DNA from: Blastocatellia bacterium
GTDB taxonomy: Bacteria > Acidobacteriota > Blastocatellia > Pyrinomonadales > Pyrinomonadaceae
Assembly: GCA_033858155.1 (NCBI GenBank)
Contig: JAWVCT010000043.1
Coordinates: forward strand, 6,351-70,350
Direction of reading: 5' to 3'
Length of the DNA stretch: 64,000 bases
Within the stretch, counting starts at the first letter, position 1. Each line of letters starts with the position of its first letter. A program made the position numbers and the translations under genes. Under the pieces are notes generated by a model. That model was not told the origin of the DNA. It saw nothing but the letters and a program-made list of their open reading frames with translations, and ran no database searches. Positions 1-64,000 of the stretch are shown one piece after another.

Positions 1-431
1 TTGCGATTGACGTGCGCGTCGACCGTGCCGATGCCTTCACCGCTCGAGGCGCGATAAAAGCTCACGCGAATGACGTCGTTGTTTATTCGCTGATAACCAA
101 AAACATACTCGCCCGGTTGCAGCAGCATGCTGCCGATTCTTAGCGATGTGTGGGTGATAAAGAAATGCGAGTACTTACCTTCGGCTGAGTATCCGGCGGT
201 GATCATCACGACCCCCGCGATGAACTTGCCGCGGCCGTCGGTTACTCCGGAGGCAGTGCGGAATTCGGTTTCAATATTTTCTTTGATCACCGGCGCGCGG
301 GCTGGGATTAGCTTGCGCAACTCTGCTTCGCCGGCGGGCCGCCAGCGCGGACGAACCGCTCTGGCCGGCCCGGACAAGCTTGCGAACACCATTGATGAAG
401 AGATAAGGATATTTATCAGAATGGCTGGCAA
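1..431 (-). CDS. hypothetical exported protein, N-terminal part (gene runs off the left edge)
   Basis: The minus-strand frame is open from 431 to base 1; it is absent from the ORF track because it has no stop in the window. TTG at 431-429 lies 6 nt after GGAGG (rev-comp of 438-442); an alternative ATG is at 392-390. The N-terminus LPAILINILISSSMVFASLSGPARA is signal-peptide-like. No family recognised. Confidence 0.4.
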   Translation of the reverse strand, partial: MPAILINILISSSMVFASLSGPARAVRPRWRPAGEAELRKLIPARAPVIKENIETEFRTASGVTDGRGKFIAGVVMITAGYSAEGKYSHFFITHTSLRIGSMLLQPGEYVFGYQRINNDVIRVSFYRASSGEGIGTVDAHVNR

Positions 432-585
432 TGATGACCTCCGATTTTAAGACGAAGCTACCTTAACTAGAGCGAACCGCAGCGGACTATCGAGTATAAT
501 CGATTTCGTACTGGCTAGTACGGTTTCGTAAATCGTTTCAATTTGCTGATCACTTCTAAGCCTTCGCTCTCTTGTAGCACAGTCA

Positions 586-3500
586 ATGCGCGCAACGGCT
601 CATATTAAGAAGCTCACGACCGGCAGTGCCTCAAGCTGGTTTTCTTTGCGCCTTAAGTCTGTCTTAGCGCCTTTGCGTGAAATATCAACATACGGCAAAT
701 ACATTTCACGCAAAGGCGCAAAGAGGATTGGAAGGCGCAAAGCAAAACCTGGACATTGCCTAACTGCCTGCATTGTTTCTTCCCTTCTCTTTGTGTGCTT
801 CGGTTGCAGGGAGGTGCTGGCCCTCGATCGCACACGCGATCTCTCTCAGTTCAAAGCCCAGGTGTGGCTGACCGAAAACGGCCTGCCTCAAAATACTGTG
901 CACTCGATTACTCAGGCACAGGACGGATACGTGTGGATCGCCACCGAAGAAGGGCTGGCCCGCTTTGATGGAATCAGGTTTGTCGTCTTCGACAAACAGA
1001 ATACTCCACAGTTGAAGAGCAACGACGTGCGGGTTCTTTTGGAGGATTCCCGAGGCGCCCTCTGGATTGGCACTGCCGGTGGCCTGGTGCGACTACTGGA
1101 TGGAAAGTTCACGACGTTCACGACGCAAAATGGTTTGCCGAGCAACGTCATTGATGCTTTATGCGAGGACCACAACCAAGCCCTGTGGGCGGCTACCTCA
1201 GCCGGACTGGTGCGCTTCGATAGCGGCGCCTTCAAGACAGAAAGCGAATTCGCCCGCGATAGCGTCCAGACTTTATTCGGAGATCGCGAAGGCGCTCTTT
1301 GGATTGGCACGTCCAATGGTGTCACTCGCTTCAGAGACGGAACCGTCACCAGATACACAACGCAAGACGGTCTGGCCAATGACAGTGTCGTCTCGATCAA
1401 TCAGGATCAGGAGGGCCGACTTTGGGTGGGCACCGTTGAAGGGCTCAGTTGTCTCGATGGTAATCGCTTCGTTACTTATACGACGCGTGATGGTTTACCA
1501 AACAATCGAATTATTTCCCTGGCGGTGGATCGCGAAGGCAGTGTTTGGGTCGGCACTGCCGGAGGTCTGGCTCGTTTCGCGGACAAGCATTTCTTAACCT
1601 TTCGCGTTAACGATGGCTTGGCAAACGAAATCATTCTCTCTCTGTTTGAAGACCGCGAAGGTAGTTTTTGGGTCGGCACGGAATCGGGCGGCCTGAATCT
1701 CTTGAAAGACAAAAAATTTACGACCTATACGTCCAGGGAAGGCCTGAGCAGCGATTCGGTGAAATCGATCTACGAAGATCGTAAGGGCAACATTTGGATC
1801 GGAACGAATGGCGGTGGCCTGAATCTCTTAAAAGATGGCAAGATAACGACCTACACAACGGCGGACGGTTTATCGAGTAACGTCGTGCTCGCTTTGTTCG
1901 GCGATGACGACGGTAATCTTTGGGCGGGGACTCCGGACGGCTTGAATCGATTCAAGGATGGCAAGTTCAAAACCTTTACGTCCGCTGACGGGCTAGCCAA
2001 TGATTTTGTGCGCTCGATCTGCGCGGACCACAGCGGCAATCTCTGGATCGGCACGCGCGGCGGGCTAACGCGGTTGAGAGGTGAACGCTTCAATATTTAC
2101 ACGACCGCGGATGGGTTGCCGAACGACTTTGTGGGAACGATCTATGAAGACACGCAGGGCAACATCTGGATCGGCACGCTGGGCGGCTTGAGCAAGTTTA
2201 GCGATGAAAAGTTTACTACTTACAGCAGCCGTGATGGGCTCTCGAGTGACGTCGTGATTTCACTTCATGAGGACAACGACGGGGCGCTGTGGATTGGAAC
2301 CAGCGGCGGCGGACTCAATCGACTGAAGCAGGGAAAGTTCACCGCGTACACCATTCGCAACGGACTGCCCGATGACGTCGTTTATAGCATCCTCGAAGAC
2401 CGGCAAAACAATCTTTGGCTGAGTTCCAACAAAGGCATTTTCCGCGTCGACAAGCAGCAGTTGGATGACTTTGCGAATGGGAAAGCCGCTTCGATCGCGC
2501 CCGTGCTTTATGGGCCCGCTGACGGAATGATCACGCGAGAGTGCAGTGGTGGGGGACATCCGGCGGGTTGGCGGAGCGCTGACGGAAAACTCTGGTTTGC
2601 GACCATCAAGGGTGTGGCGATGATCGACCCTGAGAGGATCAAGCTTAACGATCAGCCGCCGCCAGTAGCCATTGAACAGATCCGCGTCGATGACGAATCG
2701 ATTAGCCCGGCTCAAACAATTGAGTTAGCGCCCGGCAAGAGCCGCCTTGATTTTTATTACACCGCGCTCAGTTTCGTGGCCCCTGAAAAGGTGAGGTTCA
2801 AATACAAGCTCGAAGGGTTTGATAGTGACTGGGTGGATGGCGGGACGCGCCGCATTGCTTACTATACAAATCTGCGGCCGGGCCCGTACAAGTTCCGCGT
2901 GATTGCTTCCAACAATGACGGCCTGTGGAGTCCCACGGGCGCCACGTTCGATTTCTATTTGAGACCGCACTTCTATCAGACTTACTGGTTCTATGCTCTT
3001 GGTATTTTGAGCCTGGCGTTCTTGATCTGGCAGCTATATCGATTTCGGCTGAAGCAGGTCGAGTCGCAATTTGCCGCGGTGCTGGCCGAGCGAAATCGCA
3101 TGGCGCGCGAGATTCACGATAACCTGGCGCAGGAGATGCTGGGCATCTCAGTCCAATTGGAAGTCGTAGCCCGAACGATGCCGGCTTCCGCGGAAGTGGC
3201 CAAGACTCACCTGGATCGAGTAAGGCTTCTGGTTCGTCACGGGATTGCCGAAGCGCGACGGTATGTTTGGGACTTGCGCTCGCAGGCTCTCGATCAGAAC
3301 GATCTGCCGGCGGCGTTGAGTGATACGGCGCGGCGTCTGACATCTGAGACTGCGATCCAGGCGAAGGTCGAAGTCAGCGGAACATTTCGACCTCTCAGCC
3401 AGTTGATTGAAGGCAATCTCTTGCGCATCGGACAGGAAGCCATCAACAATGCAGTGAGACACGCGCACGCTCAAAACATTCTGATTAATTTGAAATTTGA

Positions 3501-3693
3501 CGCGAAACGCGTACAACTGAGTGTGCGGGATGACGGACTCGGGTTTGATCAGATGCCGGGGAACGGCGACGGCAAACACTTCGGCCTGATCGGCATGCAG
3601 GAACGCGCGGAGCAAATCGGCGGCACCTTGAAAATAGATAGTCGTGCCAATGAGGGCACGGAGGTTTTGGTCGATGTGCAGATCAGTGGTTGA
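586..3693 (+). CDS. sensor histidine kinase with periplasmic beta-propeller repeats, Y_Y_Y-like segment, TM helix, HisKA_3 and HATPase_c
   Basis: 1035-aa ORF with about 14 tandem ~45-aa repeats (..LW[IV]GT..GL.R..). It has FKYKLEGFDSDW (Y_Y_Y-like), a TM helix YWFYALGILSLAFLIWQLY, the H-box REIHDNLAQ, and ATPase boxes EAINNAVRHA / DDGLGF / GLIGMQERA. The start is uncertain because the first ~55 codons overlie a palindromic repeat (641-748). Confidence 0.9.
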   Translation: MRATAHIKKLTTGSASSWFSLRLKSVLAPLREISTYGKYISRKGAKRIGRRKAKPGHCLTACIVSSLLFVCFGCREVLALDRTRDLSQFKAQVWLTENGLPQNTVHSITQAQDGYVWIATEEGLARFDGIRFVVFDKQNTPQLKSNDVRVLLEDSRGALWIGTAGGLVRLLDGKFTTFTTQNGLPSNVIDALCEDHNQALWAATSAGLVRFDSGAFKTESEFARDSVQTLFGDREGALWIGTSNGVTRFRDGTVTRYTTQDGLANDSVVSINQDQEGRLWVGTVEGLSCLDGNRFVTYTTRDGLPNNRIISLAVDREGSVWVGTAGGLARFADKHFLTFRVNDGLANEIILSLFEDREGSFWVGTESGGLNLLKDKKFTTYTSREGLSSDSVKSIYEDRKGNIWIGTNGGGLNLLKDGKITTYTTADGLSSNVVLALFGDDDGNLWAGTPDGLNRFKDGKFKTFTSADGLANDFVRSICADHSGNLWIGTRGGLTRLRGERFNIYTTADGLPNDFVGTIYEDTQGNIWIGTLGGLSKFSDEKFTTYSSRDGLSSDVVISLHEDNDGALWIGTSGGGLNRLKQGKFTAYTIRNGLPDDVVYSILEDRQNNLWLSSNKGIFRVDKQQLDDFANGKAASIAPVLYGPADGMITRECSGGGHPAGWRSADGKLWFATIKGVAMIDPERIKLNDQPPPVAIEQIRVDDESISPAQTIELAPGKSRLDFYYTALSFVAPEKVRFKYKLEGFDSDWVDGGTRRIAYYTNLRPGPYKFRVIASNNDGLWSPTGATFDFYLRPHFYQTYWFYALGILSLAFLIWQLYRFRLKQVESQFAAVLAERNRMAREIHDNLAQEMLGISVQLEVVARTMPASAEVAKTHLDRVRLLVRHGIAEARRYVWDLRSQALDQNDLPAALSDTARRLTSETAIQAKVEVSGTFRPLSQLIEGNLLRIGQEAINNAVRHAHAQNILINLKFDAKRVQLSVRDDGLGFDQMPGNGDGKHFGLIGMQERAEQIGGTLKIDSRANEGTEVLVDVQISG
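641..748. repeat. nested palindromic repeat, CGCAAAGG/CCTTTGCG family
   Basis: Perfect 17-bp arms GCGCCTTTGCGTGAAAT (667-683) and ATTTCACGCAAAGGCGC (703-719). Outer arms are TTTGCGCCTT (645-654) and AAGGCGCAAA (732-741). Same motif family as 45246-45337. Confidence 0.8.
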
Positions 3694-3776
3694 GGTCTTT
3701 GTTGGACGGACCTTCAGAGTCCTTAGGCCACAGAGTATGGTCCAACACGCAGTGCCTCTGGGCATGTGATCCACTA

Positions 3777-4385
3777 ATGGAAAAGTATTTGCTGATTATC
3801 AAAGATATTATTCTGAGCCTGGCGGCGCTTACGGGTGCTGTTGTTGCCGTTCGTGGGCTTAGCGCCTGGAAGAGACAGCTAAGTGGTAAGACTGAATACG
3901 AATTGGCACATCGTCTCCTTAAGGCGACCTATAAACTTCGGGAAGCGGTTCGTCTTGTTAGAAGCCCTGTTATGTTTGGCGGCGAAACGCCAGAGCCGCC
4001 TGAGGGCCATCCTGCCGCAGAATCTGAAGCGGAAAAGAGAAGCTATGGAGTAACCCAAGCGTATGAGAAACGATGGGAGAATGTTCGGAAGGCTCATATT
4101 GATATAGAAGCTGAATTGATAGAGGCTGAAGTGCTATGGGGTACGCAGGTAAGGGAAAAATTCTTAAGCCTTTTTGACGTAGAACATGATCTTTATGTAA
4201 ACATCCTAGCGTATCTCGATCATATCAACCCGGCGAATCGAGAGCGCCGGACTCCCGAAGAGGCCAAAGCCAATCGTATGATCCTTTTTTGGGGCGGCTC
4301 AAATGACGACTTCTACAGACGACTTCAAGTCTCGATTGCTACGATTGAAAGCGAATTGAAGCCGCATCTCAAACGATACGGGTGA
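3777..4385 (+). CDS. hypothetical membrane-anchored helical protein
   Basis: ATG at 3777 gives 202 aa. One N-terminal TM helix (LLIIKDIILSLAALTGAVVAVRGL) is followed by a charged helical domain. The gene is visibly AT-richer than its neighbours. No family recognised. Confidence 0.6.
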   Translation: MEKYLLIIKDIILSLAALTGAVVAVRGLSAWKRQLSGKTEYELAHRLLKATYKLREAVRLVRSPVMFGGETPEPPEGHPAAESEAEKRSYGVTQAYEKRWENVRKAHIDIEAELIEAEVLWGTQVREKFLSLFDVEHDLYVNILAYLDHINPANRERRTPEEAKANRMILFWGGSNDDFYRRLQVSIATIESELKPHLKRYG

Positions 4386-4435
4386 ATCATGACACGAGGC
4401 CAAACACTCATCGCACCGGGGTAGGCGTACTAGAG

Positions 4436-4525
4436 AGGACGCAACCCCATCGGGGTTGCGCCGGATTGGAATTCGGTACCCCAGGGTAGCCGCGGCGGCA
4501 ACCCTGGGCTGGAGGTCGTAACCTC
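4436..4525. repeat. double-hairpin intergenic repeat
   Basis: CGCAACCCC-atc-GGGGTTGCG (4440-4460) and CCCAGGGT-N12-ACCCTGGG (4480-4508), lying between the hypothetical ORF and the response regulator. Confidence 0.75.
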
Positions 4526-4577
4526 TTCGCGGTTTTTGATCAGAACTTCCTGAAGTTTGTCCGGACGTGATGAACGG

Positions 4578-5207
4578 ATGAGTGATAACACGATCAAGAT
4601 CATGGTGATTGACGACCAGGCAGTCGTGCGTCAGGGTTTCGTCGCTCTCATCAACACCGTCGCGGATATGTCTGTGATTGCCGAGGGCACGAATGGACAG
4701 CAGGCCATCGAACTCTATCGGCTGCACCGGCCCGACATTACTTTGATGGACTTGCGGATGCCGCAACTGGGCGGCGTCGAAGCGATCACGGCTATTCGAA
4801 AAGAGTTTCCGGACGCTCGTCTGATCGTGCTTACCACCTTCGACGGCGATGAAGACATTTATCGTTCATTGCAGGCCGGCGCCCAGGGATATTTGCTCAA
4901 AGACATGTTCTTCGAAGAACTGGAAGAGGCGATCCGAAAGGTGCATGGCGGGTCGCGGCGAATTCCGACTCACGTAGCTGAGAGGCTGGCCGAGAGAATG
5001 GGCAGTTCGGACCTCACTGGGCGCGAGATCGAGGTGCTGGAACAGATCGTGGGCGGCAACAGCAATAAGGCGATCGCCAGCCGACTGAATATCAGTGAAG
5101 CAACCGTCAAGAGCCACATCAATAATATTCTCAGCAAGCTGGGAGTAAGCGATCGCACTCAAGCCGCCACCACGGCATTGCAGCGAGGCCTGGTTCACCT
5201 GCGTTAG
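4578..5207 (+). CDS. NarL/LuxR-family response regulator (REC + HTH)
   Basis: The receiver domain shows VIDDQ, the acceptor Asp in ITLMDLRMP, LTTFD and GYLLKD. The C-terminal LuxR HTH is LTGREIEVLEQIVGGNSNKAIASRLNISEATVKSHINNILSKLGV. ATG at 4578 is preferred over the track start TTG at 4557. Confidence 0.92.
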   Translation: MSDNTIKIMVIDDQAVVRQGFVALINTVADMSVIAEGTNGQQAIELYRLHRPDITLMDLRMPQLGGVEAITAIRKEFPDARLIVLTTFDGDEDIYRSLQAGAQGYLLKDMFFEELEEAIRKVHGGSRRIPTHVAERLAERMGSSDLTGREIEVLEQIVGGNSNKAIASRLNISEATVKSHINNILSKLGVSDRTQAATTALQRGLVHLR

Positions 5208-5230
5208 TCGCGTGAGCCAACAAAGAATCA

Positions 5231-5334
5231 GCCACAGATAAACACGGATGACACAGATTAGTATCGGAAAACCCGGACAGAACCGGGTCGCTGGCGTCTA
5301 TTCTGATCTGCGTTTATCCGCGTAAATCTGTGGC
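5231..5334. repeat. inverted-pair repeat, CCACAGAT family
   Basis: GCCACAGATAAACACGGATGACACAGAT (5231-5258) is an imperfect reverse complement of ATCTGCGTTTATCCGCGTAAATCTGTGGC (5306-5334). Confidence 0.8.
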
Positions 5335-5822
5335 TCGGTTCCGGCCGTCTCCACCTAAAGTTGTAGACAAAAACCCACCACGAGGCTCATGACATGCAGC
5401 CAACCTCATGTTACCTTCTCGTTCGTAATCACCAATTTCCCGGTCGCGGGTTCTTTGAATCATAGGTCTTGGTATTCCTACCTAACTTTGTTGCAAAAGC
5501 GAAAGACCGTTGCTTCATGCAGTCGAGCCCGCGACCGGGCACTCAAGCCAAGCAGTAGCATAGTCAGACAGTCAATCCAGGCTTCATTCGAGCTGTTTTT
5601 TTGCGGACCTAATTTAATTCAGTCATAGTGAGCCTGAAGGAAGTTCTGTATTCGGGCCGCTCAATAGTCCTTTTGGGATTTTGAGAATGATGCGAGCTAG
5701 TGGGCATTTAGTCCTCGGCCAAGTGTTTCACCAGTATGTGCTCCTGCCTGAGATCAGTGACGCGCTCTCGATCTCCTGCCATCATTTCATGCCAAGTCAA
5801 CCCGAGCAGAGGTGAAGAGATC

Positions 5823-8800
5823 ATGGGTTTTCCGTTCGTTAGGTGCTTCAAAACCAAGAAATCGTGGCGGCTCTTCCTATTTGCCGGAGCGGTGCAACTC
5901 GGGTTAATTGCCTCGCCTGTCTTTGCTCAGAGCAATTATGCGAGCCTCGGCGGTACTGTCTACGATCCTCAGCATCAGGCTATCCCTGGCGCTTCCGTGC
6001 AGCTCACTTCCGACAGCACCCACGCAGTTCGGCAAATCGTCAGCAACGATCAGGGCATGTTCCAAGTTACGGGCCTGCTGCCGGACCTTTACAAAGTCAC
6101 CGTGCAGGCCCCGGGCTTCGCGCTCTTCAATCAGACGGTACGATTGGAAGTCGGGCAGCAGACGACGTTTGATGTAGACCTGACGCTCTCTTCCCTGAAC
6201 ACGACCGTGCAGGTCGAAACGCAAACAGCGAGTGTGTTACGGACGACGGATGCCAGCGTAGGTGAGGTTGTTGAGCAGACCTCGATTCGCAACCTGCCAC
6301 TCAATGGGCGGATGTTAGTCGATCTGGTGCTGACAGTTCCGGGCGCGCACGAGAGTCACGGCGCACAGGCCGGCGACATGAGCCCGCTGTACTGGCGGCC
6401 GGGACAGCGATCGGCGGTTAGCATCGGCGGCAACCGGCCCAACGCGAATTATTTCCTGCTGGACGGAGCTACCAATACCGATCCGACGTTCAATACTCTT
6501 AACCTGAGTCCCTCGCCCGACACCGTCCAGGAATTCAAAGTGCAGACGGGAAGTTATACGGCTGAGATGGGCGGCGCCGGCGGCGGCCAAATCAATATCG
6601 TCACGCGAACCGGCACCAACCAGTTTCACGGGACTGGTTACGAGTTTCTCCGCAACAATGTGTTCGATGCCCGCTCGTTTAATCAAATGGACTCGTCGAA
6701 TCATCTGGTAAGAAACAATTTTGGTGGATCGCTGGGTGGGCCAATCATCCGGAACAAAGCATTTTTCTTCGTGAACTACGAAGGGCTGCGGTTAACACAG
6801 TCCGATACGATGATTGACACGGTGCCGACCGCCGATGAGATCAACGGTGATTTCAGCATGAGCGGCGCTACCATCTACAACCCATTCAGCTCGCACGCAA
6901 ATCCGAATTTTGATTCGACCAAGCCGCTCAGCCCGAGCAATCCACAGGTCATTCGCGATCCGTTTCCTGGAAACGTCATTCCTACGAGTCTGATTGACAA
7001 GAAAGCCCTGCTCTTTCTCACTCAATACGTTCCCCGACCTAACATGGATATGGGGATGAATGGCTGCGGCATGACGATGATGGGAGTGCCGCTGGTCGTG
7101 GGGGCCGGCGCTGACTGTAACAACTATATCGACGTGCGCAATGAACACCACCGCACCGATCAAGCGACGATCCGGTTCGATCAAAACCTCAAACGTGGCG
7201 ACAGCCTGTTCGCGCGCTATTCGTTTAGCAGTGAAAAAGGTTTCATGCCGCAGAACCTGCCCGGCTTCGGCGCCATCCACAACAACCTCTCGCAAAACGG
7301 CACCGTGGGATGGAATCGCGTTTTCAGTCCCAACGTCGTGAACATGGCCAACATCACGGTCTCGCGTCTGTCGATGCATCGCACTTCCGAGAACAGCTTA
7401 TCCAACGACATTGTTTCTCAACTGGGAATTAGTGGGGTTGGCTTTGGCGGTCAGGGCGCTTACGGCGCGCCTTGGTTCAACGTGCAGGGCTATTCCGGCA
7501 TGGGCGACACTTATATCGCAACACCGATGCACTCCTGGGACACGATCCTGGAAGCGCGCGACACGTTGAGCTGGCAGAAGGGCCGGCATAGCCTGAAGTT
7601 CGGCGGCAGCTATCGCAATTTTATTTGGCCGATGTGGGGATTCTTCCAAAACCGAGGCTACTATCAATTCACTAATGGGTTTACTACTCAGACAGCGACA
7701 AACGATGGCACAGGATCGGCACTCGCGAGTTTCCTGCTAGGTCTTCCGGCAGTAAAGCAACGGCAGGCGGGCGTTCCGCAGATGCAACTGCGCCAGTGGT
7801 ACGCGGATGCGTTTGCCCAGGACAGCTTTCAGTTGAGTCGCAACACGACAATTCAGATTGGGCTGCGTTATGAATACATGAGCCCGCTCAAGGACATTCG
7901 TTACGCGAACACGAATCTCGTCTTCAAGGACGGTGTGCCTTTTGTTTTCATCGGCGGCCAACAGGGCTTCCCGGAAGGCTTGAACAATTCCAACAAGCTG
8001 AACTTTGCGCCGCGGGCAGGCATCTCGCACAGCATTCCCAGCCTCGGGCTCGTTTTCCACGCGGCCTTTGGTATTTTCTTTACACCCGTGGACATGAATA
8101 CGTGGTGCAACCAGCGTCACAATGTCCCTTATGTTTTTCCCGAGACGCAGCAGAGCGATAACTTCACTCCGGCAGCCGGCATTGTCGCGAGTCATTTCAA
8201 TTTTGCGCCGGCAGTCCTGGGCACGACCACGGTTAGCTTTGCTGCTTTCGAGCTCAACGCAAAACCACAATACATCGAGCAGTGGAGCGGTTCCGTAGAA
8301 AAGAGTTTGGGCTCTGCGACTACTTTGGAAGTCGGCTATCTCGGATCGCACGGAGTGCATCTGCAAAGATCACATCTAATCAATAACGCTGCTCCGGGAC
8401 CAGGAGCGATAGGACCGCGCCGGCCGTTCAAGACTTTGAGTTTTCTGCCCGGCATGGTTTTGCCCACTGACATCACCATAGCCAATACGACATTTCCGGT
8501 AAGCGGCATTAACCTTTTGGAGAATTCCGCGCAGAGCTGGTACGACGCAGGTTATGTCAATGTCCGCCGCCGCTTTGCTCGCGGCTGGACCTTGTTGGCC
8601 AACTACACCTTTGCGAAAAACCTCAGCGACGCTCCGGATTTCCGCTCGCCGATGTTCGAGTCGGCCGCGCCGCAAAATAATTCCAACCTCAGCGCTGAGA
8701 AGGGTCCCGCGTGTGACATCCGCCATCGCTTCGCGCTGAGCAGTGTCTATAATATTCCTTCGTGGGGTAAGACTGGCTTCGTGAGTAAAGTTACGAAGGA

Positions 8801-9251
8801 TTGGCGGCTGTCGGCCATATTCCAGGCGCAAAGCGGATTTCCATTTACGATCTCGGTGTTCGGCGATACCGCGAACGCGGGCACGCTCCTGGGCGAAAAC
8901 CCGATTCGCGCGAATTACACCGGTCAAGCAGTCTTCGGCCCCGGCACACATACGGCTTCCAGTTGGTTTAATACGGCAGCCTTCGCGACACCCGCGGCCT
9001 TCACTTTCGGAAATGTGGGACGAAACTCGGTCTATGGTCCCGGCAGGCAGACTCTCGATCTGGCTTTACAAAGGGAATTTGGCATTACAGAAAACGTAAA
9101 ATTCCAGCTTCGCGCGGAGGCCTTCAACGCTCTCAACCATACGAACCTGGGCACACCCAACCGCTTTGTAAACACACCTCAGTTTGGCACCATCACGGAA
9201 GCCGCGACGCCGGGTCGCGAGATCCAGTTAGGTGTTCGGCTGTCGTTCTAG
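5823..9251 (+). CDS. TonB-dependent outer-membrane receptor with N-terminal carboxypeptidase-regulatory-like domain
   Basis: ATG at 5823 follows GAGGTGAAG. The signal peptide ends ASPVFAQ. It has a CarboxypepD_reg-like start (GGTVYDPQHQAIPGASVQLT..VTGLLPDLYKVTV), a long barrel, and a C-terminal ..IQLGVRLSF with terminal Phe. Confidence 0.9.
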   Translation: MGFPFVRCFKTKKSWRLFLFAGAVQLGLIASPVFAQSNYASLGGTVYDPQHQAIPGASVQLTSDSTHAVRQIVSNDQGMFQVTGLLPDLYKVTVQAPGFALFNQTVRLEVGQQTTFDVDLTLSSLNTTVQVETQTASVLRTTDASVGEVVEQTSIRNLPLNGRMLVDLVLTVPGAHESHGAQAGDMSPLYWRPGQRSAVSIGGNRPNANYFLLDGATNTDPTFNTLNLSPSPDTVQEFKVQTGSYTAEMGGAGGGQINIVTRTGTNQFHGTGYEFLRNNVFDARSFNQMDSSNHLVRNNFGGSLGGPIIRNKAFFFVNYEGLRLTQSDTMIDTVPTADEINGDFSMSGATIYNPFSSHANPNFDSTKPLSPSNPQVIRDPFPGNVIPTSLIDKKALLFLTQYVPRPNMDMGMNGCGMTMMGVPLVVGAGADCNNYIDVRNEHHRTDQATIRFDQNLKRGDSLFARYSFSSEKGFMPQNLPGFGAIHNNLSQNGTVGWNRVFSPNVVNMANITVSRLSMHRTSENSLSNDIVSQLGISGVGFGGQGAYGAPWFNVQGYSGMGDTYIATPMHSWDTILEARDTLSWQKGRHSLKFGGSYRNFIWPMWGFFQNRGYYQFTNGFTTQTATNDGTGSALASFLLGLPAVKQRQAGVPQMQLRQWYADAFAQDSFQLSRNTTIQIGLRYEYMSPLKDIRYANTNLVFKDGVPFVFIGGQQGFPEGLNNSNKLNFAPRAGISHSIPSLGLVFHAAFGIFFTPVDMNTWCNQRHNVPYVFPETQQSDNFTPAAGIVASHFNFAPAVLGTTTVSFAAFELNAKPQYIEQWSGSVEKSLGSATTLEVGYLGSHGVHLQRSHLINNAAPGPGAIGPRRPFKTLSFLPGMVLPTDITIANTTFPVSGINLLENSAQSWYDAGYVNVRRRFARGWTLLANYTFAKNLSDAPDFRSPMFESAAPQNNSNLSAEKGPACDIRHRFALSSVYNIPSWGKTGFVSKVTKDWRLSAIFQAQSGFPFTISVFGDTANAGTLLGENPIRANYTGQAVFGPGTHTASSWFNTAAFATPAAFTFGNVGRNSVYGPGRQTLDLALQREFGITENVKFQLRAEAFNALNHTNLGTPNRFVNTPQFGTITEAATPGREIQLGVRLSF

Positions 9252-9332
9252 GTCTTCTGTCTGAAGTAGGTTGGCTTAACCCAGTAATGCAGGGACTTCC
9301 TTTTCCGTGATCGGAAATATTAACTGAAATGT

Positions 9333-9408
<76 letters not shown>

Positions 9409-9729
9409 GCACTGTCGTGATCATTGTCAGGATCGCGAACCAGTTACGGTAGCGTAGGGTAAAAGGAAGTGTCAAACCGCGAAGCGTCAAGGATGCAATT
9501 TGTTTAGAGCGATAGTGATTGTGTCGGGTCGTAGGCACGAAATGTCTGTAGAAGATATGCGCCGTTCTTCTTCGAGCTCCATCGAAGCGAAAGACGTTTG
9601 TGCCGCTCCAAACGCAGCTTGGAAATCTTCCTGGTTTCGCGAGCTATAAATATCTCGCTCCGGAGCTGAGCGATCGACTCGCATTGGCCACGCAGACGGG
9701 AAGACGGAGATTGAAGAGCCTTTGCCGTT

Positions 9730-10032
9730 TCAATGCAGGCCCTCGATCGACCTATCAAGCATATCCTTATCAGCTTCATTGCCGAACGCAAATCGCAATG
9801 CAAAACCCATTTCCGCCACGGCGTAAACCACCTGACCCCAGAGCGTCGCGTTCTCCCGCGGAAAGTTAACCTCGAGTCGGATCAACTCGCCCGGCTTAAC
9901 GACGGCGCTGGTCAATACAAAACAGCCCAGCGAGCTGAGGTCGCACACTGCGCCCCGGCCCTGGGTCCGCAAGCCTTCCCAGCGGGTATTCAGATCGATA
10001 CGCAGACGTTCTGCTGCTCGTCGCTCTTGCAT
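9730..10032 (-). CDS. PilZ domain protein (c-di-GMP receptor type)
   Basis: 100 aa with an RxxxR motif (ERRAAERLRI) and D/NxSxxG (DLSSLGCF). Confidence 0.8.
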   Translation of the reverse strand: MQERRAAERLRIDLNTRWEGLRTQGRGAVCDLSSLGCFVLTSAVVKPGELIRLEVNFPRENATLWGQVVYAVAEMGFALRFAFGNEADKDMLDRSIEGLH

Positions 10033-10098
10033 CAGCCAAACTTCGCCCTATAATCAAGCCTCAATTCGCGAGTCGGTTCGAGCCGCATACTTTAGCAC

Positions 10099-11631
10099 AT
10101 GGAGTTAACCCCAATGATTATCTTTCGTTTCAAACCAGGTCTGGTTTTGGCAGGCGCGCTCTTGTTTTCGGCGGGCGTTGCCGTGGCCCAACACGACGTC
10201 GGCGGTGGCAGTACGCGGGACGCCGCGACGGGCGGAGAGTCCAGCAGCCGCAGCGGCACTCGCGCCCCCGTCAAACGTACGCGAACGGCCCCGACCACGG
10301 TGCGCCGGCCGCGCCCGCCGGTGAGAAGGGAAACCACTGCCGAGCAATACAGTCAGCAGGCCGATGAACTCTTTGACGCCAAGCAGTACGACGACGCGCT
10401 CGAACTTTATCTCAAAGCAGTGCAACTGAAACCATCGGCCCATGCTTACTATCACATCGGTTGGATCTACAACGACCGCGAGGACTTCGATCAAGCGCTT
10501 TCGCCGCTGCAGCAGTCACTGAGGCTCAACCCGAACGACGCCACAGTTCTAAGCGAACTCGGTTTTTCCTATCGTAGTTTGAAACGCTATGACGAAGCGC
10601 TGGCCAGCTATCGCCGCTCGATTGCCGCCAAGCGCGACTACTCGACTCCGTATTATCAAATTGGTTGGATTTACAATGACCAGGGACAGTACGCGCAGGC
10701 GGTCGAACCTTTGAAGCAAGCGGCGGCGCTCCAGGCCAATTATTCCGAAGCTCACGAGGAACTCGGCTATGCCTTTTACAAACTAAATCGATCCCAGGAA
10801 GCGATCGCCGAGTATCAAAACGCTGTGCGCATCAATCCGGAGTATGGCCTGGCTTACCTAGGCCTCGGAGACACGTACTTCTACCAGACCAAACAGTACC
10901 AGCAGGCGATGGAAGCTTACCGGCAGGGCGTGCGGTTCAAGGATGATAATGCGACTGCTTTCTACAATCTCGCCTGGTGCTACAACGAGCTGGATAAGTA
11001 TGCCGAGGCCGCGGGCGCCGCGAAGCGGGCGATTGCCCTGAAGGCCGATTACCCCGAAGCTCTGGTTGAGCTGGGGTTCGCGACCCGCAAACTTGGCGAA
11101 GCGCGCCAGAGTGCGGAACTCTACAATGAAGCCGTCAGTAACTACCGCGAGGCGATCAGACTAAAACCTGGTTATGGCCTCGCGTATACCGGCTTGGGCG
11201 ATGTCTACTTCAGCGATCTCAAGCAATATCAGGAAGCCAGCGTAGCCTACGAGCAATCGATTCGAATTTCTCCAAACAATTATCGGGTGCGCTACAACCT
11301 GGGCTGGAGCTATAACGATCTGGAGCGTTTTGCCGAAGCCGCCAACCATCTGCGCGAGGCGGTCCAGTTGAAGCCGGAAGCTTACGATGCGCATAGCGAG
11401 CTGGGTTTCGCGTATTACAAAGTCGGGCGGCTGCCGGCGGCGGCGGAGACACTGCGCACGGCCATCAGGCTCAAAGGCGATTATGCGACCGCCCACTACT
11501 ACATGGGGCTGGTCCACATTGCGCAGAAAAATAAGCAGGGAGCGCAGGCGGAATATGCGATCCTGCAAAGGCTCGACCGTGATCTGGCGCAGAAACTTTT
11601 CACAGCCGCCCCGCCGAACATGCGCAATTAG
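10099..11631 (+). CDS. secreted tetratricopeptide-repeat protein
   Basis: The signal peptide is ..LLFSAGVAVAQ. This is followed by many 34-aa TPR units with recurring Y(Y/H)IGWIYND.., ELG(F/Y)A(F/Y).. and LKP.YA.A motifs. Confidence 0.9.
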   Translation: MELTPMIIFRFKPGLVLAGALLFSAGVAVAQHDVGGGSTRDAATGGESSSRSGTRAPVKRTRTAPTTVRRPRPPVRRETTAEQYSQQADELFDAKQYDDALELYLKAVQLKPSAHAYYHIGWIYNDREDFDQALSPLQQSLRLNPNDATVLSELGFSYRSLKRYDEALASYRRSIAAKRDYSTPYYQIGWIYNDQGQYAQAVEPLKQAAALQANYSEAHEELGYAFYKLNRSQEAIAEYQNAVRINPEYGLAYLGLGDTYFYQTKQYQQAMEAYRQGVRFKDDNATAFYNLAWCYNELDKYAEAAGAAKRAIALKADYPEALVELGFATRKLGEARQSAELYNEAVSNYREAIRLKPGYGLAYTGLGDVYFSDLKQYQEASVAYEQSIRISPNNYRVRYNLGWSYNDLERFAEAANHLREAVQLKPEAYDAHSELGFAYYKVGRLPAAAETLRTAIRLKGDYATAHYYMGLVHIAQKNKQGAQAEYAILQRLDRDLAQKLFTAAPPNMRN

Positions 11632-11650
11632 CAGGCAGATCGTATCAAGA

Positions 11651-11702
11651 AGCCCGACCGTTAGGGAGGGCTATGCCGGGTGCCCTCCCTAACGGTTGGG
11701 CT
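11651..11702. repeat. long hairpin repeat (CCGACCGTTAGGGAGGG family), likely also a terminator for the TPR gene
   Basis: AGCCCGACCGTTAGGGAGGGC (11651-11671) pairs with GCCCTCCCTAACGGTTGGGCT (11682-11702), with one G-T wobble. Confidence 0.8.
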
Positions 11703-11726
11703 TCTGACACACCTGTTACAAACCAC

Positions 11727-12671
11727 ATGCCGACAGCCATCGTTCATCATCCGGTTTTCGAAAAGCACGACACGGGTCCTAATCACCCGGAAAGACCCGA
11801 GCGCTATCGTGTGGTGATCGATGCTTTGCGTGGCGATCCCGCGCTTTGGAAAGACGTCGTGGAGATCGAGGCGGAGGAAGCGCGACGCAGCGACATTCAA
11901 GCTTGTCACACGCCACAGCATTACAAACACGTTGAGGAAGCAGTTCGTGAGGGCAAAGGTTATCTCGATAACGACACGCTGGTTTCGGGAGACTCGCTCG
12001 AGGCCGCGTTACGCGCGGCGGGCGCAGCGTGCCAGGCGATCGATGCGGTGATGGAAGGCACGGCGAAGAATGCCTTTGTGCCCGTGCGTCCTCCAGGACA
12101 CCACGCGACATCGGATCGAGCGATGGGCTTTTGTCTCTTCAATAATGTCGCCGTCGCGGCGAGGTATGCACAGAAGCGATATAAAGAGATCGAGCGGGTG
12201 GCGATTCTTGATTGGGACGTGCATCACGGCAATGGGACCCAGGGTATTTTCTACGAAGACGCTTCCGTGTTTTATTTTTCAATGCACCAGTATCCCTGGT
12301 ATCCGGGCACCGGTTCGCGCGGAGAGACCGGTCACGGTCGCGGCCGTGGGTTCACGTTGAACGTACCCTTACGCGCGCTGACGCCGACCAGGGATCAGCG
12401 TCGCGCTTTCGAGTCGGCCATCGAAGAGATCGCCAACAACTACACGCCGGATCTGGTGATCGTCTCGGCGGGGTTCGACGCTCACAAGGCCGATCCGCTG
12501 GGACAGTTGCTCCTCGGCGACGAAGATTTTGTCCAGATGACCAGAGTGGTTAAGCAGTGGGCCGACGAAGCCTGCGCCGGGCGCGTCATCTCCTGCATGG
12601 AAGGCGGATACAACCTGGAGACTCTGGGAGAGACCGCGCGGGCGCACGTGCGCGAGCTACAGCGTTCCTGA
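11727..12671 (+). CDS. histone deacetylase-family (class II HDAC / acetoin-utilisation-like) deacetylase
   Basis: Motifs RPPGHHA, FCLFNN, DWDVHHGNGTQ and GGYN are present. ATG at 11727 (MPTAIVHHP..) is preferred because the track start at 11673 lies inside the hairpin repeat. Confidence 0.9.
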   Translation: MPTAIVHHPVFEKHDTGPNHPERPERYRVVIDALRGDPALWKDVVEIEAEEARRSDIQACHTPQHYKHVEEAVREGKGYLDNDTLVSGDSLEAALRAAGAACQAIDAVMEGTAKNAFVPVRPPGHHATSDRAMGFCLFNNVAVAARYAQKRYKEIERVAILDWDVHHGNGTQGIFYEDASVFYFSMHQYPWYPGTGSRGETGHGRGRGFTLNVPLRALTPTRDQRRAFESAIEEIANNYTPDLVIVSAGFDAHKADPLGQLLLGDEDFVQMTRVVKQWADEACAGRVISCMEGGYNLETLGETARAHVRELQRS

Positions 12672-12678
12672 TGGTCTT

Positions 12679-12812
12679 ATGGAGTGCGCCGGCAGAGCGC
12701 AGCGGCGACGGCGCTTTGGTTTCGACCTCCCTCTTTCTTACCTCGTGAAAAGGCAATAGGGCGGGCCCATCCAAAGCGGTGTCGCGCTTCGCTTGCCACC
12801 GCGCTCCAAAGT
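12679..12812. repeat. inverted pair of about 44-bp repeats (GGAGCGCAGCGGCGACGGCGCTTTGG family)
   Basis: Copy 12679-12722 is about 75% identical, by eye, to the reverse complement of copy 12769-12812. Confidence 0.7.
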
Positions 12813-12906
12813 CTCGGACATTTGCTGTACAGCATTCCTTTCATGGAGTAAACTTTGCGCCAAGCTTACACAATAAATCTCAAGATATATTTCCGGGGAG
12901 ACAGCC

Positions 12907-13209
12907 ATGCCAGATCTTGAAATTACTTGCACCGAATGCGGAGATATCTTCCCCTTTGGTGAACGAGAGCAGGATTACTATCGCGAGCGCGGCCTGACCC
13001 ATCCAAAGCGCTGCAAACCGTGTCGCGACGCGCGCCGGCAGAACGCTGGTGGAGCACGGCAAGGTGGAGGATCGGAACGCGAGAAGTTTGAGATTACCTG
13101 CGATCAGTGCGGCAAGCCGGACAGCGTGCCCTTCAAACCGGCGCCCGGCCGGCCGGTGCTCTGTAGTTATTGCTTCAGTGCCAGCCGCGCGCAGAATCGC
13201 GGCGCGTGA
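12907..13209 (+). CDS. double zinc-ribbon protein with C-terminal CxxC-x17-CxxC module
   Basis: GGGGAG lies upstream of the ATG. The protein has CTEC-x24-CKPC, then CDQC-x17-CSYC (spacing counted directly). Confidence 0.75.
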   Translation: MPDLEITCTECGDIFPFGEREQDYYRERGLTHPKRCKPCRDARRQNAGGARQGGGSEREKFEITCDQCGKPDSVPFKPAPGRPVLCSYCFSASRAQNRGA

Positions 13210-13213
13210 AGTA

Positions 13214-13233
13214 GCGCAAGTTGATAACTTGCG
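13214..13233. repeat. CGCAAGTT-N3-AACTTGCG palindrome (copy 1)
   Basis: GCGCAAGTTgatAACTTGCG lies between convergent gene ends. It is related to 21090-21112 and 44156-44178. Confidence 0.7.
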
Positions 13234-13245
13234 TCGCTGATCCTT

Positions 13246-14199
13246 TCAGGCCGCGGCCGTAATAATCACGGCTTGAATTCCCAGCAGCTCGGAAAAGTCT
13301 TTCGTATAGATCGCGTCGATCTTGCGCGCGTTGCCCACGCATTCCACCAACTCGTCGGTCGAAACAAAACCGTCGCTGACGGCTTCGATGGCCCACAGCG
13401 GGAGGTGAGCGGCCGTGTGCAGCAGGTCTTCGATCAGTCCCAGGTACTGCTCTTTGGTTTCGACGTAAGCGTCCAGTTTTCCCGCGCGGTCCTTTGCCAG
13501 CTCAGTCCAGAAACTCTTGCCCATCCGCATCCATTCTTCGCGCCACGTCAGGACGCGGGCGTTGCGGCTGTCATTGGCGCGCGTGGGACGGGGAAGTCTC
13601 AAGAACAACAGATCGGTATCCTGAGTTTCGGCCAGAAAACTCCGGGCCGATTGATTTGAGCTGGTGTTTTTTCGCAGATTATTAAATGGTGGCAGGCCCG
13701 TGTGCCAAACGCGACGAAAAACGTTTGACAGGGACAGCGGCTGGCGCAGATCGCGCGTATCCAGGTTGAACGAGAAGACGTAGTCACCCACCGCCATGCC
13801 GAGGGCCAGGGCGAGCGCGCGCTTGTAAGGCGAAGCTAGACGCTCGGCGTTCGCACGCACGTTGTCGAACCACCAGGCGTCCGTTTCATTGAACCATGTC
13901 AATAGAGTCGGATTGCGAAAATAGTTTCGCGGCACATAAGCGTCGTCGAGAATCGCATCGAGATCCTGTTCAGTTAGGGTCTCACAATTATTTTCGATGA
14001 ACGCCTGTGACTTGGTCCAGGCCCACTGCGCCGGATCGTTGGCCGCTACCCGAGCGTTCCAGCGCTTCAAATAAAGCCCGAGGTTTGGCTCGCCTGCCAG
14101 CGGCAAGGCCACCGAACGAAACTTCAAACGACGAAGCACGCTCAGCTCAAAACCGAGCCAACCGATGCTGCCGCCGCTCAGACCGTTTTGTGTTTGCAT
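13246..14199 (-). CDS. hypothetical protein, possibly a D12 (Dam-like) methyltransferase fold with degenerate motifs
   Basis: About 317 aa from ATG 14199; the track start GTG 14217 lies in a repeat. The layout resembles Dam: GWLGFE, VALPLAGEPN..VAANDP where EPFxGxG..NDIN is expected, and LLFLRLPRP where (D/N)PPY is expected. Weak, by-eye similarity only. Confidence 0.55.
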   Translation of the reverse strand: MQTQNGLSGGSIGWLGFELSVLRRLKFRSVALPLAGEPNLGLYLKRWNARVAANDPAQWAWTKSQAFIENNCETLTEQDLDAILDDAYVPRNYFRNPTLLTWFNETDAWWFDNVRANAERLASPYKRALALALGMAVGDYVFSFNLDTRDLRQPLSLSNVFRRVWHTGLPPFNNLRKNTSSNQSARSFLAETQDTDLLFLRLPRPTRANDSRNARVLTWREEWMRMGKSFWTELAKDRAGKLDAYVETKEQYLGLIEDLLHTAAHLPLWAIEAVSDGFVSTDELVECVGNARKIDAIYTKDFSELLGIQAVIITAAA

Positions 14200-14209
14200 T
14201 ATTTTGTCC

Positions 14210-14290
14210 GAAACCACCTACGGTAGCGGGCGGTTGATCCATCTCTTCAACAGCTCCCGAGTTAACCACGCGCTACCGCAGGTGGTTCTG
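14210..14290. repeat. inverted pair, CAGAACC.CCTGCGGTAGCG family
   Basis: GAAACCACCTACGGTAGCGGGCGGTTGATC (14210-14239) matches the rev-comp of GTTAACCACGCGCTACCGCAGGTGGTTCTG (14261-14290). Single copies lie at 23704-23733 and 27657-27685. Confidence 0.8.
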
Positions 14291-14975
14291 ACACATCTGT
14301 TCCCAGCGCCTGCACGCGGACCAGCATTTCGTCCGCGATCGCCGACAGATCCGGTGGAGCTTCGACCTCGCGCCCGTAACCCTTAAGTTCTTTAAAGGGC
14401 TCAAGCGATAACAGCGCCCGCACGACGCGTGGATCAAATTCCAGCCCGGTCCATTCGAGCAAATGTTCGCGCGCCTGGCCCTCCGTAAAGGCAGTGCGAA
14501 ACGGGCGCGCATCCGTTAGAGAAGCATACGCATCAGCCACGCGCAGGATTCGCGCGCCCAAAGGAATCTGCTCGAAGCGCAAACCGTCAGGATAACCGTT
14601 GCCGTTCCACCACTCGTGATGCCAACGCACCAACAGTTGCGCGCCGCGATCAGCGCCCGCGCGGGCCGCTTCACGTTCTCCCAGCAGTGGATGGCGAGCG
14701 AGATCGATTCTTTCGTCGTCGCTGAGACTGTCCCGCCGGCGAATATAGTCGCGGTTCATTACGACCTCGCCGAGATCGTGAGCCAGAGCGGCAATGCGGA
14801 GCGAGAAACGATCGCGCGAGCCCAGGTGAAACGATCTACCTATCTGATCGGCAATCACCGCGATGCGGCTCGCATGCGGATTCGCATAACCCTCAAATTC
14901 GTCGGCCGCCCCGCTCAGGTCACGGAAGACTTCGATCGCGTTAAGCTGGTCGCTTTCGATGGCTTCGATTGGCAT
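14262..14975 (-). CDS. HD-GYP domain phosphohydrolase (c-di-GMP phosphodiesterase type)
   Basis: It has LAHDLGE (HD) and HHEWWNGNGYPDGL (GYP). The last residues ..PPAVARG are encoded by the repeat at 14261-14290. Confidence 0.88.
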   Translation of the reverse strand: MPIEAIESDQLNAIEVFRDLSGAADEFEGYANPHASRIAVIADQIGRSFHLGSRDRFSLRIAALAHDLGEVVMNRDYIRRRDSLSDDERIDLARHPLLGEREAARAGADRGAQLLVRWHHEWWNGNGYPDGLRFEQIPLGARILRVADAYASLTDARPFRTAFTEGQAREHLLEWTGLEFDPRVVRALLSLEPFKELKGYGREVEAPPDLSAIADEMLVRVQALGTDVSEPPAVARG

Positions 14976-15002
14976 AAGATCTAAACTAGTCGTTTCGCGA
15001 GT

Positions 15003-16493
15003 TCAGGATTTGTGGCTCTTGCCCCTCAAACTCAGGAGCAGCGAGCGCGCCGCCTGGTTTTTTGGATCGGTAGCCAGGGCGCGCTCCAACTCGCCCTCCG
15101 CCCGTCTTTGTAAGCCCAACTGTTTATATAACTCAGCCAGCATAACCCGATAAGAGGTGTTGTCCGGCTCGAGGGAAAGCGCCGTTTGCAACTCGCTCTC
15201 GGCAATGCGCCTGGTGTTTGATTGCCGGATCAACGCGTGGCCATAGTGCGCGCGATAGCGGGCCTCGCGCGGCGATAGCATTGCTGCTTCCGCCAGAAAT
15301 CGTATTGCCTCATCGGGTTGATTGCGTTTCAGCGCATCCAGTCCATGTTGGAAACTGGCCTCGGCGCGGTCGGTATCTGCTTTTGGCGTTGACCGTTTTG
15401 CGCCATTCGAGTCCCGTACAGGAGTTGCCGTTGGCTGACGGAAGGCCGGTATTGGTTTCGGCGAACTCTGCGAGTCATAAGCCGCGCGCAGGGTCTGGTC
15501 GCTCAACGTCTCGTACGCCTGGGCGATACGCGCGAAAGTCGACTCTACTTTGGCGCGTAGTTGGGGTTCGCGTTGGTGAAAACGATCGGGATGAAAGCGC
15601 CGAGCCAACGCATGATAGGCGCTCTTGACCTCTTCAATCGTGGTCAATGGCGATACGTCAAGCACGTCGTAGTGGTCCTTTGCAATTTGCAGCCGCGCAA
15701 ATAGCGCTTCAACTTCCATGAGTTCATCCACTTCAGTCGCGACGTCGGCGGTCTTACTTTGGCCTCCGCGTAGCGATTTGACGGGTACGGTGGAAGCGTC
15801 AGTTGCCAGTGCAACCGGCCAGCCACTGCGCTGCAATAAACCGGATAACGACAGTGCGTAGGTCGCGCGGTAGACGTCCTCTTCGGCGGAGTCGCTGAGC
15901 GCGGTCAACTGGTCGAGCGTCACAGCATCCGACACGCGCGAAAGGATAAGAGCTTCCGAGGGCAGGAGGTTTTGGGCATTATTGCCGAAGAGTTTCAAAT
16001 AGGAGCTTTCGGTTTCCTTGAGACGCGAAGCGACGAAAGGCGCCGGAAGATGACGAGCGCACTCGAGCAGCAAACGACTCACGTTAATCTGAACTCGAAC
16101 TCCATCAGCCAACCGGACGCGTGGCTCAAATTCCCAGCTTCCGGCGATCCACAATAACGCGAGGCGCAACACGTCGCAAACCTGATTGCCCCGAATCGCG
16201 GCCAGCGTCTGCGGTTTCAAAAGTCCTTTTTGAAGCATGGCGGCGGCGAGTTCCTCGTCGGGAATCTTGGCGGGGAACTCGGCGATATGCTCGTCAGTCA
16301 GTCCGTTGCGTTTTACTACTTCACGCAGGCGATGCGCGCGTAGATTAGACGTGGCGAAAACCAACTCGCCGTTTTCGAAATAGATAACTACCTTGGCGTG
16401 TTCGCGTGAGAGACGCAGAGCGCCCGTCAGTCCGTTCGCGGTGATTTCGCGAATCAATTCAGCTAAGGGATGTGCGGCCAGTTTTCCTGTCAT
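15003..16493 (-). CDS. DUF4388 / J-domain / TPR protein
   Basis: ATG at 16493 overlaps the higA stop (ATGA). The N-terminal DUF4388-like segment is LAELIREITANGLTGALRLSREHAKVVIYFENGELVFATSN. The J domain is DHYDVLDVSPLTTIEEVKSAYHALARRFHPDRF, and the C-terminus carries TPRs. Confidence 0.85.
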   Translation of the reverse strand: MTGKLAAHPLAELIREITANGLTGALRLSREHAKVVIYFENGELVFATSNLRAHRLREVVKRNGLTDEHIAEFPAKIPDEELAAAMLQKGLLKPQTLAAIRGNQVCDVLRLALLWIAGSWEFEPRVRLADGVRVQINVSRLLLECARHLPAPFVASRLKETESSYLKLFGNNAQNLLPSEALILSRVSDAVTLDQLTALSDSAEEDVYRATYALSLSGLLQRSGWPVALATDASTVPVKSLRGGQSKTADVATEVDELMEVEALFARLQIAKDHYDVLDVSPLTTIEEVKSAYHALARRFHPDRFHQREPQLRAKVESTFARIAQAYETLSDQTLRAAYDSQSSPKPIPAFRQPTATPVRDSNGAKRSTPKADTDRAEASFQHGLDALKRNQPDEAIRFLAEAAMLSPREARYRAHYGHALIRQSNTRRIAESELQTALSLEPDNTSYRVMLAELYKQLGLQRRAEGELERALATDPKNQAARSLLLSLRGKSHKS

Positions 16494-16792
16494 GCTACAG
16501 CTTTGTACGGCCGGACTTCTTGTGTAACAAGTTTGCCGAATTGGTCTTCGGTGATATCCATGTCGTAACGGCTCTGCAGGTTCAACCAAAAACGGGGACT
16601 TTGATTAAAATAACGTCCCAGGCGCAACGCCAACTCTGCTGTGATTGGGCGCTGCCCGCGAACCACATGGGTCACGCGCATGGCAGTAACTCCAATCTCT
16701 TGCGCAAGGCGATACTGCGAGAGTTCAAGCTCCTCAAGCAACTCTTTCAGGTAAGCGCCCGGATGCACTGGAGCGATTTGCTTTCTTGTCAT
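16490..16792 (-). CDS. higA: HigA-family antitoxin (XRE-type HTH)
   Basis: MTRKQIAPVHPGAYLKELLEELELSQYRLAQEIGVTAMRVTHVVRGQRPITAELALRLGRYF matches the HigA/VapI layout. ATG at 16792 is preferred to GTG at 16801. Confidence 0.85.
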   Translation of the reverse strand: MTRKQIAPVHPGAYLKELLEELELSQYRLAQEIGVTAMRVTHVVRGQRPITAELALRLGRYFNQSPRFWLNLQSRYDMDITEDQFGKLVTQEVRPYKAVA

Positions 16793-16800
16793 AATCTTCA

Positions 16801-16915
16801 CTAAATGATTTCTACATACTCACCATAGTAAGGTCAAGACCCTGGAGCGCGGTGGTGAGAAGGGTAATGGCACCCATCGCCCTTTCTTGAGATTTTCAAG
16901 ACAAAGGAAGACCGT
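16801..16915 (-). pseudogene. possible frameshifted, truncated higB toxin relic
   Basis: 8 nt upstream of the higA ATG a short frame ends ..YGEYVEII-TAG (compare the HigB C-terminus ..DVEIVDYH). Neighbouring frames read LENLKKGRW (compare LEKLKGDRKGQW) and AITL. The fragments are spread over three frames with stops, and the gap to xerC (194 nt) is too short for an intact higB. Confidence 0.3.
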
Positions 16916-16995
16916 CGATCCACGGAATCACTCGAACAATTTCGCTGCTCATTCGTGTGGGTTGTGGATGGCTGCTGGCTCGGAGATTCCAGGTC

Positions 16996-17919
16996 TTACG
17001 CTTTCGGATGCGCCTTGTCGTACACCGCGATCAGCTTTTCCATCGAAACGTGAGTGTAGATCTGGGTAGTCGAAAGACGCGCGTGACCGAGAAGTTCCTG
17101 AATGTCCCGCAGGTCCGCCCCGCTATCCAGCAGGTGGGTGGCGAATGAATGGCGGAGCGCATGCGGACTGATATCGTGGATGCCCGCGCAGAGGCGAATG
17201 TACTTTTCCACCAGCCGGCCGACTGAACGCGTGGTCATGCGCGTGCCCTGATAATTCAGAAGCAGAGGCTGGGCATCGCGCTTGGCGACCGGCGCATTCG
17301 CCAGAAAGTTCTCGCGCACCGCCAGGTAATCTTTCAGAGCCCTCGCGGCCGGATCGCCAAACGGCACGATGCGCTCTTTGCGGCGTTTGCCGAAGACTCG
17401 CAGCAATTTGTTTTGAAAGTCGATGTCGCGAAGATTAAGCTGGACCAACTCCGAAACGCGCACGCCGGTGGCATAAAGCATTTCCAGGATAGCCCGGTCC
17501 CGCTTGCCAAAATCGGTTTCGATGTCCGGCGTTTCAATGAAGCGGACGGCGTCTTCAATCGAAAGATGCACCGGCAGCTTCTTTTCTTTGCGTGGAGTAG
17601 CAACCAGCTTCGCCGGATTCAATTCGAGTAATCCTTCGCGCACCAGGAACTGAAAGAAGGTGCGCAACGCCGCGAGCTTTCTCGCGATGGATGTCTTCTT
17701 CTTTTGGTCTGAATGAAGCGAAGCGAGCCACTCGCGAATCGTCAGATGATCGATTTGCGCGATGTCCGGCTGTTCTCGTTTTTGAGTCTGGGGATCGACA
17801 GGCGCCAGGTAAGCGAAGAACTGCAGCAGGTCGCTTTCGTAATTGCGCAGGGTGTGCGCGCTAACGTTGCGCTCGTAGCGCAGGTGATCGAGGAATTGAG
17901 TCAGAAGTTGATCAAGCAT
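16996..17919 (-). CDS. xerC: tyrosine recombinase XerC/XerD family
   Basis: The N-terminal SAM-like domain reads [26 protein letters not shown]. Catalytic motifs are [10 protein letters not shown] and [14 protein letters not shown]. Confidence 0.9.
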
Positions 17920-17934
17920 CGTGCGCCGCCTAAC

Positions 17935-18267
17935 TCACATAGCGTGGTAGACAGGATACACTGCCACCAGGACCGTCTCCTCCTGCGAGAGAGCCCGTTT
18001 CACAACGCTTCGGATTCGCTCAGCGTATAGTTCTATAAGAAGTCGATCTCTCTCCCAGAGGAAAGGCGTATCAGAGAAAAGGAGATTGACTCTGTCCGGG
18101 GAAATTAATCCATCTGACGACCGGTACTTGCCGTTAGTCTCTATCGTAGTAGAGCCGCCGTATGCGTAGGTGAGTTCATTCCCAAGTTGCTCAAGGATGG
18201 TGCCGTAGATCGGATCAGGAAAATCAGGAATGAAGATTTCGATGCGAACCTTCTCTGATAGCGGCAA
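17935..18267 (-). CDS. hypothetical protein (110 aa)
   Basis: TTG start with GGAG 7 nt upstream. The region is AT-richer than its flanks. No family recognised. Confidence 0.5.
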   Translation of the reverse strand: MPLSEKVRIEIFIPDFPDPIYGTILEQLGNELTYAYGGSTTIETNGKYRSSDGLISPDRVNLLFSDTPFLWERDRLLIELYAERIRSVVKRALSQEETVLVAVYPVYHAM

Positions 18268-18379
18268 TCAGTTTCTCCATGCGTTTTGGGAAAGCCTTGA
18301 CCCGTTTCAAGGCCTCTTCGCGCGTTACCTGCTCCCTCTTGGGGCGCTGAATCTTAACTTTTTTCTCTTGTGCCTTCAT
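18224..18379 (-). CDS. hypothetical small basic protein (51 aa), below the ORF-track length cutoff
   Basis: Hand-translated as MKAQEKKVKIQRPKREQVTREEALKRVKAFPKRMEKLIAAIREGSHRNLHS. GAGG lies 7 nt upstream of the ATG at 18379. It overlaps the next ORF by 44 nt in another frame. Confidence 0.4.
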   Translation of the reverse strand: MKAQEKKVKIQRPKREQVTREEALKRVKAFPKRMEKLIAAIREGSHRNLHS

Positions 18380-18401
18380 TTCTCAACCTCGGATCTTAAC
18401 T

Positions 18402-19478
18402 TTACACCCGGTCACGCACCTTCACCAAGAATCCTTTTCGCGCCCGCACTCGCGCGTTGGGTTTGGTCTTCACCCGGACAGCGATGAGATGATATTTGCC
18501 GTCACGCTTATCTTCCGCCGGATAGTAACTTAGGATGTACTGCTGCGCGAGGTCGGCAGCGATTTGAGCAAACGCATAGTCCAGATCATCCGCTGACTTC
18601 GGAATATAGACGGCGCCGCCCGTCTGTGCAGAGAATTCCTGCATGCGGCGCTCAGCCGCCAGCGCCCGCAGATTTGCGCTCTCATAAAGGCCCGTCTGCA
18701 CGACATAAATCTGGCAATCATCCGCGAGCGCGCGCTGCATGGTCGTGTCGAAATCCGCGCGGCTGGTCGTGTCCTCTCCATCAGAAACAATCACGATGAC
18801 GCGGCGGCCCGGGTACGGATGCAGGTACGCACCTGCCTTAATGATCCCATCGAAAAGCGAAGTTGCTCCTTCGGGTTTTCCGAAACTGTCTATCGTTAAT
18901 TCCAGCCGCCGCGCGTCATTCGTCAAAGGCTCAGCCAGCACGACATCGGTCGAGACGGAAAACACCGCAGCCTGATCCACGGGCCGCAGCACATTGCGAA
19001 AAAATTTTATCGCCGCGCGCTTTTCAAAGTCGCGTGATTCGCTCAGGCTGCCGCTGTTATCAAACAGCATGGCCATGCGCACCGGCGTCTCGGCGCGGCT
19101 GATTTCACTGATTGTATTTGGCTGGCCGTCTACTTGCAGCTCGAAGTCTTCAAGTTTGAGATTCGTTACCGCAACCCCCCGGCTGTCGACGACAGTGGCC
19201 GGCACGGCTACGAGGTTGGAAGTTACGCGCACGACTTCGTCGGAGTCATTCGTATCCTTTTGGTTTGCGTCGGATTTAGCTGAAGCTTGAGTCGGTGTTT
19301 GCTGGCTCCTGGGCTTTGATGTCTGGCGCGGGCGTGTATTCCCCGTTGGGGAAGGGCTGGGGGTGGGTGACTTCTGCCGGCCGGATTGGGAATGGGTTAA
19401 TAAAGGTGAAGCGGCGATTAGAAACGAAAGAGCAATCAGCGTGACCCCAATCAAACTGTTCCTCAATTGCAGAGTCAT
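18402..19478 (-). CDS. von Willebrand factor A domain protein (acidobacterial VWFA-related type)
   Basis: ATG at 19478 overlaps the trmFO stop (ATGA). It has a TM/signal segment LIGVTLIALSFLIAASPLL, a Ser/Pro/Thr-rich linker and the MIDAS motif MLFDNSGSLS. Confidence 0.85.
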   Translation of the reverse strand: MTLQLRNSLIGVTLIALSFLIAASPLLTHSQSGRQKSPTPSPSPTGNTRPRQTSKPRSQQTPTQASAKSDANQKDTNDSDEVVRVTSNLVAVPATVVDSRGVAVTNLKLEDFELQVDGQPNTISEISRAETPVRMAMLFDNSGSLSESRDFEKRAAIKFFRNVLRPVDQAAVFSVSTDVVLAEPLTNDARRLELTIDSFGKPEGATSLFDGIIKAGAYLHPYPGRRVIVIVSDGEDTTSRADFDTTMQRALADDCQIYVVQTGLYESANLRALAAERRMQEFSAQTGGAVYIPKSADDLDYAFAQIAADLAQQYILSYYPAEDKRDGKYHLIAVRVKTKPNARVRARKGFLVKVRDRV

Positions 19479-20830
19479 AATGTTGCGGCTGTCAAAACTG
19501 GTTCGCGTTCTTTCCAGGCTGTTAGCAGCCACTGATCCCATTCTTCCAAAGCCAGCTTCACTTGCAGCAAATGCCGGTCACGCTTGCGGCGCACGCTCCG
19601 TGCTTGTTCAGCGCTAAGCGGCTCGAGCAGCGCGAACGTGATATTGACCGGTTGGTAATTCTTCGTCTGCGCGCCCGAAACGTATCGCGCCAGCGCGCCA
19701 ATTGCACTACGCGGGGGCGCCAGCAAGAGTTCTTTCCCTTGTAACTGCCGCACGGCATTGTTGCCGGCAAGCCAACCCATGGCCACGGACTCGACGTAAC
19801 CTTCCACGCCGGTAATTTGTCCCGCGAAGAAAAGATTTGAAGCGGAACGCATCTGCATGGTTGCCGTGAGGACGCGCGGCGCATTGATATATGTGTTGCG
19901 ATGAATCTGGCCGAACTGAAGGAACTCTGCGCGCTCGAGGCCCGGAATCAAGCGCAACACGCGCGCCTGCTCGCCATAACGCAGATGGTTTTGAAAGCCG
20001 ACCATGCTGTAGGCGTCGGCCATTAGATTTTCCTGTCTCAGTTGCACGGCTGCGTATGGCTCGCGCCCGGTCCGCGGATCGATCAGGCCGACGGGCTTCA
20101 TTGGACCATAGCGCAAGGTATCGACGCCCCGGCGCGCAAGCTCCTCGATGGGCAGACAGGATTCGAACCAGCGGGTTTCTTCAAAGCGCTGCAGGGGAAC
20201 GCTATTGGCTTCAATCAATGCCGCGTAGAAGTGCGCATACTGCTCTGGGTCAAACGGGCAATTCAAGTAATCGTCGCCGCCCTTATCGTAACGCGCCGCC
20301 GGAAAAGCAATCGATCGATCGATTGAATCGGCCGCGATGATCGGAGCGATCGCGTCGTAGAAATAAAGCTGATCGTCGCCGGTCAACTTCATGATTTCCA
20401 TTGTCAGCGAATCCGAAGTTAGCGGGCCCGTGGCGATGATTGTGACTGCATCACGCGGAATCGCAGTGACTTCTTCGCGCACAATTTCGATCCGCGGGTG
20501 CGATTCGATGCGCTCGGTTATGTACTCGGCAAATTGTTGGCGATCGACAGCCAGGGCCGCTCCGGCCGGCACGCGTGTCGCCGTAGCCGCCTCCATGACC
20601 AGCGAATGGCCGCGGCGCAGTTCTTCTTTAAGAAGATGAGAAGCAGAACCGAGCTCATCTGATTTCAGGGAGTTCGAACATACAATTTCGGCGAGCTTGT
20701 CGGTGCGGTGCGCCGGAGTCTGCTTTACTGGCCGCATCTCCCAAAGGCGCACGCGGGCGCCTGAGCGAGCCGCCTGCCAGGCGGCCTCAACTCCCGCTAA
20801 TCCCCCGCCAATGACAGTGATCTCATTCAT
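19475..20830 (-). CDS. trmFO: methylenetetrahydrofolate--tRNA-(uracil-5)-methyltransferase TrmFO
   Basis: MNEITVIGGGLAGVEAAWQAA..(FAD fold)..TDKLAEIVCSNSLKSD is the typical TrmFO/Gid N-terminus; the length of 451 aa fits. Confidence 0.92.
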   Translation of the reverse strand: MNEITVIGGGLAGVEAAWQAARSGARVRLWEMRPVKQTPAHRTDKLAEIVCSNSLKSDELGSASHLLKEELRRGHSLVMEAATATRVPAGAALAVDRQQFAEYITERIESHPRIEIVREEVTAIPRDAVTIIATGPLTSDSLTMEIMKLTGDDQLYFYDAIAPIIAADSIDRSIAFPAARYDKGGDDYLNCPFDPEQYAHFYAALIEANSVPLQRFEETRWFESCLPIEELARRGVDTLRYGPMKPVGLIDPRTGREPYAAVQLRQENLMADAYSMVGFQNHLRYGEQARVLRLIPGLERAEFLQFGQIHRNTYINAPRVLTATMQMRSASNLFFAGQITGVEGYVESVAMGWLAGNNAVRQLQGKELLLAPPRSAIGALARYVSGAQTKNYQPVNITFALLEPLSAEQARSVRRKRDRHLLQVKLALEEWDQWLLTAWKEREPVLTAATL

Positions 20831-21089
20831 AATGTGGCGCGCACTGGTTCAATTTGAAAGTGTCCTTCACGTGGATGCTGGGAACGCGGAAGGCTCGTCC
20901 GCACCTGAGACGCGACCTTGTCTCCATGCTTTAGACAGAGTTTGCCGATAGATTGGTTCGCGCTTCGCGCTCAGTGCGGACGGGCCGTCAGCGTTCCCTG
21001 CGAAAGGAACCCCCCTGATTTGAAATAGCCAACAGAATCTGGCGCAAGTTGCGAATTTGCCAGCCGTGACCAGGTTCCCAAACTTGGAA

Positions 21090-21112
21090 CGCAAGTTAAC
21101 AACTTGCGCTAC
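21090..21112. repeat. CGCAAGTT-N3-AACTTGCG palindrome (copy 2)
   Basis: CGCAAGTTAACAACTTGCGCTAC is identical over 23 nt to 44156-44178. It lies immediately 3' of the small-protein gene. Confidence 0.85.
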
Positions 21113-21325
21113 TTAACGCCGCTTCTTTCGTCGCAAAACTTTCTCGTGTGCTTGCTTTGTGACTTCCGCGATGCGCTCGGCCTTGGTTTGGGCTGCGCCC
21201 GCGCCTGGTTCCGGTTGGTTCCCGTGATGCTCGGGCATCTCGCCCTGATGCTTATGAAGGCCTAATTCGTTTGCTCGTGTCGAACCAACCTTGAATGTTT
21301 CTATGTTGCGTGTACCGCCCTTCAT
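21113..21325 (-). CDS. hypothetical small basic protein (70 aa)
   Basis: A strong SD, AAGGAGGAGGAAGTA, precedes the ATG at 21325. The C-terminus is Lys/Arg-rich. No family recognised. Confidence 0.6.
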   Translation of the reverse strand: MKGGTRNIETFKVGSTRANELGLHKHQGEMPEHHGNQPEPGAGAAQTKAERIAEVTKQAHEKVLRRKKRR

Positions 21326-21419
21326 TACTTCCTCCTCCTTGTGCCGCAGAGTTTTTAGTCTCTGAATGTAAACTTCACTTGGCGACCGGCCACCAAAGTT
21401 AAGTCTTTACCACACGCGC

Positions 21420-21449
21420 TTGACACTCAAAACCAGCGGTTCGTATAGT
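21420..21449 (+). promoter_or_regulatory. sigma70-like promoter for tRNA-Thr
   Basis: TTGACA (21420-25), 18-nt spacer, TATAGT (21444-49); the tRNA 5' end lies 15 nt downstream. Confidence 0.5.
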
Positions 21450-21463
21450 CAAAGCTCAAGCGG

Positions 21464-21539
21464 GCCGGCTTAGCTCAGTTGGTAGAGCGTCTGATTCGTA
21501 ATTAGAAGGTCACCGGTTCAACTCCGGTAGCCGGCTCCA
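21464..21539 (+). tRNA. tRNA-Thr (anticodon CGU), CCA encoded
   Basis: GCCGGCTTAGCTCAGTTGGTAGAGCGTCTGATTCGTAATTAGAAGGTCACCGGTTCAACTCCGGTAGCCGGCTCCA. The acceptor stem is GCCGGCT/AGCCGGC, the anticodon loop is TTCGTAA and the T-loop is TTCAACT. Confidence 0.93.
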
Positions 21540-22242
21540 GATAATTAGTACTCTGATCCTCGAAATCGTTCGTCCTCATCTTAGACCGTTCGACCGTAAC
21601 CCCAAAGCAGCCGTGTCCGAATGAGGACGACACCGTTGGCGAGTCCAGGTATTCAGGCTAGAATTCCTTAAGTATCTCGTTCATTGCGCGCCTGGATAAG
21701 ATAAAGAACCCGAGGAAGAATCGATCGTTTACCGGCGACAACAGACGACCAAGACGGAGTCTGCGCTCATGCCATCACCCCAACCCCTTCCCAAGGGAGA
21801 GGGAGAGAACGAACCCTCCTGCGTAATGCCGCGCTGGCGGAGTACGTGAGTCAGGAAGTATTTTTCCCCGGCAAATACCAACGCCCTGGCGCTTCAAAAC
21901 AAAACAGGGATGTGCGACTTTCATCCAAACCGCGATCGGAAGATCAGAGTCTCGTCCGGCTTTCGGGTTCTTAATTAAGCATCTTTCTGTCATAGCGAAA
22001 ATCACTTAAAAATGAACAGAGGTGTCACTCAGGGCCGCTCCGTCGACAATTGCAGCCAGCTCGACGTTGAGATTTCACGCTCGTAATGTCGGGCCTGGCT
22101 TGAATTCAGCGACTCATCCTTCGAATTCGGTTTTCGTTGTTCCGGTTATCTTCAGAGTTCAATTCAGGGCATGCGGTTTGCTGAGGTCAAGGCGCAGGCA
22201 TTTCTTAATCAGCAATCAAGACGAGGTCAAAGGAGAAATAAT

Positions 22243-22602
22243 ATGGACAATGTAGGGACAGGATCAGCAACCGAACAGTATCGTACCGATTGGAGTACCA
22301 CGCCCGGTAATGGCGGCGGGGAGGGCGCGGGAACCGGCGATGTCGCCGGGCTCGCCAGTGGTCTGACTGAGACAGCACAGGAGTACATCGGAAAAATTTC
22401 TGATGTAGCCATACAAGCGAAAGAGTTCGTCACAGATAAGGCTGGGGTGGCCGGTGAAAAGATCAAGGAGTTCGCCACGGACGACCTGGGCCAGTTGGTC
22501 GGAAAAACCAAAGACTATGCGCGCCAAAACCCGGGGCAGGCGATCCTGATTGCAGCCGGCGCCGGTTTGTTGCTTGGACTCCTAGTCCGTGGCCGCCGGT
22601 AG
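22243..22602 (+). CDS. DUF883 (YqjD/ElaB-like) C-tail-anchored membrane protein
   Basis: AAAGGAG precedes the ATG at 22243. A helical body is followed by a C-terminal TM, NPGQAILIAAGAGLLLGLLVRGRR. Confidence 0.75.
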   Translation: MDNVGTGSATEQYRTDWSTTPGNGGGEGAGTGDVAGLASGLTETAQEYIGKISDVAIQAKEFVTDKAGVAGEKIKEFATDDLGQLVGKTKDYARQNPGQAILIAAGAGLLLGLLVRGRR

Positions 22603-22640
22603 TTTGGGAAAGAGCCAACTGAGTTCGGAAGGAGGAAGTA

Positions 22641-23090
22641 ATGGCAAGTTCAAGCATGGCTGTGCTGAAACGCGCCGAGCCAAACGCGGAGATCGAGAAT
22701 CTGCCCACGCTATTCACGCGTTTGGGCGATGACGTAATGCAGCTCTTCGATACGAAGATTAGCCTGCTCAAAGTTGAAGTGAAAGAGGACGTTAACGCCT
22801 TGCTGCGAGGCAGTGTGGTGATTGCGGCGGGGGGCATGATCGCAATTATCGGTTTCGCCCTCGTGAATGTCGCCGTCGCGCTCGGCATTTCAACGCTGTT
22901 CGCGAACAGCAATCTTAGTCAGACGGGCAGATACGGTCTGGGCTTCGTAATCACGGGACTTATTTACTTAATACTCGGGAGTACCGTCGCCCTGGCGATG
23001 AAGGCGCGTCTGGCAAAACAGAATCTGGTTCCGAACCGGACGGTCGCGGAACTCAGAAAGGATTCACAATGGCTCAAGACGGAACTCTAA
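22641..23090 (+). CDS. holin-X / YqjE-like (holin superfamily III family) membrane protein
   Basis: SD GGAAGGAGGAAG. It has an amphipathic N-terminus (LFTRLGDDVMQLFDTKISLLKVEVKED) and two TM helices. It typically partners DUF883. Confidence 0.7.
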   Translation: MASSSMAVLKRAEPNAEIENLPTLFTRLGDDVMQLFDTKISLLKVEVKEDVNALLRGSVVIAAGGMIAIIGFALVNVAVALGISTLFANSNLSQTGRYGLGFVITGLIYLILGSTVALAMKARLAKQNLVPNRTVAELRKDSQWLKTEL

Positions 23091-23689
23091 GATTAGCGCA
23101 GACCCACGCGCCGTCCGACCCGGGTTTATCCAAGGATCAGCTTCAGCACCAGATGGCAGTCGCGCGCGAATCCATTTCACATACGGTGGACGAGATTAAA
23201 GACACGGTCGTTCATCAGTACGAAGCCGTGAAAGAAACGATTTCGGAAACGCTGGACTGGCGCGAGCAGGTCAAGAAGCGGCCCCTGCAGTGGGGCGCCG
23301 GCGCTGTGGGCGCGGGTTTCGTGGCAGGGTACGGCATCGCCGCCATGGTAAAAGGCAACCGGGACGCCGCCGCTGGAAATCATCAGGAAGAGACAAAGAA
23401 AAGGGTGGCCTCGGCTATTTCAGCCGCTTCACAAACACTGTCCGCCCGAGGGAGCATCGCAGAGAAAGATAAGGACGACTCCGGGCCCGGGATATTTGAT
23501 CGATTCAAAGAGACGCAGACCTATGACCGTTTGAAACAGGAGGCCGCGTCCGTCGGCAATCGTTTCGTTGACGAAATTTCAAAGAAGGCACAGGCCGTCC
23601 TCCTACCCGCTGCGATCGCCTTGGTCGGTGGTTGGCTGGAACGCCTGGTGCCAGAGCAAAAGAGCGCGGGAATGAAGAGGGCCGGATAG
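23069..23689 (+). CDS. DUF3618-like membrane protein
   Basis: The N-terminal segment SKDQLQHQMAVARESISHTVDEIKDTV is DUF3618-like, with a central TM (WGAGAVGAGFVAGYGIAAMV). It overlaps the previous gene by 22 nt. Confidence 0.65.
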   Translation: MAQDGTLRLAQTHAPSDPGLSKDQLQHQMAVARESISHTVDEIKDTVVHQYEAVKETISETLDWREQVKKRPLQWGAGAVGAGFVAGYGIAAMVKGNRDAAAGNHQEETKKRVASAISAASQTLSARGSIAEKDKDDSGPGIFDRFKETQTYDRLKQEAASVGNRFVDEISKKAQAVLLPAAIALVGGWLERLVPEQKSAGMKRAG

Positions 23690-24122
23690 CCGCTCCTTAT
23701 TTGCAGAACCGCCTGCGGTAGCGGGCGGGCAAGAGAAGCGTCTGGTGGGTCGGTTTCATCTGAACCGATCCATTCTGGCAGTCCAAGCCTCCACAAAACA
23801 CTACAGGCAATCTCTAGTGTTCGGTCCTTATTAGCCAGCTCTCTACCTGGCTATTGAGCAAGTCATATTGCCGAGATTGGCGACCCTTGTGTGTGGTAGC
23901 GCACAGACGGGAACATTACGCTGGTTTAAGTTCTTCTCGCACGCCTCATTAATTTCTGTTGTTAGGGGAGGGGGAGCCACGGTAATGTCTCTTTACCTTC
24001 CTCTGTTTATTCCACCGCCCCTTTAAATCGTCAAAGAAGACAAACATTTCCGGTTGTCGCCGGCCGCTTCTGCGCCGGGGCACCGGATCGTTTCACAACA
24101 GCTAGCGTTTGGAGATGTCGCT

Positions 24123-24581
24123 ATGTCTACTTATCCTTCTTCGGTTAAGACGTCCAATTACGCGTTTGGACGTGGGCCGTTTCGGTCAGGTGGTGAGAAC
24201 CCCATCGTGCTGATGGTGGAAGATCAGTCGGGCGCAAGTTCCGAATTGACCGAGATTCTTGAGCTGAATGGCTACAGTGTTATTACAACTGACAATGGAC
24301 AGGATGCGGTTAAGCGCGCTGTGTACATTCACCCGGATCTTTTACTGGTTGATCTAAATGTGCCGCTGCTTTACGAGATGGTGGCGGCTCGTCAGATCGT
24401 CAAGAACGCACGGTTGGGGGCCGTGCCCGTGGTGATCGCTACGCACGAAGATTTGATCGACACCGCCGCGATCATGGAGGTTGGCGTGCGCCGCAACGAG
24501 TATGTGACCAGAGCTTCCGACTACCAACAATTGGAGTGCCTACTAAGTTACTTGCTGACTAGCAAGCCGAGAGCGGCCTAA
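24123..24581 (+). CDS. stand-alone receiver (REC) domain protein
   Basis: Receiver motifs LMVEDQ, LLLVDLNVP (acceptor Asp) and VVIATHED are present. The conserved Lys position reads EYVTRA (Arg instead of Lys-Pro). Confidence 0.75.
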   Translation: MSTYPSSVKTSNYAFGRGPFRSGGENPIVLMVEDQSGASSELTEILELNGYSVITTDNGQDAVKRAVYIHPDLLLVDLNVPLLYEMVAARQIVKNARLGAVPVVIATHEDLIDTAAIMEVGVRRNEYVTRASDYQQLECLLSYLLTSKPRAA

Positions 24582-24645
24582 CTCTCAAAGTAGTGCTCGC
24601 AGAGCTTTTGCATATCAGGAGGCAGAGCGTAGAAGCCCGTCGTCT

Positions 24646-27504
24646 CTACTTCTTTTCCGGAAACAACATGACCTCGACATACTCACTGGTCTTGAGATAG
24701 GTCCTGGCCGCCTGCTGGATCGTGGCCTTGTCGATCTTCCGATAGAGATCCGGCATCAGCCAGAGGCCGGCTGGGTCTTCGCCATTCTCATATCTCTGTG
24801 AGATTTGACTCACCAGATAGTTGTTGAGCTTGCTGTTGGTTTCGAACTCTCGCTGGAGCGTCTCTTTCTCGTCGGTCAATTGCTGATCGGTCGGACCGTT
24901 GGTCTTGAGCAACTCGATTTCCTGAAAGACGCGCTTGATCAGATCGTCCGTGCGGTTCGGAGCGCTGCCAAACTGAATCGTGATCGAATAGGTTGGCTTC
25001 GGGACCCTTTCATAACCCGGGCTGGCGTTGATGCCGTAGGTGCCACCCAACTCTTCTCGGATGGCCTCGAGCAGTCTTCTTTGGAGAATTTCAGCCATCG
25101 CCCGAATCTCGGCGCGATGCACGGGATCGAAGTCAAAAGGTCCACTGAATACGATTGCCGAAAGACTCTTCGGCTCGATGCCTTTCTCAACCTTTTTTTC
25201 GACGATGCCAGTGGGCGTTCGCGCGCCGACGTCTTTCCATGACTCTTTTCTATTGATTGATGGAAGGGAACCTAGATACCGTTCAACCAGCGGCTTGATC
25301 GTAGCGACATCAAAGCTGCCGACGAAAACGAAAGTGAAGTCACTGGCATCCGCAAATCGATCCTTATAGAACGCCAGGGACTTGTCGAGATTCCAGGCGT
25401 CGATTGTTTCTACAGTCGGCGGCCGGCGTCTGAGGTGGTTCTGGTATCTGGTCGTGGTGAGCGCGCTGAAAAATGCAAACTCAGGCACCGCGGCCTGGTT
25501 TATCAGAAACGTCTTCATCTGATTCGCCTGAACAGTGAAGGCGGTCGCATCCGCTCTCGGTTGGGTGAACCTGAGATAGATGAGCTGAAACATCGTTTCC
25601 AGATCCCGGCGCGAGCTGCTGCCGCTGAGGCCCTCCTGAATCTCACCGATAAACGGACTTGCGGACGCAACTTTTCCCGTCATGAATTTACGCAGATCGA
25701 TCGCGTTGAACTTGCCCACGCCTCCGGCGGTAATAACTTGCGTGGCCGAGCTGGCCGGAATGTAATCCTGGTCGCTGGCGAGGGAAGTCCCACCCGGACT
25801 GGTAGCGCGAAACAGGATCTCGTCTTCTTTGAAAGTAGTCGGCTTAAGAATAACCCTGACGCCATTGGACAGTTCCCACTCGGTAATGCCGATGGCCTCC
25901 TGCACCTTGGTTTTGGTGACAGCTCCGGGCTTTGGTGGCGCCTCGAGCAGGGCCGCATTGGCCAGGGTGTCGACATATGGTTTCAGATCCTTGGTCGCTG
26001 AGTTCTTGATCACGGCGGCCAGCTTTGACTCGTCCGGAATAACCAGGCCGGCCTTGGCCGGAGCGGTGACGATTACTGTGCGGTTGCGATCCGGAAACCA
26101 CTCGCGAGCGAGTTTGTTGATCTCTTCGAGCGTGATCCCGGGCAGGAATCGCTGGTGCAGAACATATTCGTCATCAGCAGTCGGCAAGCTTTCGTTCTCG
26201 AGAAAGTTTCGCACGTACTCATCAGCCCGGCTGGCGGAAAGACGGTTTTCCTTTTCGAGGGCGTTGCGCTCGTAAGTTCGCAGCACATTCTGCTTTTGCC
26301 GTTCAAGTTCCGTCGCGGTGAAGCCGAAGCGCGCCACGCGCTCGGTTTCAGTAAGCAGCGCATCCAAGCCGCGCTCGATGCCGTCCTCTTTCACCAGAGC
26401 GCCCAGGGACGCCGAGTCCTGTGCGCGCGCGAAGAAAGGCCCGCGCCCCGCGCCCGCCCCAATGAACGGGGCGTCGGGCTTTTGGGCCAGTTCTGAAAAG
26501 CGCGCTGAGAGCATGCCGGAGAAAAGATTGTCGACAGTTTTCTGACGATAGACGGCGATAGATCCCTCTTCACGCCCCGGGAGGAGAGTATTGATCTGAA
26601 CGGAGGTCGTGCTCGCTTCCTTGTCTGTGGCAATCGCATAGGAGGTGCCGGGATGATCGGGAACATCATAAGCGGCTCGCGGCCGCGGGGTCGTCGCCGC
26701 GGGAATTGAGGCAAAGTGACTTGTGATCATTTTCTCGATCGAGGCTTTGTCGAAATCGCCGACGGCGATCACCGCCATTAGATCGGGGCGGTACCAGTCG
26801 GCATAGAACTGCTTCAATCGCTCCTGCTTTCCACCCTGGATAATTTCAGGCTTGCCGATGGGCAGGCGGACCGCATACCGAGAGCCCTGGGCCAGTACCG
26901 GCAGGTATTTGTTCAGCATTCTCATGCCGGCGCCGCGGCCCAGGCGCCATTCTTCCATGACCACTCCGCGCTCTTTATCGATCTCGACCGGATCGAACGC
27001 GAGGTTATGCGCCCAGTCTTCAAGAACCAGCAGCCCCTTATCCACCGTTTCAGGTTTGTCGGTCGGGACGGTGAGCATGTAAACCGTCTCGTCAAAACTG
27101 GTGTAGGCATTTACGTCCGCGCCAAAGCGCATTCCCAGAGTTTCAATGAACGCGACGAGTTCGTTTTTCGGAAAGTGGCTGGTGCCGTTGAAGGCCATGT
27201 GCTCGACGAGGTGGGCCAGCCCCTGCTGGTCATCGTCTTCCAGGATCGATCCGGCCTTGACGACCAGCCGCAACTCCGCCCGCTTTTCAGGTTTCTTATT
27301 TTTTCGGATGTAATAGCGCAGGCCGTTTGGAAATTTGCCCATGGTGATTTCGGGATCCACCGGCATAGGCGCTGAAAGCACCTGGGACTGAGCCTGAGCC
27401 TGCGCTGGAATTAGCGCAGCGTGTTGCGGTGTGCCGGTCAGGCAGGTTGCCAGCGCAATGGCCGCGGCCAGAAACAACAAATGTATGCGGGTGCGAATAG
27501 TCAT
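24646..27504 (-). CDS. M16-family zinc peptidase (two-unit insulinase/PqqL-like), secreted
   Basis: HxxEH motif HLVEHMAFNGT. Two M16 halves in about 950 aa. ATG at 27504 follows GGAG, with a signal-like segment IHLLFLAAAIALATCL. Confidence 0.9.
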   Translation of the reverse strand: MTIRTRIHLLFLAAAIALATCLTGTPQHAALIPAQAQAQSQVLSAPMPVDPEITMGKFPNGLRYYIRKNKKPEKRAELRLVVKAGSILEDDDQQGLAHLVEHMAFNGTSHFPKNELVAFIETLGMRFGADVNAYTSFDETVYMLTVPTDKPETVDKGLLVLEDWAHNLAFDPVEIDKERGVVMEEWRLGRGAGMRMLNKYLPVLAQGSRYAVRLPIGKPEIIQGGKQERLKQFYADWYRPDLMAVIAVGDFDKASIEKMITSHFASIPAATTPRPRAAYDVPDHPGTSYAIATDKEASTTSVQINTLLPGREEGSIAVYRQKTVDNLFSGMLSARFSELAQKPDAPFIGAGAGRGPFFARAQDSASLGALVKEDGIERGLDALLTETERVARFGFTATELERQKQNVLRTYERNALEKENRLSASRADEYVRNFLENESLPTADDEYVLHQRFLPGITLEEINKLAREWFPDRNRTVIVTAPAKAGLVIPDESKLAAVIKNSATKDLKPYVDTLANAALLEAPPKPGAVTKTKVQEAIGITEWELSNGVRVILKPTTFKEDEILFRATSPGGTSLASDQDYIPASSATQVITAGGVGKFNAIDLRKFMTGKVASASPFIGEIQEGLSGSSSRRDLETMFQLIYLRFTQPRADATAFTVQANQMKTFLINQAAVPEFAFFSALTTTRYQNHLRRRPPTVETIDAWNLDKSLAFYKDRFADASDFTFVFVGSFDVATIKPLVERYLGSLPSINRKESWKDVGARTPTGIVEKKVEKGIEPKSLSAIVFSGPFDFDPVHRAEIRAMAEILQRRLLEAIREELGGTYGINASPGYERVPKPTYSITIQFGSAPNRTDDLIKRVFQEIELLKTNGPTDQQLTDEKETLQREFETNSKLNNYLVSQISQRYENGEDPAGLWLMPDLYRKIDKATIQQAARTYLKTSEYVEVMLFPEKK

Positions 27505-27868
27505 GGTTTTTCTCCGGAAGATCGAATCGAGCTTGAGTAGAGTGATTTTCATGTGAGAACTCCTGACGAGGTAAGTGGTCTGGGGAAGACGGGCCTCTTT
27601 ATATCATCAGCACCCAATCGCAGGCAAACGAAAGTGGCGGGAGTCAGAGCACGTTACAGAACCGGGAGCGGTAGCGACCGGGAGCATTCACACAACCGGC
27701 CCGGTTGAATGTCTGACCCGTTCGCCGTCAAGCCTGTGTGAAAAACCCGGGTCTTCGCGCCTTTGGCGCTTCGGCCAATGGTTGACTGACGCTCGCACTC
27801 ATAAGACCCACCCCTGGGCAAGGCCGCCTTTCGCGTCCTTCTTGATTAATCCATTGTTAGATCTGACA

Positions 27869-28720
27869 ATGCTTCTCCAAATGCCCCTCGTTTCCGAACA
27901 ACTTGCTGCCTACGATCGCGACGGATTCCTGGTGCTCGAAGACTTCGTGGATGAGCGAGCCTGCGACCGCCTGCGTGAACGAGCCGCAGAGCTCGTACGC
28001 GATTTTGATCCTCAAGGGCTTGTCTCGATTTTCTCGACTCGAGAGCAGACGCGCACTAGTGACGATTATTTTCTCGAGTCAGGGGACAAGATTCGCTTCT
28101 TCTTCGAAGAGAATGCGTTTAATCCCGACGGTACGCTGCGCCAGAGCAGAGAGCGATCGATCAACAAGATCGGCCATGCTCTGCACGACCTCGATCCGAT
28201 CTTTGATTCTTTTTCGCGCACGCCGGAAGTCAAACAACTCGTTACTGACCTTGGTATCGTTGACCCACTGCTACTTCAGTCAATGTATATTTTCAAACAG
28301 CCGCGGATCGGCGGCGAAGTTACTTGCCATCACGACGCGACTTTTCTCTTCACCGAGCCCTTGCGTCTGGTGGGTCTATGGTTCGCGCTGGAAGATGCGA
28401 CGATTGAGAATGGATGCCTCTGGGTGATTCCGGGCGGACACAAACTGGGATTGAAGTCACGGTTCGTCCGCGCCGAAGGCGACGGCACGCGCTTCGAAGT
28501 AATCGATAGCACGCCGTGGCCGGAAGATAAGTTGCAGCCTCTGGAAGTGAAGAAGGGGACTGTTATCGTCCTGCACGGTCTGCTGCCACATCTCAGCCGC
28601 GAGAACCAATCATCGAGATCGAGACATGCGTACACGCTGCATATCATCGACGCCTCAGCTCGCTATCCGGAAAGTAATTGGTTACAGAGATCGGCGGAAA
28701 TGCCGCTGCGGGGATTCTAA
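27869..28720 (+). CDS. phytanoyl-CoA dioxygenase (PhyH) family Fe(II)/2OG oxygenase
   Basis: It has the HxD triad element CHHDATF and a distal His in SRHAYTLH, over about 280 aa. The track start at 27575 runs through a repeat (27657-27685). Confidence 0.8.
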   Translation: MLLQMPLVSEQLAAYDRDGFLVLEDFVDERACDRLRERAAELVRDFDPQGLVSIFSTREQTRTSDDYFLESGDKIRFFFEENAFNPDGTLRQSRERSINKIGHALHDLDPIFDSFSRTPEVKQLVTDLGIVDPLLLQSMYIFKQPRIGGEVTCHHDATFLFTEPLRLVGLWFALEDATIENGCLWVIPGGHKLGLKSRFVRAEGDGTRFEVIDSTPWPEDKLQPLEVKKGTVIVLHGLLPHLSRENQSSRSRHAYTLHIIDASARYPESNWLQRSAEMPLRGF

Positions 28721-28737
28721 ATCTTGCTTGGGTGGAT

Positions 28738-28844
28738 CGCGGACATCCTGTCCGCCAGCGGGCGCAGCCCGCTCATATCTTACCGTAAGCATTACTTTCG
28801 AGGGTTGTTCGCGCTGCGCGCTCAGGCGGACAGGATGTCCGCGC
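28738..28844. repeat. inverted pair, GCGGACA-tcc-TGTCCGC family
   Basis: CGCGGACATCCTGTCCGCCAGCGGGCGCAGCCCGC (28738-28772) matches the rev-comp of GCGCTGCGCGCTCAGGCGGACAGGATGTCCGCGC (28811-28844). It lies between convergent genes. A degenerate relative is at 20959-21007. Confidence 0.8.
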
Positions 28845-28851
28845 TCCGCTG

Positions 28852-30714
28852 TCACTCAACCGTTACCGACTTCGCCAAATTCCTCGGCTGATCGACGTCG
28901 CAACCTCGTCGCACGGCGATGTGATAAGCGAGCAGTTGCAGCGGAATTATCGAAAGGATTGGCGTCAGCAAATCGCTGGAGGCAGGAATCTCGATTACGT
29001 GATCGGAAACCACGGAAGACATCGTATCGCCCTCCGTCAAAACGGAAATCACGATGCCTTCGCGCGCCTTAACTTCCACGATATTCGAATGAGTTTTTTC
29101 ATAGCGCAGCTCGGAAGCGCGATTGCCGGCTTCGCGGGTGTTGATGAACATTACCGGCAGCCGCTCATCGATCAAAGCGTTGGGCCCGTGCTTCATCTCG
29201 CCGGCTGGGTAGCCTTCGGCGTGAATGTAGGAAATCTCTTTCAGTTTCAGCGCGCCTTCGAGCGAGACCGGAAAATTGATGCCGCGTCCCAGATAGAGAA
29301 AATCGGTGGCCCGGAAGAATTCCTTTGATAGCTCTTCGATCGCGTCAGCATCGTTCAGCAGGTGTTCCATCTTCACCGGCAGCTCTGCGAGTTGATGCGC
29401 GTGAGCGAGGCTCTGCTCAGCACTAAGCGTTCCGCGCAATTGACCGAGATACAGCCCGAGCAGATAGAGCGCGATCATCTGTGACGTGAAAGCCTTGGTC
29501 GAAGCGACGCCTATTTCCGGACCGGCGTGAGTGAGGAGCGTGCCGTCCGCTTCCCGTGTAATCATCGAACCCTGGACGTTGCAGATAGAGAGGACTTTCC
29601 CGCCGCGCTCCTTCACTTCGCGCATTGCCGCGATGGTGTCGGCAGTTTCACCTGATTGCGAAATCACAAGCAGCAGAGTGTTCTCGTCCAGCACCGGATC
29701 GCGATAACGAAACTCAGACGCGTAATCGACCTCGACGCTGAGCCGGGCGAGTTCTTCAATCATGTATTTGCCGGCGAGTCCCGCATGCCAGGACGTGCCA
29801 CAGGCTGCGACCTTGATGGAGGTGAAGCTTCGAAAATCTGCTTCGGTGATGTTCTTCATCTCATCGAGAAAGACCCGGCCCGTGTCGAGCGAGATCCGGC
29901 CTTCCACGGTTTCGCGAACCGCGCGCGGCTGCTCATAAATCTCTTTGAGCATGAAGTGCTTGAAGCCGCCCTTTTCCGCCTGGATGGGATCCCAGGTGAT
30001 CCTTTGCATCTGCGGCTCGACCTGAGTGCCCGCGAAATCCGTGACACGGACAGAGTCCTTGGTCATGACGGCGATTTCGCCGTCCCCGAGAAAGAAAACA
30101 TCGCGCGTGTGTTCCAGGATGGCGGGAATGTCGGAGGCGACAAAGTACTCACCGTCGCCGACGCCGATTACAACCGGCGGTCCGAGGCGGGCGGAGATGA
30201 CCGTGTCGGGCTCATCGGCCGAAAGCATCGAGAGGGCAAAGATGCCGCGCAGTTCGCCGACTGTCTCGCGCACCGCCTGCTCGAAGTTGTTTCCTTGCTT
30301 GAGGTGCTCTTCAATCAAGTGCGCTACGATTTCCGTGTCGGTTTCGGTGACAAATTGATGGTCCTTCTTCCGCAGGTCGTCCTTTAATTCCAGATAGTTT
30401 TCGATAATCCCGTTGTGAACGACGACGACGCGGCCGGTGCAGTCGCGATGAGGGTGCGCGTTTTCTTCGGTGGGGCGGCCGTGCGTGGCCCAGCGCGTGT
30501 GGCCGACTCCGTAAGTGCCGTCGAGCGGCTGCTGTCGCAAAACCTCTTCGAGGTTGCGCAGCTTCCCTTCGGCGCGCCGAATCTTAAGATGATGGCTCTC
30601 GTCGACGACGGCAATGCCGGCCGAGTCATAGCCGCGGTATTCGAGCTTGCGCAGGCCGTCGATTATCAACGGCACCACCTGTTTGTTTCCGACGTATCCG
30701 ACTATTCCACACAT
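28852..30714 (-). CDS. glmS: glutamine--fructose-6-phosphate aminotransferase
   Basis: It starts MCGIVGYVG (Ntn Cys), has two SIS domains and a C-terminal ..LAKSVTVE. The ATG is at 30714. Confidence 0.95.
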
Positions 30715-30777
30715 ATCAGTTGGCAGTGAGCGGTAAGCAGACAATCGGCGCGTCATGTTCTTGCACGCCGCGGATTC

Positions 30778-32205
30778 TCACTTTTTTGTCGCTTCCGTTT
30801 CCCCTTCATTGAACTTCTTCTTTACTCTAGCCGGAACGCCGGCAACCAAAGTGTTCGCGGGCACGTCTTCCGTAACTACCGACCCTGCGGCGGTCACTGA
30901 ATCATCGCCAACCTGCACGGGGGCGATGAGCATTGTGTCTGAGCCGATTCTGACACGACTCCCAATTACGGTGCGATGTTTATCCTTACCGTCGTAATTG
31001 CACGTTACGGTTCCCGCCCCGATGTTGGTGTCTTCGCCAATTGTGGCGTCGCCAAGATAGGTGAGATGCATAGACTTTGTGCCGCGTCCAATCTGCGACT
31101 TCTTAACTTCCACAAAGTTGCCCACCACGGCACGCTCTTCCATACGCGCGTTCATACGTAAGTGAGCGAATGGTCCGACTGCGCAGTCATCGGCAATCTC
31201 GGAATCGACGATCACGCAATGATCTTTAATCGTCACTCGATCGCCGAGACGGGAATCCGTGATGCGCGAGCCCTGTTTGATTTCGCATTCTTCGCCGATA
31301 ACCGACTTGCCCTCGATATGCACGTTCGGATGAATTATTGAATCACGCCCGATCTGCGCATCCGTGCTGATGTAAGCCTGCGACGGATCTATGAAGGTAA
31401 CCCCGCCATCCAACATCAGTCGCCGCACAGCACCGCGACGGATCAGGTTCTCGAACTCGGCCAATTCCGCGCGAGTGTTCACGCCTGAGACTTCACGCGC
31501 GTCCTGGTGCTGATAAATCGTGACTTGCTCTCCGTCATCTTTCAGAATGCCGGGAACATCAGTTAGATAGTATTCACCCTGGCTGTTGATCGGCCGGACG
31601 CGCGCCAGCGCCTGGAAAAGTTTTTCGCTCTCAAAACAGTAGATGCCGGCATTGACTTCCCGGATCTGCTTTTCATCATCGGTGGCATCCTTTTGCTCGA
31701 CTATCTTGAGAAAGTTGCTCGCTTCGTCGCGCACTAAACGTCCATAGCCGGTGGGATTTTCCAGGCGAACGGAAAGAATTGTGCAGGATGCTTTGACGTT
31801 GAGATGCTGGTCGATCAATGCTCGCAGAGTTTCGACGCGAACCAGAGGAACGTCGCCCGAAAGAATCAACACGGTCGGGTTCGCGCCTGCCAAAGCGCTC
31901 TGCGCCGCCATGACCGCGTCGCCGGTCCCACGCTGTTCCGTCTGATTGACGAAAGTTGCCTGCTCGATACCGAGTTCTTTCTCAACCGCCGCCCGGACGT
32001 TGTCGGCCTGGTGGCCAACAATCACATAAGTCCGCCGTGGTTCCAACAATGCCGCGGTGCGGCAGACATGGGCGATGATCGGCCGCCCGCCAAGCTTGTG
32101 CAGCACCTTCGCCATGCGCGATTTCATGCGCGTGCCGAGGCCGGCAGCGAGAATGAGAATATCCAGGTTCGTCGATGGCGCTGTCTGATTTGCCTCTGCT
32201 GTCAT
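30778..32205 (-). CDS. glmU: bifunctional GlcNAc-1-P uridyltransferase / GlcN-1-P acetyltransferase
   Basis: LAAGLGTRMKS nucleotide-binding motif and a C-terminal left-handed beta-helix of hexapeptide repeats. Confidence 0.93.
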   Translation of the reverse strand: MTAEANQTAPSTNLDILILAAGLGTRMKSRMAKVLHKLGGRPIIAHVCRTAALLEPRRTYVIVGHQADNVRAAVEKELGIEQATFVNQTEQRGTGDAVMAAQSALAGANPTVLILSGDVPLVRVETLRALIDQHLNVKASCTILSVRLENPTGYGRLVRDEASNFLKIVEQKDATDDEKQIREVNAGIYCFESEKLFQALARVRPINSQGEYYLTDVPGILKDDGEQVTIYQHQDAREVSGVNTRAELAEFENLIRRGAVRRLMLDGGVTFIDPSQAYISTDAQIGRDSIIHPNVHIEGKSVIGEECEIKQGSRITDSRLGDRVTIKDHCVIVDSEIADDCAVGPFAHLRMNARMEERAVVGNFVEVKKSQIGRGTKSMHLTYLGDATIGEDTNIGAGTVTCNYDGKDKHRTVIGSRVRIGSDTMLIAPVQVGDDSVTAAGSVVTEDVPANTLVAGVPARVKKKFNEGETEATKK

Positions 32206-32234
32206 TCGCTTATTTTATCGTGCTGCGTGGTGAA

Positions 32235-33266
32235 CTAGGATTCCATGCCCGCCAGAGGTCGTAAACGGGCCCTGTCGGCGCAAGCGATGACGACGCGCGC
32301 CAAACGTTCAGAGTTGTGACGCACCATCTCGCCGTCATCCAGCAGGTCGGTGCGCACGATCTCGGTTTGAGGGTCGAGAGCGTCGATTTCCGTCTCGTCC
32401 AAGCCTACCTGATAGGCGGCGTCGGCGCGGTACATCTCCGCCTGGGTCGAGCTAATAGGACGATTGTTAAGCAGAACATAATCAAAGTCGATACTGGGGG
32501 CGTACTTCTTCACTGCTTCGAGATGCCGGCGCAGGTCGTAACCGTCCGTCTCGCCTGGTTGCGTCATTAAGTTAGCAATAAAAAATTTCGTTGCGTTCGA
32601 TCTGCCAATGGCGTCGGCAACCCAATCCACGATCAAGTTTGGAATGATACTCGTGTACAAGGATCCCGGGCCAACAGTGATCACATCGGCTGCGCGGATC
32701 GCAGCCATTGTTTGGGGGAGGGGCAGACAGTGCTCAGGCTCTAGTCGCAAGCTTCGGATTGGTGACCGGGCGGCGGTGATTTGGGTTTCGCCGTGGACCA
32801 CTCGACCGTCTTCCAGTTCCGCGACCAGGCGAACGTCGTTGATCGTCGCCGGATATATGTGGCCTTTGCTGGCAAGCACTTCCGACGACAGCCGCACAGC
32901 CTCAACAAAATCTCCGGTGACATCGGCCAGGGCCGCCAGAAACAAATTACCAAAACTGTGCCCCGCCAAATCGCCTGAGCCGCGAAATCGATAACGAAAT
33001 AAACGCGAGAGGAGAGTTGAATCTTCCGACAATGCAATCATGCAGTTGCGAATGTCTCCGGGAGGAAGGATTTGCAGTTCATCGCGGAGACGTCCCGAAC
33101 TGCCGCCATCGTCAGACACCGTAACGATCGCTGACAGAGAATCCAACCATGGGCCGTCGCCATTTTCTCCGACAAAATGCTTCAGCCCGCTCAGCAAAGT
33201 TGACAGACCAGTGCCCCCGCCGATAGCGACTAGCTTCAGGCTGCCGTTCGCTTTCTGATTCTGCAA
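32235..33266 (-). CDS. YvcK/CofD-like (UPF0052) gluconeogenesis-factor family protein
   Basis: It has AIGGGTGLSTLLSGLK and TVSDDGGSSGRLR. Confidence 0.88.
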   Translation of the reverse strand: MQNQKANGSLKLVAIGGGTGLSTLLSGLKHFVGENGDGPWLDSLSAIVTVSDDGGSSGRLRDELQILPPGDIRNCMIALSEDSTLLSRLFRYRFRGSGDLAGHSFGNLFLAALADVTGDFVEAVRLSSEVLASKGHIYPATINDVRLVAELEDGRVVHGETQITAARSPIRSLRLEPEHCLPLPQTMAAIRAADVITVGPGSLYTSIIPNLIVDWVADAIGRSNATKFFIANLMTQPGETDGYDLRRHLEAVKKYAPSIDFDYVLLNNRPISSTQAEMYRADAAYQVGLDETEIDALDPQTEIVRTDLLDDGEMVRHNSERLARVVIACADRARLRPLAGMES

Positions 33267-33392
33267 GTAATTGCTCCGGTGTGACCCTGCGGTGTTTACT
33301 AAGCGGAAATAATACCTGAAAGCTAAATGCTTTCAAACATGACGCACGAACATAGAACAGCATGCTGTCGCTGCAGGAAGGACGTTGAGGGG

Positions 33393-34280
33393 CTAGTCGC
33401 GAGCAGCAAAGACTAACTGATCGAATTCGGGATCGCTGCGCAGGGCATTAAGGTCCTGATCGCGTTGAGCACGGATTCGCAATGAAGGTTGGAGGCCCAG
33501 GGCGCGCCCCAAAGCTTTGAGCGCAGTATCGATCGCCCCCAGACGCGCTCGGCTCGCCGCCAGACCGTAATGGATGTGAGCAGCTTCGGGTTCGCGTCTG
33601 AGTGCGCGCTCAAAGAGTTCCTGCGCCGCGACATACTCGCCCCGATTCAACTCAATTACACCTCGATCGTAAAGTGAATCCGCGTCCCTGGGTAACGCGA
33701 GCTCAGTGCGCAAACGTGTCTCGGCGACGGCAAGATAAGTACGCGCCCGAGCGGTAACTTCAGCAACCGTAGAATGTTTTTCAACTAAAGAGCGAAACTG
33801 GTTCCGCGCCTCGGCAAAATGACCGCGAGTAAATTCTTTGTGCGCCGCTTCGAAAGCGCGAAGGGCAGCGGCCTCGTCATGCGTGGGTTGCGGCGGCGGA
33901 GGCGCCGGCGCCTGCTTCTTGAATACCAGAGACCCTTTGGTCTGTCTCGGTTTGGCTTTGGTCTGCGTGGCCGCTTTCTTCCCATGGCTTACAGCAATTG
34001 GCCGGGTCGCCTTCGCCGACTTACTGGATTTGGTTAAGGTCTTCGCGACCTGTCTTTTCGCCGAGACTGGTGACTTGGGTTTTGGTTTGGAAGTGCGGAC
34101 CTTTGCCGCTTTCCGGGCCCGCGCCTTTCCCGCTGGCGAACGTTTGGTGGCCGGCTTCAGACGGGTTGTCTTAGCCGCGACCACACGCTTGCGAGATGAC
34201 GACACACCGGTTGAATGGCGCGACGAAGAGCGCGATGCAAGTTTTTTCACACTCTTGGCGATGGGACTGCTCATGCGCAA
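33393..34280 (-). CDS. Lys/Ala/Ser-rich (histone H1-like) N-terminal region fused to TPR-like repeats
   Basis: Residues 1-130 are K/A/S/T/P/R-rich (..KPKPKSPVSAKRQVAKTLTKSSKSAKA..). The C-terminal half is helical and TPR-like (LYDRGVIELNRGEYVAAQELFERALRREPE..). Confidence 0.7.
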   Translation of the reverse strand: MRMSSPIAKSVKKLASRSSSRHSTGVSSSRKRVVAAKTTRLKPATKRSPAGKARARKAAKVRTSKPKPKSPVSAKRQVAKTLTKSSKSAKATRPIAVSHGKKAATQTKAKPRQTKGSLVFKKQAPAPPPPQPTHDEAAALRAFEAAHKEFTRGHFAEARNQFRSLVEKHSTVAEVTARARTYLAVAETRLRTELALPRDADSLYDRGVIELNRGEYVAAQELFERALRREPEAAHIHYGLAASRARLGAIDTALKALGRALGLQPSLRIRAQRDQDLNALRSDPEFDQLVFAARD

Positions 34281-34652
34281 AGCCCTCGATTCATTGACGA
34301 TTCACCACAAAGATCGCCGCAAAAAACAAGGCGGAGCTTAACATAGCTGCCTATCTAATTCAACGAAAGAGTAGGGTTTGCGGCTATGTATCGGGGCTCT
34401 GTTCAACGGTTACAGTCAACGATGGCCGACGGATAACACTTGATGGCCTGTTAAGTGCCGTGTTAATGTGACTCGTGAGGTTTGGCGACCCGCGTTTTGA
34501 CTCGCCCAATTCGAAAATTTAGTAGGCACGCAAGGCCGGATGCCCACGCCTTATTTAATTTCTGCCTCAAGATTAGACCTTCTGGGGCTTCCCAAAACGG
34601 TATCAGCCCGCCCCCCTCGCTGTTTTCTTTCAAAATCCGGTCGAACCTTCTA

Positions 34653-35141
34653 ATGGCTAACGGTCCAATTCTAATTCGCGAACAGCGCTATCACCAGATC
34701 AAGGCGGTGCTGGCGCGCCTGCGGCTGGATTCCTCTGCCCGCCTGGTGGTTCTGGTCGACAAAGACGGGCAACAGATCGCGGTCCATGGGGAACTGGGAG
34801 AACTGGACACGACCAGCCTAGCCTCGTTGGCAGCGGGCAACGTCGCGGCCACCGGCGGCATGGCCAAGCTGATTGGGGAAAGAGAGTTCCCAACCCTCTC
34901 TCACGAGGGTGAGCGCGAGAGTATTCATATCAGCGTTATTGGCCGAGTCTTGTTAGTGGTAGTGTTTGACGACCGATCGAGCCTGGGCCTGGTTAAGCTT
35001 CGATCCAGGCAAATATCACACGAACTGGCAATGGCATTTTCCGAGATAGAACGTGAATCCGAGTTGGCGGCTGCGGATAATTCGCTCCCCTTCTCGGAAA
35101 TTACAGACGAGGAGATCGACAGCCTTTTTTCAAACCGGTAA
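34653..35141 (+). CDS. mglB: roadblock/LC7 protein, MglB-like GTPase-activating protein
   Basis: It sits directly upstream of mglA. The roadblock-like core is [18 protein letters not shown]...[16 protein letters not shown], with an acidic C-terminal tail. Confidence 0.8.
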
Positions 35142-35190
35142 GCGAACTGAAGCGCCCTTCAGCCGCTTCGATGACTATGGCCGAGCCCCT

Positions 35191-35775
35191 ATGACATTCA
35201 TTAACTACGCATCACGAGAGATAAACTGCAAGATCGTTTACTACGGACCCGGGCTTTGTGGCAAGACTACGAACCTTCAGCATATCTATGACTCGACGTC
35301 GGCGCAGGCCAGAGGCAAGTTAATCAGTTTGGCGACTGAGACCGATCGCACATTATTTTTCGACTTCATGCCGTTGGAATTGGGGACCGTGCGTGGCTTC
35401 AAGACCCGGTTTCATCTTTACACCGTCCCCGGGCAAGTTTTCTATGAAGCATCACGCAAGTTGATTCTCAAGGGCGTCGACGGTGTCGTTTTCGTCGCCG
35501 ACTCGCAGGAAGAGCGCATGGATGCCAATATCGAATCGCTCTACAATCTGGAAGAGAACCTGCGGGTTTATGGCTATGAACTGATGAAGCTTCCGTATGT
35601 TCTGCAACTGAACAAGCGGGATCTTCCCAACGTAATTCCAGCCACTGACTTGACGGCTGAACTGCAGAGGAAGGGCGAACCGGTGGTCGAGGCAGTAGCT
35701 TCGACGGGCGTCGGCGTGTTCGATACGCTGAAAGCCGTGGCTAAGCAGGTCTTAACCGAATTGCGTAGAAATTAA
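35191..35775 (+). CDS. mglA: Ras-like GTPase MglA
   Basis: [30 protein letters not shown] (P-loop), TVPGQVFY (MglA-type switch II) and LNKRD (G4). Confidence 0.92.
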
Positions 35776-35792
35776 GTAGGCCTGTGGGACGT

Positions 35793-36341
35793 CTAGGCGA
35801 TCGGCTTAATCATTAACAGCCCGTCGCCGCCGTTTGAGTAGTACTTCGGCAGTCTCTGAGTCACTGAATAACCCAGGCTTAAATACAGCTTCTGCGCTGA
35901 GACATTACTGGCGCGGACTTCCAGCCGCACAATCCGCACGTCCCGCCGGCGGAATCCATCTTCGATTCTTTCCATCAAGTAACTCGCCAGACGACGTCGA
36001 CGGTGCTCGGGCGCTATCCCTATGGTGGTGATGTGGCCGGTGTGGTCGGGCTCGAGCAGGCCGATGACAAATCCGGCCATGGCGCTGTTTTGGGTGACTA
36101 TGCGGTAAGAAACCGATTCAGGCGCCGTCAGTAGGTATTCGAAGGTGTCGCGACTGTAGGCTTCGCCGTCGACAAAGCAACGCTGATCCAAACGCCAGCA
36201 CTCGTCAATTTGAGAGACGGTGAGCGGACGAAGATCGTAACGCGCGTTGATCGGCGGGACCAGTGCGATGCTGGTCTGAGGGGCCGGCGACTCGCGGCCG
36301 TTGAGCCACCATCGCGGACGAAATTTTTTGAGAACTGCCAT
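35793..36341 (-). CDS. GNAT N-acetyltransferase (RimI-like)
   Basis: Acetyl-CoA motif IGIAPEHRRRRLASYLM, followed by RLEVRASNVSAQKLYLSLGY. Confidence 0.8.
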   Translation of the reverse strand: MAVLKKFRPRWWLNGRESPAPQTSIALVPPINARYDLRPLTVSQIDECWRLDQRCFVDGEAYSRDTFEYLLTAPESVSYRIVTQNSAMAGFVIGLLEPDHTGHITTIGIAPEHRRRRLASYLMERIEDGFRRRDVRIVRLEVRASNVSAQKLYLSLGYSVTQRLPKYYSNGGDGLLMIKPIA

Positions 36342-36441
36342 AGCCTGTTGCTAATCAGCCGTGGAACGTAAGAGCGTGGCGGAGATTATAGCCTGTTACC
36401 CACGGCGGTTTACAAGTGTGCGCTTTGCCTGGCGCTCGCAG

Positions 36442-37479
36442 TCACAGAATGAGCATGCAGTCGCCGTAGCTGTAAAAGCGATAGCCTTCGGTGACTGCGT
36501 GGCGGTACGCACTCAGGATCAAGTCCCGACCAGCGAATGCGCTCACGAGCATCAACAGGGACGAGCGCGGCAGATGGAAATTTGTCAGCAGAGTATCCAC
36601 AGCCCGAAATTCATAACCTGGGACGATCGTAAGATCGGCAAGTCCCGTGCGTCTCTCGATTCGATGGTCTGAGCCGGCCGCGGATTCCAGCGCGCGCGTG
36701 GTAGTTGTGCCGACTGCGACCACGCGTCCACCCGAGGTACGCGCGTCATTAATAAATTGAGCGGCTTCATCAGAGATCGACGACCATTCCGGCGCGACGC
36801 GATGGTGGCCGACATCGTCCGTGCGCACGGGTTCAAAGGTGCCGTAACCCACATGCAAAGTGATTTCAGCGATTGAAACACCTCGGGCTTTAACGTCGTC
36901 GAGTACCTTGGGAGTGAAGTGCAGCCCGGCGGTTGGAGCCGCAATCGCGCCTCTCTGGCTGGCATAAATTGTCTGATACCGATCCTTGTCATCCTCAGGG
37001 CCACCGACGCCGCGTCTGATGTAAGGAGGTAGCGGCGTCTTTCCCAGATCGTCAATCACGCTGTCTAGTTCTTCGCTCGATGCAAACTTGACCAGGCGCC
37101 GGCCATTATTCAGCAACTCGATAACTTCGGCCTGGAGCCTCGATCCGCCAAAGACTATTCGTGAACCTTTGCGCAGGCGTCGCGCGGGTCGCGCCAGGGT
37201 CTCCCAAATATTAGCCTCGATCTCGCGAACCAGTAGCAACTCCACTGCGCCGCCTGAGCCGGCTCGCTCGCCCGCAAGCCGCGCCGGAAATACCCGCGTG
37301 TTGTTGATAACTAGCGCGTCGTTTGCTTTCAAGTATTCAGGAAACAGAGTGAACTGAGAGTCGGACCACGTTTGCGCAGCACGATCGACCACCAACATTC
37401 GCGAAGCGGTGCGCTCAGCCAGTGGTTGCTGCGCAATCAACTCCGGCGGAAGTTCGTAATCAAAATCCGAAATGTGCAT
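36442..37479 (-). CDS. queA: S-adenosylmethionine:tRNA ribosyltransferase-isomerase
   Basis: It starts MHISDFDYELPPELIAQQPL and contains LPPYI and TNFHLPRSSLLMLVSAF. Confidence 0.93.
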   Translation of the reverse strand: MHISDFDYELPPELIAQQPLAERTASRMLVVDRAAQTWSDSQFTLFPEYLKANDALVINNTRVFPARLAGERAGSGGAVELLLVREIEANIWETLARPARRLRKGSRIVFGGSRLQAEVIELLNNGRRLVKFASSEELDSVIDDLGKTPLPPYIRRGVGGPEDDKDRYQTIYASQRGAIAAPTAGLHFTPKVLDDVKARGVSIAEITLHVGYGTFEPVRTDDVGHHRVAPEWSSISDEAAQFINDARTSGGRVVAVGTTTTRALESAAGSDHRIERRTGLADLTIVPGYEFRAVDTLLTNFHLPRSSLLMLVSAFAGRDLILSAYRHAVTEGYRFYSYGDCMLIL

Positions 37480-37509
37480 GCAGAGATGTGACGCGCGTAA
37501 ATCCCGGGA

Positions 37510-38436
37510 TCAGGAAAACGAAGCGGAAGGAACGTTGATGCCGGGCGCGGGCACTGGGTGTTCCATGTGCTCGCGATGGAAAACGCCGGTTAGTTGAGCG
37601 CCAAACAACAAGACCAGACTCGAGACATAACCCCAGGTCAGCACCGCCACCACCGCGCCGACCGATCCGTAAATCTGATCGTAGTGAAAATAAGCCAGGC
37701 TCCAGGCAAAAACATATTTCGCTGCTTCCCATAAGAGGCTGCCAATCAATGCGCCCGGAATGGTGTCGCGTAAGGTCACGTGGGCATTGGGCATGAAGCG
37801 GAAGACCAGTGCGAAGAGCGTGAAGGTGACTAATAAACTAACCAACGCAAATACAATTTGCCAGAACAGACTGCCGACCGAAGCGAGCAAGCGATAGTTT
37901 TCCAGTTGTCTTGGCGATAGCCGCCCGGCGATCTCCTGCAACGCCACCAGGACGGAAGTAACAAGCACTGAAACCGACAGCAGGACGCCAACGATTCCCA
38001 CCATGCCTAACGTCAACGCGCGGCCGTGCAGAAAAGTGCGCGGGCTGGTGCCCCAGATCCGATTCAAGGCACGCTCAACCACCGCGAAAACCCACGAGCC
38101 GGCCCATAACACAATAAATGCGCAGGTGATAATCATGCCCGGCCCGATATTCGAAAGCGAGCGGATCGTTTCATGCAGAAATTTACTGGAGCCGGGGTAG
38201 ACCTGCACGACATGGGTGAGCATTTCGTTGCCGGCTGCAATCTGATTGCTCAAAGCCAAAAGCAATAACAACGCCGGAAACAAGGTCAATAACCCGAAGT
38301 AGCTCATCGCCGCCGCCGACGTAAACAAATCATTCTCATGAAATTGATGCACGGCATGGGTGAGCATTCGGCCCCAGGGCGAACGATTGCGGACTCCAAA
38401 GAAATGACGAGTAAAAAACTTCATGCTGTAACGCAA
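37510..38436 (-). CDS. YihY/BrkB-family membrane protein
   Basis: It has AAAMSYFGLLTLFPALLLL and about 6 TM helices, typical of the YihY family. Confidence 0.8.
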   Translation of the reverse strand: MRYSMKFFTRHFFGVRNRSPWGRMLTHAVHQFHENDLFTSAAAMSYFGLLTLFPALLLLLALSNQIAAGNEMLTHVVQVYPGSSKFLHETIRSLSNIGPGMIITCAFIVLWAGSWVFAVVERALNRIWGTSPRTFLHGRALTLGMVGIVGVLLSVSVLVTSVLVALQEIAGRLSPRQLENYRLLASVGSLFWQIVFALVSLLVTFTLFALVFRFMPNAHVTLRDTIPGALIGSLLWEAAKYVFAWSLAYFHYDQIYGSVGAVVAVLTWGYVSSLVLLFGAQLTGVFHREHMEHPVPAPGINVPSASFS

Positions 38437-38467
38437 ATTGTTAATTTGCGATGCGCTGTCATGTTCA

Positions 38468-38525
38468 GTTTAGACGCGGCACTTGTGCCGCACCTCCGGG
38501 CGGGACAAGTCCCGCCTCCAAACGG
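38468..38525. repeat. GGCGGGACAAGTCCCGCC-family repeat (copy 1)
   Basis: TTTAGACGCGGCACTTGTGCCGC..GGCGGGACAAGTCCCGCCTCCAAACGG. Relatives lie at 44525-44603 and 53567-53635. Confidence 0.8.
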
Positions 38526-38538
38526 CCGACGCAGTCAC

Positions 38539-39579
38539 TCAAACCGAATCGAACAGGCTCGGCCGTTGTTGTCCAGTCTTGATTCCGAAATGTTGATACG
38601 AAAGTTGCGTCGCCATGCGGCCGCGCGGAGTGCGATTGAGGAACCCTATCTGAATTAGGTATGGTTCGATGATTTCTTCGATGGAATCTTTCTCTTCGTG
38701 AATCGCCGCCGACAAAGTTCCGACGCCCACTGGACCGCCTTCAAATTTTTCAATAATCGTTAGCAACAACTTACGATCCATCTCGTCGAGCCCGTACGTG
38801 TCAACTTCCATCCGATTAAGCGCGTCGTTAGCCACTGCATGGGTAATGCGACCGTCGTAATCCACTTCGGCATAGTCGCGCACGCGTCGCAGAAGACGGT
38901 TCACAATTCGCGGAGTACCACGCGCGCGCCGAGCGATTTCCAGCGCCCCGCCTTCGTCAATTTCAACTCCCAGGATGCTTGCTGACCGTTTGCAAATTGT
39001 TTCCAGGTCTTCGTGTGGATAAAAGTCCAAATGAAAGTTGATCCCAAACCTGCCGCGCAGAGGGGCAGTGATTAAGCCGGCCCTGGTAGTCGCGCCCACC
39101 AGGGTGAACTTCGGCAGATCCAACTTGATCGAGCGCGCCCCAGGACCCTGTCCGATCAGCAAATCAAGGTTGAAGTCCTCCATCGCCGGATAAAGCTTTT
39201 CTTCCAGCGCAGGTAACAATCGATGGATTTCATCGATGAATAGCACGTCGCCTTCCTGAAGGTTAGTCAGCAATGCGGCGATGTCGCCCGTCTTCTCAAT
39301 TGCCGGGCCGGAAGTGGAACGCAGTTGCGCGCCCATTTCGTTCGCGATGATATGAGCCAGAGTGGTCTTGCCCAGACCCGGCGGTCCGGTTAACAAAACG
39401 TGATCCAGCGCCTCGCGCCGCTTCACCGCGGCCTTGATATAGACGCGCAGATTTTCTTTGGCTTTGGTTTGCCCGATGTATTCGGTGAGATGAGTCGGCC
39501 GCAGCGACAGATCGAATTGACGATCTTCATCCGTCGGGATGGCGCTTAACGCTTCGGCTGCTCTGGTTGCTTTTGCCAT
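38539..39579 (-). CDS. ruvB: Holliday junction branch-migration helicase RuvB
   Basis: Walker [12 protein letters not shown], Walker B FIDEIHRL and the sensor TTRAGL. Confidence 0.95.
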
Positions 39580-39619
39580 GGACGAGTGAATTGTGGATGC
39601 GAACCAAGCCGTTGGTCAA

Positions 39620-39711
39620 CTCTCTGTGAACCTCTGTGTGATCTCCGTGTCTCTGTGGTGATGATCGTTTGTTAACCACAGAGACACAGAGGACCACAGA
39701 GAACCACGGGG
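39620..39711. repeat. inverted-pair repeat, CCACAGAG family
   Basis: CTCTCTGTGAACCTCTGTGTGATCTCCGTGTCTCTGTGGT (39620-59) matches ACCACAGAGACACAGAGGACCACAGAGAACCACGGGG (39675-711). It separates ruvA from ruvB. Confidence 0.8.
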
Positions 39712-39713
39712 GG

Positions 39714-40340
39714 CTATGTTTTTGCCAAAGAGCGCAGGGCGCGGCGCAGGATCAGCTCAACCGAGAGATCGCCGCCTTCATCAATTGCCGTTTTCACTGC
39801 TTTCTCACCCGCCGATTTTTGATAACCAAGGTTGGCGAGCGCGGACATCGCGTCGTTGCGCATCGCATCTTCCGTCGTGGCCGGTGCGCCGCCGCCGGCC
39901 TGCGCGGCGAATTCCTCCTCCAACGCCGGTGAAGAAAGCGCCGCCATTTTTTCACGCAAATCGACCACGAGCCGCTCGGCGGTTTTTCGCCCGACCCCAG
40001 GTATAGCCACCAGCCGGACCAGATTGTTTGTGCGGATCGAGGCAATCATTTCGTCAGCGCTCATTCCGGATAACAACTTGATCGCCAGTGCCGGGCCGAC
40101 GCCGTTGACTGAGATTAGTTGCAGAAACAGTTCGCGTTCGCGCGCAGTCTTGAATCCGAAAAGCTGAATCGCGTCTTCGCGCACATGGGTGTAGACGCGA
40201 AGCTGTACCGGCGAACCCGCTTCGCCTAATTCATAAAAGGTCGAAAGCGGAATCGCAACTTCATAGCCAACGCCGGCGACGTCGACAATGGCCGACGTAG
40301 CTTGCTTTGAGAGCAGTGTTCCTGACAGATGAGCAATCAT
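39714..40340 (-). CDS. ruvA: Holliday junction DNA helicase subunit RuvA
   Basis: It starts MIAHLSGTLLSKQ..VDVAGVGYEV, has HhH motifs (ISVNGVGPALAIKLL, AIPGVGRKTAERL) and a C-terminal domain III. Confidence 0.9.
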   Translation of the reverse strand: MIAHLSGTLLSKQATSAIVDVAGVGYEVAIPLSTFYELGEAGSPVQLRVYTHVREDAIQLFGFKTARERELFLQLISVNGVGPALAIKLLSGMSADEMIASIRTNNLVRLVAIPGVGRKTAERLVVDLREKMAALSSPALEEEFAAQAGGGAPATTEDAMRNDAMSALANLGYQKSAGEKAVKTAIDEGGDLSVELILRRALRSLAKT

Positions 40341-40629
40341 AATAGCGCCGCCGATTATCGCGTAAGGAATTTTCAACCGCAATGTGCGGCTTGCCGCTCG
40401 ATGTGCGAAAAGCCTCGCGCTTTCCGAGAGCCCACTTAAATGAGCGGAGGCTATGCCTCGCTTCGAAGCGTAGCTTCACAGGGAATAGAGCCAGCCGGAA
40501 AGGCAAGTCCTTTCCGCACATCACGCGGCAAGCAGCATGCAACCTTCCTATTCTGCAAGCACTACTAAGCAAAACCATGACTTTCCGGCGCAGCCTTCTC
40601 GGCGTTATACTTTGCGGGCGAGCTAACGT

Positions 40630-41340
40630 ATGAAGCGAGAAAAGATTTCTGAGCTGACAACCAACCGCTTAAGCGTCTATCTGCGTTGCCTGAATGATCT
40701 GGCGGCTGCGGGAATCAAAACCGTCTCGTCTCAGGAACTCGCCGAACAATTCAATCTGAACTCAGCCCAAATCAGGAAAGACCTTGGCTATTTCGGCGAG
40801 TTCGGCGTGCGCGGAGTGGGTTACTTCATCGACGAGCTCCGAGAACATCTGACAAAGATCCTCGGGCTGGATAAGCCGCATCGCGTCGGCATCGTCGGAG
40901 CGGGACGACTGGGAACCGCGCTCGCCAACTATAACGGTCTCTCGAAATCAAACTTCGCAGTGGTAGCCTTGTTCGACAACGATCGGGAGAAAGTTGGCCA
41001 GCATGTCGGGCCCGATCAGATTCCGGTCTACGATGCGAAGAAAATTGCCAAGGTCGTTCGCGAAGAGGGAATCGACGTCTGCGTGATTGCCGTGCCCGCC
41101 CGCGTCGCTCAAAGAGTGCTGAATCAAATAATGGCTGCCGACGTAAAAGCAATTCTGAACTTTGCACCGGCAGCGCTGACTGCGCGACTGGGAGTGAAAG
41201 TTAAGACAGTTGATCTGACCACGTCGCTCGAGTCTCTGTCGTATTTTTTAGCGCGACCGCAGGCTGCTCGTTTGACTAAGGCTCAACGCAGGCCCAATAA
41301 ATTGGAAGAAATTGAAACCAGCGAAAGCACAAAGCTCTAG
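40630..41340 (+). CDS. rex: redox-sensing transcriptional repressor Rex
   Basis: The N-terminal winged helix reads RLSVYLRCLNDL..ISSQELAEQFNLNSAQIRKDLGYFGEFGVRGVGY. The Rossmann motif is VGIVGAGRLGTAL. Confidence 0.9.
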   Translation: MKREKISELTTNRLSVYLRCLNDLAAAGIKTVSSQELAEQFNLNSAQIRKDLGYFGEFGVRGVGYFIDELREHLTKILGLDKPHRVGIVGAGRLGTALANYNGLSKSNFAVVALFDNDREKVGQHVGPDQIPVYDAKKIAKVVREEGIDVCVIAVPARVAQRVLNQIMAADVKAILNFAPAALTARLGVKVKTVDLTTSLESLSYFLARPQAARLTKAQRRPNKLEEIETSESTKL

Positions 41341-41381
41341 CGGTTGCTGAAAACGCTTGTGCTATGCTCCGCCAAGGCAAT

Positions 41382-41455
41382 GCGATCCACGAACCCGCAC
41401 GAAATGACGCGAAATAAGAGCTGCGGTTCGAGTTTCGTGTGAGTTCGTGGATCGC
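41382..41455. repeat. inverted-pair repeat, TTTCGTGTGAGTTCGTGGATC family
   Basis: GCGATCCACGAACCCGCACGAAA (41382-404) matches TTTCGTGTGAGTTCGTGGATCGC (41433-455). It lies between rex and the aldolase gene. Confidence 0.8.
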
Positions 41456-41495
41456 TTTTCTGATGTCTTAATCTTAAAAAAAGAAAGACCGATAG

Positions 41496-42317
41496 TTGGA
41501 CGAACAAACCGCCAGACGCGACCTCCTACGCATTTGCCATTTGATGTACGAGCGCAGCTATGTCGTTTCATCCGACGGGAACGTAAGCGTGCGTCTGGAT
41601 GATGGTCGGATCCTGGCGACGCCGACAATGACTTGCAAGGGAAGGATGACGGATGACCTGATCGCGGTCACCGACATCGAAGGCCGGCAGTTGAATGACA
41701 GTCGCGCATCCAGCGAGCTGGCCATGCACCTTTTGATTTATCGCGAGCGGCCCGACGTGAAGGCAGTCTGTCACGCGCACCCGCCGCATGGGACCGCGTT
41801 TGCGGTTGCCGGTTTGGCGATCGACCAGCCGATACTATCTGAAGTGATCCTGACGCTGGGCTGTGTGCCGCTGGCCGAATACGGCACGCCTTCGACCGCG
41901 GAGTTGACCGACGCGATGCAACCTCTGGTCAAGCATCACAACGCTTTGCTGATGGCTAATCACGGAGCGGTCGCTTACGGAGCGGATCTGTGGCAAGCCT
42001 TCGATCGTCTCGAAACGCTCGAGCACACGGCGAAGATTGCGATTCTTTCGCGGATGCTCGGCGGTTCAAAGAATCTTTCGCCGGACGCGATCGAAAAACT
42101 AATCAATGTCCGCGAAGCCGCCGGTTATCTCGACGCAGGGGCCCGGTGCCAGGCTTGCGGTTACTTACATGAGACGACTCTGTCGTGCCCAACCGGTGAT
42201 CGTCCGGCGGCCCGCACGTATCCTTCATCGACTTCGAACGGGGCAGGGAAGGTATCCTTGACGCGCGAAGAGTTGGTGGAGCTTTTGTCTCAAGCAGCTC
42301 GCTTAAGAGAACCATAA
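41496..42317 (+). CDS. class II aldolase/adducin-family protein (fuculose-/rhamnulose-phosphate aldolase-like) with C-terminal extension
   Basis: It has SSDGNVSVR, ELAMHLLIY, VCHAHPPHGTAFA (metal His) and MANHGAVAYG. After about residue 212 comes a Pro/Ser-rich linker, then the amphipathic helix LTREELVELLSQAARL. TTG start. Confidence 0.88.
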   Translation: MDEQTARRDLLRICHLMYERSYVVSSDGNVSVRLDDGRILATPTMTCKGRMTDDLIAVTDIEGRQLNDSRASSELAMHLLIYRERPDVKAVCHAHPPHGTAFAVAGLAIDQPILSEVILTLGCVPLAEYGTPSTAELTDAMQPLVKHHNALLMANHGAVAYGADLWQAFDRLETLEHTAKIAILSRMLGGSKNLSPDAIEKLINVREAAGYLDAGARCQACGYLHETTLSCPTGDRPAARTYPSSTSNGAGKVSLTREELVELLSQAARLREP

Positions 42318-42401
42318 ATCGCCCGGCGCATAGTAACTCCGGCGGACTTGTCCTATTCTAGGTGCACTCGTGAATGCTGCTCGTCAGTTGGGAGCAAAAG
42401 A

Positions 42402-42833
42402 ATGAACAGTCTTGCTGTGTATCAGAACAAATTCGCTCCGAGTGGGTTCCAGGTATTTGAGCGCGCGATTGAAGAATCGCGTCGGAGAAATCAGAATTAT
42501 GTTTCGCTGGGGCACCTGCTCATTGCTTTGGATGCCGAGGACGGCGGTTCCTTTAGGAGTCATTTGAAGCGCTTGCGCGCTCTTCATAATCTCGAAGCAG
42601 ACCTAAAGCCCTTCGAAAACGGTATCGAGAAGATCATGGAGTCAATGCCGAAGCATGAAGGGGAGGGCGTCCGGATTGGGCCGGAAACGAAAAAGTTCCT
42701 AAGGAGAGCCCTAACGATCGCGCGAGCCAACCAGCGCGAAAAGATCGACGCGGCAGACCTTCTGTCAGCATTCTTACAGATGGCGCCTATCCCATATGTT
42801 CGTCCGGGACAGAGTGGGCTCTTTGATGCTTGA
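42402..42833 (+). CDS. stand-alone Clp N-terminal (Clp R) domain protein
   Basis: Two Clp_N repeats: FERAIEESRRRNQNYVSLGHLLIAL and FLRRALTIARANQREKIDAADLLSAFL. GGAGC precedes the ATG at 42402. There is no AAA+ module. Confidence 0.75.
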   Translation: MNSLAVYQNKFAPSGFQVFERAIEESRRRNQNYVSLGHLLIALDAEDGGSFRSHLKRLRALHNLEADLKPFENGIEKIMESMPKHEGEGVRIGPETKKFLRRALTIARANQREKIDAADLLSAFLQMAPIPYVRPGQSGLFDA

Positions 42834-42880
42834 GTTTGTTTACACGATTTACTATCGGTCCAGAACACAGGAGAAACTGA

Positions 42881-43168
42881 ATGCAAGAAGCACTGGGAAT
42901 GGTTGAGACCAAAGGTCTCGTGGCAATGATTGAAGCGGCCGATGCCATGGTCAAGGCAGCTAACGTGACTTTGATCGGCTATGAAAAGATAGGCGCCGGC
43001 TTTGTGACCGCGATCGTCCGTGGCGATGTGGCGGCGGTCAAAGCAGCGACGGATGCCGGAGCCGCGGCTGCGCGAAGAGTCGGCGAATTGGTGAGCGTGC
43101 ACGTGATTCCGCGCCCGCATGGCAGCGTCGATGATGCGATGCCGATCACGGCCCAGAGCCGCGCATGA
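42881..43168 (+). CDS. BMC-H shell protein (PduA/EutM/CcmK-like hexamer)
   Basis: [80 protein letters not shown] is the near-canonical PduA pattern. SD AGGAG. Confidence 0.97.
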
Positions 43169-43449
43169 TCATCGCCCGCATCGTAGGCACGGTCGTGGCA
43201 TCACAGAAGGATCCGCGGCTGGAAGGCAAAAAGCTGCTCATTGTTCGCCCGGTCAATCTCGACGGCACGGACACGACCGGCTATGTCGTCGCGGTCGATA
43301 CGGTTGGGGCCGGCTTTCATGAGCGCGTTTTGGTCGTAGCCGGATCGAGTGCTCGCCTGGCGCAAAATATGAAAGACGCGCCCGTCGATGCCGCGGTCGT
43401 CGGGGTGATCGATACGGTGGATATCTCGCCTGAACTCGACGGGAGGTGA
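43165..43449 (+). CDS. BMC-P vertex protein (EutN/CcmL family), paralog 1
   Basis: [29 protein letters not shown]...[22 protein letters not shown]...DAAVVGVID. There is an ATGA overlap with the BMC-H stop. Confidence 0.93.
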
Positions 43450-43455
43450 GAGAAA

Positions 43456-43800
43456 ATGACCAATGAAGAAATCGGTCAAAGAATCGAATTCATCATCGAG
43501 CAGCAGGCGCAGTTTACTTCCGACATACAGATTCTGCGTGAGATACAAGCCGCCGATAATAAGCTGCTGAAAGAGCAATACCGGAATCTTTCGGATGCCG
43601 TGGTCGCCGTAGTAGGCATGGTCGGGAGGCTGGCCGAGGCACAAGAGCGGACTGATCGGCGAGTATCAGACTTAGCTGAGAAGGTCTCTGAACTGACTGA
43701 CGCGCAAGCCCGCACCGACGAGCGGCTAAATATTTTCATTAACGTGGTTGAGAAATATATCAGCCGCAACGGGAACAACGGCTCAACCAACTCATCGTAA
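43456..43800 (+). CDS. hypothetical coiled-coil protein (114 aa)
   Basis: Heptad-like helical sequence throughout (..LAEAQERTDRRVSDLAEKVSELTDAQARTDERLNIFINVVEKYI..). It starts 6 nt after BMC-P1 and ends 6 nt before BMC-P2. Confidence 0.65.
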   Translation: MTNEEIGQRIEFIIEQQAQFTSDIQILREIQAADNKLLKEQYRNLSDAVVAVVGMVGRLAEAQERTDRRVSDLAEKVSELTDAQARTDERLNIFINVVEKYISRNGNNGSTNSS

Positions 43801-43806
43801 GTCGTA

Positions 43807-44082
43807 ATGCAACTCGCTCGCGTCATCGGCACCGTCGTCGCAACAGTGAAGAATCCTTCCCTCGAAGGTCGCAAGCTGCTGATTGTCCAATCACTCGATA
43901 AAAATCTCTCGCCACAGGGCAAACCTTTAGTGGCCGTGGATGCTGCCGGAGCCGGCGTGGGTGAGTTGGTCTTCTGGTGCCGCGGCAAAGAAGCGAGCTT
44001 TCCGTTCAAGCGCGAAGACACCCCAACCGATTGCACGATTGTAGGGATTGTTGATTCGGACAAGCATGTCACCACTGTCTAG
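43807..44082 (+). CDS. BMC-P vertex protein (EutN/CcmL family), paralog 2
   Basis: MQLARVIGTVVATVKNPSLEGRKLLIVQ...AVDAAGAGVGELVFWCRG...DCTIVGIVD. Confidence 0.92.
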   Translation: MQLARVIGTVVATVKNPSLEGRKLLIVQSLDKNLSPQGKPLVAVDAAGAGVGELVFWCRGKEASFPFKREDTPTDCTIVGIVDSDKHVTTV

Positions 44083-44178
44083 CGCAAGATGTTATCTTGC
44101 GATGTGCTGCAAGACTCATCCTGCGATGTTTTCAGGTTTGTCAAAACGGAAAGGCCGCAAGTTAACAACTTGCGCTAC
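44083..44178. repeat. two CGCAAG..CTTGCG hairpins inside the shell operon
   Basis: CGCAAGAT-gtt-ATCTTGCG (44083-44101) and CGCAAGTT-aac-AACTTGCG (44156-44174). The 23-mer at 44156-44178 is identical to 21090-21112. Confidence 0.85.
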
Positions 44179-44183
44179 AGAAA

Positions 44184-44471
44184 ATGATTCTCGCCAAAGT
44201 CCTGGGAAACGTCGTCGCTACGCAGAAGAATGCGCGGTACGATAACGCGCGAATCATGTTGTGCGAACAGATCACTCCCGAAGGTGAGGCGACCGGCCAC
44301 ACGGTGATAGCACTGGATTCTGTCGACTCGGGAGTCGGCGATACTGTTCTAATCGTGCAGGAAGGTTGGGGCGCCTCGACCAGCGCAACCGGTAAAGTAG
44401 GCGCGGCCATCGACTCCGCTATCGTTGGCGTGGTCGATTACATCGATCTGCTGAAAGACGAGGCAAGTTGA
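44184..44471 (+). CDS. BMC-P vertex protein (EutN/CcmL family), paralog 3
   Basis: MILAKVLGNVVATQKNARYDNARIMLCEQ...ALDSVDSGVGDTVLIVQEG...DSAIVGVVD. Confidence 0.9.
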   Translation: MILAKVLGNVVATQKNARYDNARIMLCEQITPEGEATGHTVIALDSVDSGVGDTVLIVQEGWGASTSATGKVGAAIDSAIVGVVDYIDLLKDEAS

Positions 44472-44524
44472 CGGAACTGTTGAGGCTGAACTTTCACTCA
44501 GGCCCGGCTTACGCCCCCTTAGGA

Positions 44525-44603
44525 TTAGCACTTGTGCCAACCGGGCGGGACAAGTCCCGCCTCTAAACGAGTCGAGTTGGGACAAGTCCCGCGTGTCAAC
44601 GAG
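44525..44603. repeat. GGCGGGACAAGTCCCGCC-family repeat (copy 2, with extra half copy)
   Basis: TTAGCACTTGTGCCAACCGGGCGGGACAAGTCCCGCCTCTAAACGAGTCGAGTTGGGACAAGTCCCGCGTGTCAACGAG. Confidence 0.8.
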
Positions 44604-44615
44604 TAGTTAGGACTC

Positions 44616-45161
44616 ATGAGCACCGATCAAGATCAAGCAAGGTTAATTGCCGAACGCGTGGCGCGGCGGGTGAGCGGAACTCGCGGCAACGCGCCAGGCG
44701 GTGCAACGGCTCAATCAAAGAGCAGCCCACCGGCGCGAGAAGAATTGTCGGCGATCCGTGAAGGTCTGCACGATCTCGAGCACCAGCTTGATCGCATTGA
44801 ATCCAGGATCGGTCAACCGGCTAACCAATCTGAGCCAACGCGGGCGCGGCTGATCGATTTCGTGTCGTCGGGTCCGCCTTCAGCGGTCTCGCCGTCAATC
44901 ACCCAAACAACCGTTTCTCAAACACCTAAGGCGTCGCCACGAAGTTCCGGAGAGTCTTCGCAGTTTGTCCCGGCGACTCATTCGCCCTGGGTGCGAGACT
45001 TTAATCCTCCAACCGATCATCCCAGCCAGGAACGCTTCGGCATCGAAGAAGCGACCGTGTCGGAACTGGTGGAATTTTTCGAAAGCGAAAAAAAGTGTTC
45101 AGTCGAACCGGGCGGCAAGCCGTGCGATCATTGCGCCATGTGCAGCTCACGCGGATTTTAG
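44616..45161 (+). CDS. hypothetical disordered protein with N-terminal amphipathic helix and C-terminal four-Cys motif
   Basis: 181 aa. The N-terminus is DQARLIAERVARRV, a second helix is REELSAIREGLHDLEHQLDRIESRI, and a long Pro/Ser/Thr-rich stretch follows. The C-terminus is FGIEEATVSELVEFFESEKKCSVEPGGKPCDHCAMCSSRGF (C-x8-C-x2-C-x2-C). It is the last gene before the terminator. Confidence 0.6.
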   Translation: MSTDQDQARLIAERVARRVSGTRGNAPGGATAQSKSSPPAREELSAIREGLHDLEHQLDRIESRIGQPANQSEPTRARLIDFVSSGPPSAVSPSITQTTVSQTPKASPRSSGESSQFVPATHSPWVRDFNPPTDHPSQERFGIEEATVSELVEFFESEKKCSVEPGGKPCDHCAMCSSRGF

Positions 45162-45182
45162 TCGAGTTCAAAACGGACGAGG

Positions 45183-45217
45183 GCCGCTCTCTTTGATCGA
45201 GAGCGGCTTTTTCTTTC
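45183..45217 (+). terminator. intrinsic terminator of the BMC operon
   Basis: GCCGCTCTC-tttgatc-GAGAGCGGC, followed by TTTTTCTTTCT. Confidence 0.8.
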
Positions 45218-45245
45218 TCGAAGCCTAAATCTAAGCGGATTTTGA

Positions 45246-45337
45246 AAACGCAAAGGCCGCTAAGTTCTTCGCAAAGGAACGCAAACGAGTTGTCCTTAGC
45301 GTTCCTTTGCGGATTGTCTTTGCGACCTTTGCGTTAA
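45246..45337. repeat. nested palindromic repeat, CGCAAAGG/CCTTTGCG family (copy 2)
   Basis: Inner arms are GCAAAGGAACGC (45271-82) and GCGTTCCTTTGC (45299-310). Outer arms are AACGCAAAGGCCGCTAAG and CTTTGCGACCTTTGCGTTAAG. Confidence 0.8.
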
Positions 45338-45361
45338 GATGAACGCTCCAAAAGTCGTTTC

Positions 45362-46171
45362 TCAGTGCGGGATCAGTCGATGCAAGAGATAAAACAGCGC
45401 GACTCCCGCGAACACCACAATCGAAACCATCGGGTTCTTCCCCTCTGATCGATTGACTTCGGGTATTAGATCGCTGGATGCGACGTACAAAGTAACTCCC
45501 GCCGAAAAAGGCAACGCATAGGCGACCGAAGTCTGAAAGCGACTGTTCAGCAACGCCACGCCGACCACGCCGGCGAATGTGGCCGCCCCAATCGCGAGCG
45601 CAGCGCCAGCGGCCTTCTTCGACGACCGGCCAGAGGCCAACATGATCGAAGCCACAGTGAATCCTTCCGGCACTTTGTGCAGCATGATCGCGATAAATAC
45701 CAGCAAGCCCACTTTCAGATTCGTCAGGAAAGCTGCCGCAATCGAAACGCCGTCAAAGAACGTGTGAATTGTCAGACCGCCCATGGCCGCGTACGCGGCT
45801 GAAGGCTTGATCAAATGTTCGGGATGGGTTTCCTCTCCGAAGTGAAAGTGCGGAGCGATCGTGTGTTCGAACAACTGGATTAGAAGATAGCCGCCGAGCA
45901 GCAGCGTCATCGGAATCACCGCGGCCTCGGTGCTTGGTGAGTCGATCAGTTTGAGGCTCCACAGGCTGACTGATTCCGGAAGCATCTCAATAAAGATGGC
46001 CGCCAGCATGAAACCTGCACCAAGCGCGATCAAATATTTCAGCAGCCTCGTCTCGCGACGATGAGCACCCGAAGAGGCGAGCAGCAGCCCTCCCCCGAGG
46101 TTGGCCAGGGCAGCCAACGCTCCCAATAGTAGTAGGGCAGGAATTCCCGTCATCTTCAATCCAGTTTCCAC
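45362..46171 (-). CDS. ZIP-family divalent metal (zinc) transporter
   Basis: About 8 TM helices and the ZIP signature HKVPEGFTVAS. A His-rich loop reads HFHFGEETHPEH. Confidence 0.85.
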   Translation of the reverse strand: METGLKMTGIPALLLLGALAALANLGGGLLLASSGAHRRETRLLKYLIALGAGFMLAAIFIEMLPESVSLWSLKLIDSPSTEAAVIPMTLLLGGYLLIQLFEHTIAPHFHFGEETHPEHLIKPSAAYAAMGGLTIHTFFDGVSIAAAFLTNLKVGLLVFIAIMLHKVPEGFTVASIMLASGRSSKKAAGAALAIGAATFAGVVGVALLNSRFQTSVAYALPFSAGVTLYVASSDLIPEVNRSEGKNPMVSIVVFAGVALFYLLHRLIPH

Positions 46172-46385
46172 GTCCGGCGCATCAAGTCCAAAACAAGTGG
46201 GGGACTATACATCATTGATCAGTGAAGTCATCTTCTCAGTTCTAAAAAAGGTGGCGTCCTAAATCAACAGGTGTTTGGAGTACCAACTTCAGTTGCTCAC
46301 TCCTTTAAGCAAAGCCCGACTAAAGTCGCACTCTGAACACCGCTTAATCAAAGTGGGATCCCCCCAAAAAAAAACGTTAAAACTC

Positions 46386-46414
46386 TTGACAGGCCCGTAA
46401 TACGGGCGTAGGAT
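46386..46414 (+). promoter_or_regulatory. sigma70-like promoter of the dcw operon (Pmra-like)
   Basis: TTGACA (46386-91), 17-nt spacer, TAGGAT (46409-14); about 105 nt upstream of the mraZ start. Confidence 0.6.
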
Positions 46415-46420
46415 GCGCCG

Positions 46421-46444
46421 GTGGAGTGAAGTGGAGTGAGGTGG
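46421..46444 (+). promoter_or_regulatory. candidate MraZ operator: three GTGG direct repeats with 10-nt period
   Basis: GTGGAGTGAA GTGGAGTGAG GTGGCC starts 7 nt after the -10 element. MraZ is known to bind a series of G-rich direct repeats spaced one helical turn apart upstream of its own operon. Confidence 0.55.
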
Positions 46445-46520
46445 CCTCAACGACACGAACCAGACTCGAAAGTAGCGCGAACCGCAGAGCCGTCTCTTTT
46501 GCTCCCCCCAACCGCACCCG

Positions 46521-46961
46521 ATGTTGCGAGGCAATTACACAGCGCGAATCGATTCCAAGGGCCGGCTCAAAGTGCCGACGCTTTTTCGGCGTTACGTCGA
46601 AGAGAAGTATGGCTCAGCTTTTTATCTTACCAGCTTGAGCGGCGATTGCGTGCGGATTTATCCGATGCCCGAGTGGGAGGCGATCGAACAAAGGCTCTCG
46701 TTATTGCCTTCAATGGATCCGGCGCGGCGAAAGTTCCTTGACAGGACGAACTACTACGGCCAGCAGTCTTCGATGGATACCCAGGGTCGGGTGTTGATTC
46801 ATCCGCTGCTGCGAAAGAGCGCCGCGGTTGTAGGCGACGTGGTGGTGCTTGGTTATTTGACGTACCTGGAAGTTTGGGAGCTGGAGAAGTTCCAACAACG
46901 TCTGCTTTCGGATCCTTATTCGGAGGAAGACGAAGCAGCGATAGCGCGGCTGGGGATTTGA
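46521..46961 (+). CDS. mraZ: transcriptional regulator MraZ
   Basis: [19 protein letters not shown] and a second half with [10 protein letters not shown] (duplicated DxxxR SpoVT/AbrB-like halves). Confidence 0.93.
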
Positions 46962-46966
46962 TGATG

Positions 46967-47024
46967 TGGCACAGACTTCAGTCTGTGTTGGCCATCGAGA
47001 ATCACAGACTAAAGTCTGTGCCAC
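46967..47024. repeat. twin-hairpin repeat, CACAGACTnnAGTCTGTG family (copy 1)
   Basis: TGGCACAGACTTCAGTCTGTGTT-N-GAGAATCACAGACTAAAGTCTGTGCCAC, between mraZ and rsmH. Confidence 0.9.
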
Positions 47025-47055
47025 TCTTTAGTTCTTTGAACGAGATCACGGGGCG

Positions 47056-48057
47056 GTGGTGATGGCGGAGCCTTTGGGGGGCAGGGGCACGCTGGCCCAT
47101 CGCCCTGTGCTACTTCGAGAGACGATCGAGCTGCTCGCAGCGGAGCGGGGCGGGATATTTGTCGATTGCACGGTAGGCCTGGGCGGGCATAGCGAAGCAA
47201 TTCTGGAAACATCTCGTCACGCGCAAGTGCTGGGTATCGATCGCGACGGAGAAGCGCTCGAACTGGCGAGGAAGCGATTGGCGCGATTTGGGTCGCGCTT
47301 CCGCGCCGTGCATGCTGACTTTCGCGATATAACGCGGGTCCTCGCGACTGCGGAAGTGAAGCAAGCGCGCGGCATTCTCGCCGACCTGGGGGTTTCGTCG
47401 TTGCAACTGGATTCAGCCATGCGGGGATTCAGTTTTCGGCACGACGCGCCGCTCGATATGCGTATGGACGCTGCGACTGGTGTGGAAACCGCGGCAGAGT
47501 TGCTCGGTCGTCTTTCCGAAGTAGAGATTGCGCAGATAATTTTCGAGTATGGTGAAGAACGCCGGTCGCGCCGCATCGCTCGTTGGATTGTAGAGAAAAG
47601 AGAGCAGGGCACGCCGGTTCAAACGACTCGCGACCTCGCCGCATTAGTAGAACGCGCAGTCGGATTTGGCAAGCAACGGAGGATCCATCCCGCCACGCGC
47701 ACGTTTCAAGCGTTGCGCATAGCGGTCAACAGCGAGCTCGAAAACCTTGATCGTTTCGTGACCGACGCGGTTGACCTTTTAGAGCCAGAAGGGCGTCTTG
47801 CGGTAATCAGTTTTCACTCGCTTGAAGATCGAATCATCAAGCGAACGCTTGGGAAGCTCTCGGGTCGTTGCCAGTGTCCACCGCGTCTGCCCCAATGCAT
47901 GTGTGGCGCTCTACAGATAGTGGAGATTTTAACGCGACGACCAATCATCGCCGGGGAGGAAGAAGTTGCCGCCAATCCGCGAGCCCGCAGCGCAAAATTG
48001 CGCGTTTGTCAGAAGCTCTTAAACACCGAACTAACGGAAAACATGCTGGAGAGTTGA
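47056..48057 (+). CDS. rsmH: 16S rRNA (cytosine1402-N4)-methyltransferase RsmH
   Basis: [24 protein letters not shown] and [10 protein letters not shown]. The start is GTG 47056 or ATG 47062. Confidence 0.93.
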
Positions 48058-48058
48058 G

Positions 48059-48493
48059 ATGGTGAGAAGAATTCCATCAAGACAGCGAAACGCACGAGTT
48101 GCTCGCGAACGCGATGCCGGGGCGCTCGTTCGATTCGGATTGCTTTTGCTCTGCGGCCTGGCATTGGCTAGTGGTTTTGTCTATGCCGGCGTCCAGCATT
48201 TTGCGGCGCTCAAGCTGGGATATGAAACCGAGAACCTGCGCAAAGTCCGCAGCCAACTGACCGAAGATCAGCGCCGCTTTGTGTTGGAGCGGGAAGCGGC
48301 TGCCAGCCCGGCGCGCCTGGAACGAGCCGCGCGTCAACTGGGCATGCAGCCGATGCAGGCCGCGCAAATTGATCCGCTGAAGAGAACTGTTAAGAGTTCA
48401 ACCGAGAAGAATGTGCCGGCGGCTGCGAGCACGACCGCGGCCCCATTGGCGCATCATGCTGAAGGAAAACTGATTCGGCAGCCGAAACCCTGA
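48059..48493 (+). CDS. ftsL: cell division protein FtsL-like
   Basis: Positioned between rsmH and ftsI. It has a basic N-terminus, a single TM (LVRFGLLLLCGLALASGFVYAGV), then a coiled coil. Confidence 0.7.
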   Translation: MVRRIPSRQRNARVARERDAGALVRFGLLLLCGLALASGFVYAGVQHFAALKLGYETENLRKVRSQLTEDQRRFVLEREAAASPARLERAARQLGMQPMQAAQIDPLKRTVKSSTEKNVPAAASTTAAPLAHHAEGKLIRQPKP

Positions 48494-48568
48494 TGAACCT
48501 GGCTGGCAACAAGCCAATCCGACCTTGGGCGCGAAGGCGCTCACTTGAAGTAGTATCTGGAGTCCTGA

Positions 48569-50632
48569 ATGCCCCGTCGTTCTACCGCCAACGAAGCGTC
48601 ACGGTCCGGTAACTCGCACCGGCGCGCGCTGTTTGTAGCGATTGGGTTGGTCGGCTGGATGCTGTTAATCGGGGCCCGGCTGGTGCAACTGCAAGTCAGC
48701 CAGCACGATGAGCTCATCGCCCGAGCCAGAAATCAACAGCAGAGCTCCATCGAGACGAGCGCGACCCGCGGGCCCGTGCTCGATCGACAGGGCCGCGAGT
48801 TGGCCCGCAGTATCGAGACCGCTTCCTTCTTTGCAGACCCCCGCGAAATCGTAAATTCAAAAGACACCGCGAAACGGATCTCGTCGATTACGGGACAGGA
48901 TCGGGACGAGCTGGCCCAGCGTCTGGACACAGCGATCGATGCCCGGAAGCAGTTCATTTGGATTACGCGGCGGGTCGATGTCGAATTAGCGAAGAAGCTG
49001 GACGCGATGGAACTCAAGGGGGTCTATTCCCGCAAGGAGCCGAAGCGTTTCTATCCGAACGATTCGCTGGCCGCTCACGTGCTCGGCTTTGTGGGAATGG
49101 AAGAGACGGGGTTAAGCGGAGTCGAGCAATTCTATAACGAAAAAATTCGCGGGGAGGCGGGTAAGGTTTATCTGGAGATGGACCGGGACCGGCGCGCCTT
49201 TGAAAGTTATGAGGTCCAGCCGAACCCGGGACAGACGGTGGTGCTGACGATTGATCAGACAATCCAGTACCGGACTGAGCAGGCTCTGGGCGCGGCGGTA
49301 GAGCGCGCTCATGCGAAATCAGGCACGGCTATCGTGATGGATCCGCGAACCGGAGAAATTCTGGCGCTGGCTAACGCGCCTTCCTTTGATCCTAATCAGT
49401 CTCAAAAATATTCCGCCGAGGCCCGGGTTAACGGCGCCCTGCAAAATATCTATGAGCCTGGTTCGACCTTCAAGATCGTGGCGTACTCAGCGGCGATTGA
49501 GAAGGGGCTGGTCAAGCCTGAAGACAAGATCGATTGCCAGATGGGCCAGATCACTGTGGCCGGCCGCTTGGTTCACGATCACAAACCGTTCGGTGTGTTG
49601 ACTATTGCCGACGCGCTGGCGCAGTCAAGCAACGTGGGCGCGATCAAGCTGGGACTTTTAGTCGGAAACGAATCGATGTACGACTATATGAAGCGGCTCG
49701 GCTTCGGCTCGCGGACGGGTATCGATTTAACCGGCGAGTCTCCCGGGATTCTGCGCTCCTTGAATCGCTGGCAACCTTCGTCGATCGGATCGCTGGCCAT
49801 CGGTCAGGAGATTGGCGTGACGCCTTTGCAAATGGCCACCGCTTATTCCGTGCTGGCGAACGATGGGATGCTCGTGAAGCCGCATCTCGTGCGCGAGTTG
49901 CGTGCGCCCGACGGGGCGGTGATGTTTCAGGCAAAGACGGAAGCGCGCCGGGTCCTGAAAGCGGAAACGACGGCGGCGTTGCGAACGATGCTCGAGGGCG
50001 TGACGCTACACGGCACCGCGCGCAAGGCGCAATTAGATGGCTACACGGCGGCCGGGAAAACCGGCACCGCGCAGAAGATTGATCCCAAGACGCACGCCTA
50101 TTCAGCGACGAAATATATTGGTTCGTTCGTGGGCTTTGCCCCGGTCAACAACCCGGCCGTAGTGATCATAGTTGTCATCGACGAGCCGCAGGGTTCATAC
50201 CACGGTGGCGACGTTGCCGCTCCGGTCTTTCGCGAGATTGCTGAGCAGATACTGCCCGACTTGAGTATCTCGCCGGATGTTGAGCTTAAGCCCAGCACCA
50301 CGTTGACTGCGCAGACATCGCGGCCCTCGCCACAACAAGTAAAGGAAGAGCAATTGCAGACCGAGGCACGCCAGGCCACTTTGCCAAAGATAGCGGCGCG
50401 CAGTTTTAGCGGCCAAACGAAAGAAGTGGTTTTCGCGGTGGCTACAAAGCGCGCGGCCTTGATGCCGGACCTGCGTGGACAGAGCGTGCGCGACGTGGTT
50501 CGGATGTGCCAGCAGCTCGGCTTGCGGCTGGAGGCGCGTGGTGAAGGTCATGCGATGCGGCAGAACCCTGAGCCGGGCGCTGAGGTTGATACGGGATTGG
50601 TGGTGCGCGTCGATTTTGGCCGCGCTAATTAG
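48569..50632 (+). CDS. ftsI: class B penicillin-binding protein FtsI (PBP3-like) with C-terminal PASTA-like domain
   Basis: N-terminal TM; SxxK (GSTFKIV), SxN (QSSNVG) and KTG (GKTGTAQ). The tail is LMPDLRGQSVRDVVRMCQQLGLRLEARGEGHAMRQNPEPGAEV. Confidence 0.9.
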   Translation: MPRRSTANEASRSGNSHRRALFVAIGLVGWMLLIGARLVQLQVSQHDELIARARNQQQSSIETSATRGPVLDRQGRELARSIETASFFADPREIVNSKDTAKRISSITGQDRDELAQRLDTAIDARKQFIWITRRVDVELAKKLDAMELKGVYSRKEPKRFYPNDSLAAHVLGFVGMEETGLSGVEQFYNEKIRGEAGKVYLEMDRDRRAFESYEVQPNPGQTVVLTIDQTIQYRTEQALGAAVERAHAKSGTAIVMDPRTGEILALANAPSFDPNQSQKYSAEARVNGALQNIYEPGSTFKIVAYSAAIEKGLVKPEDKIDCQMGQITVAGRLVHDHKPFGVLTIADALAQSSNVGAIKLGLLVGNESMYDYMKRLGFGSRTGIDLTGESPGILRSLNRWQPSSIGSLAIGQEIGVTPLQMATAYSVLANDGMLVKPHLVRELRAPDGAVMFQAKTEARRVLKAETTAALRTMLEGVTLHGTARKAQLDGYTAAGKTGTAQKIDPKTHAYSATKYIGSFVGFAPVNNPAVVIIVVIDEPQGSYHGGDVAAPVFREIAEQILPDLSISPDVELKPSTTLTAQTSRPSPQQVKEEQLQTEARQATLPKIAARSFSGQTKEVVFAVATKRAALMPDLRGQSVRDVVRMCQQLGLRLEARGEGHAMRQNPEPGAEVDTGLVVRVDFGRAN

Positions 50633-50729
50633 TTCTTGAAAACTTGGAGTAAGGCAGTTTGAAACCTGGCAGGATTTTCTAATTAGCACAGTGGCTCTAG
50701 CCCGGTGATCGTGGGTGGAATTCGAAAAT

Positions 50730-50803
50730 GGAAACCGTTTCAAACGGTTTCCCGGTCCGTCGGCCCGTTGAATTCACCGCGCTAAAGCTACGGTGCTAAT
50801 GAG
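50730..50803. repeat. palindromic repeat in the ftsI-murF spacer
   Basis: GGAAACCGTTT-c-AAACGGTTTCC (50730-52), followed by GAATTCACCGCGCTAAAGCTACGGTGCTAATGAG. Confidence 0.75.
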
Positions 50804-50856
50804 ATCGGTGAGGTCAAGCTGCAATATCCGAAGAGAGTCATACCGGATGAGCAGAC

Positions 50857-52329
50857 GTGAACATTAAGACGGCAGCAAGTTTGATGAGCGCCACGACGGA
50901 CAGTCTGAGCGCTGAGTTGTTTGACAAAGAAATAGTTGACTTCTCAATTGATTCCCGGACGGCCGGCGCGGGCGAACTGTTCTTTGCTTTGTCCCAGCCT
51001 GACTACGAACGAGCGGGCTTCAACGGCACTTTTGCGGATGCGCACGGCTTTATCGCGCAGGCACTAGCCCGCGGATCGATCGCCGCAGTTGCGCGGCGTG
51101 AAAGCGTCGCCGGCGATGAGAAATTGCAGGCGTTAAGCGGACGGCTTTTGCTGGTCGATGATGTGATTGCGGCTCTGCAAACACTCGCCCGAATGGTTTA
51201 TGAGCAATGGGCGCGTCCGGTGGTGGGCATCACCGGCAGTGCCGGCAAAACGACTACGAAGGAGCTGACGGCGCATGTGCTCGCCCTGGCCGGCAGTCGC
51301 ATCCTTAAGAGCGAACGCAATTATAACAATGGCCTCGGCCTGCCGCTTTCAGTTTTGCAAATGGTGAGCAGGGGCCATCAACCCGACGATTATGATCTGG
51401 CCGTACTCGAGATGGGAATGTCCTCCCCGACGCACGAGATTCGACGTCTCGTCCAGATCACGCCGCCGGACATTGGTGTGGAGCTGATGGTCGCGCCCGT
51501 ACACCTGGAGCATTTGGGGACGATCGAAAATGTGGCGGCGATGAAAGCCGAGTTAGTAGAAGGTCTGAAACCCGGCGGCATCGCCATACTCAACGCGGAT
51601 GACGAACTTGTTATGGAAATGAAGTCAAAAACAGATGGGCCGGTGTTAACGTTTGGCATTCAGAATGAAGCCGACGTGACTGCTACCGGCATCGACACTG
51701 CGCGATTTGGTTCCATTCGCTTCAGGTTGAAAACTCCCCTGGGCGAAGCGGCGGCTGAGTTGCCGATGACTGGCCGGCACAATCTGATGAACGCGCTGGC
51801 GGCATCGGCGGTGGCCACGGCGCTGAAGGTCAAGCCTGAGTTGATTGCGAATGCGCTGCGCACCGCGAAACCGCCACGCATGCGCGGCGAGGTTTTGGAA
51901 TTCGCCGCGGGCTTCACGGTCGTCGACGATTCGTATAACTCAAATCCGCGTTCGCTGCTCGGCATGGTCGGCACGCTCGCGGAAGCTAGTGAGAAGGTGA
52001 AGCGCCGGTTCGTGATAGCCGGGGAAATGATGGAGCTGGGGCCTGACGCTCCCGAGATGCATCGCCAGGCGGGCCGCGAAATAGCCGAGCTGGGCATCGA
52101 TGTTTTATGGGGTGTGCGTGGGTTGGCCGCGGAAATTATTTCGGGAGCCAGGGAAAAGGGAATCGCGGAAACTGCATTCTTTGAGAGTTCAGAAGCTGCC
52201 GCAGCCGCGGCCGTCGGCGCCGCTCGCGAGGGCGATTTGATTCTGGTTAAAGGCTCGCGCAGCGTGGAAACGGACAAGATCGTTGCGGCGCTGCGAGACC
52301 GATTTCCGCTAGCCGTCCCCGATCGATGA
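50857..52329 (+). CDS. murF: UDP-MurNAc-tripeptide--D-alanyl-D-alanine ligase
   Basis: GITGSAGKTTTKE P-loop and the MurF-type NYNNGLGLPLSV motif. GTG start. Confidence 0.9.
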   Translation: MNIKTAASLMSATTDSLSAELFDKEIVDFSIDSRTAGAGELFFALSQPDYERAGFNGTFADAHGFIAQALARGSIAAVARRESVAGDEKLQALSGRLLLVDDVIAALQTLARMVYEQWARPVVGITGSAGKTTTKELTAHVLALAGSRILKSERNYNNGLGLPLSVLQMVSRGHQPDDYDLAVLEMGMSSPTHEIRRLVQITPPDIGVELMVAPVHLEHLGTIENVAAMKAELVEGLKPGGIAILNADDELVMEMKSKTDGPVLTFGIQNEADVTATGIDTARFGSIRFRLKTPLGEAAAELPMTGRHNLMNALAASAVATALKVKPELIANALRTAKPPRMRGEVLEFAAGFTVVDDSYNSNPRSLLGMVGTLAEASEKVKRRFVIAGEMMELGPDAPEMHRQAGREIAELGIDVLWGVRGLAAEIISGAREKGIAETAFFESSEAAAAAAVGAAREGDLILVKGSRSVETDKIVAALRDRFPLAVPDR

Positions 52330-52332
52330 TGT

Positions 52333-52391
52333 CCAGTTGTCAGTTGTGCGCCGTCGACTCAAGCCTCTGACAACTAACGACTGACAACTGG
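52333..52391. repeat. inverted repeat CCAGTTGTCAG family
   Basis: CCAGTTGTCAGTTGT (52333-47) matches ACAACTAACGACTGACAACTGG (52370-91). Confidence 0.75.
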
Positions 52392-52409
52392 CGGTCTGAC
52401 TAGTCACAG

Positions 52410-53561
52410 ATGATCTATTACATCTTTTACGAGCTGATCTTTAACCACTCGAACCAGGATTGGTGGCTGGTAAAAGCTCTGAATGTTTTTCAGTACGTTA
52501 CTTTTCGCACGGCGTATGCATCGGTTACCGCTCTCCTGATCTCGCTTCTTTCCGGGCGGAAGGTCATCAACGCGCTGAAGCGCTGGAACATCGGCCAGCA
52601 GATTCGCGCGGAAGGACCCCAAGCGCACCTGGCCAAACAGAACACCCCGACCATGGGGGGACTGCTGGTGATTGCGTCGGTTCTGTTTTCGACTTTGTTG
52701 TGGGCGAAGCTGTCGAGCTTCTACGTCTGGGTAGTTATCCTGGCAACGCTCGCCTTTGGCGGCGTCGGATTCGCCGACGATTATCTCAAGCTGGTGAAGC
52801 GGCGCAGTCTGGGTCTGACTGGACGTCAAAAGATAATTCTCCAGTTGGTGATTGCTTTTGCAGTCTGGCTCACGCTGTATATATCGACGCGTTACTTCGA
52901 GACAAAGTATTCATGGAACGTCAGCATCCCTTTCTTCAAAGATACCGCGATTCCCAACGGCATCAGCACGATTGGACCGATCCTGTACCTGGTCATGATC
53001 GTGATTGTGTTGTTGGGAGCTACGAACGCGGTGAACTTGACCGATGGGCTCGACGGACTGGCGATTAGCGTTACGTTCATCGCGATGACCGCGCTCACGG
53101 CGTTTACATACTTGAGCAGCGACGCGCGCTGGGCCCGCTATCTGGATCTGGCTCACCGGCCCGAGGCTGCCGAATTGACAGTGTTCTGCGGCGCCATGGC
53201 CGGAGCGAGTCTGGGATTTCTCTGGTTCAATGCGCCACCGGCGGAAGTTTTCATGGGCGACGTCGGTAGCCTGTCTATCGGCGGAGCTGTCGGCACAATC
53301 GCCGTGCTGACTAAACAGGAATTCATGCTGTTGATGGTGGGCGGCGTGTTTGTGCTCGAGGCCTTGTCGGTCATGCTCCAGGTGTCTGTGTTCAAGATGA
53401 CGAAGAGCACCAGCGGCGTAGGGCGGCGCGTCTTTAAGATGACGCCTTTGCACCATCATTTTGAAATGGTGGGGTGGAAAGAATCGAAAATTGTGTTTCG
53501 TTTCGTGATCCTGGCGATCCTGTTTGCTTTGCTGAGTCTGACGACTCTGAAACTGCGGTAA
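52410..53561 (+). CDS. mraY: phospho-N-acetylmuramoyl-pentapeptide transferase
   Basis: [20 protein letters not shown] and PLHHHFE, with about 10 TM helices. Confidence 0.95.
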
Positions 53562-53566
53562 TTGTG

Positions 53567-53635
53567 TTTAGAGGCGGGCTACTGCCCGCCTCATGTTCGG
53601 CCAGAGACGGCGGGCAGTAGCCCCCTCTAAACGGG
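53567..53635. repeat. variant of the GGCGGG..CCCGCC family with TTTAGAGG / CTCTAAACG flanks (copy 3)
   Basis: TTTAGAGGCGGGCTACTGCCCGCCTC..GGCGGGCAGTAGCCCCCTCTAAACGGG. Confidence 0.75.
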
Positions 53636-53755
53636 TCGGGATTGAGTTGAACTTCGCGCGCGAGATATGAAGAGTCTGACTCAAGTCATCGCGTCATTGT
53701 TGTTGGCCCTCATCATGCTGCGGGCCTCCGGATCGCTTTTTGGCATTATTCACGA

Positions 53756-55138
53756 GTGGAAATTGCGGGCAGGAAAGTCTTAGTCATCGGTGCGGCCCGC
53801 AGCGGCATCGCGAGCGCCCGGTTTCTCGCGCAACGCGGCGCGATTGTCGCTCTTAATGATCGCAAGCCGTTGGCTGAATGGCCGGCGGCGGCGCTCGAAT
53901 TGAAAAGTATCGGCGTGGGCCAAATCGCCGGCGACCCGCCGTCATGGCTGCTGGATCAGATTGATCTGGTGGTGATTAGTCCGGGCGTCCCTACGAAAGC
54001 CATCCCGATTCGTTACGCGGATCGCCGCGGGGCGGAAGTGATTGGCGAGATTGAGTTGGCGTCGCGCTTCTTGCGTGGACGAGTGGTCGCGGTGACCGGA
54101 ACTAACGGCAAGACTACGACTACGACGTTGATTGGAGAGATGTTGAGAGATGCTCAGTTAAATGTTCAGGTGGGCGGGAATATTGGCAACGCTTTGGTTT
54201 CGCTGGTTGATTCATCGCGCGACGATGGCTGGTCCGTGGTTGAGGTTTCGAGTTTCCAACTGGAAACGATTGTCGACTTTCATCCAAGCGTCGCCGCGGT
54301 GCTCAACGTGACGCCAAATCACATGGATCGGTACGACTCGCTGACGGACTATGCCGCGGCCAAACACCGCGTGTTCATGAACCAGACCGCGGGCGATGTG
54401 GCGATCCTGAACGCTGACGATCAAATCGTTTCGTCCTGGGCGAAAGGCCTGCGAGCGCACGTTGTGAATTTCAGTACTCGGCGCGAGTTGGAAGAAGGTC
54501 TGTTTCTGCGCGGACGTGATTTGGTTTCGCGAACGCGGGACGGCGAGCGAGTGCTTCTGACGCGCGACGAAATGCAACTGCGCGGGACGCACAACGTCGA
54601 GAATGTTCTGGCTGCAATGGCCGCTGGGCTGGCATGTGGCGCGGCCCCTGGATCCCTGCGCGAAACCGTCCGCCGCTTTCGTCCGGTCGAACATCGTTTG
54701 GAAGAGGTTGCCGAGATCAAAGGGGTGCGCTTCTTTAACGACTCAAAAGCCACTAGCGTGGACGCGACGATGAAAGCGCTGGAAGCGTTTGCCGGCGATC
54801 GCGGAAAGGTAGTTCTGATTCTGGGTGGTCGTGGAAAGCAAGCGCCTTACGCGCCGCTCGCTCCTCTGGTTCAGGAGCTGGTGCGGAAAATGATTTTGAT
54901 CGGCGAAGACGCGCCGGCAATCGAACGCGAATTAAAGTCGGCCGCGCCTTTCGAGTATGCGACGGATATGCATGACGCGGTTAGCCGAGCTTTCGCGGCA
55001 GCGTTGGCCGGCGATGTAGTGCTGCTGGCCCCGGCATGTGCCAGCTTTGACATGTTCGAAAGTTTTGAGCATCGGGGAAGAGTATTTAAAGACGAAGTCC
55101 AGGGTCTAATGTCCAACGTCCAAAGTCCACCAGTTTGA
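53756..55138 (+). CDS. murD: UDP-MurNAc-L-alanine--D-glutamate ligase
   Basis: KVLVIGAARSGIASARFL (Rossmann) and VTGTNGKTTTTTLI. GTG start. Confidence 0.92.
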   Translation: MEIAGRKVLVIGAARSGIASARFLAQRGAIVALNDRKPLAEWPAAALELKSIGVGQIAGDPPSWLLDQIDLVVISPGVPTKAIPIRYADRRGAEVIGEIELASRFLRGRVVAVTGTNGKTTTTTLIGEMLRDAQLNVQVGGNIGNALVSLVDSSRDDGWSVVEVSSFQLETIVDFHPSVAAVLNVTPNHMDRYDSLTDYAAAKHRVFMNQTAGDVAILNADDQIVSSWAKGLRAHVVNFSTRRELEEGLFLRGRDLVSRTRDGERVLLTRDEMQLRGTHNVENVLAAMAAGLACGAAPGSLRETVRRFRPVEHRLEEVAEIKGVRFFNDSKATSVDATMKALEAFAGDRGKVVLILGGRGKQAPYAPLAPLVQELVRKMILIGEDAPAIERELKSAAPFEYATDMHDAVSRAFAAALAGDVVLLAPACASFDMFESFEHRGRVFKDEVQGLMSNVQSPPV

Positions 55139-55167
55139 CGTTGGACCTTGGACTTTGGACGTTGGAC
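55112..55167. repeat. inverted repeat TCCAACGTCCAAAGTCCA family
   Basis: TCCAACGTCCAAAGTCCAC (55112-30) matches GGACCTTGGACTTTGGACGTTGGA (55143-66). The left arm encodes the murD C-terminus ..SNVQSPPV. Confidence 0.8.
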
Positions 55168-55180
55168 TGGTTCCAAAGCA

Positions 55181-56395
55181 ATGCCGCAAAAGCTGCAAAT
55201 CGATAAGTGGTTATTCTCGGCGACCGTGGGGCTGGCGCTGTTCGGAGTCGTCATGGTGTACAGCGCGTCGGCGGTGATCGCGCAGTCAGAAAACCACAGT
55301 CAGTTTCATTACGTTTTCAAACAGGGCGTGTGGACGACGCTCGGATTCGCGGCGATGTTCCTGGCCATGCGATTTGATTACCAAAGGCTAAATCGGCGCT
55401 GGATCGTATACGGCGGTTTGCTGGTAACGATCTTCTTATTGCTGGCGGTCTTCGCTTTCTCGCCGGTTAACGGTGCGCGTCGTTGGATCAAGTTTGGCGG
55501 CATGTCTGCCCAACCTTCAGAGATCGCGAAGCTCACGCTGGCGATGTTCCTGGCTTATTTTCTCGAGAAACGCGCGGGCGAAGAGGGCTCGTTTTGGAAG
55601 ACCTTCCTGCCCTGCATGATTCCCCTGGGAGTTCTGGCCGGGCTGGTGGCGAAAGAGCCGGATCTGGGCACGGCATTGATGCTGGCGATCATCAGCATGA
55701 CGATCTGTTTCGCAGCGGGCATTCGGCCGCGGCACGTCGTCTATGCAGCCGTGCCGGGGCTGTTGTTTGTGGCGAAGATGGTGATCTTCACGCCGTTTCG
55801 CTGGCGGCGCATGGCTACCTTCATCGATCCCTGGGCGGATCAGCAGGGCAGCGGGTATCAGGTGGTGCAGTCGCTGATTGCCGTGGGATCGGGCGGACCG
55901 CATGGTCTTGGATTTGCGCAGGGGCATCAGAAGCTTTTGTTTCTCCCTTTCGCGCATTCGGATTTTATCTTTGCGGTGATCGGCGAAGAGTTGGGCCTGA
56001 TCGGGGCGCTCATCGTCGTTTCTGTATTTGCCGTTTTTTTGTGGCGCGGGATGCGCGCGGCGTTGAGAGCGCCGGATCGTTTTGGCATGTTGCTCGGCAT
56101 TGGCATCGTGGTTGGGATCGTGGCCCAGGCGCTTTTGAACATGAGCGTGGTGCTGGCGCTGGTACCGACGAAAGGAATTCCGTTGCCTTTCATTTCCTAC
56201 GGAGGATCTTCTCTGGTGCCGACGTTAGCCGGGGTTGGAATCCTGCTGAACATTTCGCAGTATGCGCCGCTGGGCAAGCGCGCCGGCTTTGACGAAGATG
56301 ACTATGAAGACGACTGGCAGGAAGAGAAACGCCCGAAGAAGCGGCGCGCACCGCGTCAGCGAGCCGCAGCGGTGGCGCGGCCTCGGTACGGTTGA
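55181..56395 (+). CDS. ftsW: SEDS-family peptidoglycan glycosyltransferase FtsW
   Basis: ATG 55181 (MPQKLQIDKW..). It has PSEIAKL, SDFIFAVIGEELG and PTKGIPLPFISYGGSS, with a charged C-terminal tail. Confidence 0.92.
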   Translation: MPQKLQIDKWLFSATVGLALFGVVMVYSASAVIAQSENHSQFHYVFKQGVWTTLGFAAMFLAMRFDYQRLNRRWIVYGGLLVTIFLLLAVFAFSPVNGARRWIKFGGMSAQPSEIAKLTLAMFLAYFLEKRAGEEGSFWKTFLPCMIPLGVLAGLVAKEPDLGTALMLAIISMTICFAAGIRPRHVVYAAVPGLLFVAKMVIFTPFRWRRMATFIDPWADQQGSGYQVVQSLIAVGSGGPHGLGFAQGHQKLLFLPFAHSDFIFAVIGEELGLIGALIVVSVFAVFLWRGMRAALRAPDRFGMLLGIGIVVGIVAQALLNMSVVLALVPTKGIPLPFISYGGSSLVPTLAGVGILLNISQYAPLGKRAGFDEDDYEDDWQEEKRPKKRRAPRQRAAAVARPRYG

Positions 56396-56398
56396 GCG

Positions 56399-57487
56399 AT
56401 GCGCGCGCTAATCGCGGCCGGCGGCACCGGCGGGCACATCTATCCGGGTATTGCCGTGGCCAAAGAAATCATGCGCCGCGATCCTTCGTCGGTCGTAATG
56501 TTTGTGGGCACGGCACATGGTCTGGAAACGCGTCTGGTGCCGAACGCCGGATTTGAACTTTCGATCATTGAAAGCGCTGGACTAAAAAACGTCAGCTTGA
56601 TGGCCAAGGTTCGGGGCCTGCTGTTGCTGCCGAAGAGTATCTTCGCCGCGCGCCGGCTGATTCGCGACTTTCATCCCGAGATTGTGATCGGCGCCGGTGG
56701 TTACGTTTCCGGTCCAGTGCTGTTGGCGGCATGGTTGATGCGCCGGCGCACGATGGTAATGGATTCCAACGCGCTGCCCGGTTGGACCAATCGAGTTCTG
56801 GCGCGCTATGTCGATAAGGCCGCCGTTTCGTTTGCGGAAGCGTTACCTTACTTTCGCGGCAAAGGCGTCCTGACCGGGAATCCGGTGCGCAGCGAGTTCT
56901 TTGAAATTCCGGCGAGGCAACGCGACGGCGCGCACATCTCGTTGCTCGTGTTTGGCGGTTCGCAGGGCGCGCGGGCGATTAATGAAGCGATGATTGCCGC
57001 GTTGCCGGGGCTTGAATCCGAGAAAAAGGCTTTGGCGGTGACGCATCAAACCGGCGAAGCTGATTTCGCGAAAGTGCGTAGTGGGTATGAGGCCGCAGGC
57101 TGGCAAGACAACGTCGATGTGCGACCTTATATTGACGACATGGTAGCGGAATTCGCCAAAGCCGATTTGATTATTAGTCGTGCCGGCGCGACGACCAGCG
57201 CTGAACTGGTGGCGGCGGGCAAAGCGGCAATCATGGTGCCGTTTCCGCTGGCGGCGGACGATCATCAGCGCAAGAATGCGGAAGCGCTGGAAGCCGCCGG
57301 TGCGGCGCGAATGATCTTGCAGAAGGATTTGAGCGGTGCGCGGCTCGCCGATGAGATTACAACTCTGCTGGCGGCGCCGGATGGAATTGATCGAATGGAG
57401 ATAGCCAGCCGCAAGCTGGCCCGGCGGGACGCGGCGAAGGCCACGGTGGATTTGATGGAAGAAGTGATGAAGGGCAGTAAGCAGTGA
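56399..57487 (+). CDS. murG: undecaprenyldiphospho-MurNAc-pentapeptide GlcNAc transferase
   Basis: AAGGTGGHIYPGIAVAKE and SRAGATTSAELVAAGKAAIMVPFP. Confidence 0.93.
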   Translation: MRALIAAGGTGGHIYPGIAVAKEIMRRDPSSVVMFVGTAHGLETRLVPNAGFELSIIESAGLKNVSLMAKVRGLLLLPKSIFAARRLIRDFHPEIVIGAGGYVSGPVLLAAWLMRRRTMVMDSNALPGWTNRVLARYVDKAAVSFAEALPYFRGKGVLTGNPVRSEFFEIPARQRDGAHISLLVFGGSQGARAINEAMIAALPGLESEKKALAVTHQTGEADFAKVRSGYEAAGWQDNVDVRPYIDDMVAEFAKADLIISRAGATTSAELVAAGKAAIMVPFPLAADDHQRKNAEALEAAGAARMILQKDLSGARLADEITTLLAAPDGIDRMEIASRKLARRDAAKATVDLMEEVMKGSKQ

Positions 57488-57607
57488 GCAGCAAGCAGGA
57501 CGCAGATGAGCAGCTATCTGAGTTTAGGCGATCGGGGGCGGGGCGACTTTTCGGCGACCGCTCTCCGCGTACTTGATTTTGCTGCTCACCGCTCACGGCT
57601 CACTGCC
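57473..57607. repeat. inverted repeat GGCAGTGAGC family
   Basis: GGCAGTAAGCAGTGAGCAGCAAGCAG (57473-98) matches TTGCTGCTCACCGCTCACGGCTCACTGCC (57579-607). It overlaps the murG stop. Confidence 0.75.
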
Positions 57608-57619
57608 AACTGATTTCTT

Positions 57620-59005
57620 ATGTTCAGACGTTTTCAACACGTTCATTTTATCGGCATCGGCGGCATTGGCATGTCGGGCATCGCTGAAGTCCTGGCGAAC
57701 CTGGGATTCCGTGTTTCCGGTTCGGATCAAAAAAAGTCCGAAGTGACCGCGCATCTGGAGGAGCTGGGCGTGGAAGTCACCGAGGGCCATGCGGCAGAAA
57801 ATGTCGGGGACGCTCACGTCGTGGTCCGCTCGACGGCGGTGCGCGATGATAATCCGGAAATCTTTGAAGCACGGCGCCGCTCAATTCCGGTGATACCGCG
57901 GGCTGAAATGCTGGCCGAACTGATGCGCATGAAGCCGCACACGGTCGCGGTCGCCGGCTCGCACGGCAAGACGACCACTACGTCGATGGTCGCGACGATC
58001 CTCGGAATTGCCGGACTGGATCCGACGTTTGTAATTGGCGGCATCGTGCGCACGTATCGCGCGAACGCCCGGCTGGGTAAGAGCGAGTTGATGGTAGTTG
58101 AGGCAGACGAAAGTGATCGTTCGTTCCTGATGCTGAGTCCGACAATTGCAGTGGTAACCAACATCGATCGCGAACACATGGACTACTACAACGACATGGA
58201 TGACATGCGGAAATGCTTTGGAGATTTCGTTAACAAGGTGCCCTTTTATGGGGCCGCGATTCTTTGTCTGGACGATCCGCACGTGCAAGCCGTAATTCCG
58301 AAAATCGAGCGTCGCCGCATCACTTACGGTTTGAGCGCTCAAGCGGACGTCTCAGCTCACGACATTAAATATGATCAATCCTTTGGCTCAAAGTTTTCAG
58401 TCCTGCGGGGAATCGATGTGCTGGGGCGAGTATCGCTGCGCGTGCCGGGCAAGCACAACGTTTACAACTCGCTGGCGGCCATCGCAGTGGCGCTCGAATT
58501 GGAAGTGCCTTTCGATACGATCGCGCATGCACTCGGCGAATTCGCCGGCGCGGATCGGCGCTTTCAATTCAAAGGCGAGGAAGCCGGTGTCACGGTCGTC
58601 GACGACTATGGCCATCATCCGACAGAGATCAAAGCGACGTTGAGCGCGGCCCGGATCGGCGCGCCTAACCGGCGCATCGTGGTTTTGTTTCAGCCGCATC
58701 GATACTCGCGCACCAACGATTTGATGGACGACTTCGCCAGTGCTTTCAACAACGCCGATGTGCTGCTGGTGACCGACATTTATGCGGCGAGCGAAACGCC
58801 GATCGAAGGGATTACCGCTGAAGTGCTGACCGAGCGGATTAAAAGCTACGGTCATAAGAGCGCGGAGTTTGTCGGCGCAGTCGAAGGCGCGGCAGATGTG
58901 CTGCGCGACACGGTGCGTGAAGGCGATCTGGTGATTACGCTGGGCGCGGGTTCTGTAAATCGCCAAGGCGATCGTTTGCTGTCGCTACTGCGAGGAGAGA
59001 ATTAG
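57620..59005 (+). CDS. murC: UDP-N-acetylmuramate--L-alanine ligase
   Basis: [18 protein letters not shown] and [12 protein letters not shown]. Confidence 0.94.
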
Positions 59006-59063
59006 TGGCACAGACTTCGGTCTGTGTTACTGCGGGAGAATCACAGCCTGAAGTCTGTGCCAC
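59006..59063. repeat. twin-hairpin repeat, CACAGACTnnAGTCTGTG family (copy 2)
   Basis: TGGCACAGACTTCGGTCTGTGTT-N-GAGAATCACAGCCTGAAGTCTGTGCCAC. Confidence 0.9.
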
Positions 59064-59070
59064 GTTAAAG

Positions 59071-60006
59071 ATGGTTTCACTCGAAGATACAGCTAAGCGG
59101 GATGCGGCGATTGAAGAAGTCGCGGCGCGTTTTGGTGTGCGGGCGGAACGCGGCCGCCGGTTTTCCGAGTTAACCAGTTTGCGTGTGGGCGGGGCGGTGG
59201 ACTGGGTCCTGTCGCCCGGCACTGAAGCACAGGCAGCGGCGCTCGTGCATGAGTTGGAAAAATGCGGAGTCGCATGGAGGCCGTTGGGCTCGGGCAGTAA
59301 CGTACTTGCCGACGACGGCGCTCATCATTACGTGATTGTGAGTCTGAAAGGACTAAAAGCCGATCCCGTCTTTACCGGTGATCGAGTTTCCGTGAGCGCT
59401 GGTTATTCATTGCCTCGTCTTTGTATCGACTCGGCGCGCCGTAGTCTTTCCGGCATCGAAGGTCTGAATGGAATACCCGGCACTGTGGGGGGCGCGCTGT
59501 GGATGAACGCGGGGGCGTACGGCCAGGAAATCGGTACCGTCGTTGAAACAGTGCGAGTAGCGCGTGGTGGTCGAGTAGTCGAAATTCCTGGCGCTGAGAT
59601 TAGTTGGAATTATCGGCACACGTCATTTCAAGAAGGCGAGTTGCTTTTAGGCGCGACTCTGTTATTGAGCCGAGGCGATCCGGACGAGATTAACAGCCGG
59701 ATGGAGGCCGCCAAGGGTCAAAGAATGGCGACGCAACCGCATGGCGCGCGCTCTGCCGGTTGCTTCTTTAAGAACGCGCCGGCCAGCCCAATCGGCACGG
59801 GCAAAATGATCGATGACTTGGGTATGAAAGGGTCGCGACGTGGAGGCGCACTGGTTTCGCCAAAGCACGCAAACTTCATCGTGACCGAAGGCGACGATGC
59901 GCGGGCCGAAGACGCGCTGGCCCTGGCGGAAGAAATTCGCGAGCGCGTCAAGCATGAACATGGAATCGATCTGGAATACGAAGTTGAGTTGTGGAGTAGT
60001 AAGTAA
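59071..60006 (+). CDS. murB: UDP-N-acetylenolpyruvoylglucosamine reductase
   Basis: TSLRVGG, LGSGSNVL, a FAD-binding fold and CFFKNP-like SAGCFFKNA. ATG 59071 is preferred; the track start at 59005 reads through the repeat. Confidence 0.9.
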   Translation: MVSLEDTAKRDAAIEEVAARFGVRAERGRRFSELTSLRVGGAVDWVLSPGTEAQAAALVHELEKCGVAWRPLGSGSNVLADDGAHHYVIVSLKGLKADPVFTGDRVSVSAGYSLPRLCIDSARRSLSGIEGLNGIPGTVGGALWMNAGAYGQEIGTVVETVRVARGGRVVEIPGAEISWNYRHTSFQEGELLLGATLLLSRGDPDEINSRMEAAKGQRMATQPHGARSAGCFFKNAPASPIGTGKMIDDLGMKGSRRGGALVSPKHANFIVTEGDDARAEDALALAEEIRERVKHEHGIDLEYEVELWSSK

Positions 60007-60066
60007 CACAGGTTTCAGTCTGTGTTAGCCGTTGGAAGGAAAATCACAGACTGAAGTCTGTGCCAC
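60005..60066. repeat. twin-hairpin repeat, CACAGACTnnAGTCTGTG family (copy 3)
   Basis: AACACAGGTTTCAGTCTGTGTT-N-GAAAATCACAGACTGAAGTCTGTGCCAC. Confidence 0.9.
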
Positions 60067-60073
60067 TAGCAAT

Positions 60074-61153
60074 ATGAAAGAACAAGTCATCGCCAACAGA
60101 GGTCCGCGAAGTTCGAAGGGTGCCGCTCCGCCCCGCGGTTTTGTGCAGCGTCCAGCGCGTCGTGATGGGTCGAAGGGCGGCAACGGCAGAAGTTTCTCGC
60201 CGCGCGCGCTGTTCGCCTACGTACCTTCGGCACTGAAGTTTATCCTGGTGATTCTCGCGCTGCTCACTGCGTTCATCGGATATCGAGTGGCGGCTTCGGC
60301 GTCACTGTTTCAGGCGCGGACTATCGATGTGACGGGAGCTTCGCGCACCTCCGCTGATGAAATTGCCGGACTGACGCGGCGGGCCGTGGCGCGCTCTGGA
60401 GTTTGGCGCGCCGACCTCTCGGCGATTAGCGCTGAGTTAGGGCGTCTGCCGGGCGTGCGCCGCGCGGTTGTCAGCCGCGTCCTGCCTGATGGCCTGCGAG
60501 TACGGGTCAGCGAACGAGTGCCCGTGGCCGTGGTTCGTACCTCTGCCGGTCACTTCTTTTGGGTGGACGAAGAGGGCGTGGCGCTGGGAGAAATGAAGAC
60601 CACCGACACCGTGCCGTCGTTTTTTATTCGCGGCTGGAACGAAGATGGCACGGAAGAAGCGCACACGGGCAACGCGGAACGAGTGCAGAAGTACGTCGAA
60701 CTCGTGCGTGAGTGGACTGCCCTGGGTCTTGCGGAACGAGTGAGCGAAGTTAACCTGATCGACCTGCACGACGTACGCGCGCAACTCGGCGGTAACGATT
60801 CGGAGATTGAAGTTAGACTCGGCGGACAGGACTTGGGTGAGCGTCTCAAGCAGGCTCTCGACGCGTTGGACAAATATCGGCAAACGCCGCGCGGCTCGTC
60901 CATTACTTATGTTGATTTGCAAACTGGGCGAATCGTGATGGGCACCGATCGCGGAAGTAAGCTTTCGACTACGATGGACGCTCCTGCTATCGACTCGAGG
61001 ATTCCTGAGAGCTCTGCAACACCGAGCACTCCAAAGCCGGCTAACACGGCTAATACGAATCGAACCGTTTTGACGAACGACAAACGGCAGAAACCGGCGC
61101 GGACTAATGTGGGAGGCGATGCGGCGAACACTCCTCGCATTCGTGTGCGATAG
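60074..61153 (+). CDS. ftsQ: cell division protein FtsQ (POTRA domain)
   Basis: Positioned between murB and ftsA. It has a basic N-terminus, TM (LKFILVILALLTAFIGY), a POTRA-like segment (ARTIDVTGASRTSADEI..LPGVRRAVVSRVLPDGLRVRVSER) and a disordered tail. ATG at 60074. Confidence 0.85.
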   Translation: MKEQVIANRGPRSSKGAAPPRGFVQRPARRDGSKGGNGRSFSPRALFAYVPSALKFILVILALLTAFIGYRVAASASLFQARTIDVTGASRTSADEIAGLTRRAVARSGVWRADLSAISAELGRLPGVRRAVVSRVLPDGLRVRVSERVPVAVVRTSAGHFFWVDEEGVALGEMKTTDTVPSFFIRGWNEDGTEEAHTGNAERVQKYVELVREWTALGLAERVSEVNLIDLHDVRAQLGGNDSEIEVRLGGQDLGERLKQALDALDKYRQTPRGSSITYVDLQTGRIVMGTDRGSKLSTTMDAPAIDSRIPESSATPSTPKPANTANTNRTVLTNDKRQKPARTNVGGDAANTPRIRVR

Positions 61154-61172
61154 GCGAATCAGAGAAAGCTAA

Positions 61173-62438
61173 ATGGCAAAGCGGACAAATCACACGATTG
61201 GGCTGGACATCGGAACAAGCAAAGTGACGTGCATCGTCGCAGGTTCCGGAGAAGAGGGCCTGCTTGAAATCCTGGGTATCGGCGAAGCCGAAGCGCGTGG
61301 TTTGCGCAAAGGCGTGATCGTCAACCCCGATGCAGCCGTGGAGTCAATCAAACGAGCGGTTGAAGAAGCCGAGCGGATGAGCGGCGTGCAGGCAGAGGAA
61401 GTCACAATCAATCTGGCTGGGTCGCACATCATGGGTTTCAACGGCCAGGCTATCGTCGCCGTGGCCGGCCGTGATCGAGAGATTACTGCCGATGATGTTC
61501 GCCGCGCGATCGATTCCGCCTGCGCGATCCAACTTCCGGCGGGTCGCGAGATCGTGGATCGTTTGCCACAGGAGTTTATCGTGGACGATCAGGATGGCAT
61601 CAACGATCCGGTAGGCATGACCGGGGCCCGTTTGGCGGTCAAGGTGCACATCGTGACCAGCCCTGTGACCGCGCGCCAGAACGCTATTAACGCCGTCAAT
61701 CGAGCCGGATTAATCGTCGCGGACATGATCCTCGAGCAGCTTGCCGCGGCTGAAGCGACGCTCACGGATGATGACAAAGAATACGGTTCGGCCCTGGTTG
61801 ATATTGGCGCCGAAACCACCGGCTTGTGTGTATACCAGCGCGGTGCGGTGCAACACACCGCCGTATTTCCGTTGGGCGGGGGGCACTTTACTAACGACAT
61901 TGCGTTCGGCCTGCGTACGCCAATTCCAGAGGCTGAGCGCATCAAGCGCACCGTCGGTTGCGCGTCCAGCGCATCGCTCAGCGATGACCAGCGCGGCGAG
62001 ATGGTCGAGGTGCCATCGGTGGGCGGACGCGCGCCCCGGCAATTATCGCGGCAAATTCTTTGCGACATTTTGCAGCCTCGCGCCGAAGAAGTGTTGATGC
62101 ACGTCTCAGATGAAATCAGGGATTCTGGTTGGAACCGGCAACTATCGAGTGGGGTCGTGCTAACCGGTGGCGGCGCTTTGCTCGACGGCATGATCGAAGT
62201 CGCAGAGCAGGTCTTTGACGCGCCGGTGCGGATCGGATATCCCGAGCGCGATCGGTTCGGTGGACTGGTTGAAGACGTGCAAAGTCCGGCCTGGGCGGCC
62301 GCGGCCGGACTCGCGCTGGTGTTCCATCGAGCGCATGCTTTGGAACAGCGCGCCGGCGGCGCCAAGCGCGGCTCTACTGGTCGCTTAACGCACTTCGTTT
62401 CCAAGTTTCGCAATCGATTTGGTAGTAGTATTTTTTGA
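61173..62438 (+). CDS. ftsA: cell division protein FtsA
   Basis: Actin fold: [26 protein letters not shown] and [10 protein letters not shown]. Confidence 0.94.
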
Positions 62439-62571
62439 CAGAGTATTGTATGCTGGCGCGCCTATGGCACAATATGTTGTCCGCAAGATATAGATGCCCG
62501 TGGTTCAGCTAGCCCAAAATAGACGAAAGAGGGAGTGGAAGACTTCCCGGTTTGGAAGAGAGGAAAAACCC

Positions 62572-63726
62572 ATGACACCAGAGGTACGCGAACCCGGCAA
62601 AGGCATAAATATTTTCATTGACGACGAGCCTCCCATTACCGGAGCGCGCATAAAAGTCATCGGTGTGGGCGGCGGTGGCGGCAACGCAGTCAATCGGATG
62701 ATCGACTCGGGCATTGAAGGAATCGAGTTCGTAGTAGCGAACACAGATCTACAAGCTCTGAAACGCTCGCGCGCTCCAGTGAAAATTCAACTCGGCGGCA
62801 GGTTGACCAAAGGGCTTGGCGCGGGCGCTGATCCCGAAGTTGGCAGGCAGGCGGCGCTCGAAGACACCGACAAGATCATCGAAGTGCTCGAAGGCGCGGA
62901 CATGGTTTTTGTAACCACCGGTCTCGGTGGTGGCACGGGGACCGGGGGCGCGCCGATTGTAGCCTCGCTGGCCACTGAACTAGGTGCTTTGACCGTGGCG
63001 GTAGTGACGAAGCCGTTCTTGTTCGAGGGTCGCCGGCGATTGCACCAGGCTGAACATGGCCTCAGCGAATTGCACGAATCTGTCGACACAGTCATTACGA
63101 TTCCGAACGAGCGGCTTTTCGGCGCGGTGCCTCAGGGCGCTTCGTTTGCTGATGCATTCAAAGCCGCGGATGACGTCTTGCGCCAGGCCGTGCAGGGAAT
63201 CAGCGACTTGATTACAGTGCCGGGCTTAATCAATCTGGACTTTGCCGACGTGCGCACAATCATGCAGGGAATGGGCATGGCGCTAATGGGCACAGGATAC
63301 GCGCGCGGTGAAAATCGCGCGGTTGAAGCCACTCAGGAAGCCATCTCGTCGCCGTTACTCGAAGAGGCGTCGATCAAGGGCGCGCGGGGCGTGCTCATCA
63401 ACATCACTGGCGGTCACGATCTGACCCTCTGTGAAGTTAACGATGCGGCATCAATAGTTCGTGAAGAGGCGGACGAGGATGCGAATATTATTTTTGGACA
63501 TGTGATCGACGAAACGATGGCCGATGCGATGAAGATTACCGTCATTGCGACGGGCTTTCGCCGCGAAGTTGTATCAGCTTCGGTTGCCGCTGGCGCTCAG
63601 ATGCCAATCACTTCACCGCCGCGCTATGCGCCGCGGTCTCCGGAAGAATTTCCTGCCTCGCACGGGAGTTCAAAGCGCATTGATGATCTCGATGTGCCGA
63701 CGTTCATCAGAAAAAAGGCCGACTAA
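62572..63726 (+). CDS. ftsZ: cell division GTPase FtsZ
   Basis: [17 protein letters not shown], the tubulin signature [13 protein letters not shown], and the C-terminal peptide [16 protein letters not shown] 62572 follows GAGAGGAAAAA. Confidence 0.96.
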
Positions 63727-63761
63727 TAAACTCAGCTAGTCAGCAATAAGCAGTGCGTTAA

Positions 63762-63792
63762 CAGCACAGGAGCGAGCGCGCTCCTGTGTTGC
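63762..63792 (+). terminator. hairpin after ftsZ (possible terminator or repeat)
   Basis: CACAGGAGCG-agcg-CGCTCCTGTG (63765-88), extendable by about 3 bp. There is no clear U-tract. Confidence 0.35.
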
Positions 63793-64000
63793 GCGCCCCC
63801 TTGACTTTGGAGTTCAATCTTTAGCTTGCGCCTGTATTCAGCAACCTAAAGAGAGAGAACTCTGAATGAAAACTGACTCGCCGAGGGCTTCCGATGATGC
63901 TTTGCGTTTTTGCCCTCGGTCGTGTAGCATGTCGCGCATTCCCTGAAGAAGTAACTTCAGTCAGTACGAATCAAATGCGCATCCTCTCCTTGGACGCTGC

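Follow-up and report, generated by a model that had tools for sequence, protein, structure and literature searches.

Locus Identity and Match to the BMC Catalogue

In the window, the whole 64,000-nucleotide stretch of DNA that was analysed, a block of nine genes, all on the + strand as originally predicted, very probably represents the main locus for a bacterial microcompartment (BMC) of the ACI type in a Pyrinomonadaceae/Blastocatellia acidobacterium. The ACI type comprises 125 loci, all of them acidobacterial and mainly from subdivisions 4 and 6. The catalogue that defines it, with Blastocatellia among the members, sets out its features one by one in its text and in Supplementary Data 2 (Sutter et al. 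2021, Nat Commun 12:3809; PMC8217296). The ACI main locus encodes an aldolase (PF00596) that ends in a C-terminal encapsulation peptide (EP), a single canonical BMC-H, three BMC-P side by side and a hallmark protein of ~80 aa with an N-terminal EP and conserved cysteines at the C-terminus, whereas the EP-bearing aldehyde dehydrogenase (AldDH) is absent from it and "consistently" encoded on a satellite locus; the catalogue summary also counts among the main-locus genes one for a 2-hydroxyacid dehydrogenase and three for unknown proteins (PMC8217296). The locus in the window has the aldolase with its C-terminal EP, the single BMC-H, the BMC-P triplet, the Cys protein and no main-locus AldDH, and ACI membership is judged by these described features and not by the authors' HMM classifier. 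However, no 2-hydroxyacid dehydrogenase lies near the shell genes here or in any related locus, there is one conserved unknown protein instead of three, and the Cys protein, at 181 aa and with two helices, is a long version. Moreover, the operon begins with rex, and neither this regulator nor its Pfam domains are named in the text and supplements of the catalogue; two further genes, for a Clp_N-only protein and a coiled-coil protein, are inserted in the locus.

The locus fits one more copy of the catalogued ACI type and is not new in kind. The BMC catalogue already lists the ACI architecture, though as one not characterised by experiment, so that the novelty which the original prediction claimed for a minimal organelle falls away, whereas its alternative of one half of a split locus agrees with the catalogued placement of the ACI AldDH on a satellite. 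The earlier statement that all gaps span 6–100 nt was too narrow, since the measured distances are 155 (rex–aldolase), 84, 47, −4, 6, 6, 101 and 144 nt. The window derives from a metagenome contig; proteins identical to those of the locus occur on a JGI soil contig, and NCBI assigns an identical protein to a Blastocatellia bacterium.

The comparison first drawn with the Planctomycetes-Verrucomicrobia fucose/rhamnose BMC (PVM and PVM-like) was reasonable, both systems having a class II aldolase as signature enzyme and an aldehyde-generating step inside the shell, but among known types ACI lies nearer, and the PVM locus belongs to another taxon and itself carries AldDH, phosphotransacylase (PTAC) and acetate kinase. 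The HO main locus (Haliangium ochraceum, Myxococcota) has BMC-T proteins and AldDH, unlike the locus here, which has one BMC-H and no BMC-T. With HO and MIC3 the locus shares the BMC-P triplet, a related aldolase and the main/satellite split; the HO type I satellite has two BMC-P and an aldolase, and the ACI aldolase is "quite distinct" from that of PVM and has its nearest counterparts in HO and MIC3, with carbohydrate degradation as the proposed function (PMC8217296).

Conserved Core and Shell Proteins

Aldolase peptide patterns matched 349 species genomes, and the loci of the best 80 of these, all from Pyrinomonadaceae, Blastocatellia or unclassified Acidobacteriota MAGs, were compared. Among these best 80 of 349, the order ruvA / rex–aldolase–BMC-H–P–P–P–Cys protein / ZIP / mraZ is kept wherever the contig extends, and synteny reaches beyond rex and the aldolase to span the whole queA-to-rsmH region. 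The conserved core is six genes (aldolase, BMC-H, three BMC-P and the Cys protein), plus rex. A sister clade has the core aldolase–H–P–P–P–Cys (86–89 aa) adjoining ruvA, without rex, the Clp_N gene or the coiled-coil ORF.

The BMC-H hexamer shell protein (42881..43168, +; 95 aa) matches PF00936 at E 9e-31, scores 140.9 bits with the NCBIfam EutM model (cut-off 133), contains the PRPH motif, and is 87–88% identical to the sister-clade BMC-H. The ATGA overlap by which its stop runs into the start of BMC-P1 is real. The three BMC-P proteins all match PF03319: BMC-P1 (43165..43449, +; 94 aa) at E 6e-30, BMC-P2 (43807..44082, +; 91 aa) at E 3e-31 and BMC-P3 (44184..44471, +; 95 aa) at E 2e-20. Each is much closer to its positional orthologue in the sister-clade loci L087 and L088 than to the other two BMC-P there (69–71% vs 32–38% identity for BMC-P1, 74–76% vs 34–41% for BMC-P2, and 70–73% vs 30–35% for BMC-P3), a pattern which marks the triplet as a set of ancient paralogues.

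The Class II Aldolase and the Proposed Chemistry

The signature enzyme (41496..42317, +; 273 aa) belongs to the class II aldolase family, with PF00596 matched at E 2e-46 over residues 9–182, followed by a tail of 90 residues; its TTG start is backed by homologues of 272–273 aa that begin with MDEQTARRDL, and its identity is 79–97% over 80 species genomes (the best 80 of 349). The zinc and catalytic residues of the FucA type are intact, with E73, H92, H94 and H155 of FucA kept as E74, H93, H95 and H156, and the positions that we take to be the FucA phosphate-binding residues (G28, N29, T42–T44 and S72–S73) are invariant in the aldolase comparison, but conservation does not extend to Tyr113 of FucA. 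The best NCBIfam model is OtnC, 3-oxo-tetronate 4-phosphate decarboxylase (E 1e-41; 142.6 bits, below the cut-off of 250); therefore, together with the non-conserved Tyr113, the reaction is uncertain. Thus, the protein might be another enzyme of the class II aldolase fold, such as an OtnC-type decarboxylase, an epimerase or a dehydratase, in which case the chemistry of the organelle would depart from the fucose/rhamnose paradigm. Among PDB sequence matches, 6vop and 6voq, titled just "Aldolase" (7e-30), stand above FucA (1e-17 to 1e-19). Nevertheless, this alternative seems unlikely, as every score is far under the equivalog cut-offs, the superfamily-wide zinc and acid–base residues do not discriminate between reactions, and the catalogue groups the ACI aldolase with those of the HO and MIC3 BMCs.

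The tail of the aldolase contains a Cys-x2-Cys-x3-His-x5-Cys motif (C218, C221, H225, C231; 42147..42188, +) that is unchanged in 10 homologues as well as in the aldolases of the sister-clade loci L087 and L088, and that presumably binds a metal. Past a Ser/Gly-rich linker, the C-terminus forms an EP-like amphipathic helix, KVSLTREELVELLSQAARL (42249..42305, +), which is kept across clades as TREEL(V/I)(E/D)LLSQAA and matches the catalogue's description of the ACI aldolase as bearing a C-terminal EP. Its hydrophobic moment is 0.46, compared with 0.47–0.76 for the EPs of Salmonella PduP, PduD and EutC.

Taking the enzyme as an aldolase, it would be targeted into a shell of BMC-H hexamers and BMC-P pentamers, where it could cleave a phosphorylated ketose into DHAP and a reactive aldehyde. 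An EP-tagged AldDH would then consume the aldehyde; in line with the catalogue's account of ACI, its gene would lie on a satellite locus.

The Cys-Rich Hallmark Protein

The last gene of the block (44616..45161, +) encodes the Cys-rich ACI hallmark protein of 181 aa, which has no match to a library family. In an alignment of 66 orthologues it begins with two EP-like helices, the amphipathic N-terminal one (~6–19) and a second (~41–66). A disordered linker then leads to a conserved C-terminal domain of 47 aa, in which four Cys are invariant (C-x8-C-x2-C-x2-C) and which closes with SSRGF. It is homologous to proteins of 80–90 aa placed last in the sister-clade loci, which fit the ~80-aa hallmark protein of the catalogue. 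An exhaustive HMMER search recovered 184 representatives of the Cys domain family, all 31–238 aa and none long enough for an enzyme fusion, and the domain is C-terminal in nearly all of the 150 listed of these 184. This Cys4 protein might act as a cargo/shell adaptor or as a carrier of a metal or redox cofactor. In other lineages, P–P–Cys modules stand alone, so that the shell genes are split there too and dispersal is therefore normal for the ACI type. The block is closed by a strong intrinsic terminator (45179..45221, +), present as predicted, with a stem-loop at 45179–45211 made of a 13-bp stem containing 7 G-C pairs and a 7-nt loop, and then a T run, TTTTTCTTTCT.

Core Enzymes Missing from the Locus

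The absence of AldDH, Pta-type phosphotransacylase, alcohol dehydrogenase (ADH) and acetate kinase from the flanks, already pointed out in the original prediction, holds. None was found by Pfam searches of 20 larger ORFs in the upstream 36 kb or in the precomputed Pfam gene tables of the contig, which extend from about window position 34,000 across the locus and on to 74 kb, and tblastn with E. coli EutE, EutG, FucO, EutD, Pta, AckA, LdhA and SerA gave no match in the window. Likewise, 1.98 Mb from 172 related loci, taken with 10 kb either side, contained no EutE-like AldDH, Fe-ADH, EutD/Pta or AckA, as predicted by a core encoded on a satellite. These same negative results over 74 kb of contig and 1.98 Mb of related loci, and the compactness and strong conservation of the six-gene core, could also be read as a self-contained minimal organelle, whose shell would hold the aldolase and the Cys4 protein alone, with no AldDH or acyl-CoA branch in the whole genome. 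However, such an organelle seems very improbable, given that the catalogue puts the EP-bearing ACI AldDH consistently on a satellite locus, that the search of related genomes covered neighbourhoods of 10 kb either side, and that the shell genes themselves are split in other lineages.

Inserted Genes

Three elements are lineage-specific insertions at intergenic hot spots: the Clp_N-only gene, which lies outside the core, the coiled-coil ORF, and the hairpin behind rex. The Clp_N-only gene (42402..42833, +) encodes a stand-alone Clp N-domain protein of 143 aa (PF02861, only E 4e-5); a start at 42348 was rejected, as homologues place the true start at 42402. Its AlphaFold (AF2) model, with a pLDDT of 76.6, matches the N-domains of ClpC1, ClpC and ClpA in Foldseek (E 3e-5, TM 0.55–0.6). 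As in other stand-alone Clp N-domain proteins, such as the C-terminal domain of M. tuberculosis ClpC2 (PDB 8ad9), the double-repeat Clp N-domain fold occurs without an AAA+ module, but sequence identity is only 13–24% and nothing here ties the protein to a Clp ATPase or protease. The gene was detected in 10 orthologous loci, all close relatives; elsewhere the slot between the aldolase and BMC-H is mostly 60–300 nt and empty, or holds TIR, WLM-like or other genes. The helical, coiled-coil-like ORF (43456..43800, +; 114 aa) is a variable accessory gene with no family match in Pfam and NCBIfam profile searches. It occupies the P1–P2 slot only in loci L001, L006, L009, L048, L057 and L160, and this gap is 3–208 nt in the remaining loci.

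The original prediction took these two proteins to be dedicated scaffold or assembly factors of the organelle. Both genes are indeed co-oriented within the operon with short gaps, the coiled-coil ORF sits in the identical P1–P2 slot in lineages whose aldolases are merely ~82% identical, and the Clp_N family is 62–100% identical across more than 100 sequences. Nevertheless, both are missing from most orthologous loci, other species fill the slots with unrelated TIR, WLM-like, TonB_C and other coiled-coil genes, a Clp_N-only paralogue, 49% identical, lies outside any BMC context, and neither protein has a clear linker-separated EP, all of which makes a scaffold role decidedly unlikely. Thus, of the three proteins thought to be novel accessories, two are variable insertions and the third, the Cys-rich ORF, is the known ACI hallmark.

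rex at the Head of the Operon

The first gene of the block is rex (40630..41340, +; 236 aa), encoding a redox-sensing repressor with Pfam domains PF06971 and PF02629, which exceeds the cut-offs of the NCBIfam models NF003995 (257 bits, cut-off 126), NF003993 (237 bits) and NF003992 (229.5 bits). In the best 80 of 349 genomes, rex lies immediately 5' of the aldolase in every Pyrinomonadaceae locus extending that far, and it is specific to this clade. The gap between the two genes is at most 30 nt, overlaps included, in 42 of 81 loci, so that in about half of species they are co-transcribed; gaps of −8 to +18 nt, likewise found in about half of species, leave no space for a separate promoter, and the BMC genes there must share that of rex. 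A candidate −10 box, TATACT (40606..40611, +), lies ~20 nt 5' of the rex ATG and recurs, as GCGTTATACT, GCTATACT or a close variant, at a constant distance from this ATG in nearly all of ~70 orthologous loci, which points to a promoter role. In the proposed scheme, rex would have been placed at the operon head in Pyrinomonadaceae and be co-transcribed with the BMC genes in many species. The typical targets of Rex are fermentation genes that reoxidise NADH, in keeping with an organelle linked to aldehydes and NAD, and the arrangement suggests that BMC expression may follow the NADH/NAD+ ratio. A literature search returned no earlier description of a BMC operon that starts with rex.

The NADH/NAD+ control originally proposed is in keeping with the conserved and often overlapping rex–aldolase pair; no canonical operator was found, and the sister clade lacks rex at this position. 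Acidobacteria are reportedly not among the taxa analysed in the 2012 Rex regulon study of Ravcheev and colleagues. The protein here passes curated Rex models but, unlike in the Rex regulons described (Ravcheev et al. 2012, J Bacteriol 194:1145), a consensus search found no TTGTGAA-N6-TTCACAA operator near the operon, and none that recurs at a fixed place across 1.34 Mb of loci. It is a serious, if tentative, possibility that the proximity of rex says nothing about how the organelle is regulated and that a global regulator simply shares a conserved neighbourhood, and sometimes a transcript, with it, as the queA–rsmH region is syntenic as a whole, the sister clade carries the same core beside ruvA but no rex, rex is followed in the window by a hairpin with a U-tract, and TonB_C genes intervene between rex and the aldolase in other species. 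However, the −8 to +18 nt gaps would leave the BMC genes of about half of species on the rex promoter, and acidobacterial Rex may bind a variant operator missed by the consensus search, both in favour of a regulatory link.

The repeat noted after rex is an inverted repeat with 26-nt arms (41379–41404 / 41433–41458; 88% complementary), forming a long hairpin followed by a UUUUCU tract (41379..41466, +) with a folding energy of −54.5 kcal/mol (z −4.5) and no Rfam match. The rex–aldolase spacer is 0–18 nt in about half of orthologous loci and of similar size to that in the window (145–265 nt) in about six close relatives, with the hairpin aligned in L004 and L005 only and the arm differences in L004 not compensatory. 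The hairpin is likely an inserted palindromic element and, with its U-tract, may partly terminate rex transcription. Other species carry TonB_C genes inserted in this same interval.

Organization of the Locus and Its Assignment to the ACI Type

All nine co-oriented genes of the original prediction are present, all of them on the forward strand. The first is rex (40630-41340), which passes three curated NCBIfam Rex models and is followed by a gene with a TTG start for a class II aldolase-family protein (41496-42317), whose PF00596 match (E 2e-46) covers residues 9-182 and leaves a tail of 90 residues. Next come a 143-aa Clp_N-only protein with a weak Pfam Clp_N match (E 4e-5), whose true start was moved to 42402 on the basis of homologues; the bacterial microcompartment (BMC) shell gene BMC-H (42881-43168), overlapping BMC-P1 (43165-43449) by an ATGA; a helical, coiled-coil ORF of 114 aa without any family match (43456-43800); BMC-P2 (43807-44082); BMC-P3 (44184-44471); and a 181-aa Cys protein (44616-45161), whose central part is of low complexity and whose last 30 residues contain four cysteines. 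A terminator with a 13-bp stem (45179-45211) ends the gene block, and the repeat described earlier in the rex-aldolase spacer is a hairpin with 26-nt arms followed by UUUUCU. Intergenic gaps had been put at 6-100 nt and reach 144 and 155 nt. The locus is bordered on the left by queA, a BrkB-like gene and ruvBA, and on the right by a ZIP transporter gene and the dcw cluster through ftsZ. No known RNA element in the locus reaches the Rfam gathering score, and none is detected even with E relaxed to 1. The window proteins are found exactly on the JGI soil metagenome contig Ga0467050_0000051 (165.6 kb).

The locus had been considered a possible novelty; comparison with catalogued BMC types finds a match to the description of the acidobacterial (ACI) type. 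[quoted passage not shown] 2021, PMC8217296). In that source, the BMC-P tree gives a Blastocatellia MAG as ACI, and the supplement names locus-scoring HMMs such as HMMaldol_5_aci2. Judged by the described features, the window locus appears to be a further member of the ACI type. The likeness extends to the taxon, the aldolase with a predicted EP, BMC-H, the BMC-P triplet, the Cys protein and a locus devoid of AldDH. An identical protein at NCBI comes from 'Blastocatellia bacterium', and the best 80 of 349 related genomes are all Pyrinomonadaceae, Blastocatellia or unclassified Acidobacteriota MAGs; the aldolase carries a conserved terminal amphipathic helix after a Ser/Gly linker; BMC-H, which has the typical motifs, is accompanied by three BMC-P genes, here split by the 114-aa ORF that is absent from most relatives; and the 181-aa protein shares its position and Cys domain with proteins of 80-90 aa in the sister clade, with four invariant cysteines in the window protein versus three in the catalogue description.

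However, the window differs from the ACI description in lacking the hydroxyacid dehydrogenase and the other uncharacterised catalogue proteins. No 2-hydroxyacid dehydrogenase (PF00389/PF02826) was detected in the window by Pfam on the larger ORFs or in gene tables, and no extra conserved core gene that could correspond to the three-histidine protein lies between the aldolase and the Cys protein across related loci. In the Clp_N-like protein, which is encoded by a non-core gene, histidine H38 is invariant and H62 nearly so. A canonical ACI locus with the hydroxyacid dehydrogenase was sought by a metagenome scan with divergent Cys-domain proteins, and stand-alone P-P-Cys modules were found instead. 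A literature search found no paper on the experimental characterisation of ACI.

A Six-Gene Core with Variable Insertions

Two aldolase peptide patterns matched 349 GTDB species genomes, the best 80 of which were compared and show 79-97% aldolase identity; overall, metagenomic homologues of the aldolase number about 5,000, and at least 349 species genomes contain it. Searches with the window proteins (tblastn) revealed a single gene order wherever the contig reaches, namely queA-brkB-ruvB-ruvA, rex-aldolase-[slot]-BMC-H-P1-[slot]-P2-P3-Cys protein, ZIP and mraZ-rsmH. In a sister clade, which includes a MAG labelled Chloracidobacterium sp., ruvA is followed by aldolase-BMC-H-P-P-P-Cys protein (86-89 aa) and LemA, and its loci lack rex, the Clp_N gene and the coiled-coil ORF. 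The common order in the relatives, taken together with the reduced set of the sister clade, shows that the conserved unit consists of six genes: the aldolase, BMC-H, three BMC-P and the Cys protein. Compared with the sister clade, each BMC-P shows 69-76% identity to the orthologue at the same position versus 30-41% to the other two paralogues, which makes the triplet an old one.

Three genes had been described as having no assignable function; the third of them is the known ACI hallmark Cys protein, and the other two, the Clp_N-only gene and the coiled-coil ORF, are most probably incidental insertions, judging from their distribution. The AlphaFold model of the Clp_N-only protein (pLDDT 76.6) resembles the N-domain of ClpC1, ClpC and ClpA in full, double repeat included (Foldseek E 3e-5, TM 0.55-0.6). 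The gene was found in no more than 10 close relatives. Most loci have a spacer of 60-300 nt without a gene between aldolase and BMC-H, and elsewhere this slot is occupied by unrelated genes, including those for a TIR-domain protein and a protein with a WLM-like metalloprotease motif. The coiled-coil ORF occupies the P1-P2 slot in a few lineages only, other loci having a gap of 3-208 nt.

The two spacers flanking the aldolase act as insertion hot spots, where species differ in the gene inserted at the same position. The inserts encode TIR-domain, WLM/HExxH-motif, membrane-anchored TonB_C and long coiled-coil proteins and other orphans, and were seen in the aldolase-BMC-H slot (related loci L022, L023, L050, L053, L054, L061, L062, L065, L066 and L086) and in the rex-aldolase slot (within L033-L086). 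A Clp_N paralogue with 49% identity lies far from any BMC gene in another relative (L003, 10001-10429), beside a phosphoribosyltransferase gene and an ankyrin-repeat gene.

In other metagenomic lineages, BMC-P2, BMC-P3 and a Cys-domain protein of ~100 aa form a stand-alone three-gene module (loci L093, L095, L111, L113, L115, L121, L138-L144, L148, L156, L157, L159 and L165-L169), with no aldolase or BMC-H within ~9 kb in any of them. In the two of these loci examined in detail (L115 and L169), the module lies just downstream of a large ORF that resembles, by eye, a GAF/SpoIIE-type phosphatase, and a peroxiredoxin-like ORF is located further upstream.

The Aldolase and the Cys Protein

Residues E74, H93, H95 and H156 of the aldolase correspond to FucA Glu73, His92, His94 and His155, that is, the three histidine zinc ligands and the catalytic glutamate of the superfamily, and the phosphate-binding positions of FucA are also kept. 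FucA Tyr113 is not conserved, the closest PDB entries by sequence are 6vop and 6voq, both under the name 'Aldolase', with FucA ranking behind, and the best NCBIfam model, the OtnC decarboxylase, scores far below its cut-off, so that aldol cleavage is a putative activity. The tail contains an invariant C218-x2-C221-x3-H225-x5-C231 motif and ends in the Ser/Gly linker and the terminal amphipathic helix KVSLTREELVELLSQAARL; the Cys3His motif, linker and helix are all kept into the sister clade. The hydrophobic moment of this helix is similar to that of the EPs of Salmonella PduP, PduD and EutC.

Across 66 orthologues, the Cys protein has three common parts: an N-terminal helix (DQARLIAERVARRV), a variable linker, often with a second helix, and an invariant C-terminal domain, HPSQERFG..EA.V.ELV.FF..EK.C-x8-C-DH-C-x2-C-SSRGF. 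The 80-90-aa proteins of the sister clade have a single EP-like helix, which aligns with the internal helix of the window protein. An exhaustive HMMER search yielded 184 representatives of the Cys-domain family, all of 31-238 aa; the domain is C-terminal in nearly all of the 150 representatives listed, none of which is long enough for an enzyme fusion. The idea that the Cys4 domain equals the ~50-aa domain after the EP of the ACI AldDH is thus unsupported, the profile search having returned only these short proteins and no enzyme fusions. The AlphaFold model of the domain (pLDDT 62.5) is too uncertain for a fold search. In two members of 230-238 aa (P0495 and P0497), an additional central domain of ~120 aa separates the N-terminal helix from the Cys domain.

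Absence of Metabolosome Core Enzymes

The canonical metabolosome core, with AldDH (PF00171), phosphotransacylase (PTAC) and alcohol dehydrogenase (ADH) beside shell genes, is not found at the locus, as had been claimed for the operon and its flanks. Among 20 of the larger ORFs lying in the 36 kb upstream, Pfam detected neither AldDH, phosphotransacylase, ADH, acetate kinase nor 2-hydroxyacid dehydrogenase. These enzymes are likewise missing from precomputed Pfam tables that span the contig from about window position 34,000, across the locus, up to 74 kb, and the 10 kb further downstream of the window hold nothing BMC-related. Seeding tblastn with E. coli EutE, EutG, FucO, EutD, Pta, AckA, LdhA and SerA against the window and 171 related loci (1.98 Mb) gave only two SerA-like matches, both in unrelated places ~8 kb from P-P-Cys modules, while the positive controls EutM and EutN matched 98 and 134 loci, respectively. 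For PduL-type PTAC (PF06130), coverage comes from the Pfam scans and the precomputed gene tables of six loci.

Two interpretations had been offered: a minimal aldolase organelle or one half of a split locus. The regions covered, 10 kb on either side in the relatives and, of the 165.6-kb contig, 74 kb, contain no AldDH, which is consistent with a satellite location. In this BMC family it is normal for components to be scattered. Of the two interpretations, the split locus, of which this would be one half, is favoured by the evidence over the minimal organelle.

Pyrinomonadaceae, a major group among soil Acidobacteria, commonly have ACI microcompartments. Although no new organelle is revealed, the ACI picture is sharpened by telling the six-gene core apart from incidental neighbours and by identifying the family of hallmark Cys4 proteins, including its variants with two helices. 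The new details are modest: the core itself, a clade-specific rex fusion, the insertion hot spots, the Cys3His motif of the aldolase tail and the two-helix form of the Cys4 protein.

Rex and Its Possible Role in Operon Regulation

The rex product scores above curated cut-offs (NF003995, 257.4 versus 126; NF003993, 237.1 versus 217) and combines a winged-helix N-domain (PF06971) with a Rossmann domain (PF02629). In every Pyrinomonadaceae locus that extends far enough, the gene immediately precedes the aldolase. In 42 of 81 loci the gap is at most 30 nt, sometimes an overlap, so that rex and the aldolase must be transcribed together there. In the subclade of the window the gap is 145-265 nt; the spacer holds the hairpin in the window and in two relatives (L004 and L005), and inserted TonB_C or coiled-coil genes in other species. 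As a conserved RNA this hairpin was rejected, being missing from most relatives and having arm changes in L004 that are not compensatory.

A TATACT box (-10 box) is kept 20-30 nt upstream of the rex ATG in nearly all loci, and a de novo palindrome search upstream of rex recovered nothing conserved except this box. Matches to a Rex operator (TTGTGAA-N6-TTCACAA-like) are at chance level, with two distant matches at 3 mismatches in the window and 40 scattered matches without a consistent position in the 89 related loci (1.34 Mb); a site with 2 mismatches lies upstream of rex in L044 alone. The ACI catalogue text and supplements searched (PMC8217296) contain no mention of Rex or of its Pfam domains, and a literature search found no report of a rex-headed BMC operon. 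Redox control of the BMC operon by Rex is thus reasonable but hypothetical. Simple conserved synteny is a serious rival explanation of the same adjacency. For the timing of organelle production, the clade-specific rex fusion offers a hypothesis that can be tested.

Redox control by Rex can be taken further, to a Pyrinomonadaceae ACI organelle under a dedicated Rex switch. Its synthesis would follow NADH/NAD+ through a non-canonical operator, and the Cys3His motif of the aldolase tail and the Cys4 domain of the two-helix hallmark protein would act as a metal/redox module inside a very simple shell of one BMC-H and three BMC-P. This proposal seems unlikely as a whole; if it were true, expression of a microcompartment would for the first time be gated by a redox sensor and not by substrate.

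Many relatives (L004, L013-L015, L017, L019-L031, L034-L035, L038 and L089) have a conserved direct-repeat pair, GATTATCGCG(A/T)AA ... (C/T)AATCGCAAAT, ~22 nt apart and ~40-90 nt upstream of the rex -10 box, which could be the operator of some other regulator. The window is without this pair and has a palindromic insert there instead.

Intergenic Repeats and Neighbouring Genes

Beyond the post-rex hairpin, long inverted or direct repeats occupy the intergenic spacers of the operon at 40385-40537, 44080-44177, 44547-44604 and 45247-45335. They include an inverted repeat with 28-nt arms upstream of rex, two CGCAAG...CTTGCG hairpins in the P2-P3 spacer, a tandem GGGACAAGTCCCGC unit before the Cys gene and nested CGCAAAGG palindromes after the terminator, and similar GGGCAGGGACAAGCCCTGCCCC units occur upstream of rex in three relatives (L065, L080 and L086). 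These repeats look like a REP-like family of intergenic elements. In many relatives (L054, L060, L066, L071, L073-L075 and L078) the ruvA-rex spacer contains short tandem repeats of 6-8 nt, such as AATCCGC, CAAAGTA and GAAACYC units.

Upstream of the locus, a gene with a Roadblock/LC7 domain precedes one of 194 aa that has a faint Arf/small-GTPase match (34482-35775); the pair resembles MglB/MglA, and its position is kept in relatives.

What the first reader, a model, noticed from the sequence alone, without database searches (positions are those of the whole stretch)
44616..45161. Last operon gene: disordered protein with an N-terminal encapsulation-peptide-like helix and a C-terminal C-x8-C-x2-C-x2-C motif
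The N-terminus DQARLIAERVARRV is a short amphipathic helix. A low-complexity Pro/Ser/Thr/Gln region of about 100 aa follows. The C-terminus has a conserved-looking helix (ATVSELVEFFESEKK) and four cysteines (CSVEPGGKPCDHCAMC), compatible with a metal or Fe-S site. Disordered multivalent scaffolds are known organisers in other microcompartments. Inference: this is a possible new scaffold or redox element of this BMC.
Basis: partly seen in the sequence, partly recalled or inferred. Interest (0 to 1): 0.65.

Follow-up and report, generated by a model that had tools for sequence, protein, structure and literature searches.

The report
Cysteine-motif adaptor protein of acidobacterial microcompartment
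The ORF is a real, strongly conserved, non-enzymatic protein of the Acidobacteria-specific "ACI" bacterial microcompartment, built from a targeting helix, a coiled coil, a disordered linker and a small four-cysteine metal-binding end; the family was already noted in a 2021 catalogue but its function is still untested.

Summary
It is the last gene of a Rex / class II aldolase / BMC-H / three BMC-P operon and is followed by a strong terminator. It is under purifying selection (dN/dS 0.16 overall, 0.03 in the C-terminal domain). It has more than 3,500 homologue clusters, and every named one is from Blastocatellia or Pyrinomonadaceae. In 80 of 80 genome loci and in all seven distant relatives whose context was read, the gene sits directly after the BMC-P genes. 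The "about 100 aa low-complexity region" is overstated: it contains a conserved four-heptad coiled coil (residues 40-66) and two conserved short motifs. The family is not new. Sutter et al. 2021 describe, for the ACI locus, a short protein with an N-terminal encapsulation peptide and conserved C-terminal cysteines, of unknown function. No Pfam, NCBIfam, PDB-sequence or Foldseek relative was found. The C-x8-C-x2-C-x2-C spacing equals that of the zinc module of bacterial clamp loaders. I therefore favour structural zinc over Fe-S, but sequence alone cannot decide. The best reading is an encapsulated, oligomeric adaptor analogous to PduM or CcmN, with a redox role as the main rival.

The parts
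44616..45161 (+). Complete ORF (181 aa plus stop), the last gene of the ACI-type BMC operon
   Evidence: The N-terminus MSTDQDQARL is conserved in homologues. dN/dS is 0.16. Soil metatranscriptome contigs cover 44476-45171.
44622..44678 (+). N-terminal amphipathic, encapsulation-peptide-like helix (residues 3-21)
   Evidence: AF2 helix with pLDDT about 86. Hydrophobic moment 0.71, comparable to the locus aldolase EP (0.67) and to PduP/PduD EPs. dN/dS 0.15. Conserved in short distant homologues.
44679..44732 (+). Variable flexible linker 1 (residues 22-39)
   Evidence: 89% P/S/T/Q/G/A/N and no hydrophobic residues. pLDDT about 54. dN/dS 0.51. Rich in indels in the alignment.
44733..44813 (+). 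Conserved coiled-coil helix (residues 40-66); a positions L44, L51, L58, I65; d positions A40, I47, L54, I61
   Evidence: AF2 helix with pLDDT 89-95. Heptad register. dN/dS 0.065. Present in the 97-130 aa short homologues.
44838..44879 (+). Clade-specific conserved linear motif TRARLIDFVSSGPP (residues 75-88)
   Evidence: Invariant R76, A77, R78, I80, D81, F82, V83, P87, P88 in A1. dN/dS 0.064. Absent from more distant Pyrinomonadaceae orthologues.
44961..45002 (+). Conserved linear motif QFVPATHSPWVRDF (residues 116-129)
   Evidence: F117, P119, S123, P124, W125, R127, F129 invariant. The HSPW(L/V) core is kept across Pyrinomonadaceae. dN/dS 0.09.
45018..45158 (+). C-terminal mini-domain (residues 135-181): HPSQERF motif, helix 146-156, Cys4 knuckle, C-terminal RGF-COOH
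   Evidence: dN/dS 0.032. Invariant C28, C37, D38, C40, C43, G47, F48 in A2. AF2 shows a helix, a beta-bridge and a short helix, pLDDT 70-79.
45096..45143 (+). C161-x8-C170-x2-C173-x2-C176 metal-binding motif
   Evidence: Same spacing, including Pro before the second Cys, as the E. coli DnaX segment NCETGITATPCGVCDNC.
45179..45211 (+). Intrinsic terminator that closes the operon
   Evidence: 13-pair stem with 7 GC pairs, followed by a T-run.
44184..44471 (+). Third BMC-P (EutN/CcmL) gene, the invariant upstream neighbour of the target
   Evidence: Pfam PF03319, E 1.7e-20. Adjacent in 80/80 loci, with gaps from -8 to 279 nt.
42881..44082 (+). BMC-H, BMC-P1, a 114-aa coiled-coil ORF and BMC-P2 of the same operon
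   Evidence: Pfam PF00936 and PF03319; synteny.
40630..42317 (+). Rex-like regulator and class II aldolase with C-terminal EP (LTREELVELLSQAARL, nt 42258-42305)
   Evidence: Pfam PF06971/PF02629 and PF00596.

Best explanation
The gene encodes a dedicated, non-enzymatic component of the Acidobacteria-specific ACI-type bacterial microcompartment. It belongs to the family that Sutter et al. 2021 noted as a short protein with an N-terminal encapsulation peptide and conserved C-terminal cysteines. Shown here: it is co-oriented with, and always directly downstream of, the BMC-P triplet. It is under purifying selection. It is modular, consisting of an N-terminal amphipathic helix, a flexible linker, a four-heptad coiled coil, a disordered spacer with conserved short motifs, and a roughly 47-aa C-terminal domain with four invariant cysteines. 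Inferred: the N-terminal helix targets the protein to the lumen or cargo core, as encapsulation peptides do. The coiled coil makes it multivalent (dimer or trimer). The linear motifs and the C-terminal domain dock onto partners, namely the aldolase, the satellite aldehyde dehydrogenase or the BMC-P/BMC-H shell. The protein would then act as a core-shell adaptor or assembly factor, analogous to PduM or CcmN. I take the Cys4 site to be most likely a structural Zn(Cys)4 knuckle that folds the tiny domain, because its spacing is identical to the clamp-loader zinc module. A [4Fe-4S] cluster is the main alternative.
For: The locus is an ACI-type BMC: Rex, aldolase II with a C-terminal EP, BMC-H and three BMC-P, matching the description in PMC8217296. 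There are 3,586 homologue clusters, and the named ones are Blastocatellia or Pyrinomonadaceae. In 80/80 genome loci the order is EutN3 then target. Seven distant relatives also follow EutN genes: short forms of 105-130 aa and long forms of 238-258 aa. AF2 gives two confident helices, a disordered middle and a small C-terminal domain. The N-helix is as amphipathic as known EPs, and helix 2 has perfect heptads. Region-wise dN/dS runs from 0.03 to 0.15 in the modules and 0.4 to 0.56 in the linkers. The four Cys are invariant and no other Cys occurs in 80 orthologues. DnaX has the same C-x8-C-x2-C-x2-C spacing, and clamp-loader chains were the top, though non-significant, Foldseek hits. No enzyme family matched in Pfam, NCBIfam or PDB. 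PduM is a precedent for an EP-bearing structural protein that couples core and shell (PMC12108088). Metatranscriptome contigs cover the gene.
Against: No experiment or structure supports encapsulation, oligomerisation or metal binding. The hydrophobic moment of the helices does not exceed that of sequence shuffles (23.6% of shuffles reach the observed maximum), so EP-likeness rests on conservation, position and AF2 rather than on that statistic. The similarity to the clamp-loader zinc module is one of spacing only (Foldseek E of about 6-8.4). CxxCxxC is also the classic [4Fe-4S] ligand spacing. The operon is headed by a Rex-type NADH sensor, and ACI genomes sometimes carry PduS/PduT, which would fit a redox role. 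hhalign against PduM is non-significant.
Confidence: 0.5

Rival explanations
1. Lumenal redox element. The C-terminal domain binds a [4Fe-4S] (or [3Fe-4S]) cluster through C161, C170, C173 and C176 and relays electrons inside or across the shell, for example to recycle NADH made by the encapsulated aldehyde dehydrogenase. The EP and coiled coil serve only to place it in the lumen.
For: CxxCxxC plus a remote Cys is a typical cubane-ligand pattern (established knowledge). All four Cys are invariant. A Rex-type NADH/NAD+ sensor heads every locus. Sutter et al. propose that metal binding is important in ACI and note occasional PduS/PduT satellites.
Against: No match to any ferredoxin or Fe-S Pfam family, even at E<=1. 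There is no CP after the last Cys. A 47-aa domain has no NAD(P)H or flavin site and no obvious redox partner in the core locus. The identical spacing has a proven Zn precedent in the clamp loader (for the sequence; Zn binding from crystal structures, own knowledge).
Confidence: 0.25
2. Vertex or pentamer-specific factor. The protein binds one of the specialised BMC-P paralogues (its invariant gene neighbours) and controls vertex capping or anchors cargo at vertices, rather than acting as a general core scaffold.
For: The EutN2-EutN3-target order is kept even in a divergent low-GC Blastocatellia lineage where no BMC-H lies within 10 kb (L085, L086). Overlapping or very short gaps to EutN3 occur in many loci. 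The purpose of BMC-P triplets is unexplained (PMC8217296).
Against: Gene adjacency is not evidence of contact. In the window a 144-nt spacer with a repeat element separates the two genes.
Confidence: 0.15
3. Thiol/disulfide switch. The four cysteines form reversible disulfides that respond to the lumen redox state and regulate assembly, as proposed for CcmM in beta-carboxysomes, without a bound metal.
For: Cys residues are confined to one tight cluster. The operon is regulated by a redox sensor.
Against: A CxxCxxC spacing with an invariant Asp, and an AF2 knuckle-like hairpin with a helix, are more typical of metal sites. There is no thioredoxin-like context.
Confidence: 0.07
4. Not a BMC protein: a ribosomally made Cys-rich peptide precursor, a regulator, or a spurious ORF.
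For: Small size, a Cys-rich C-terminus and no database family.
Against: Perfect synteny with BMC-P genes. No maturase or transporter lies nearby. Strong purifying selection. There is no HTH or ZAS motif.
Confidence: 0.03

Closest known systems
ACI-locus small EP/cysteine protein (Sutter, Melnicki, Schulz, Woyke & Kerfeld 2021, Nat Commun 12:3809, Supplementary Data 2)
   Same: Same locus type, same phylum, an N-terminal EP-like helix, conserved cysteines in the C-terminal domain, and no known homologues.
   Different: The catalogue says about 80 aa and three conserved Cys. The window protein is 181 aa with four invariant Cys. It also has a coiled coil and two extra conserved motifs. Short (97-130 aa) and long (230-270 aa) variants exist.
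PduM (PF15953), structural protein of the Pdu microcompartment
   Same: A non-enzymatic, BMC-only protein with an N-terminal signal or encapsulation helix. It is needed to couple core and shell (PMC12108088), and its gene lies next to the BMC-P gene pduN (own knowledge; pduN is called a nearby locus).
   Different: No detectable homology: no Pfam hit and hhalign probability 0.7%. PduM has no Cys4 motif or coiled coil.
CcmN / CcmM / CsoS2 carboxysome organisers
   Same: Non-catalytic proteins that combine an encapsulation or shell-binding peptide, flexible linkers and multivalency to nucleate cargo (own knowledge; PMC4594438 was listed but not read).
   Different: No sequence relation. Those proteins bind Rubisco or carbonic anhydrase. 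The target is much smaller, and its multivalency would come from a coiled coil rather than from repeats.
Zn(Cys)4 module of bacterial clamp-loader subunits (DnaX gamma/tau, HolB delta')
   Same: Identical C-x8-C-x2-C-x2-C spacing with Pro before the second Cys. These chains were the top Foldseek hits.
   Different: Foldseek E-values are about 6-8.4, so not significant. In the clamp loader the module is embedded in an AAA+ domain rather than being a free C-terminal domain. Convergence is likely.
Ferredoxin-type [4Fe-4S] motifs and the PduT/PduS Fe-S proteins of BMCs
   Same: A CxxCxxC triad plus a fourth Cys, and a BMC context where Fe-S proteins are known.
   Different: No Pfam Fe-S family match. 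The order of ligands differs, there is no CP, and the fold is not ferredoxin-like.

Membership tests
ACI-type BMC locus (Sutter et al. 2021) | Found in Acidobacteria | tested here: met
   L001 is 98% identical and is a Blastocatellia MAG. All 80 loci are from Acidobacteriota, mostly Blastocatellia or Pyrinomonadaceae.
ACI-type BMC locus (Sutter et al. 2021) | pfam00596 class II aldolase with a C-terminal encapsulation peptide | tested here: met
   PF00596 at E 2.3e-46. The C-terminal LTREELVELLSQAARL follows a linker.
ACI-type BMC locus (Sutter et al. 2021) | BMC-P triplet plus at least one BMC-H in the main locus | tested here: met
   One PF00936 and three PF03319 genes, conserved in all complete loci.
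ACI-type BMC locus (Sutter et al. 2021) | Hydroxyacid dehydrogenase (pfam00389/02826) in the main locus | tested here: not met
   No such ORF lies between Rex (40630) and the terminator (45211). The slot between the aldolase and BMC-H holds a Clp_N-like gene here and an SPFH-like gene in L020.
ACI-type BMC locus (Sutter et al. 2021) | Aldehyde dehydrogenase on a satellite locus | not tested
   The window's other large ORFs were not scanned against Pfam. The genes downstream, from their order and the mraZ/rsmH matches, appear to be the cell-division (dcw) cluster.
ACI small EP/Cys protein | N-terminal encapsulation-peptide-like helix followed by a linker | tested here: met
ACI small EP/Cys protein | Conserved cysteines in a C-terminal domain | tested here: met
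   Four invariant Cys; the catalogue says three.
ACI small EP/Cys protein | Very short, about 80 aa | tested here: not met
   The window protein is 181 aa. Orthologues in the 79 related genome loci are 139-210 aa. Relatives of 97-130 aa exist.
Encapsulation peptide (functional class) | A 15-20 aa amphipathic alpha-helix at a terminus, joined by a flexible linker | tested here: met
   Helix 3-21, muH 0.71, linker 22-39. Amphipathicity alone does not exceed shuffles.
Encapsulation peptide (functional class) | Sufficient and necessary for targeting cargo into the BMC | not testable with these tools
   Needs reporter-fusion experiments.
PduM family (PF15953) | Significant sequence or profile similarity to PduM | tested here: not met
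   No Pfam hit at E<=10 or E<=1. hhalign probability 0.7% for both A3 and A5 against the PduM alignment A6.
Clamp-loader-type Zn(Cys)4 module | C-x8-C-x2-C-x2-C ligand spacing | tested here: met
Clamp-loader-type Zn(Cys)4 module | Structural homology and zinc occupancy | tested here: inconclusive
   These chains are the top Foldseek hits but at E of about 6-8.4 and TM 0.10-0.24. The metal cannot be determined in silico.
Ferredoxin-type 4Fe-4S domains | Match to Fer4-type profiles or a CxxCxxCxxxCP motif | tested here: not met
   No Pfam or NCBIfam hit. The motif order is different.

The most novel reading that the evidence does not exclude
The protein is the organising hub of a minimal metabolosome. 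It would be an EP-targeted, coiled-coil-multimerised scaffold whose C-terminal Cys4 domain carries a redox-active Fe-S cluster or a redox-labile metal site. It would dock on the specialised BMC-P paralogues, coupling cargo condensation, vertex closure and lumen redox state. That would be a type of metabolosome scaffold or electron conduit with no characterised counterpart.
Probability: 0.15. Interest if true: 0.7.

Novelty: new member of a known kind. Interest (0 to 1): 0.42.

Why it matters
ACI microcompartments occur in soil Acidobacteria, among the most abundant soil bacteria, and their substrate and assembly are unknown. In the Blastocatellia form of the locus, only two non-shell, non-regulator genes are conserved: the aldolase and this protein. 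It is therefore the best candidate for the factor that links cargo to shell, or that supplies a metal or redox function. A compact module of EP, coiled coil and metal knuckle would also be a useful part for engineering synthetic microcompartments. The value of this analysis is in defining the family's true architecture, its four invariant Cys, its tight coupling to the BMC-P genes and its length variants. It is not the discovery of a new entity.

Tried and rejected
- **Family and PDB-sequence searches.** Pfam and NCBIfam scans of the target and of distant relatives gave no family. A PDB sequence-profile search with the C-terminal domain gave only chance hits at E>1.
- **Fold search.** Foldseek of the full-length and C-domain AF2 models against PDB gave nothing significant.
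- **PduM homology.** I thought the middle domain of the long variants resembled PduM. I recovered real PduM sequences, aligned them and ran hhalign. Probability was 0.7%, so homology is rejected.
- **Flavodoxin lead.** A profile of the long variants against PDB gave flavodoxin at E 0.31 only, so it was not pursued.
- **Fusion to the aldehyde dehydrogenase.** I considered that the roughly 50-aa domain after the EP of the ACI aldehyde dehydrogenase might be the same Cys domain. The exhaustive phmmer search returned no protein longer than 250 aa among its best 150 of 171 hits, so there is no support, though this was not tested directly.
- **Other readings.** A RiPP precursor or anti-sigma (ZAS) reading is rejected on synteny and motif grounds. 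An Rfam scan of the flanks found nothing above gathering scores.
- **Amphipathicity.** The hydrophobic-moment statistic did not separate the protein from shuffles.

Full report
**Observation.** Window 44616-45161(+) is an ATG-started ORF of 181 codons. The complementary strand is full of stop codons. The C-x8-C-x2-C-x2-C pattern occurs only once in the six-frame translation of the whole window. A 13-bp-stem terminator with a T-run sits 18 nt after the stop codon. The next gene, a ZIP transporter, is on the other strand. "Last operon gene" is therefore correct.

**Context.** The upstream genes on the same strand are:
- a Rex-type regulator (PF06971 plus PF02629);
- a class II aldolase (PF00596) with a C-terminal extension ending in an encapsulation-peptide-like helix;
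- a Clp_N-like ORF;
- one BMC-H (PF00936);
- three BMC-P (PF03319), with a 114-aa coiled-coil ORF between the first and second.

This matches the ACI locus type of Sutter et al. [quoted passage not shown] One listed ACI component, a 2-hydroxyacid dehydrogenase, is not in this operon.

**Is it a real gene, and is it tied to the BMC?**
- A search of 5.8 billion proteins found 3,586 clusters at E<=1e-3. All those named by a source come from Blastocatellia or Pyrinomonadaceae.
- An exhaustive phmmer search of 1.84 billion representatives found 171 clusters at 50% identity.
- A genome scan gave 458 confirmed loci. In the best 80, all Acidobacteriota, the gene lies directly after the third BMC-P gene in the order Rex, aldolase, BMC-H, EutN1, EutN2, EutN3, target. 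The gaps range from -8 to 279 nt. L001 is 98% identical to the window and is a Blastocatellia MAG.
- All five distant representatives whose contigs could be read also follow EutN genes. So do two further loci of a divergent low-GC Blastocatellia lineage.
- Pooled pairwise dN/dS among 14 orthologues is 0.16 overall.
- Contigs from a soil metatranscriptome, derived from close relatives, cover 44476-45171. This is weak evidence of transcription, because contig depth is a poor measure of expression and DNA carry-over cannot be excluded.

**Anatomy.** Alignments, AlphaFold2 and region-wise dN/dS agree on a modular protein:

| Module | Residues | AF2 | dN/dS | Notes |
|---|---|---|---|---|
| Linker 1 | 22-39 | pLDDT about 54 | 0.51 | Variable Pro/Ser/Gly/Ala |
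| Coiled-coil helix | 40-66 | helix, pLDDT 89-95 | 0.065 | a and d positions L44, I47, L51, L54, L58, I61, I65: about four heptads |
| Spacer | 67-134 | low confidence | 0.4-0.56 between the motifs | Contains the two motifs below |
| Motif TRARLIDFVSSGPP | 75-88 | within spacer | 0.064 | Clade-specific |
| Motif QFVPATHSPWVRDF | 116-129 | within spacer | 0.09 | HSPW core kept across Pyrinomonadaceae |
| C-terminal domain | 135-181 | helix, beta-bridge, short helix; pLDDT 70-79 | 0.032 | HPSQERF, helix 146-156, then C161-x8-C170-D-x-C173-x2-C176-SSRGF-COOH |

The four Cys, D171 and G180 are invariant, and F181 nearly so, in 69 sequences reaching down to about 30% identity. In the 26-sequence C-domain alignment the terminal Phe is invariant too. 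No orthologue has any cysteine elsewhere.

One caveat on the helices: their hydrophobic moment does not exceed that of sequence shuffles. EP-likeness rests on position, conservation and the AF2 helices rather than on that statistic.

**Family variants.** Short forms of 97-130 aa keep the EP helix, the coiled coil and the C-terminal domain. [quoted passage not shown] A long form of 230-270 aa (about 20 clusters, one named Blastocatellia) replaces the coiled coil with a roughly 130-aa alpha/beta domain of unknown family.

**What it is not.**
- There is no match in Pfam, NCBIfam, PDB sequences or Foldseek against PDB.
- I tested a suspected relation to PduM by retrieving real PduM sequences and running profile-profile alignment. 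Probability was 0.7%, so no homology is supported.

**The metal site.** CxxCxxC plus a remote Cys could ligate a [4Fe-4S] cluster. However, the top Foldseek hits, though non-significant, were E. coli clamp-loader chains. I confirmed that DnaX carries NCETGITATPCGVCDNC, which has exactly the same C-x8-C-x2-C-x2-C spacing with Pro before the second Cys. That module binds structural zinc in crystal structures (own knowledge). The structural zinc site of medium-chain alcohol dehydrogenases has the mirror-image spacing (own knowledge). I therefore rate Zn somewhat above Fe-S. Sequence alone cannot decide.

**Mechanism (inference).** The protein is most likely an encapsulated, oligomeric adaptor. 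The EP helix would insert it into the cargo core or the luminal shell face. The coiled coil would give it multivalency. The linear motifs and the metal-stabilised C-terminal knuckle would dock partners. PduM is the closest functional precedent: a BMC-only structural protein with an N-terminal signal sequence, needed to couple core and shell, and encoded beside the BMC-P gene (PMC12108088). CcmN, CcmM and CsoS2 are looser analogues.

The rivals are:
- an Fe-S redox relay, which is attractive because a Rex NADH sensor heads every locus;
- a pentamer-specific vertex factor, suggested by the invariant EutN2-EutN3-target order even where no BMC-H is nearby;
- a thiol/disulfide switch.

**Novelty and verdict.** The feature is real and tightly linked to the BMC, but the family has already been noticed in the literature and has no assigned function. 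The new points from this analysis are:
- four invariant Cys rather than three;
- the coiled coil and the linear motifs;
- the zinc-module spacing;
- the length variants;
- the strict coupling to the BMC-P genes.

Interest is moderate.

Noticed in passing
window 38478-38525, 44528-44572 and 44579-44591: A small REP-like intergenic element (GCACTTGTGCC ... GGCGGGACAAGTCCCGCCTCYAAACG) made of two short palindromes. The GGGACAAGTCCCG core occurs 3 times in the window against 0.14 expected. Two cores fill most of the 144-nt spacer upstream of the target.
   Followed up: partly
window 42147-42188 (aldolase residues 218-231): The C-terminal extension of the class II aldolase carries a conserved C-x2-C-x3-H-x5-C motif (CQACGYLHETTLSC) just before its encapsulation peptide. 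It is present in 66 of 68 related loci. This is a second candidate metal site in the locus.
   Followed up: partly
window 42348-42833: The Clp_N-like ORF is absent from the 98%-identical locus L001 and from most other loci. The slot between the aldolase and BMC-H is variable and holds, for example, an SPFH/band-7-like 243-aa gene in L020 (family named from its sequence, not scanned).
   Followed up: partly
window 43456-43800: A 114-aa coiled-coil ORF lies between BMC-P1 and BMC-P2. It has no Pfam family and is detectable in only a subset of the related loci.
   Followed up: no
window 40630-41340: A Rex-type (NADH/NAD+-sensing) regulator heads the BMC operon here and in 62 of the 63 related loci that extend that far upstream; L030 is the exception. 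This suggests the organelle is induced by redox state.
   Followed up: no
L085 9376-10756; L086 9412-10777: A low-GC Blastocatellia lineage has only an EutN2-like and an EutN3-like gene followed by a 251-258 aa variant of the target (EP, an unknown roughly 130-aa alpha/beta domain, and the same Cys domain), with no BMC-H within 10 kb. In L085 type I CRISPR-Cas genes appear to lie upstream; those genes were named from their sequences, not scanned.
   Followed up: partly
window 44878-45017: A metatranscriptome contig from a close relative skips 138 nt inside the disordered spacer. This is consistent with frequent in-frame length variation of the linker among strains.
   Followed up: no
window 45246-45336: A long imperfect inverted repeat (cgcaaagg ... 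cctttgcg) lies between the operon terminator and the convergent ZIP gene. It gave only sub-threshold Rfam hits.
   Followed up: no
window 46521-63726: Judging from gene order and the MraZ/RsmH matches, the cell-division and cell-wall (dcw) cluster appears to start just downstream of the BMC locus, and ruvAB lie just upstream. This placement is conserved across most related loci.
   Followed up: no
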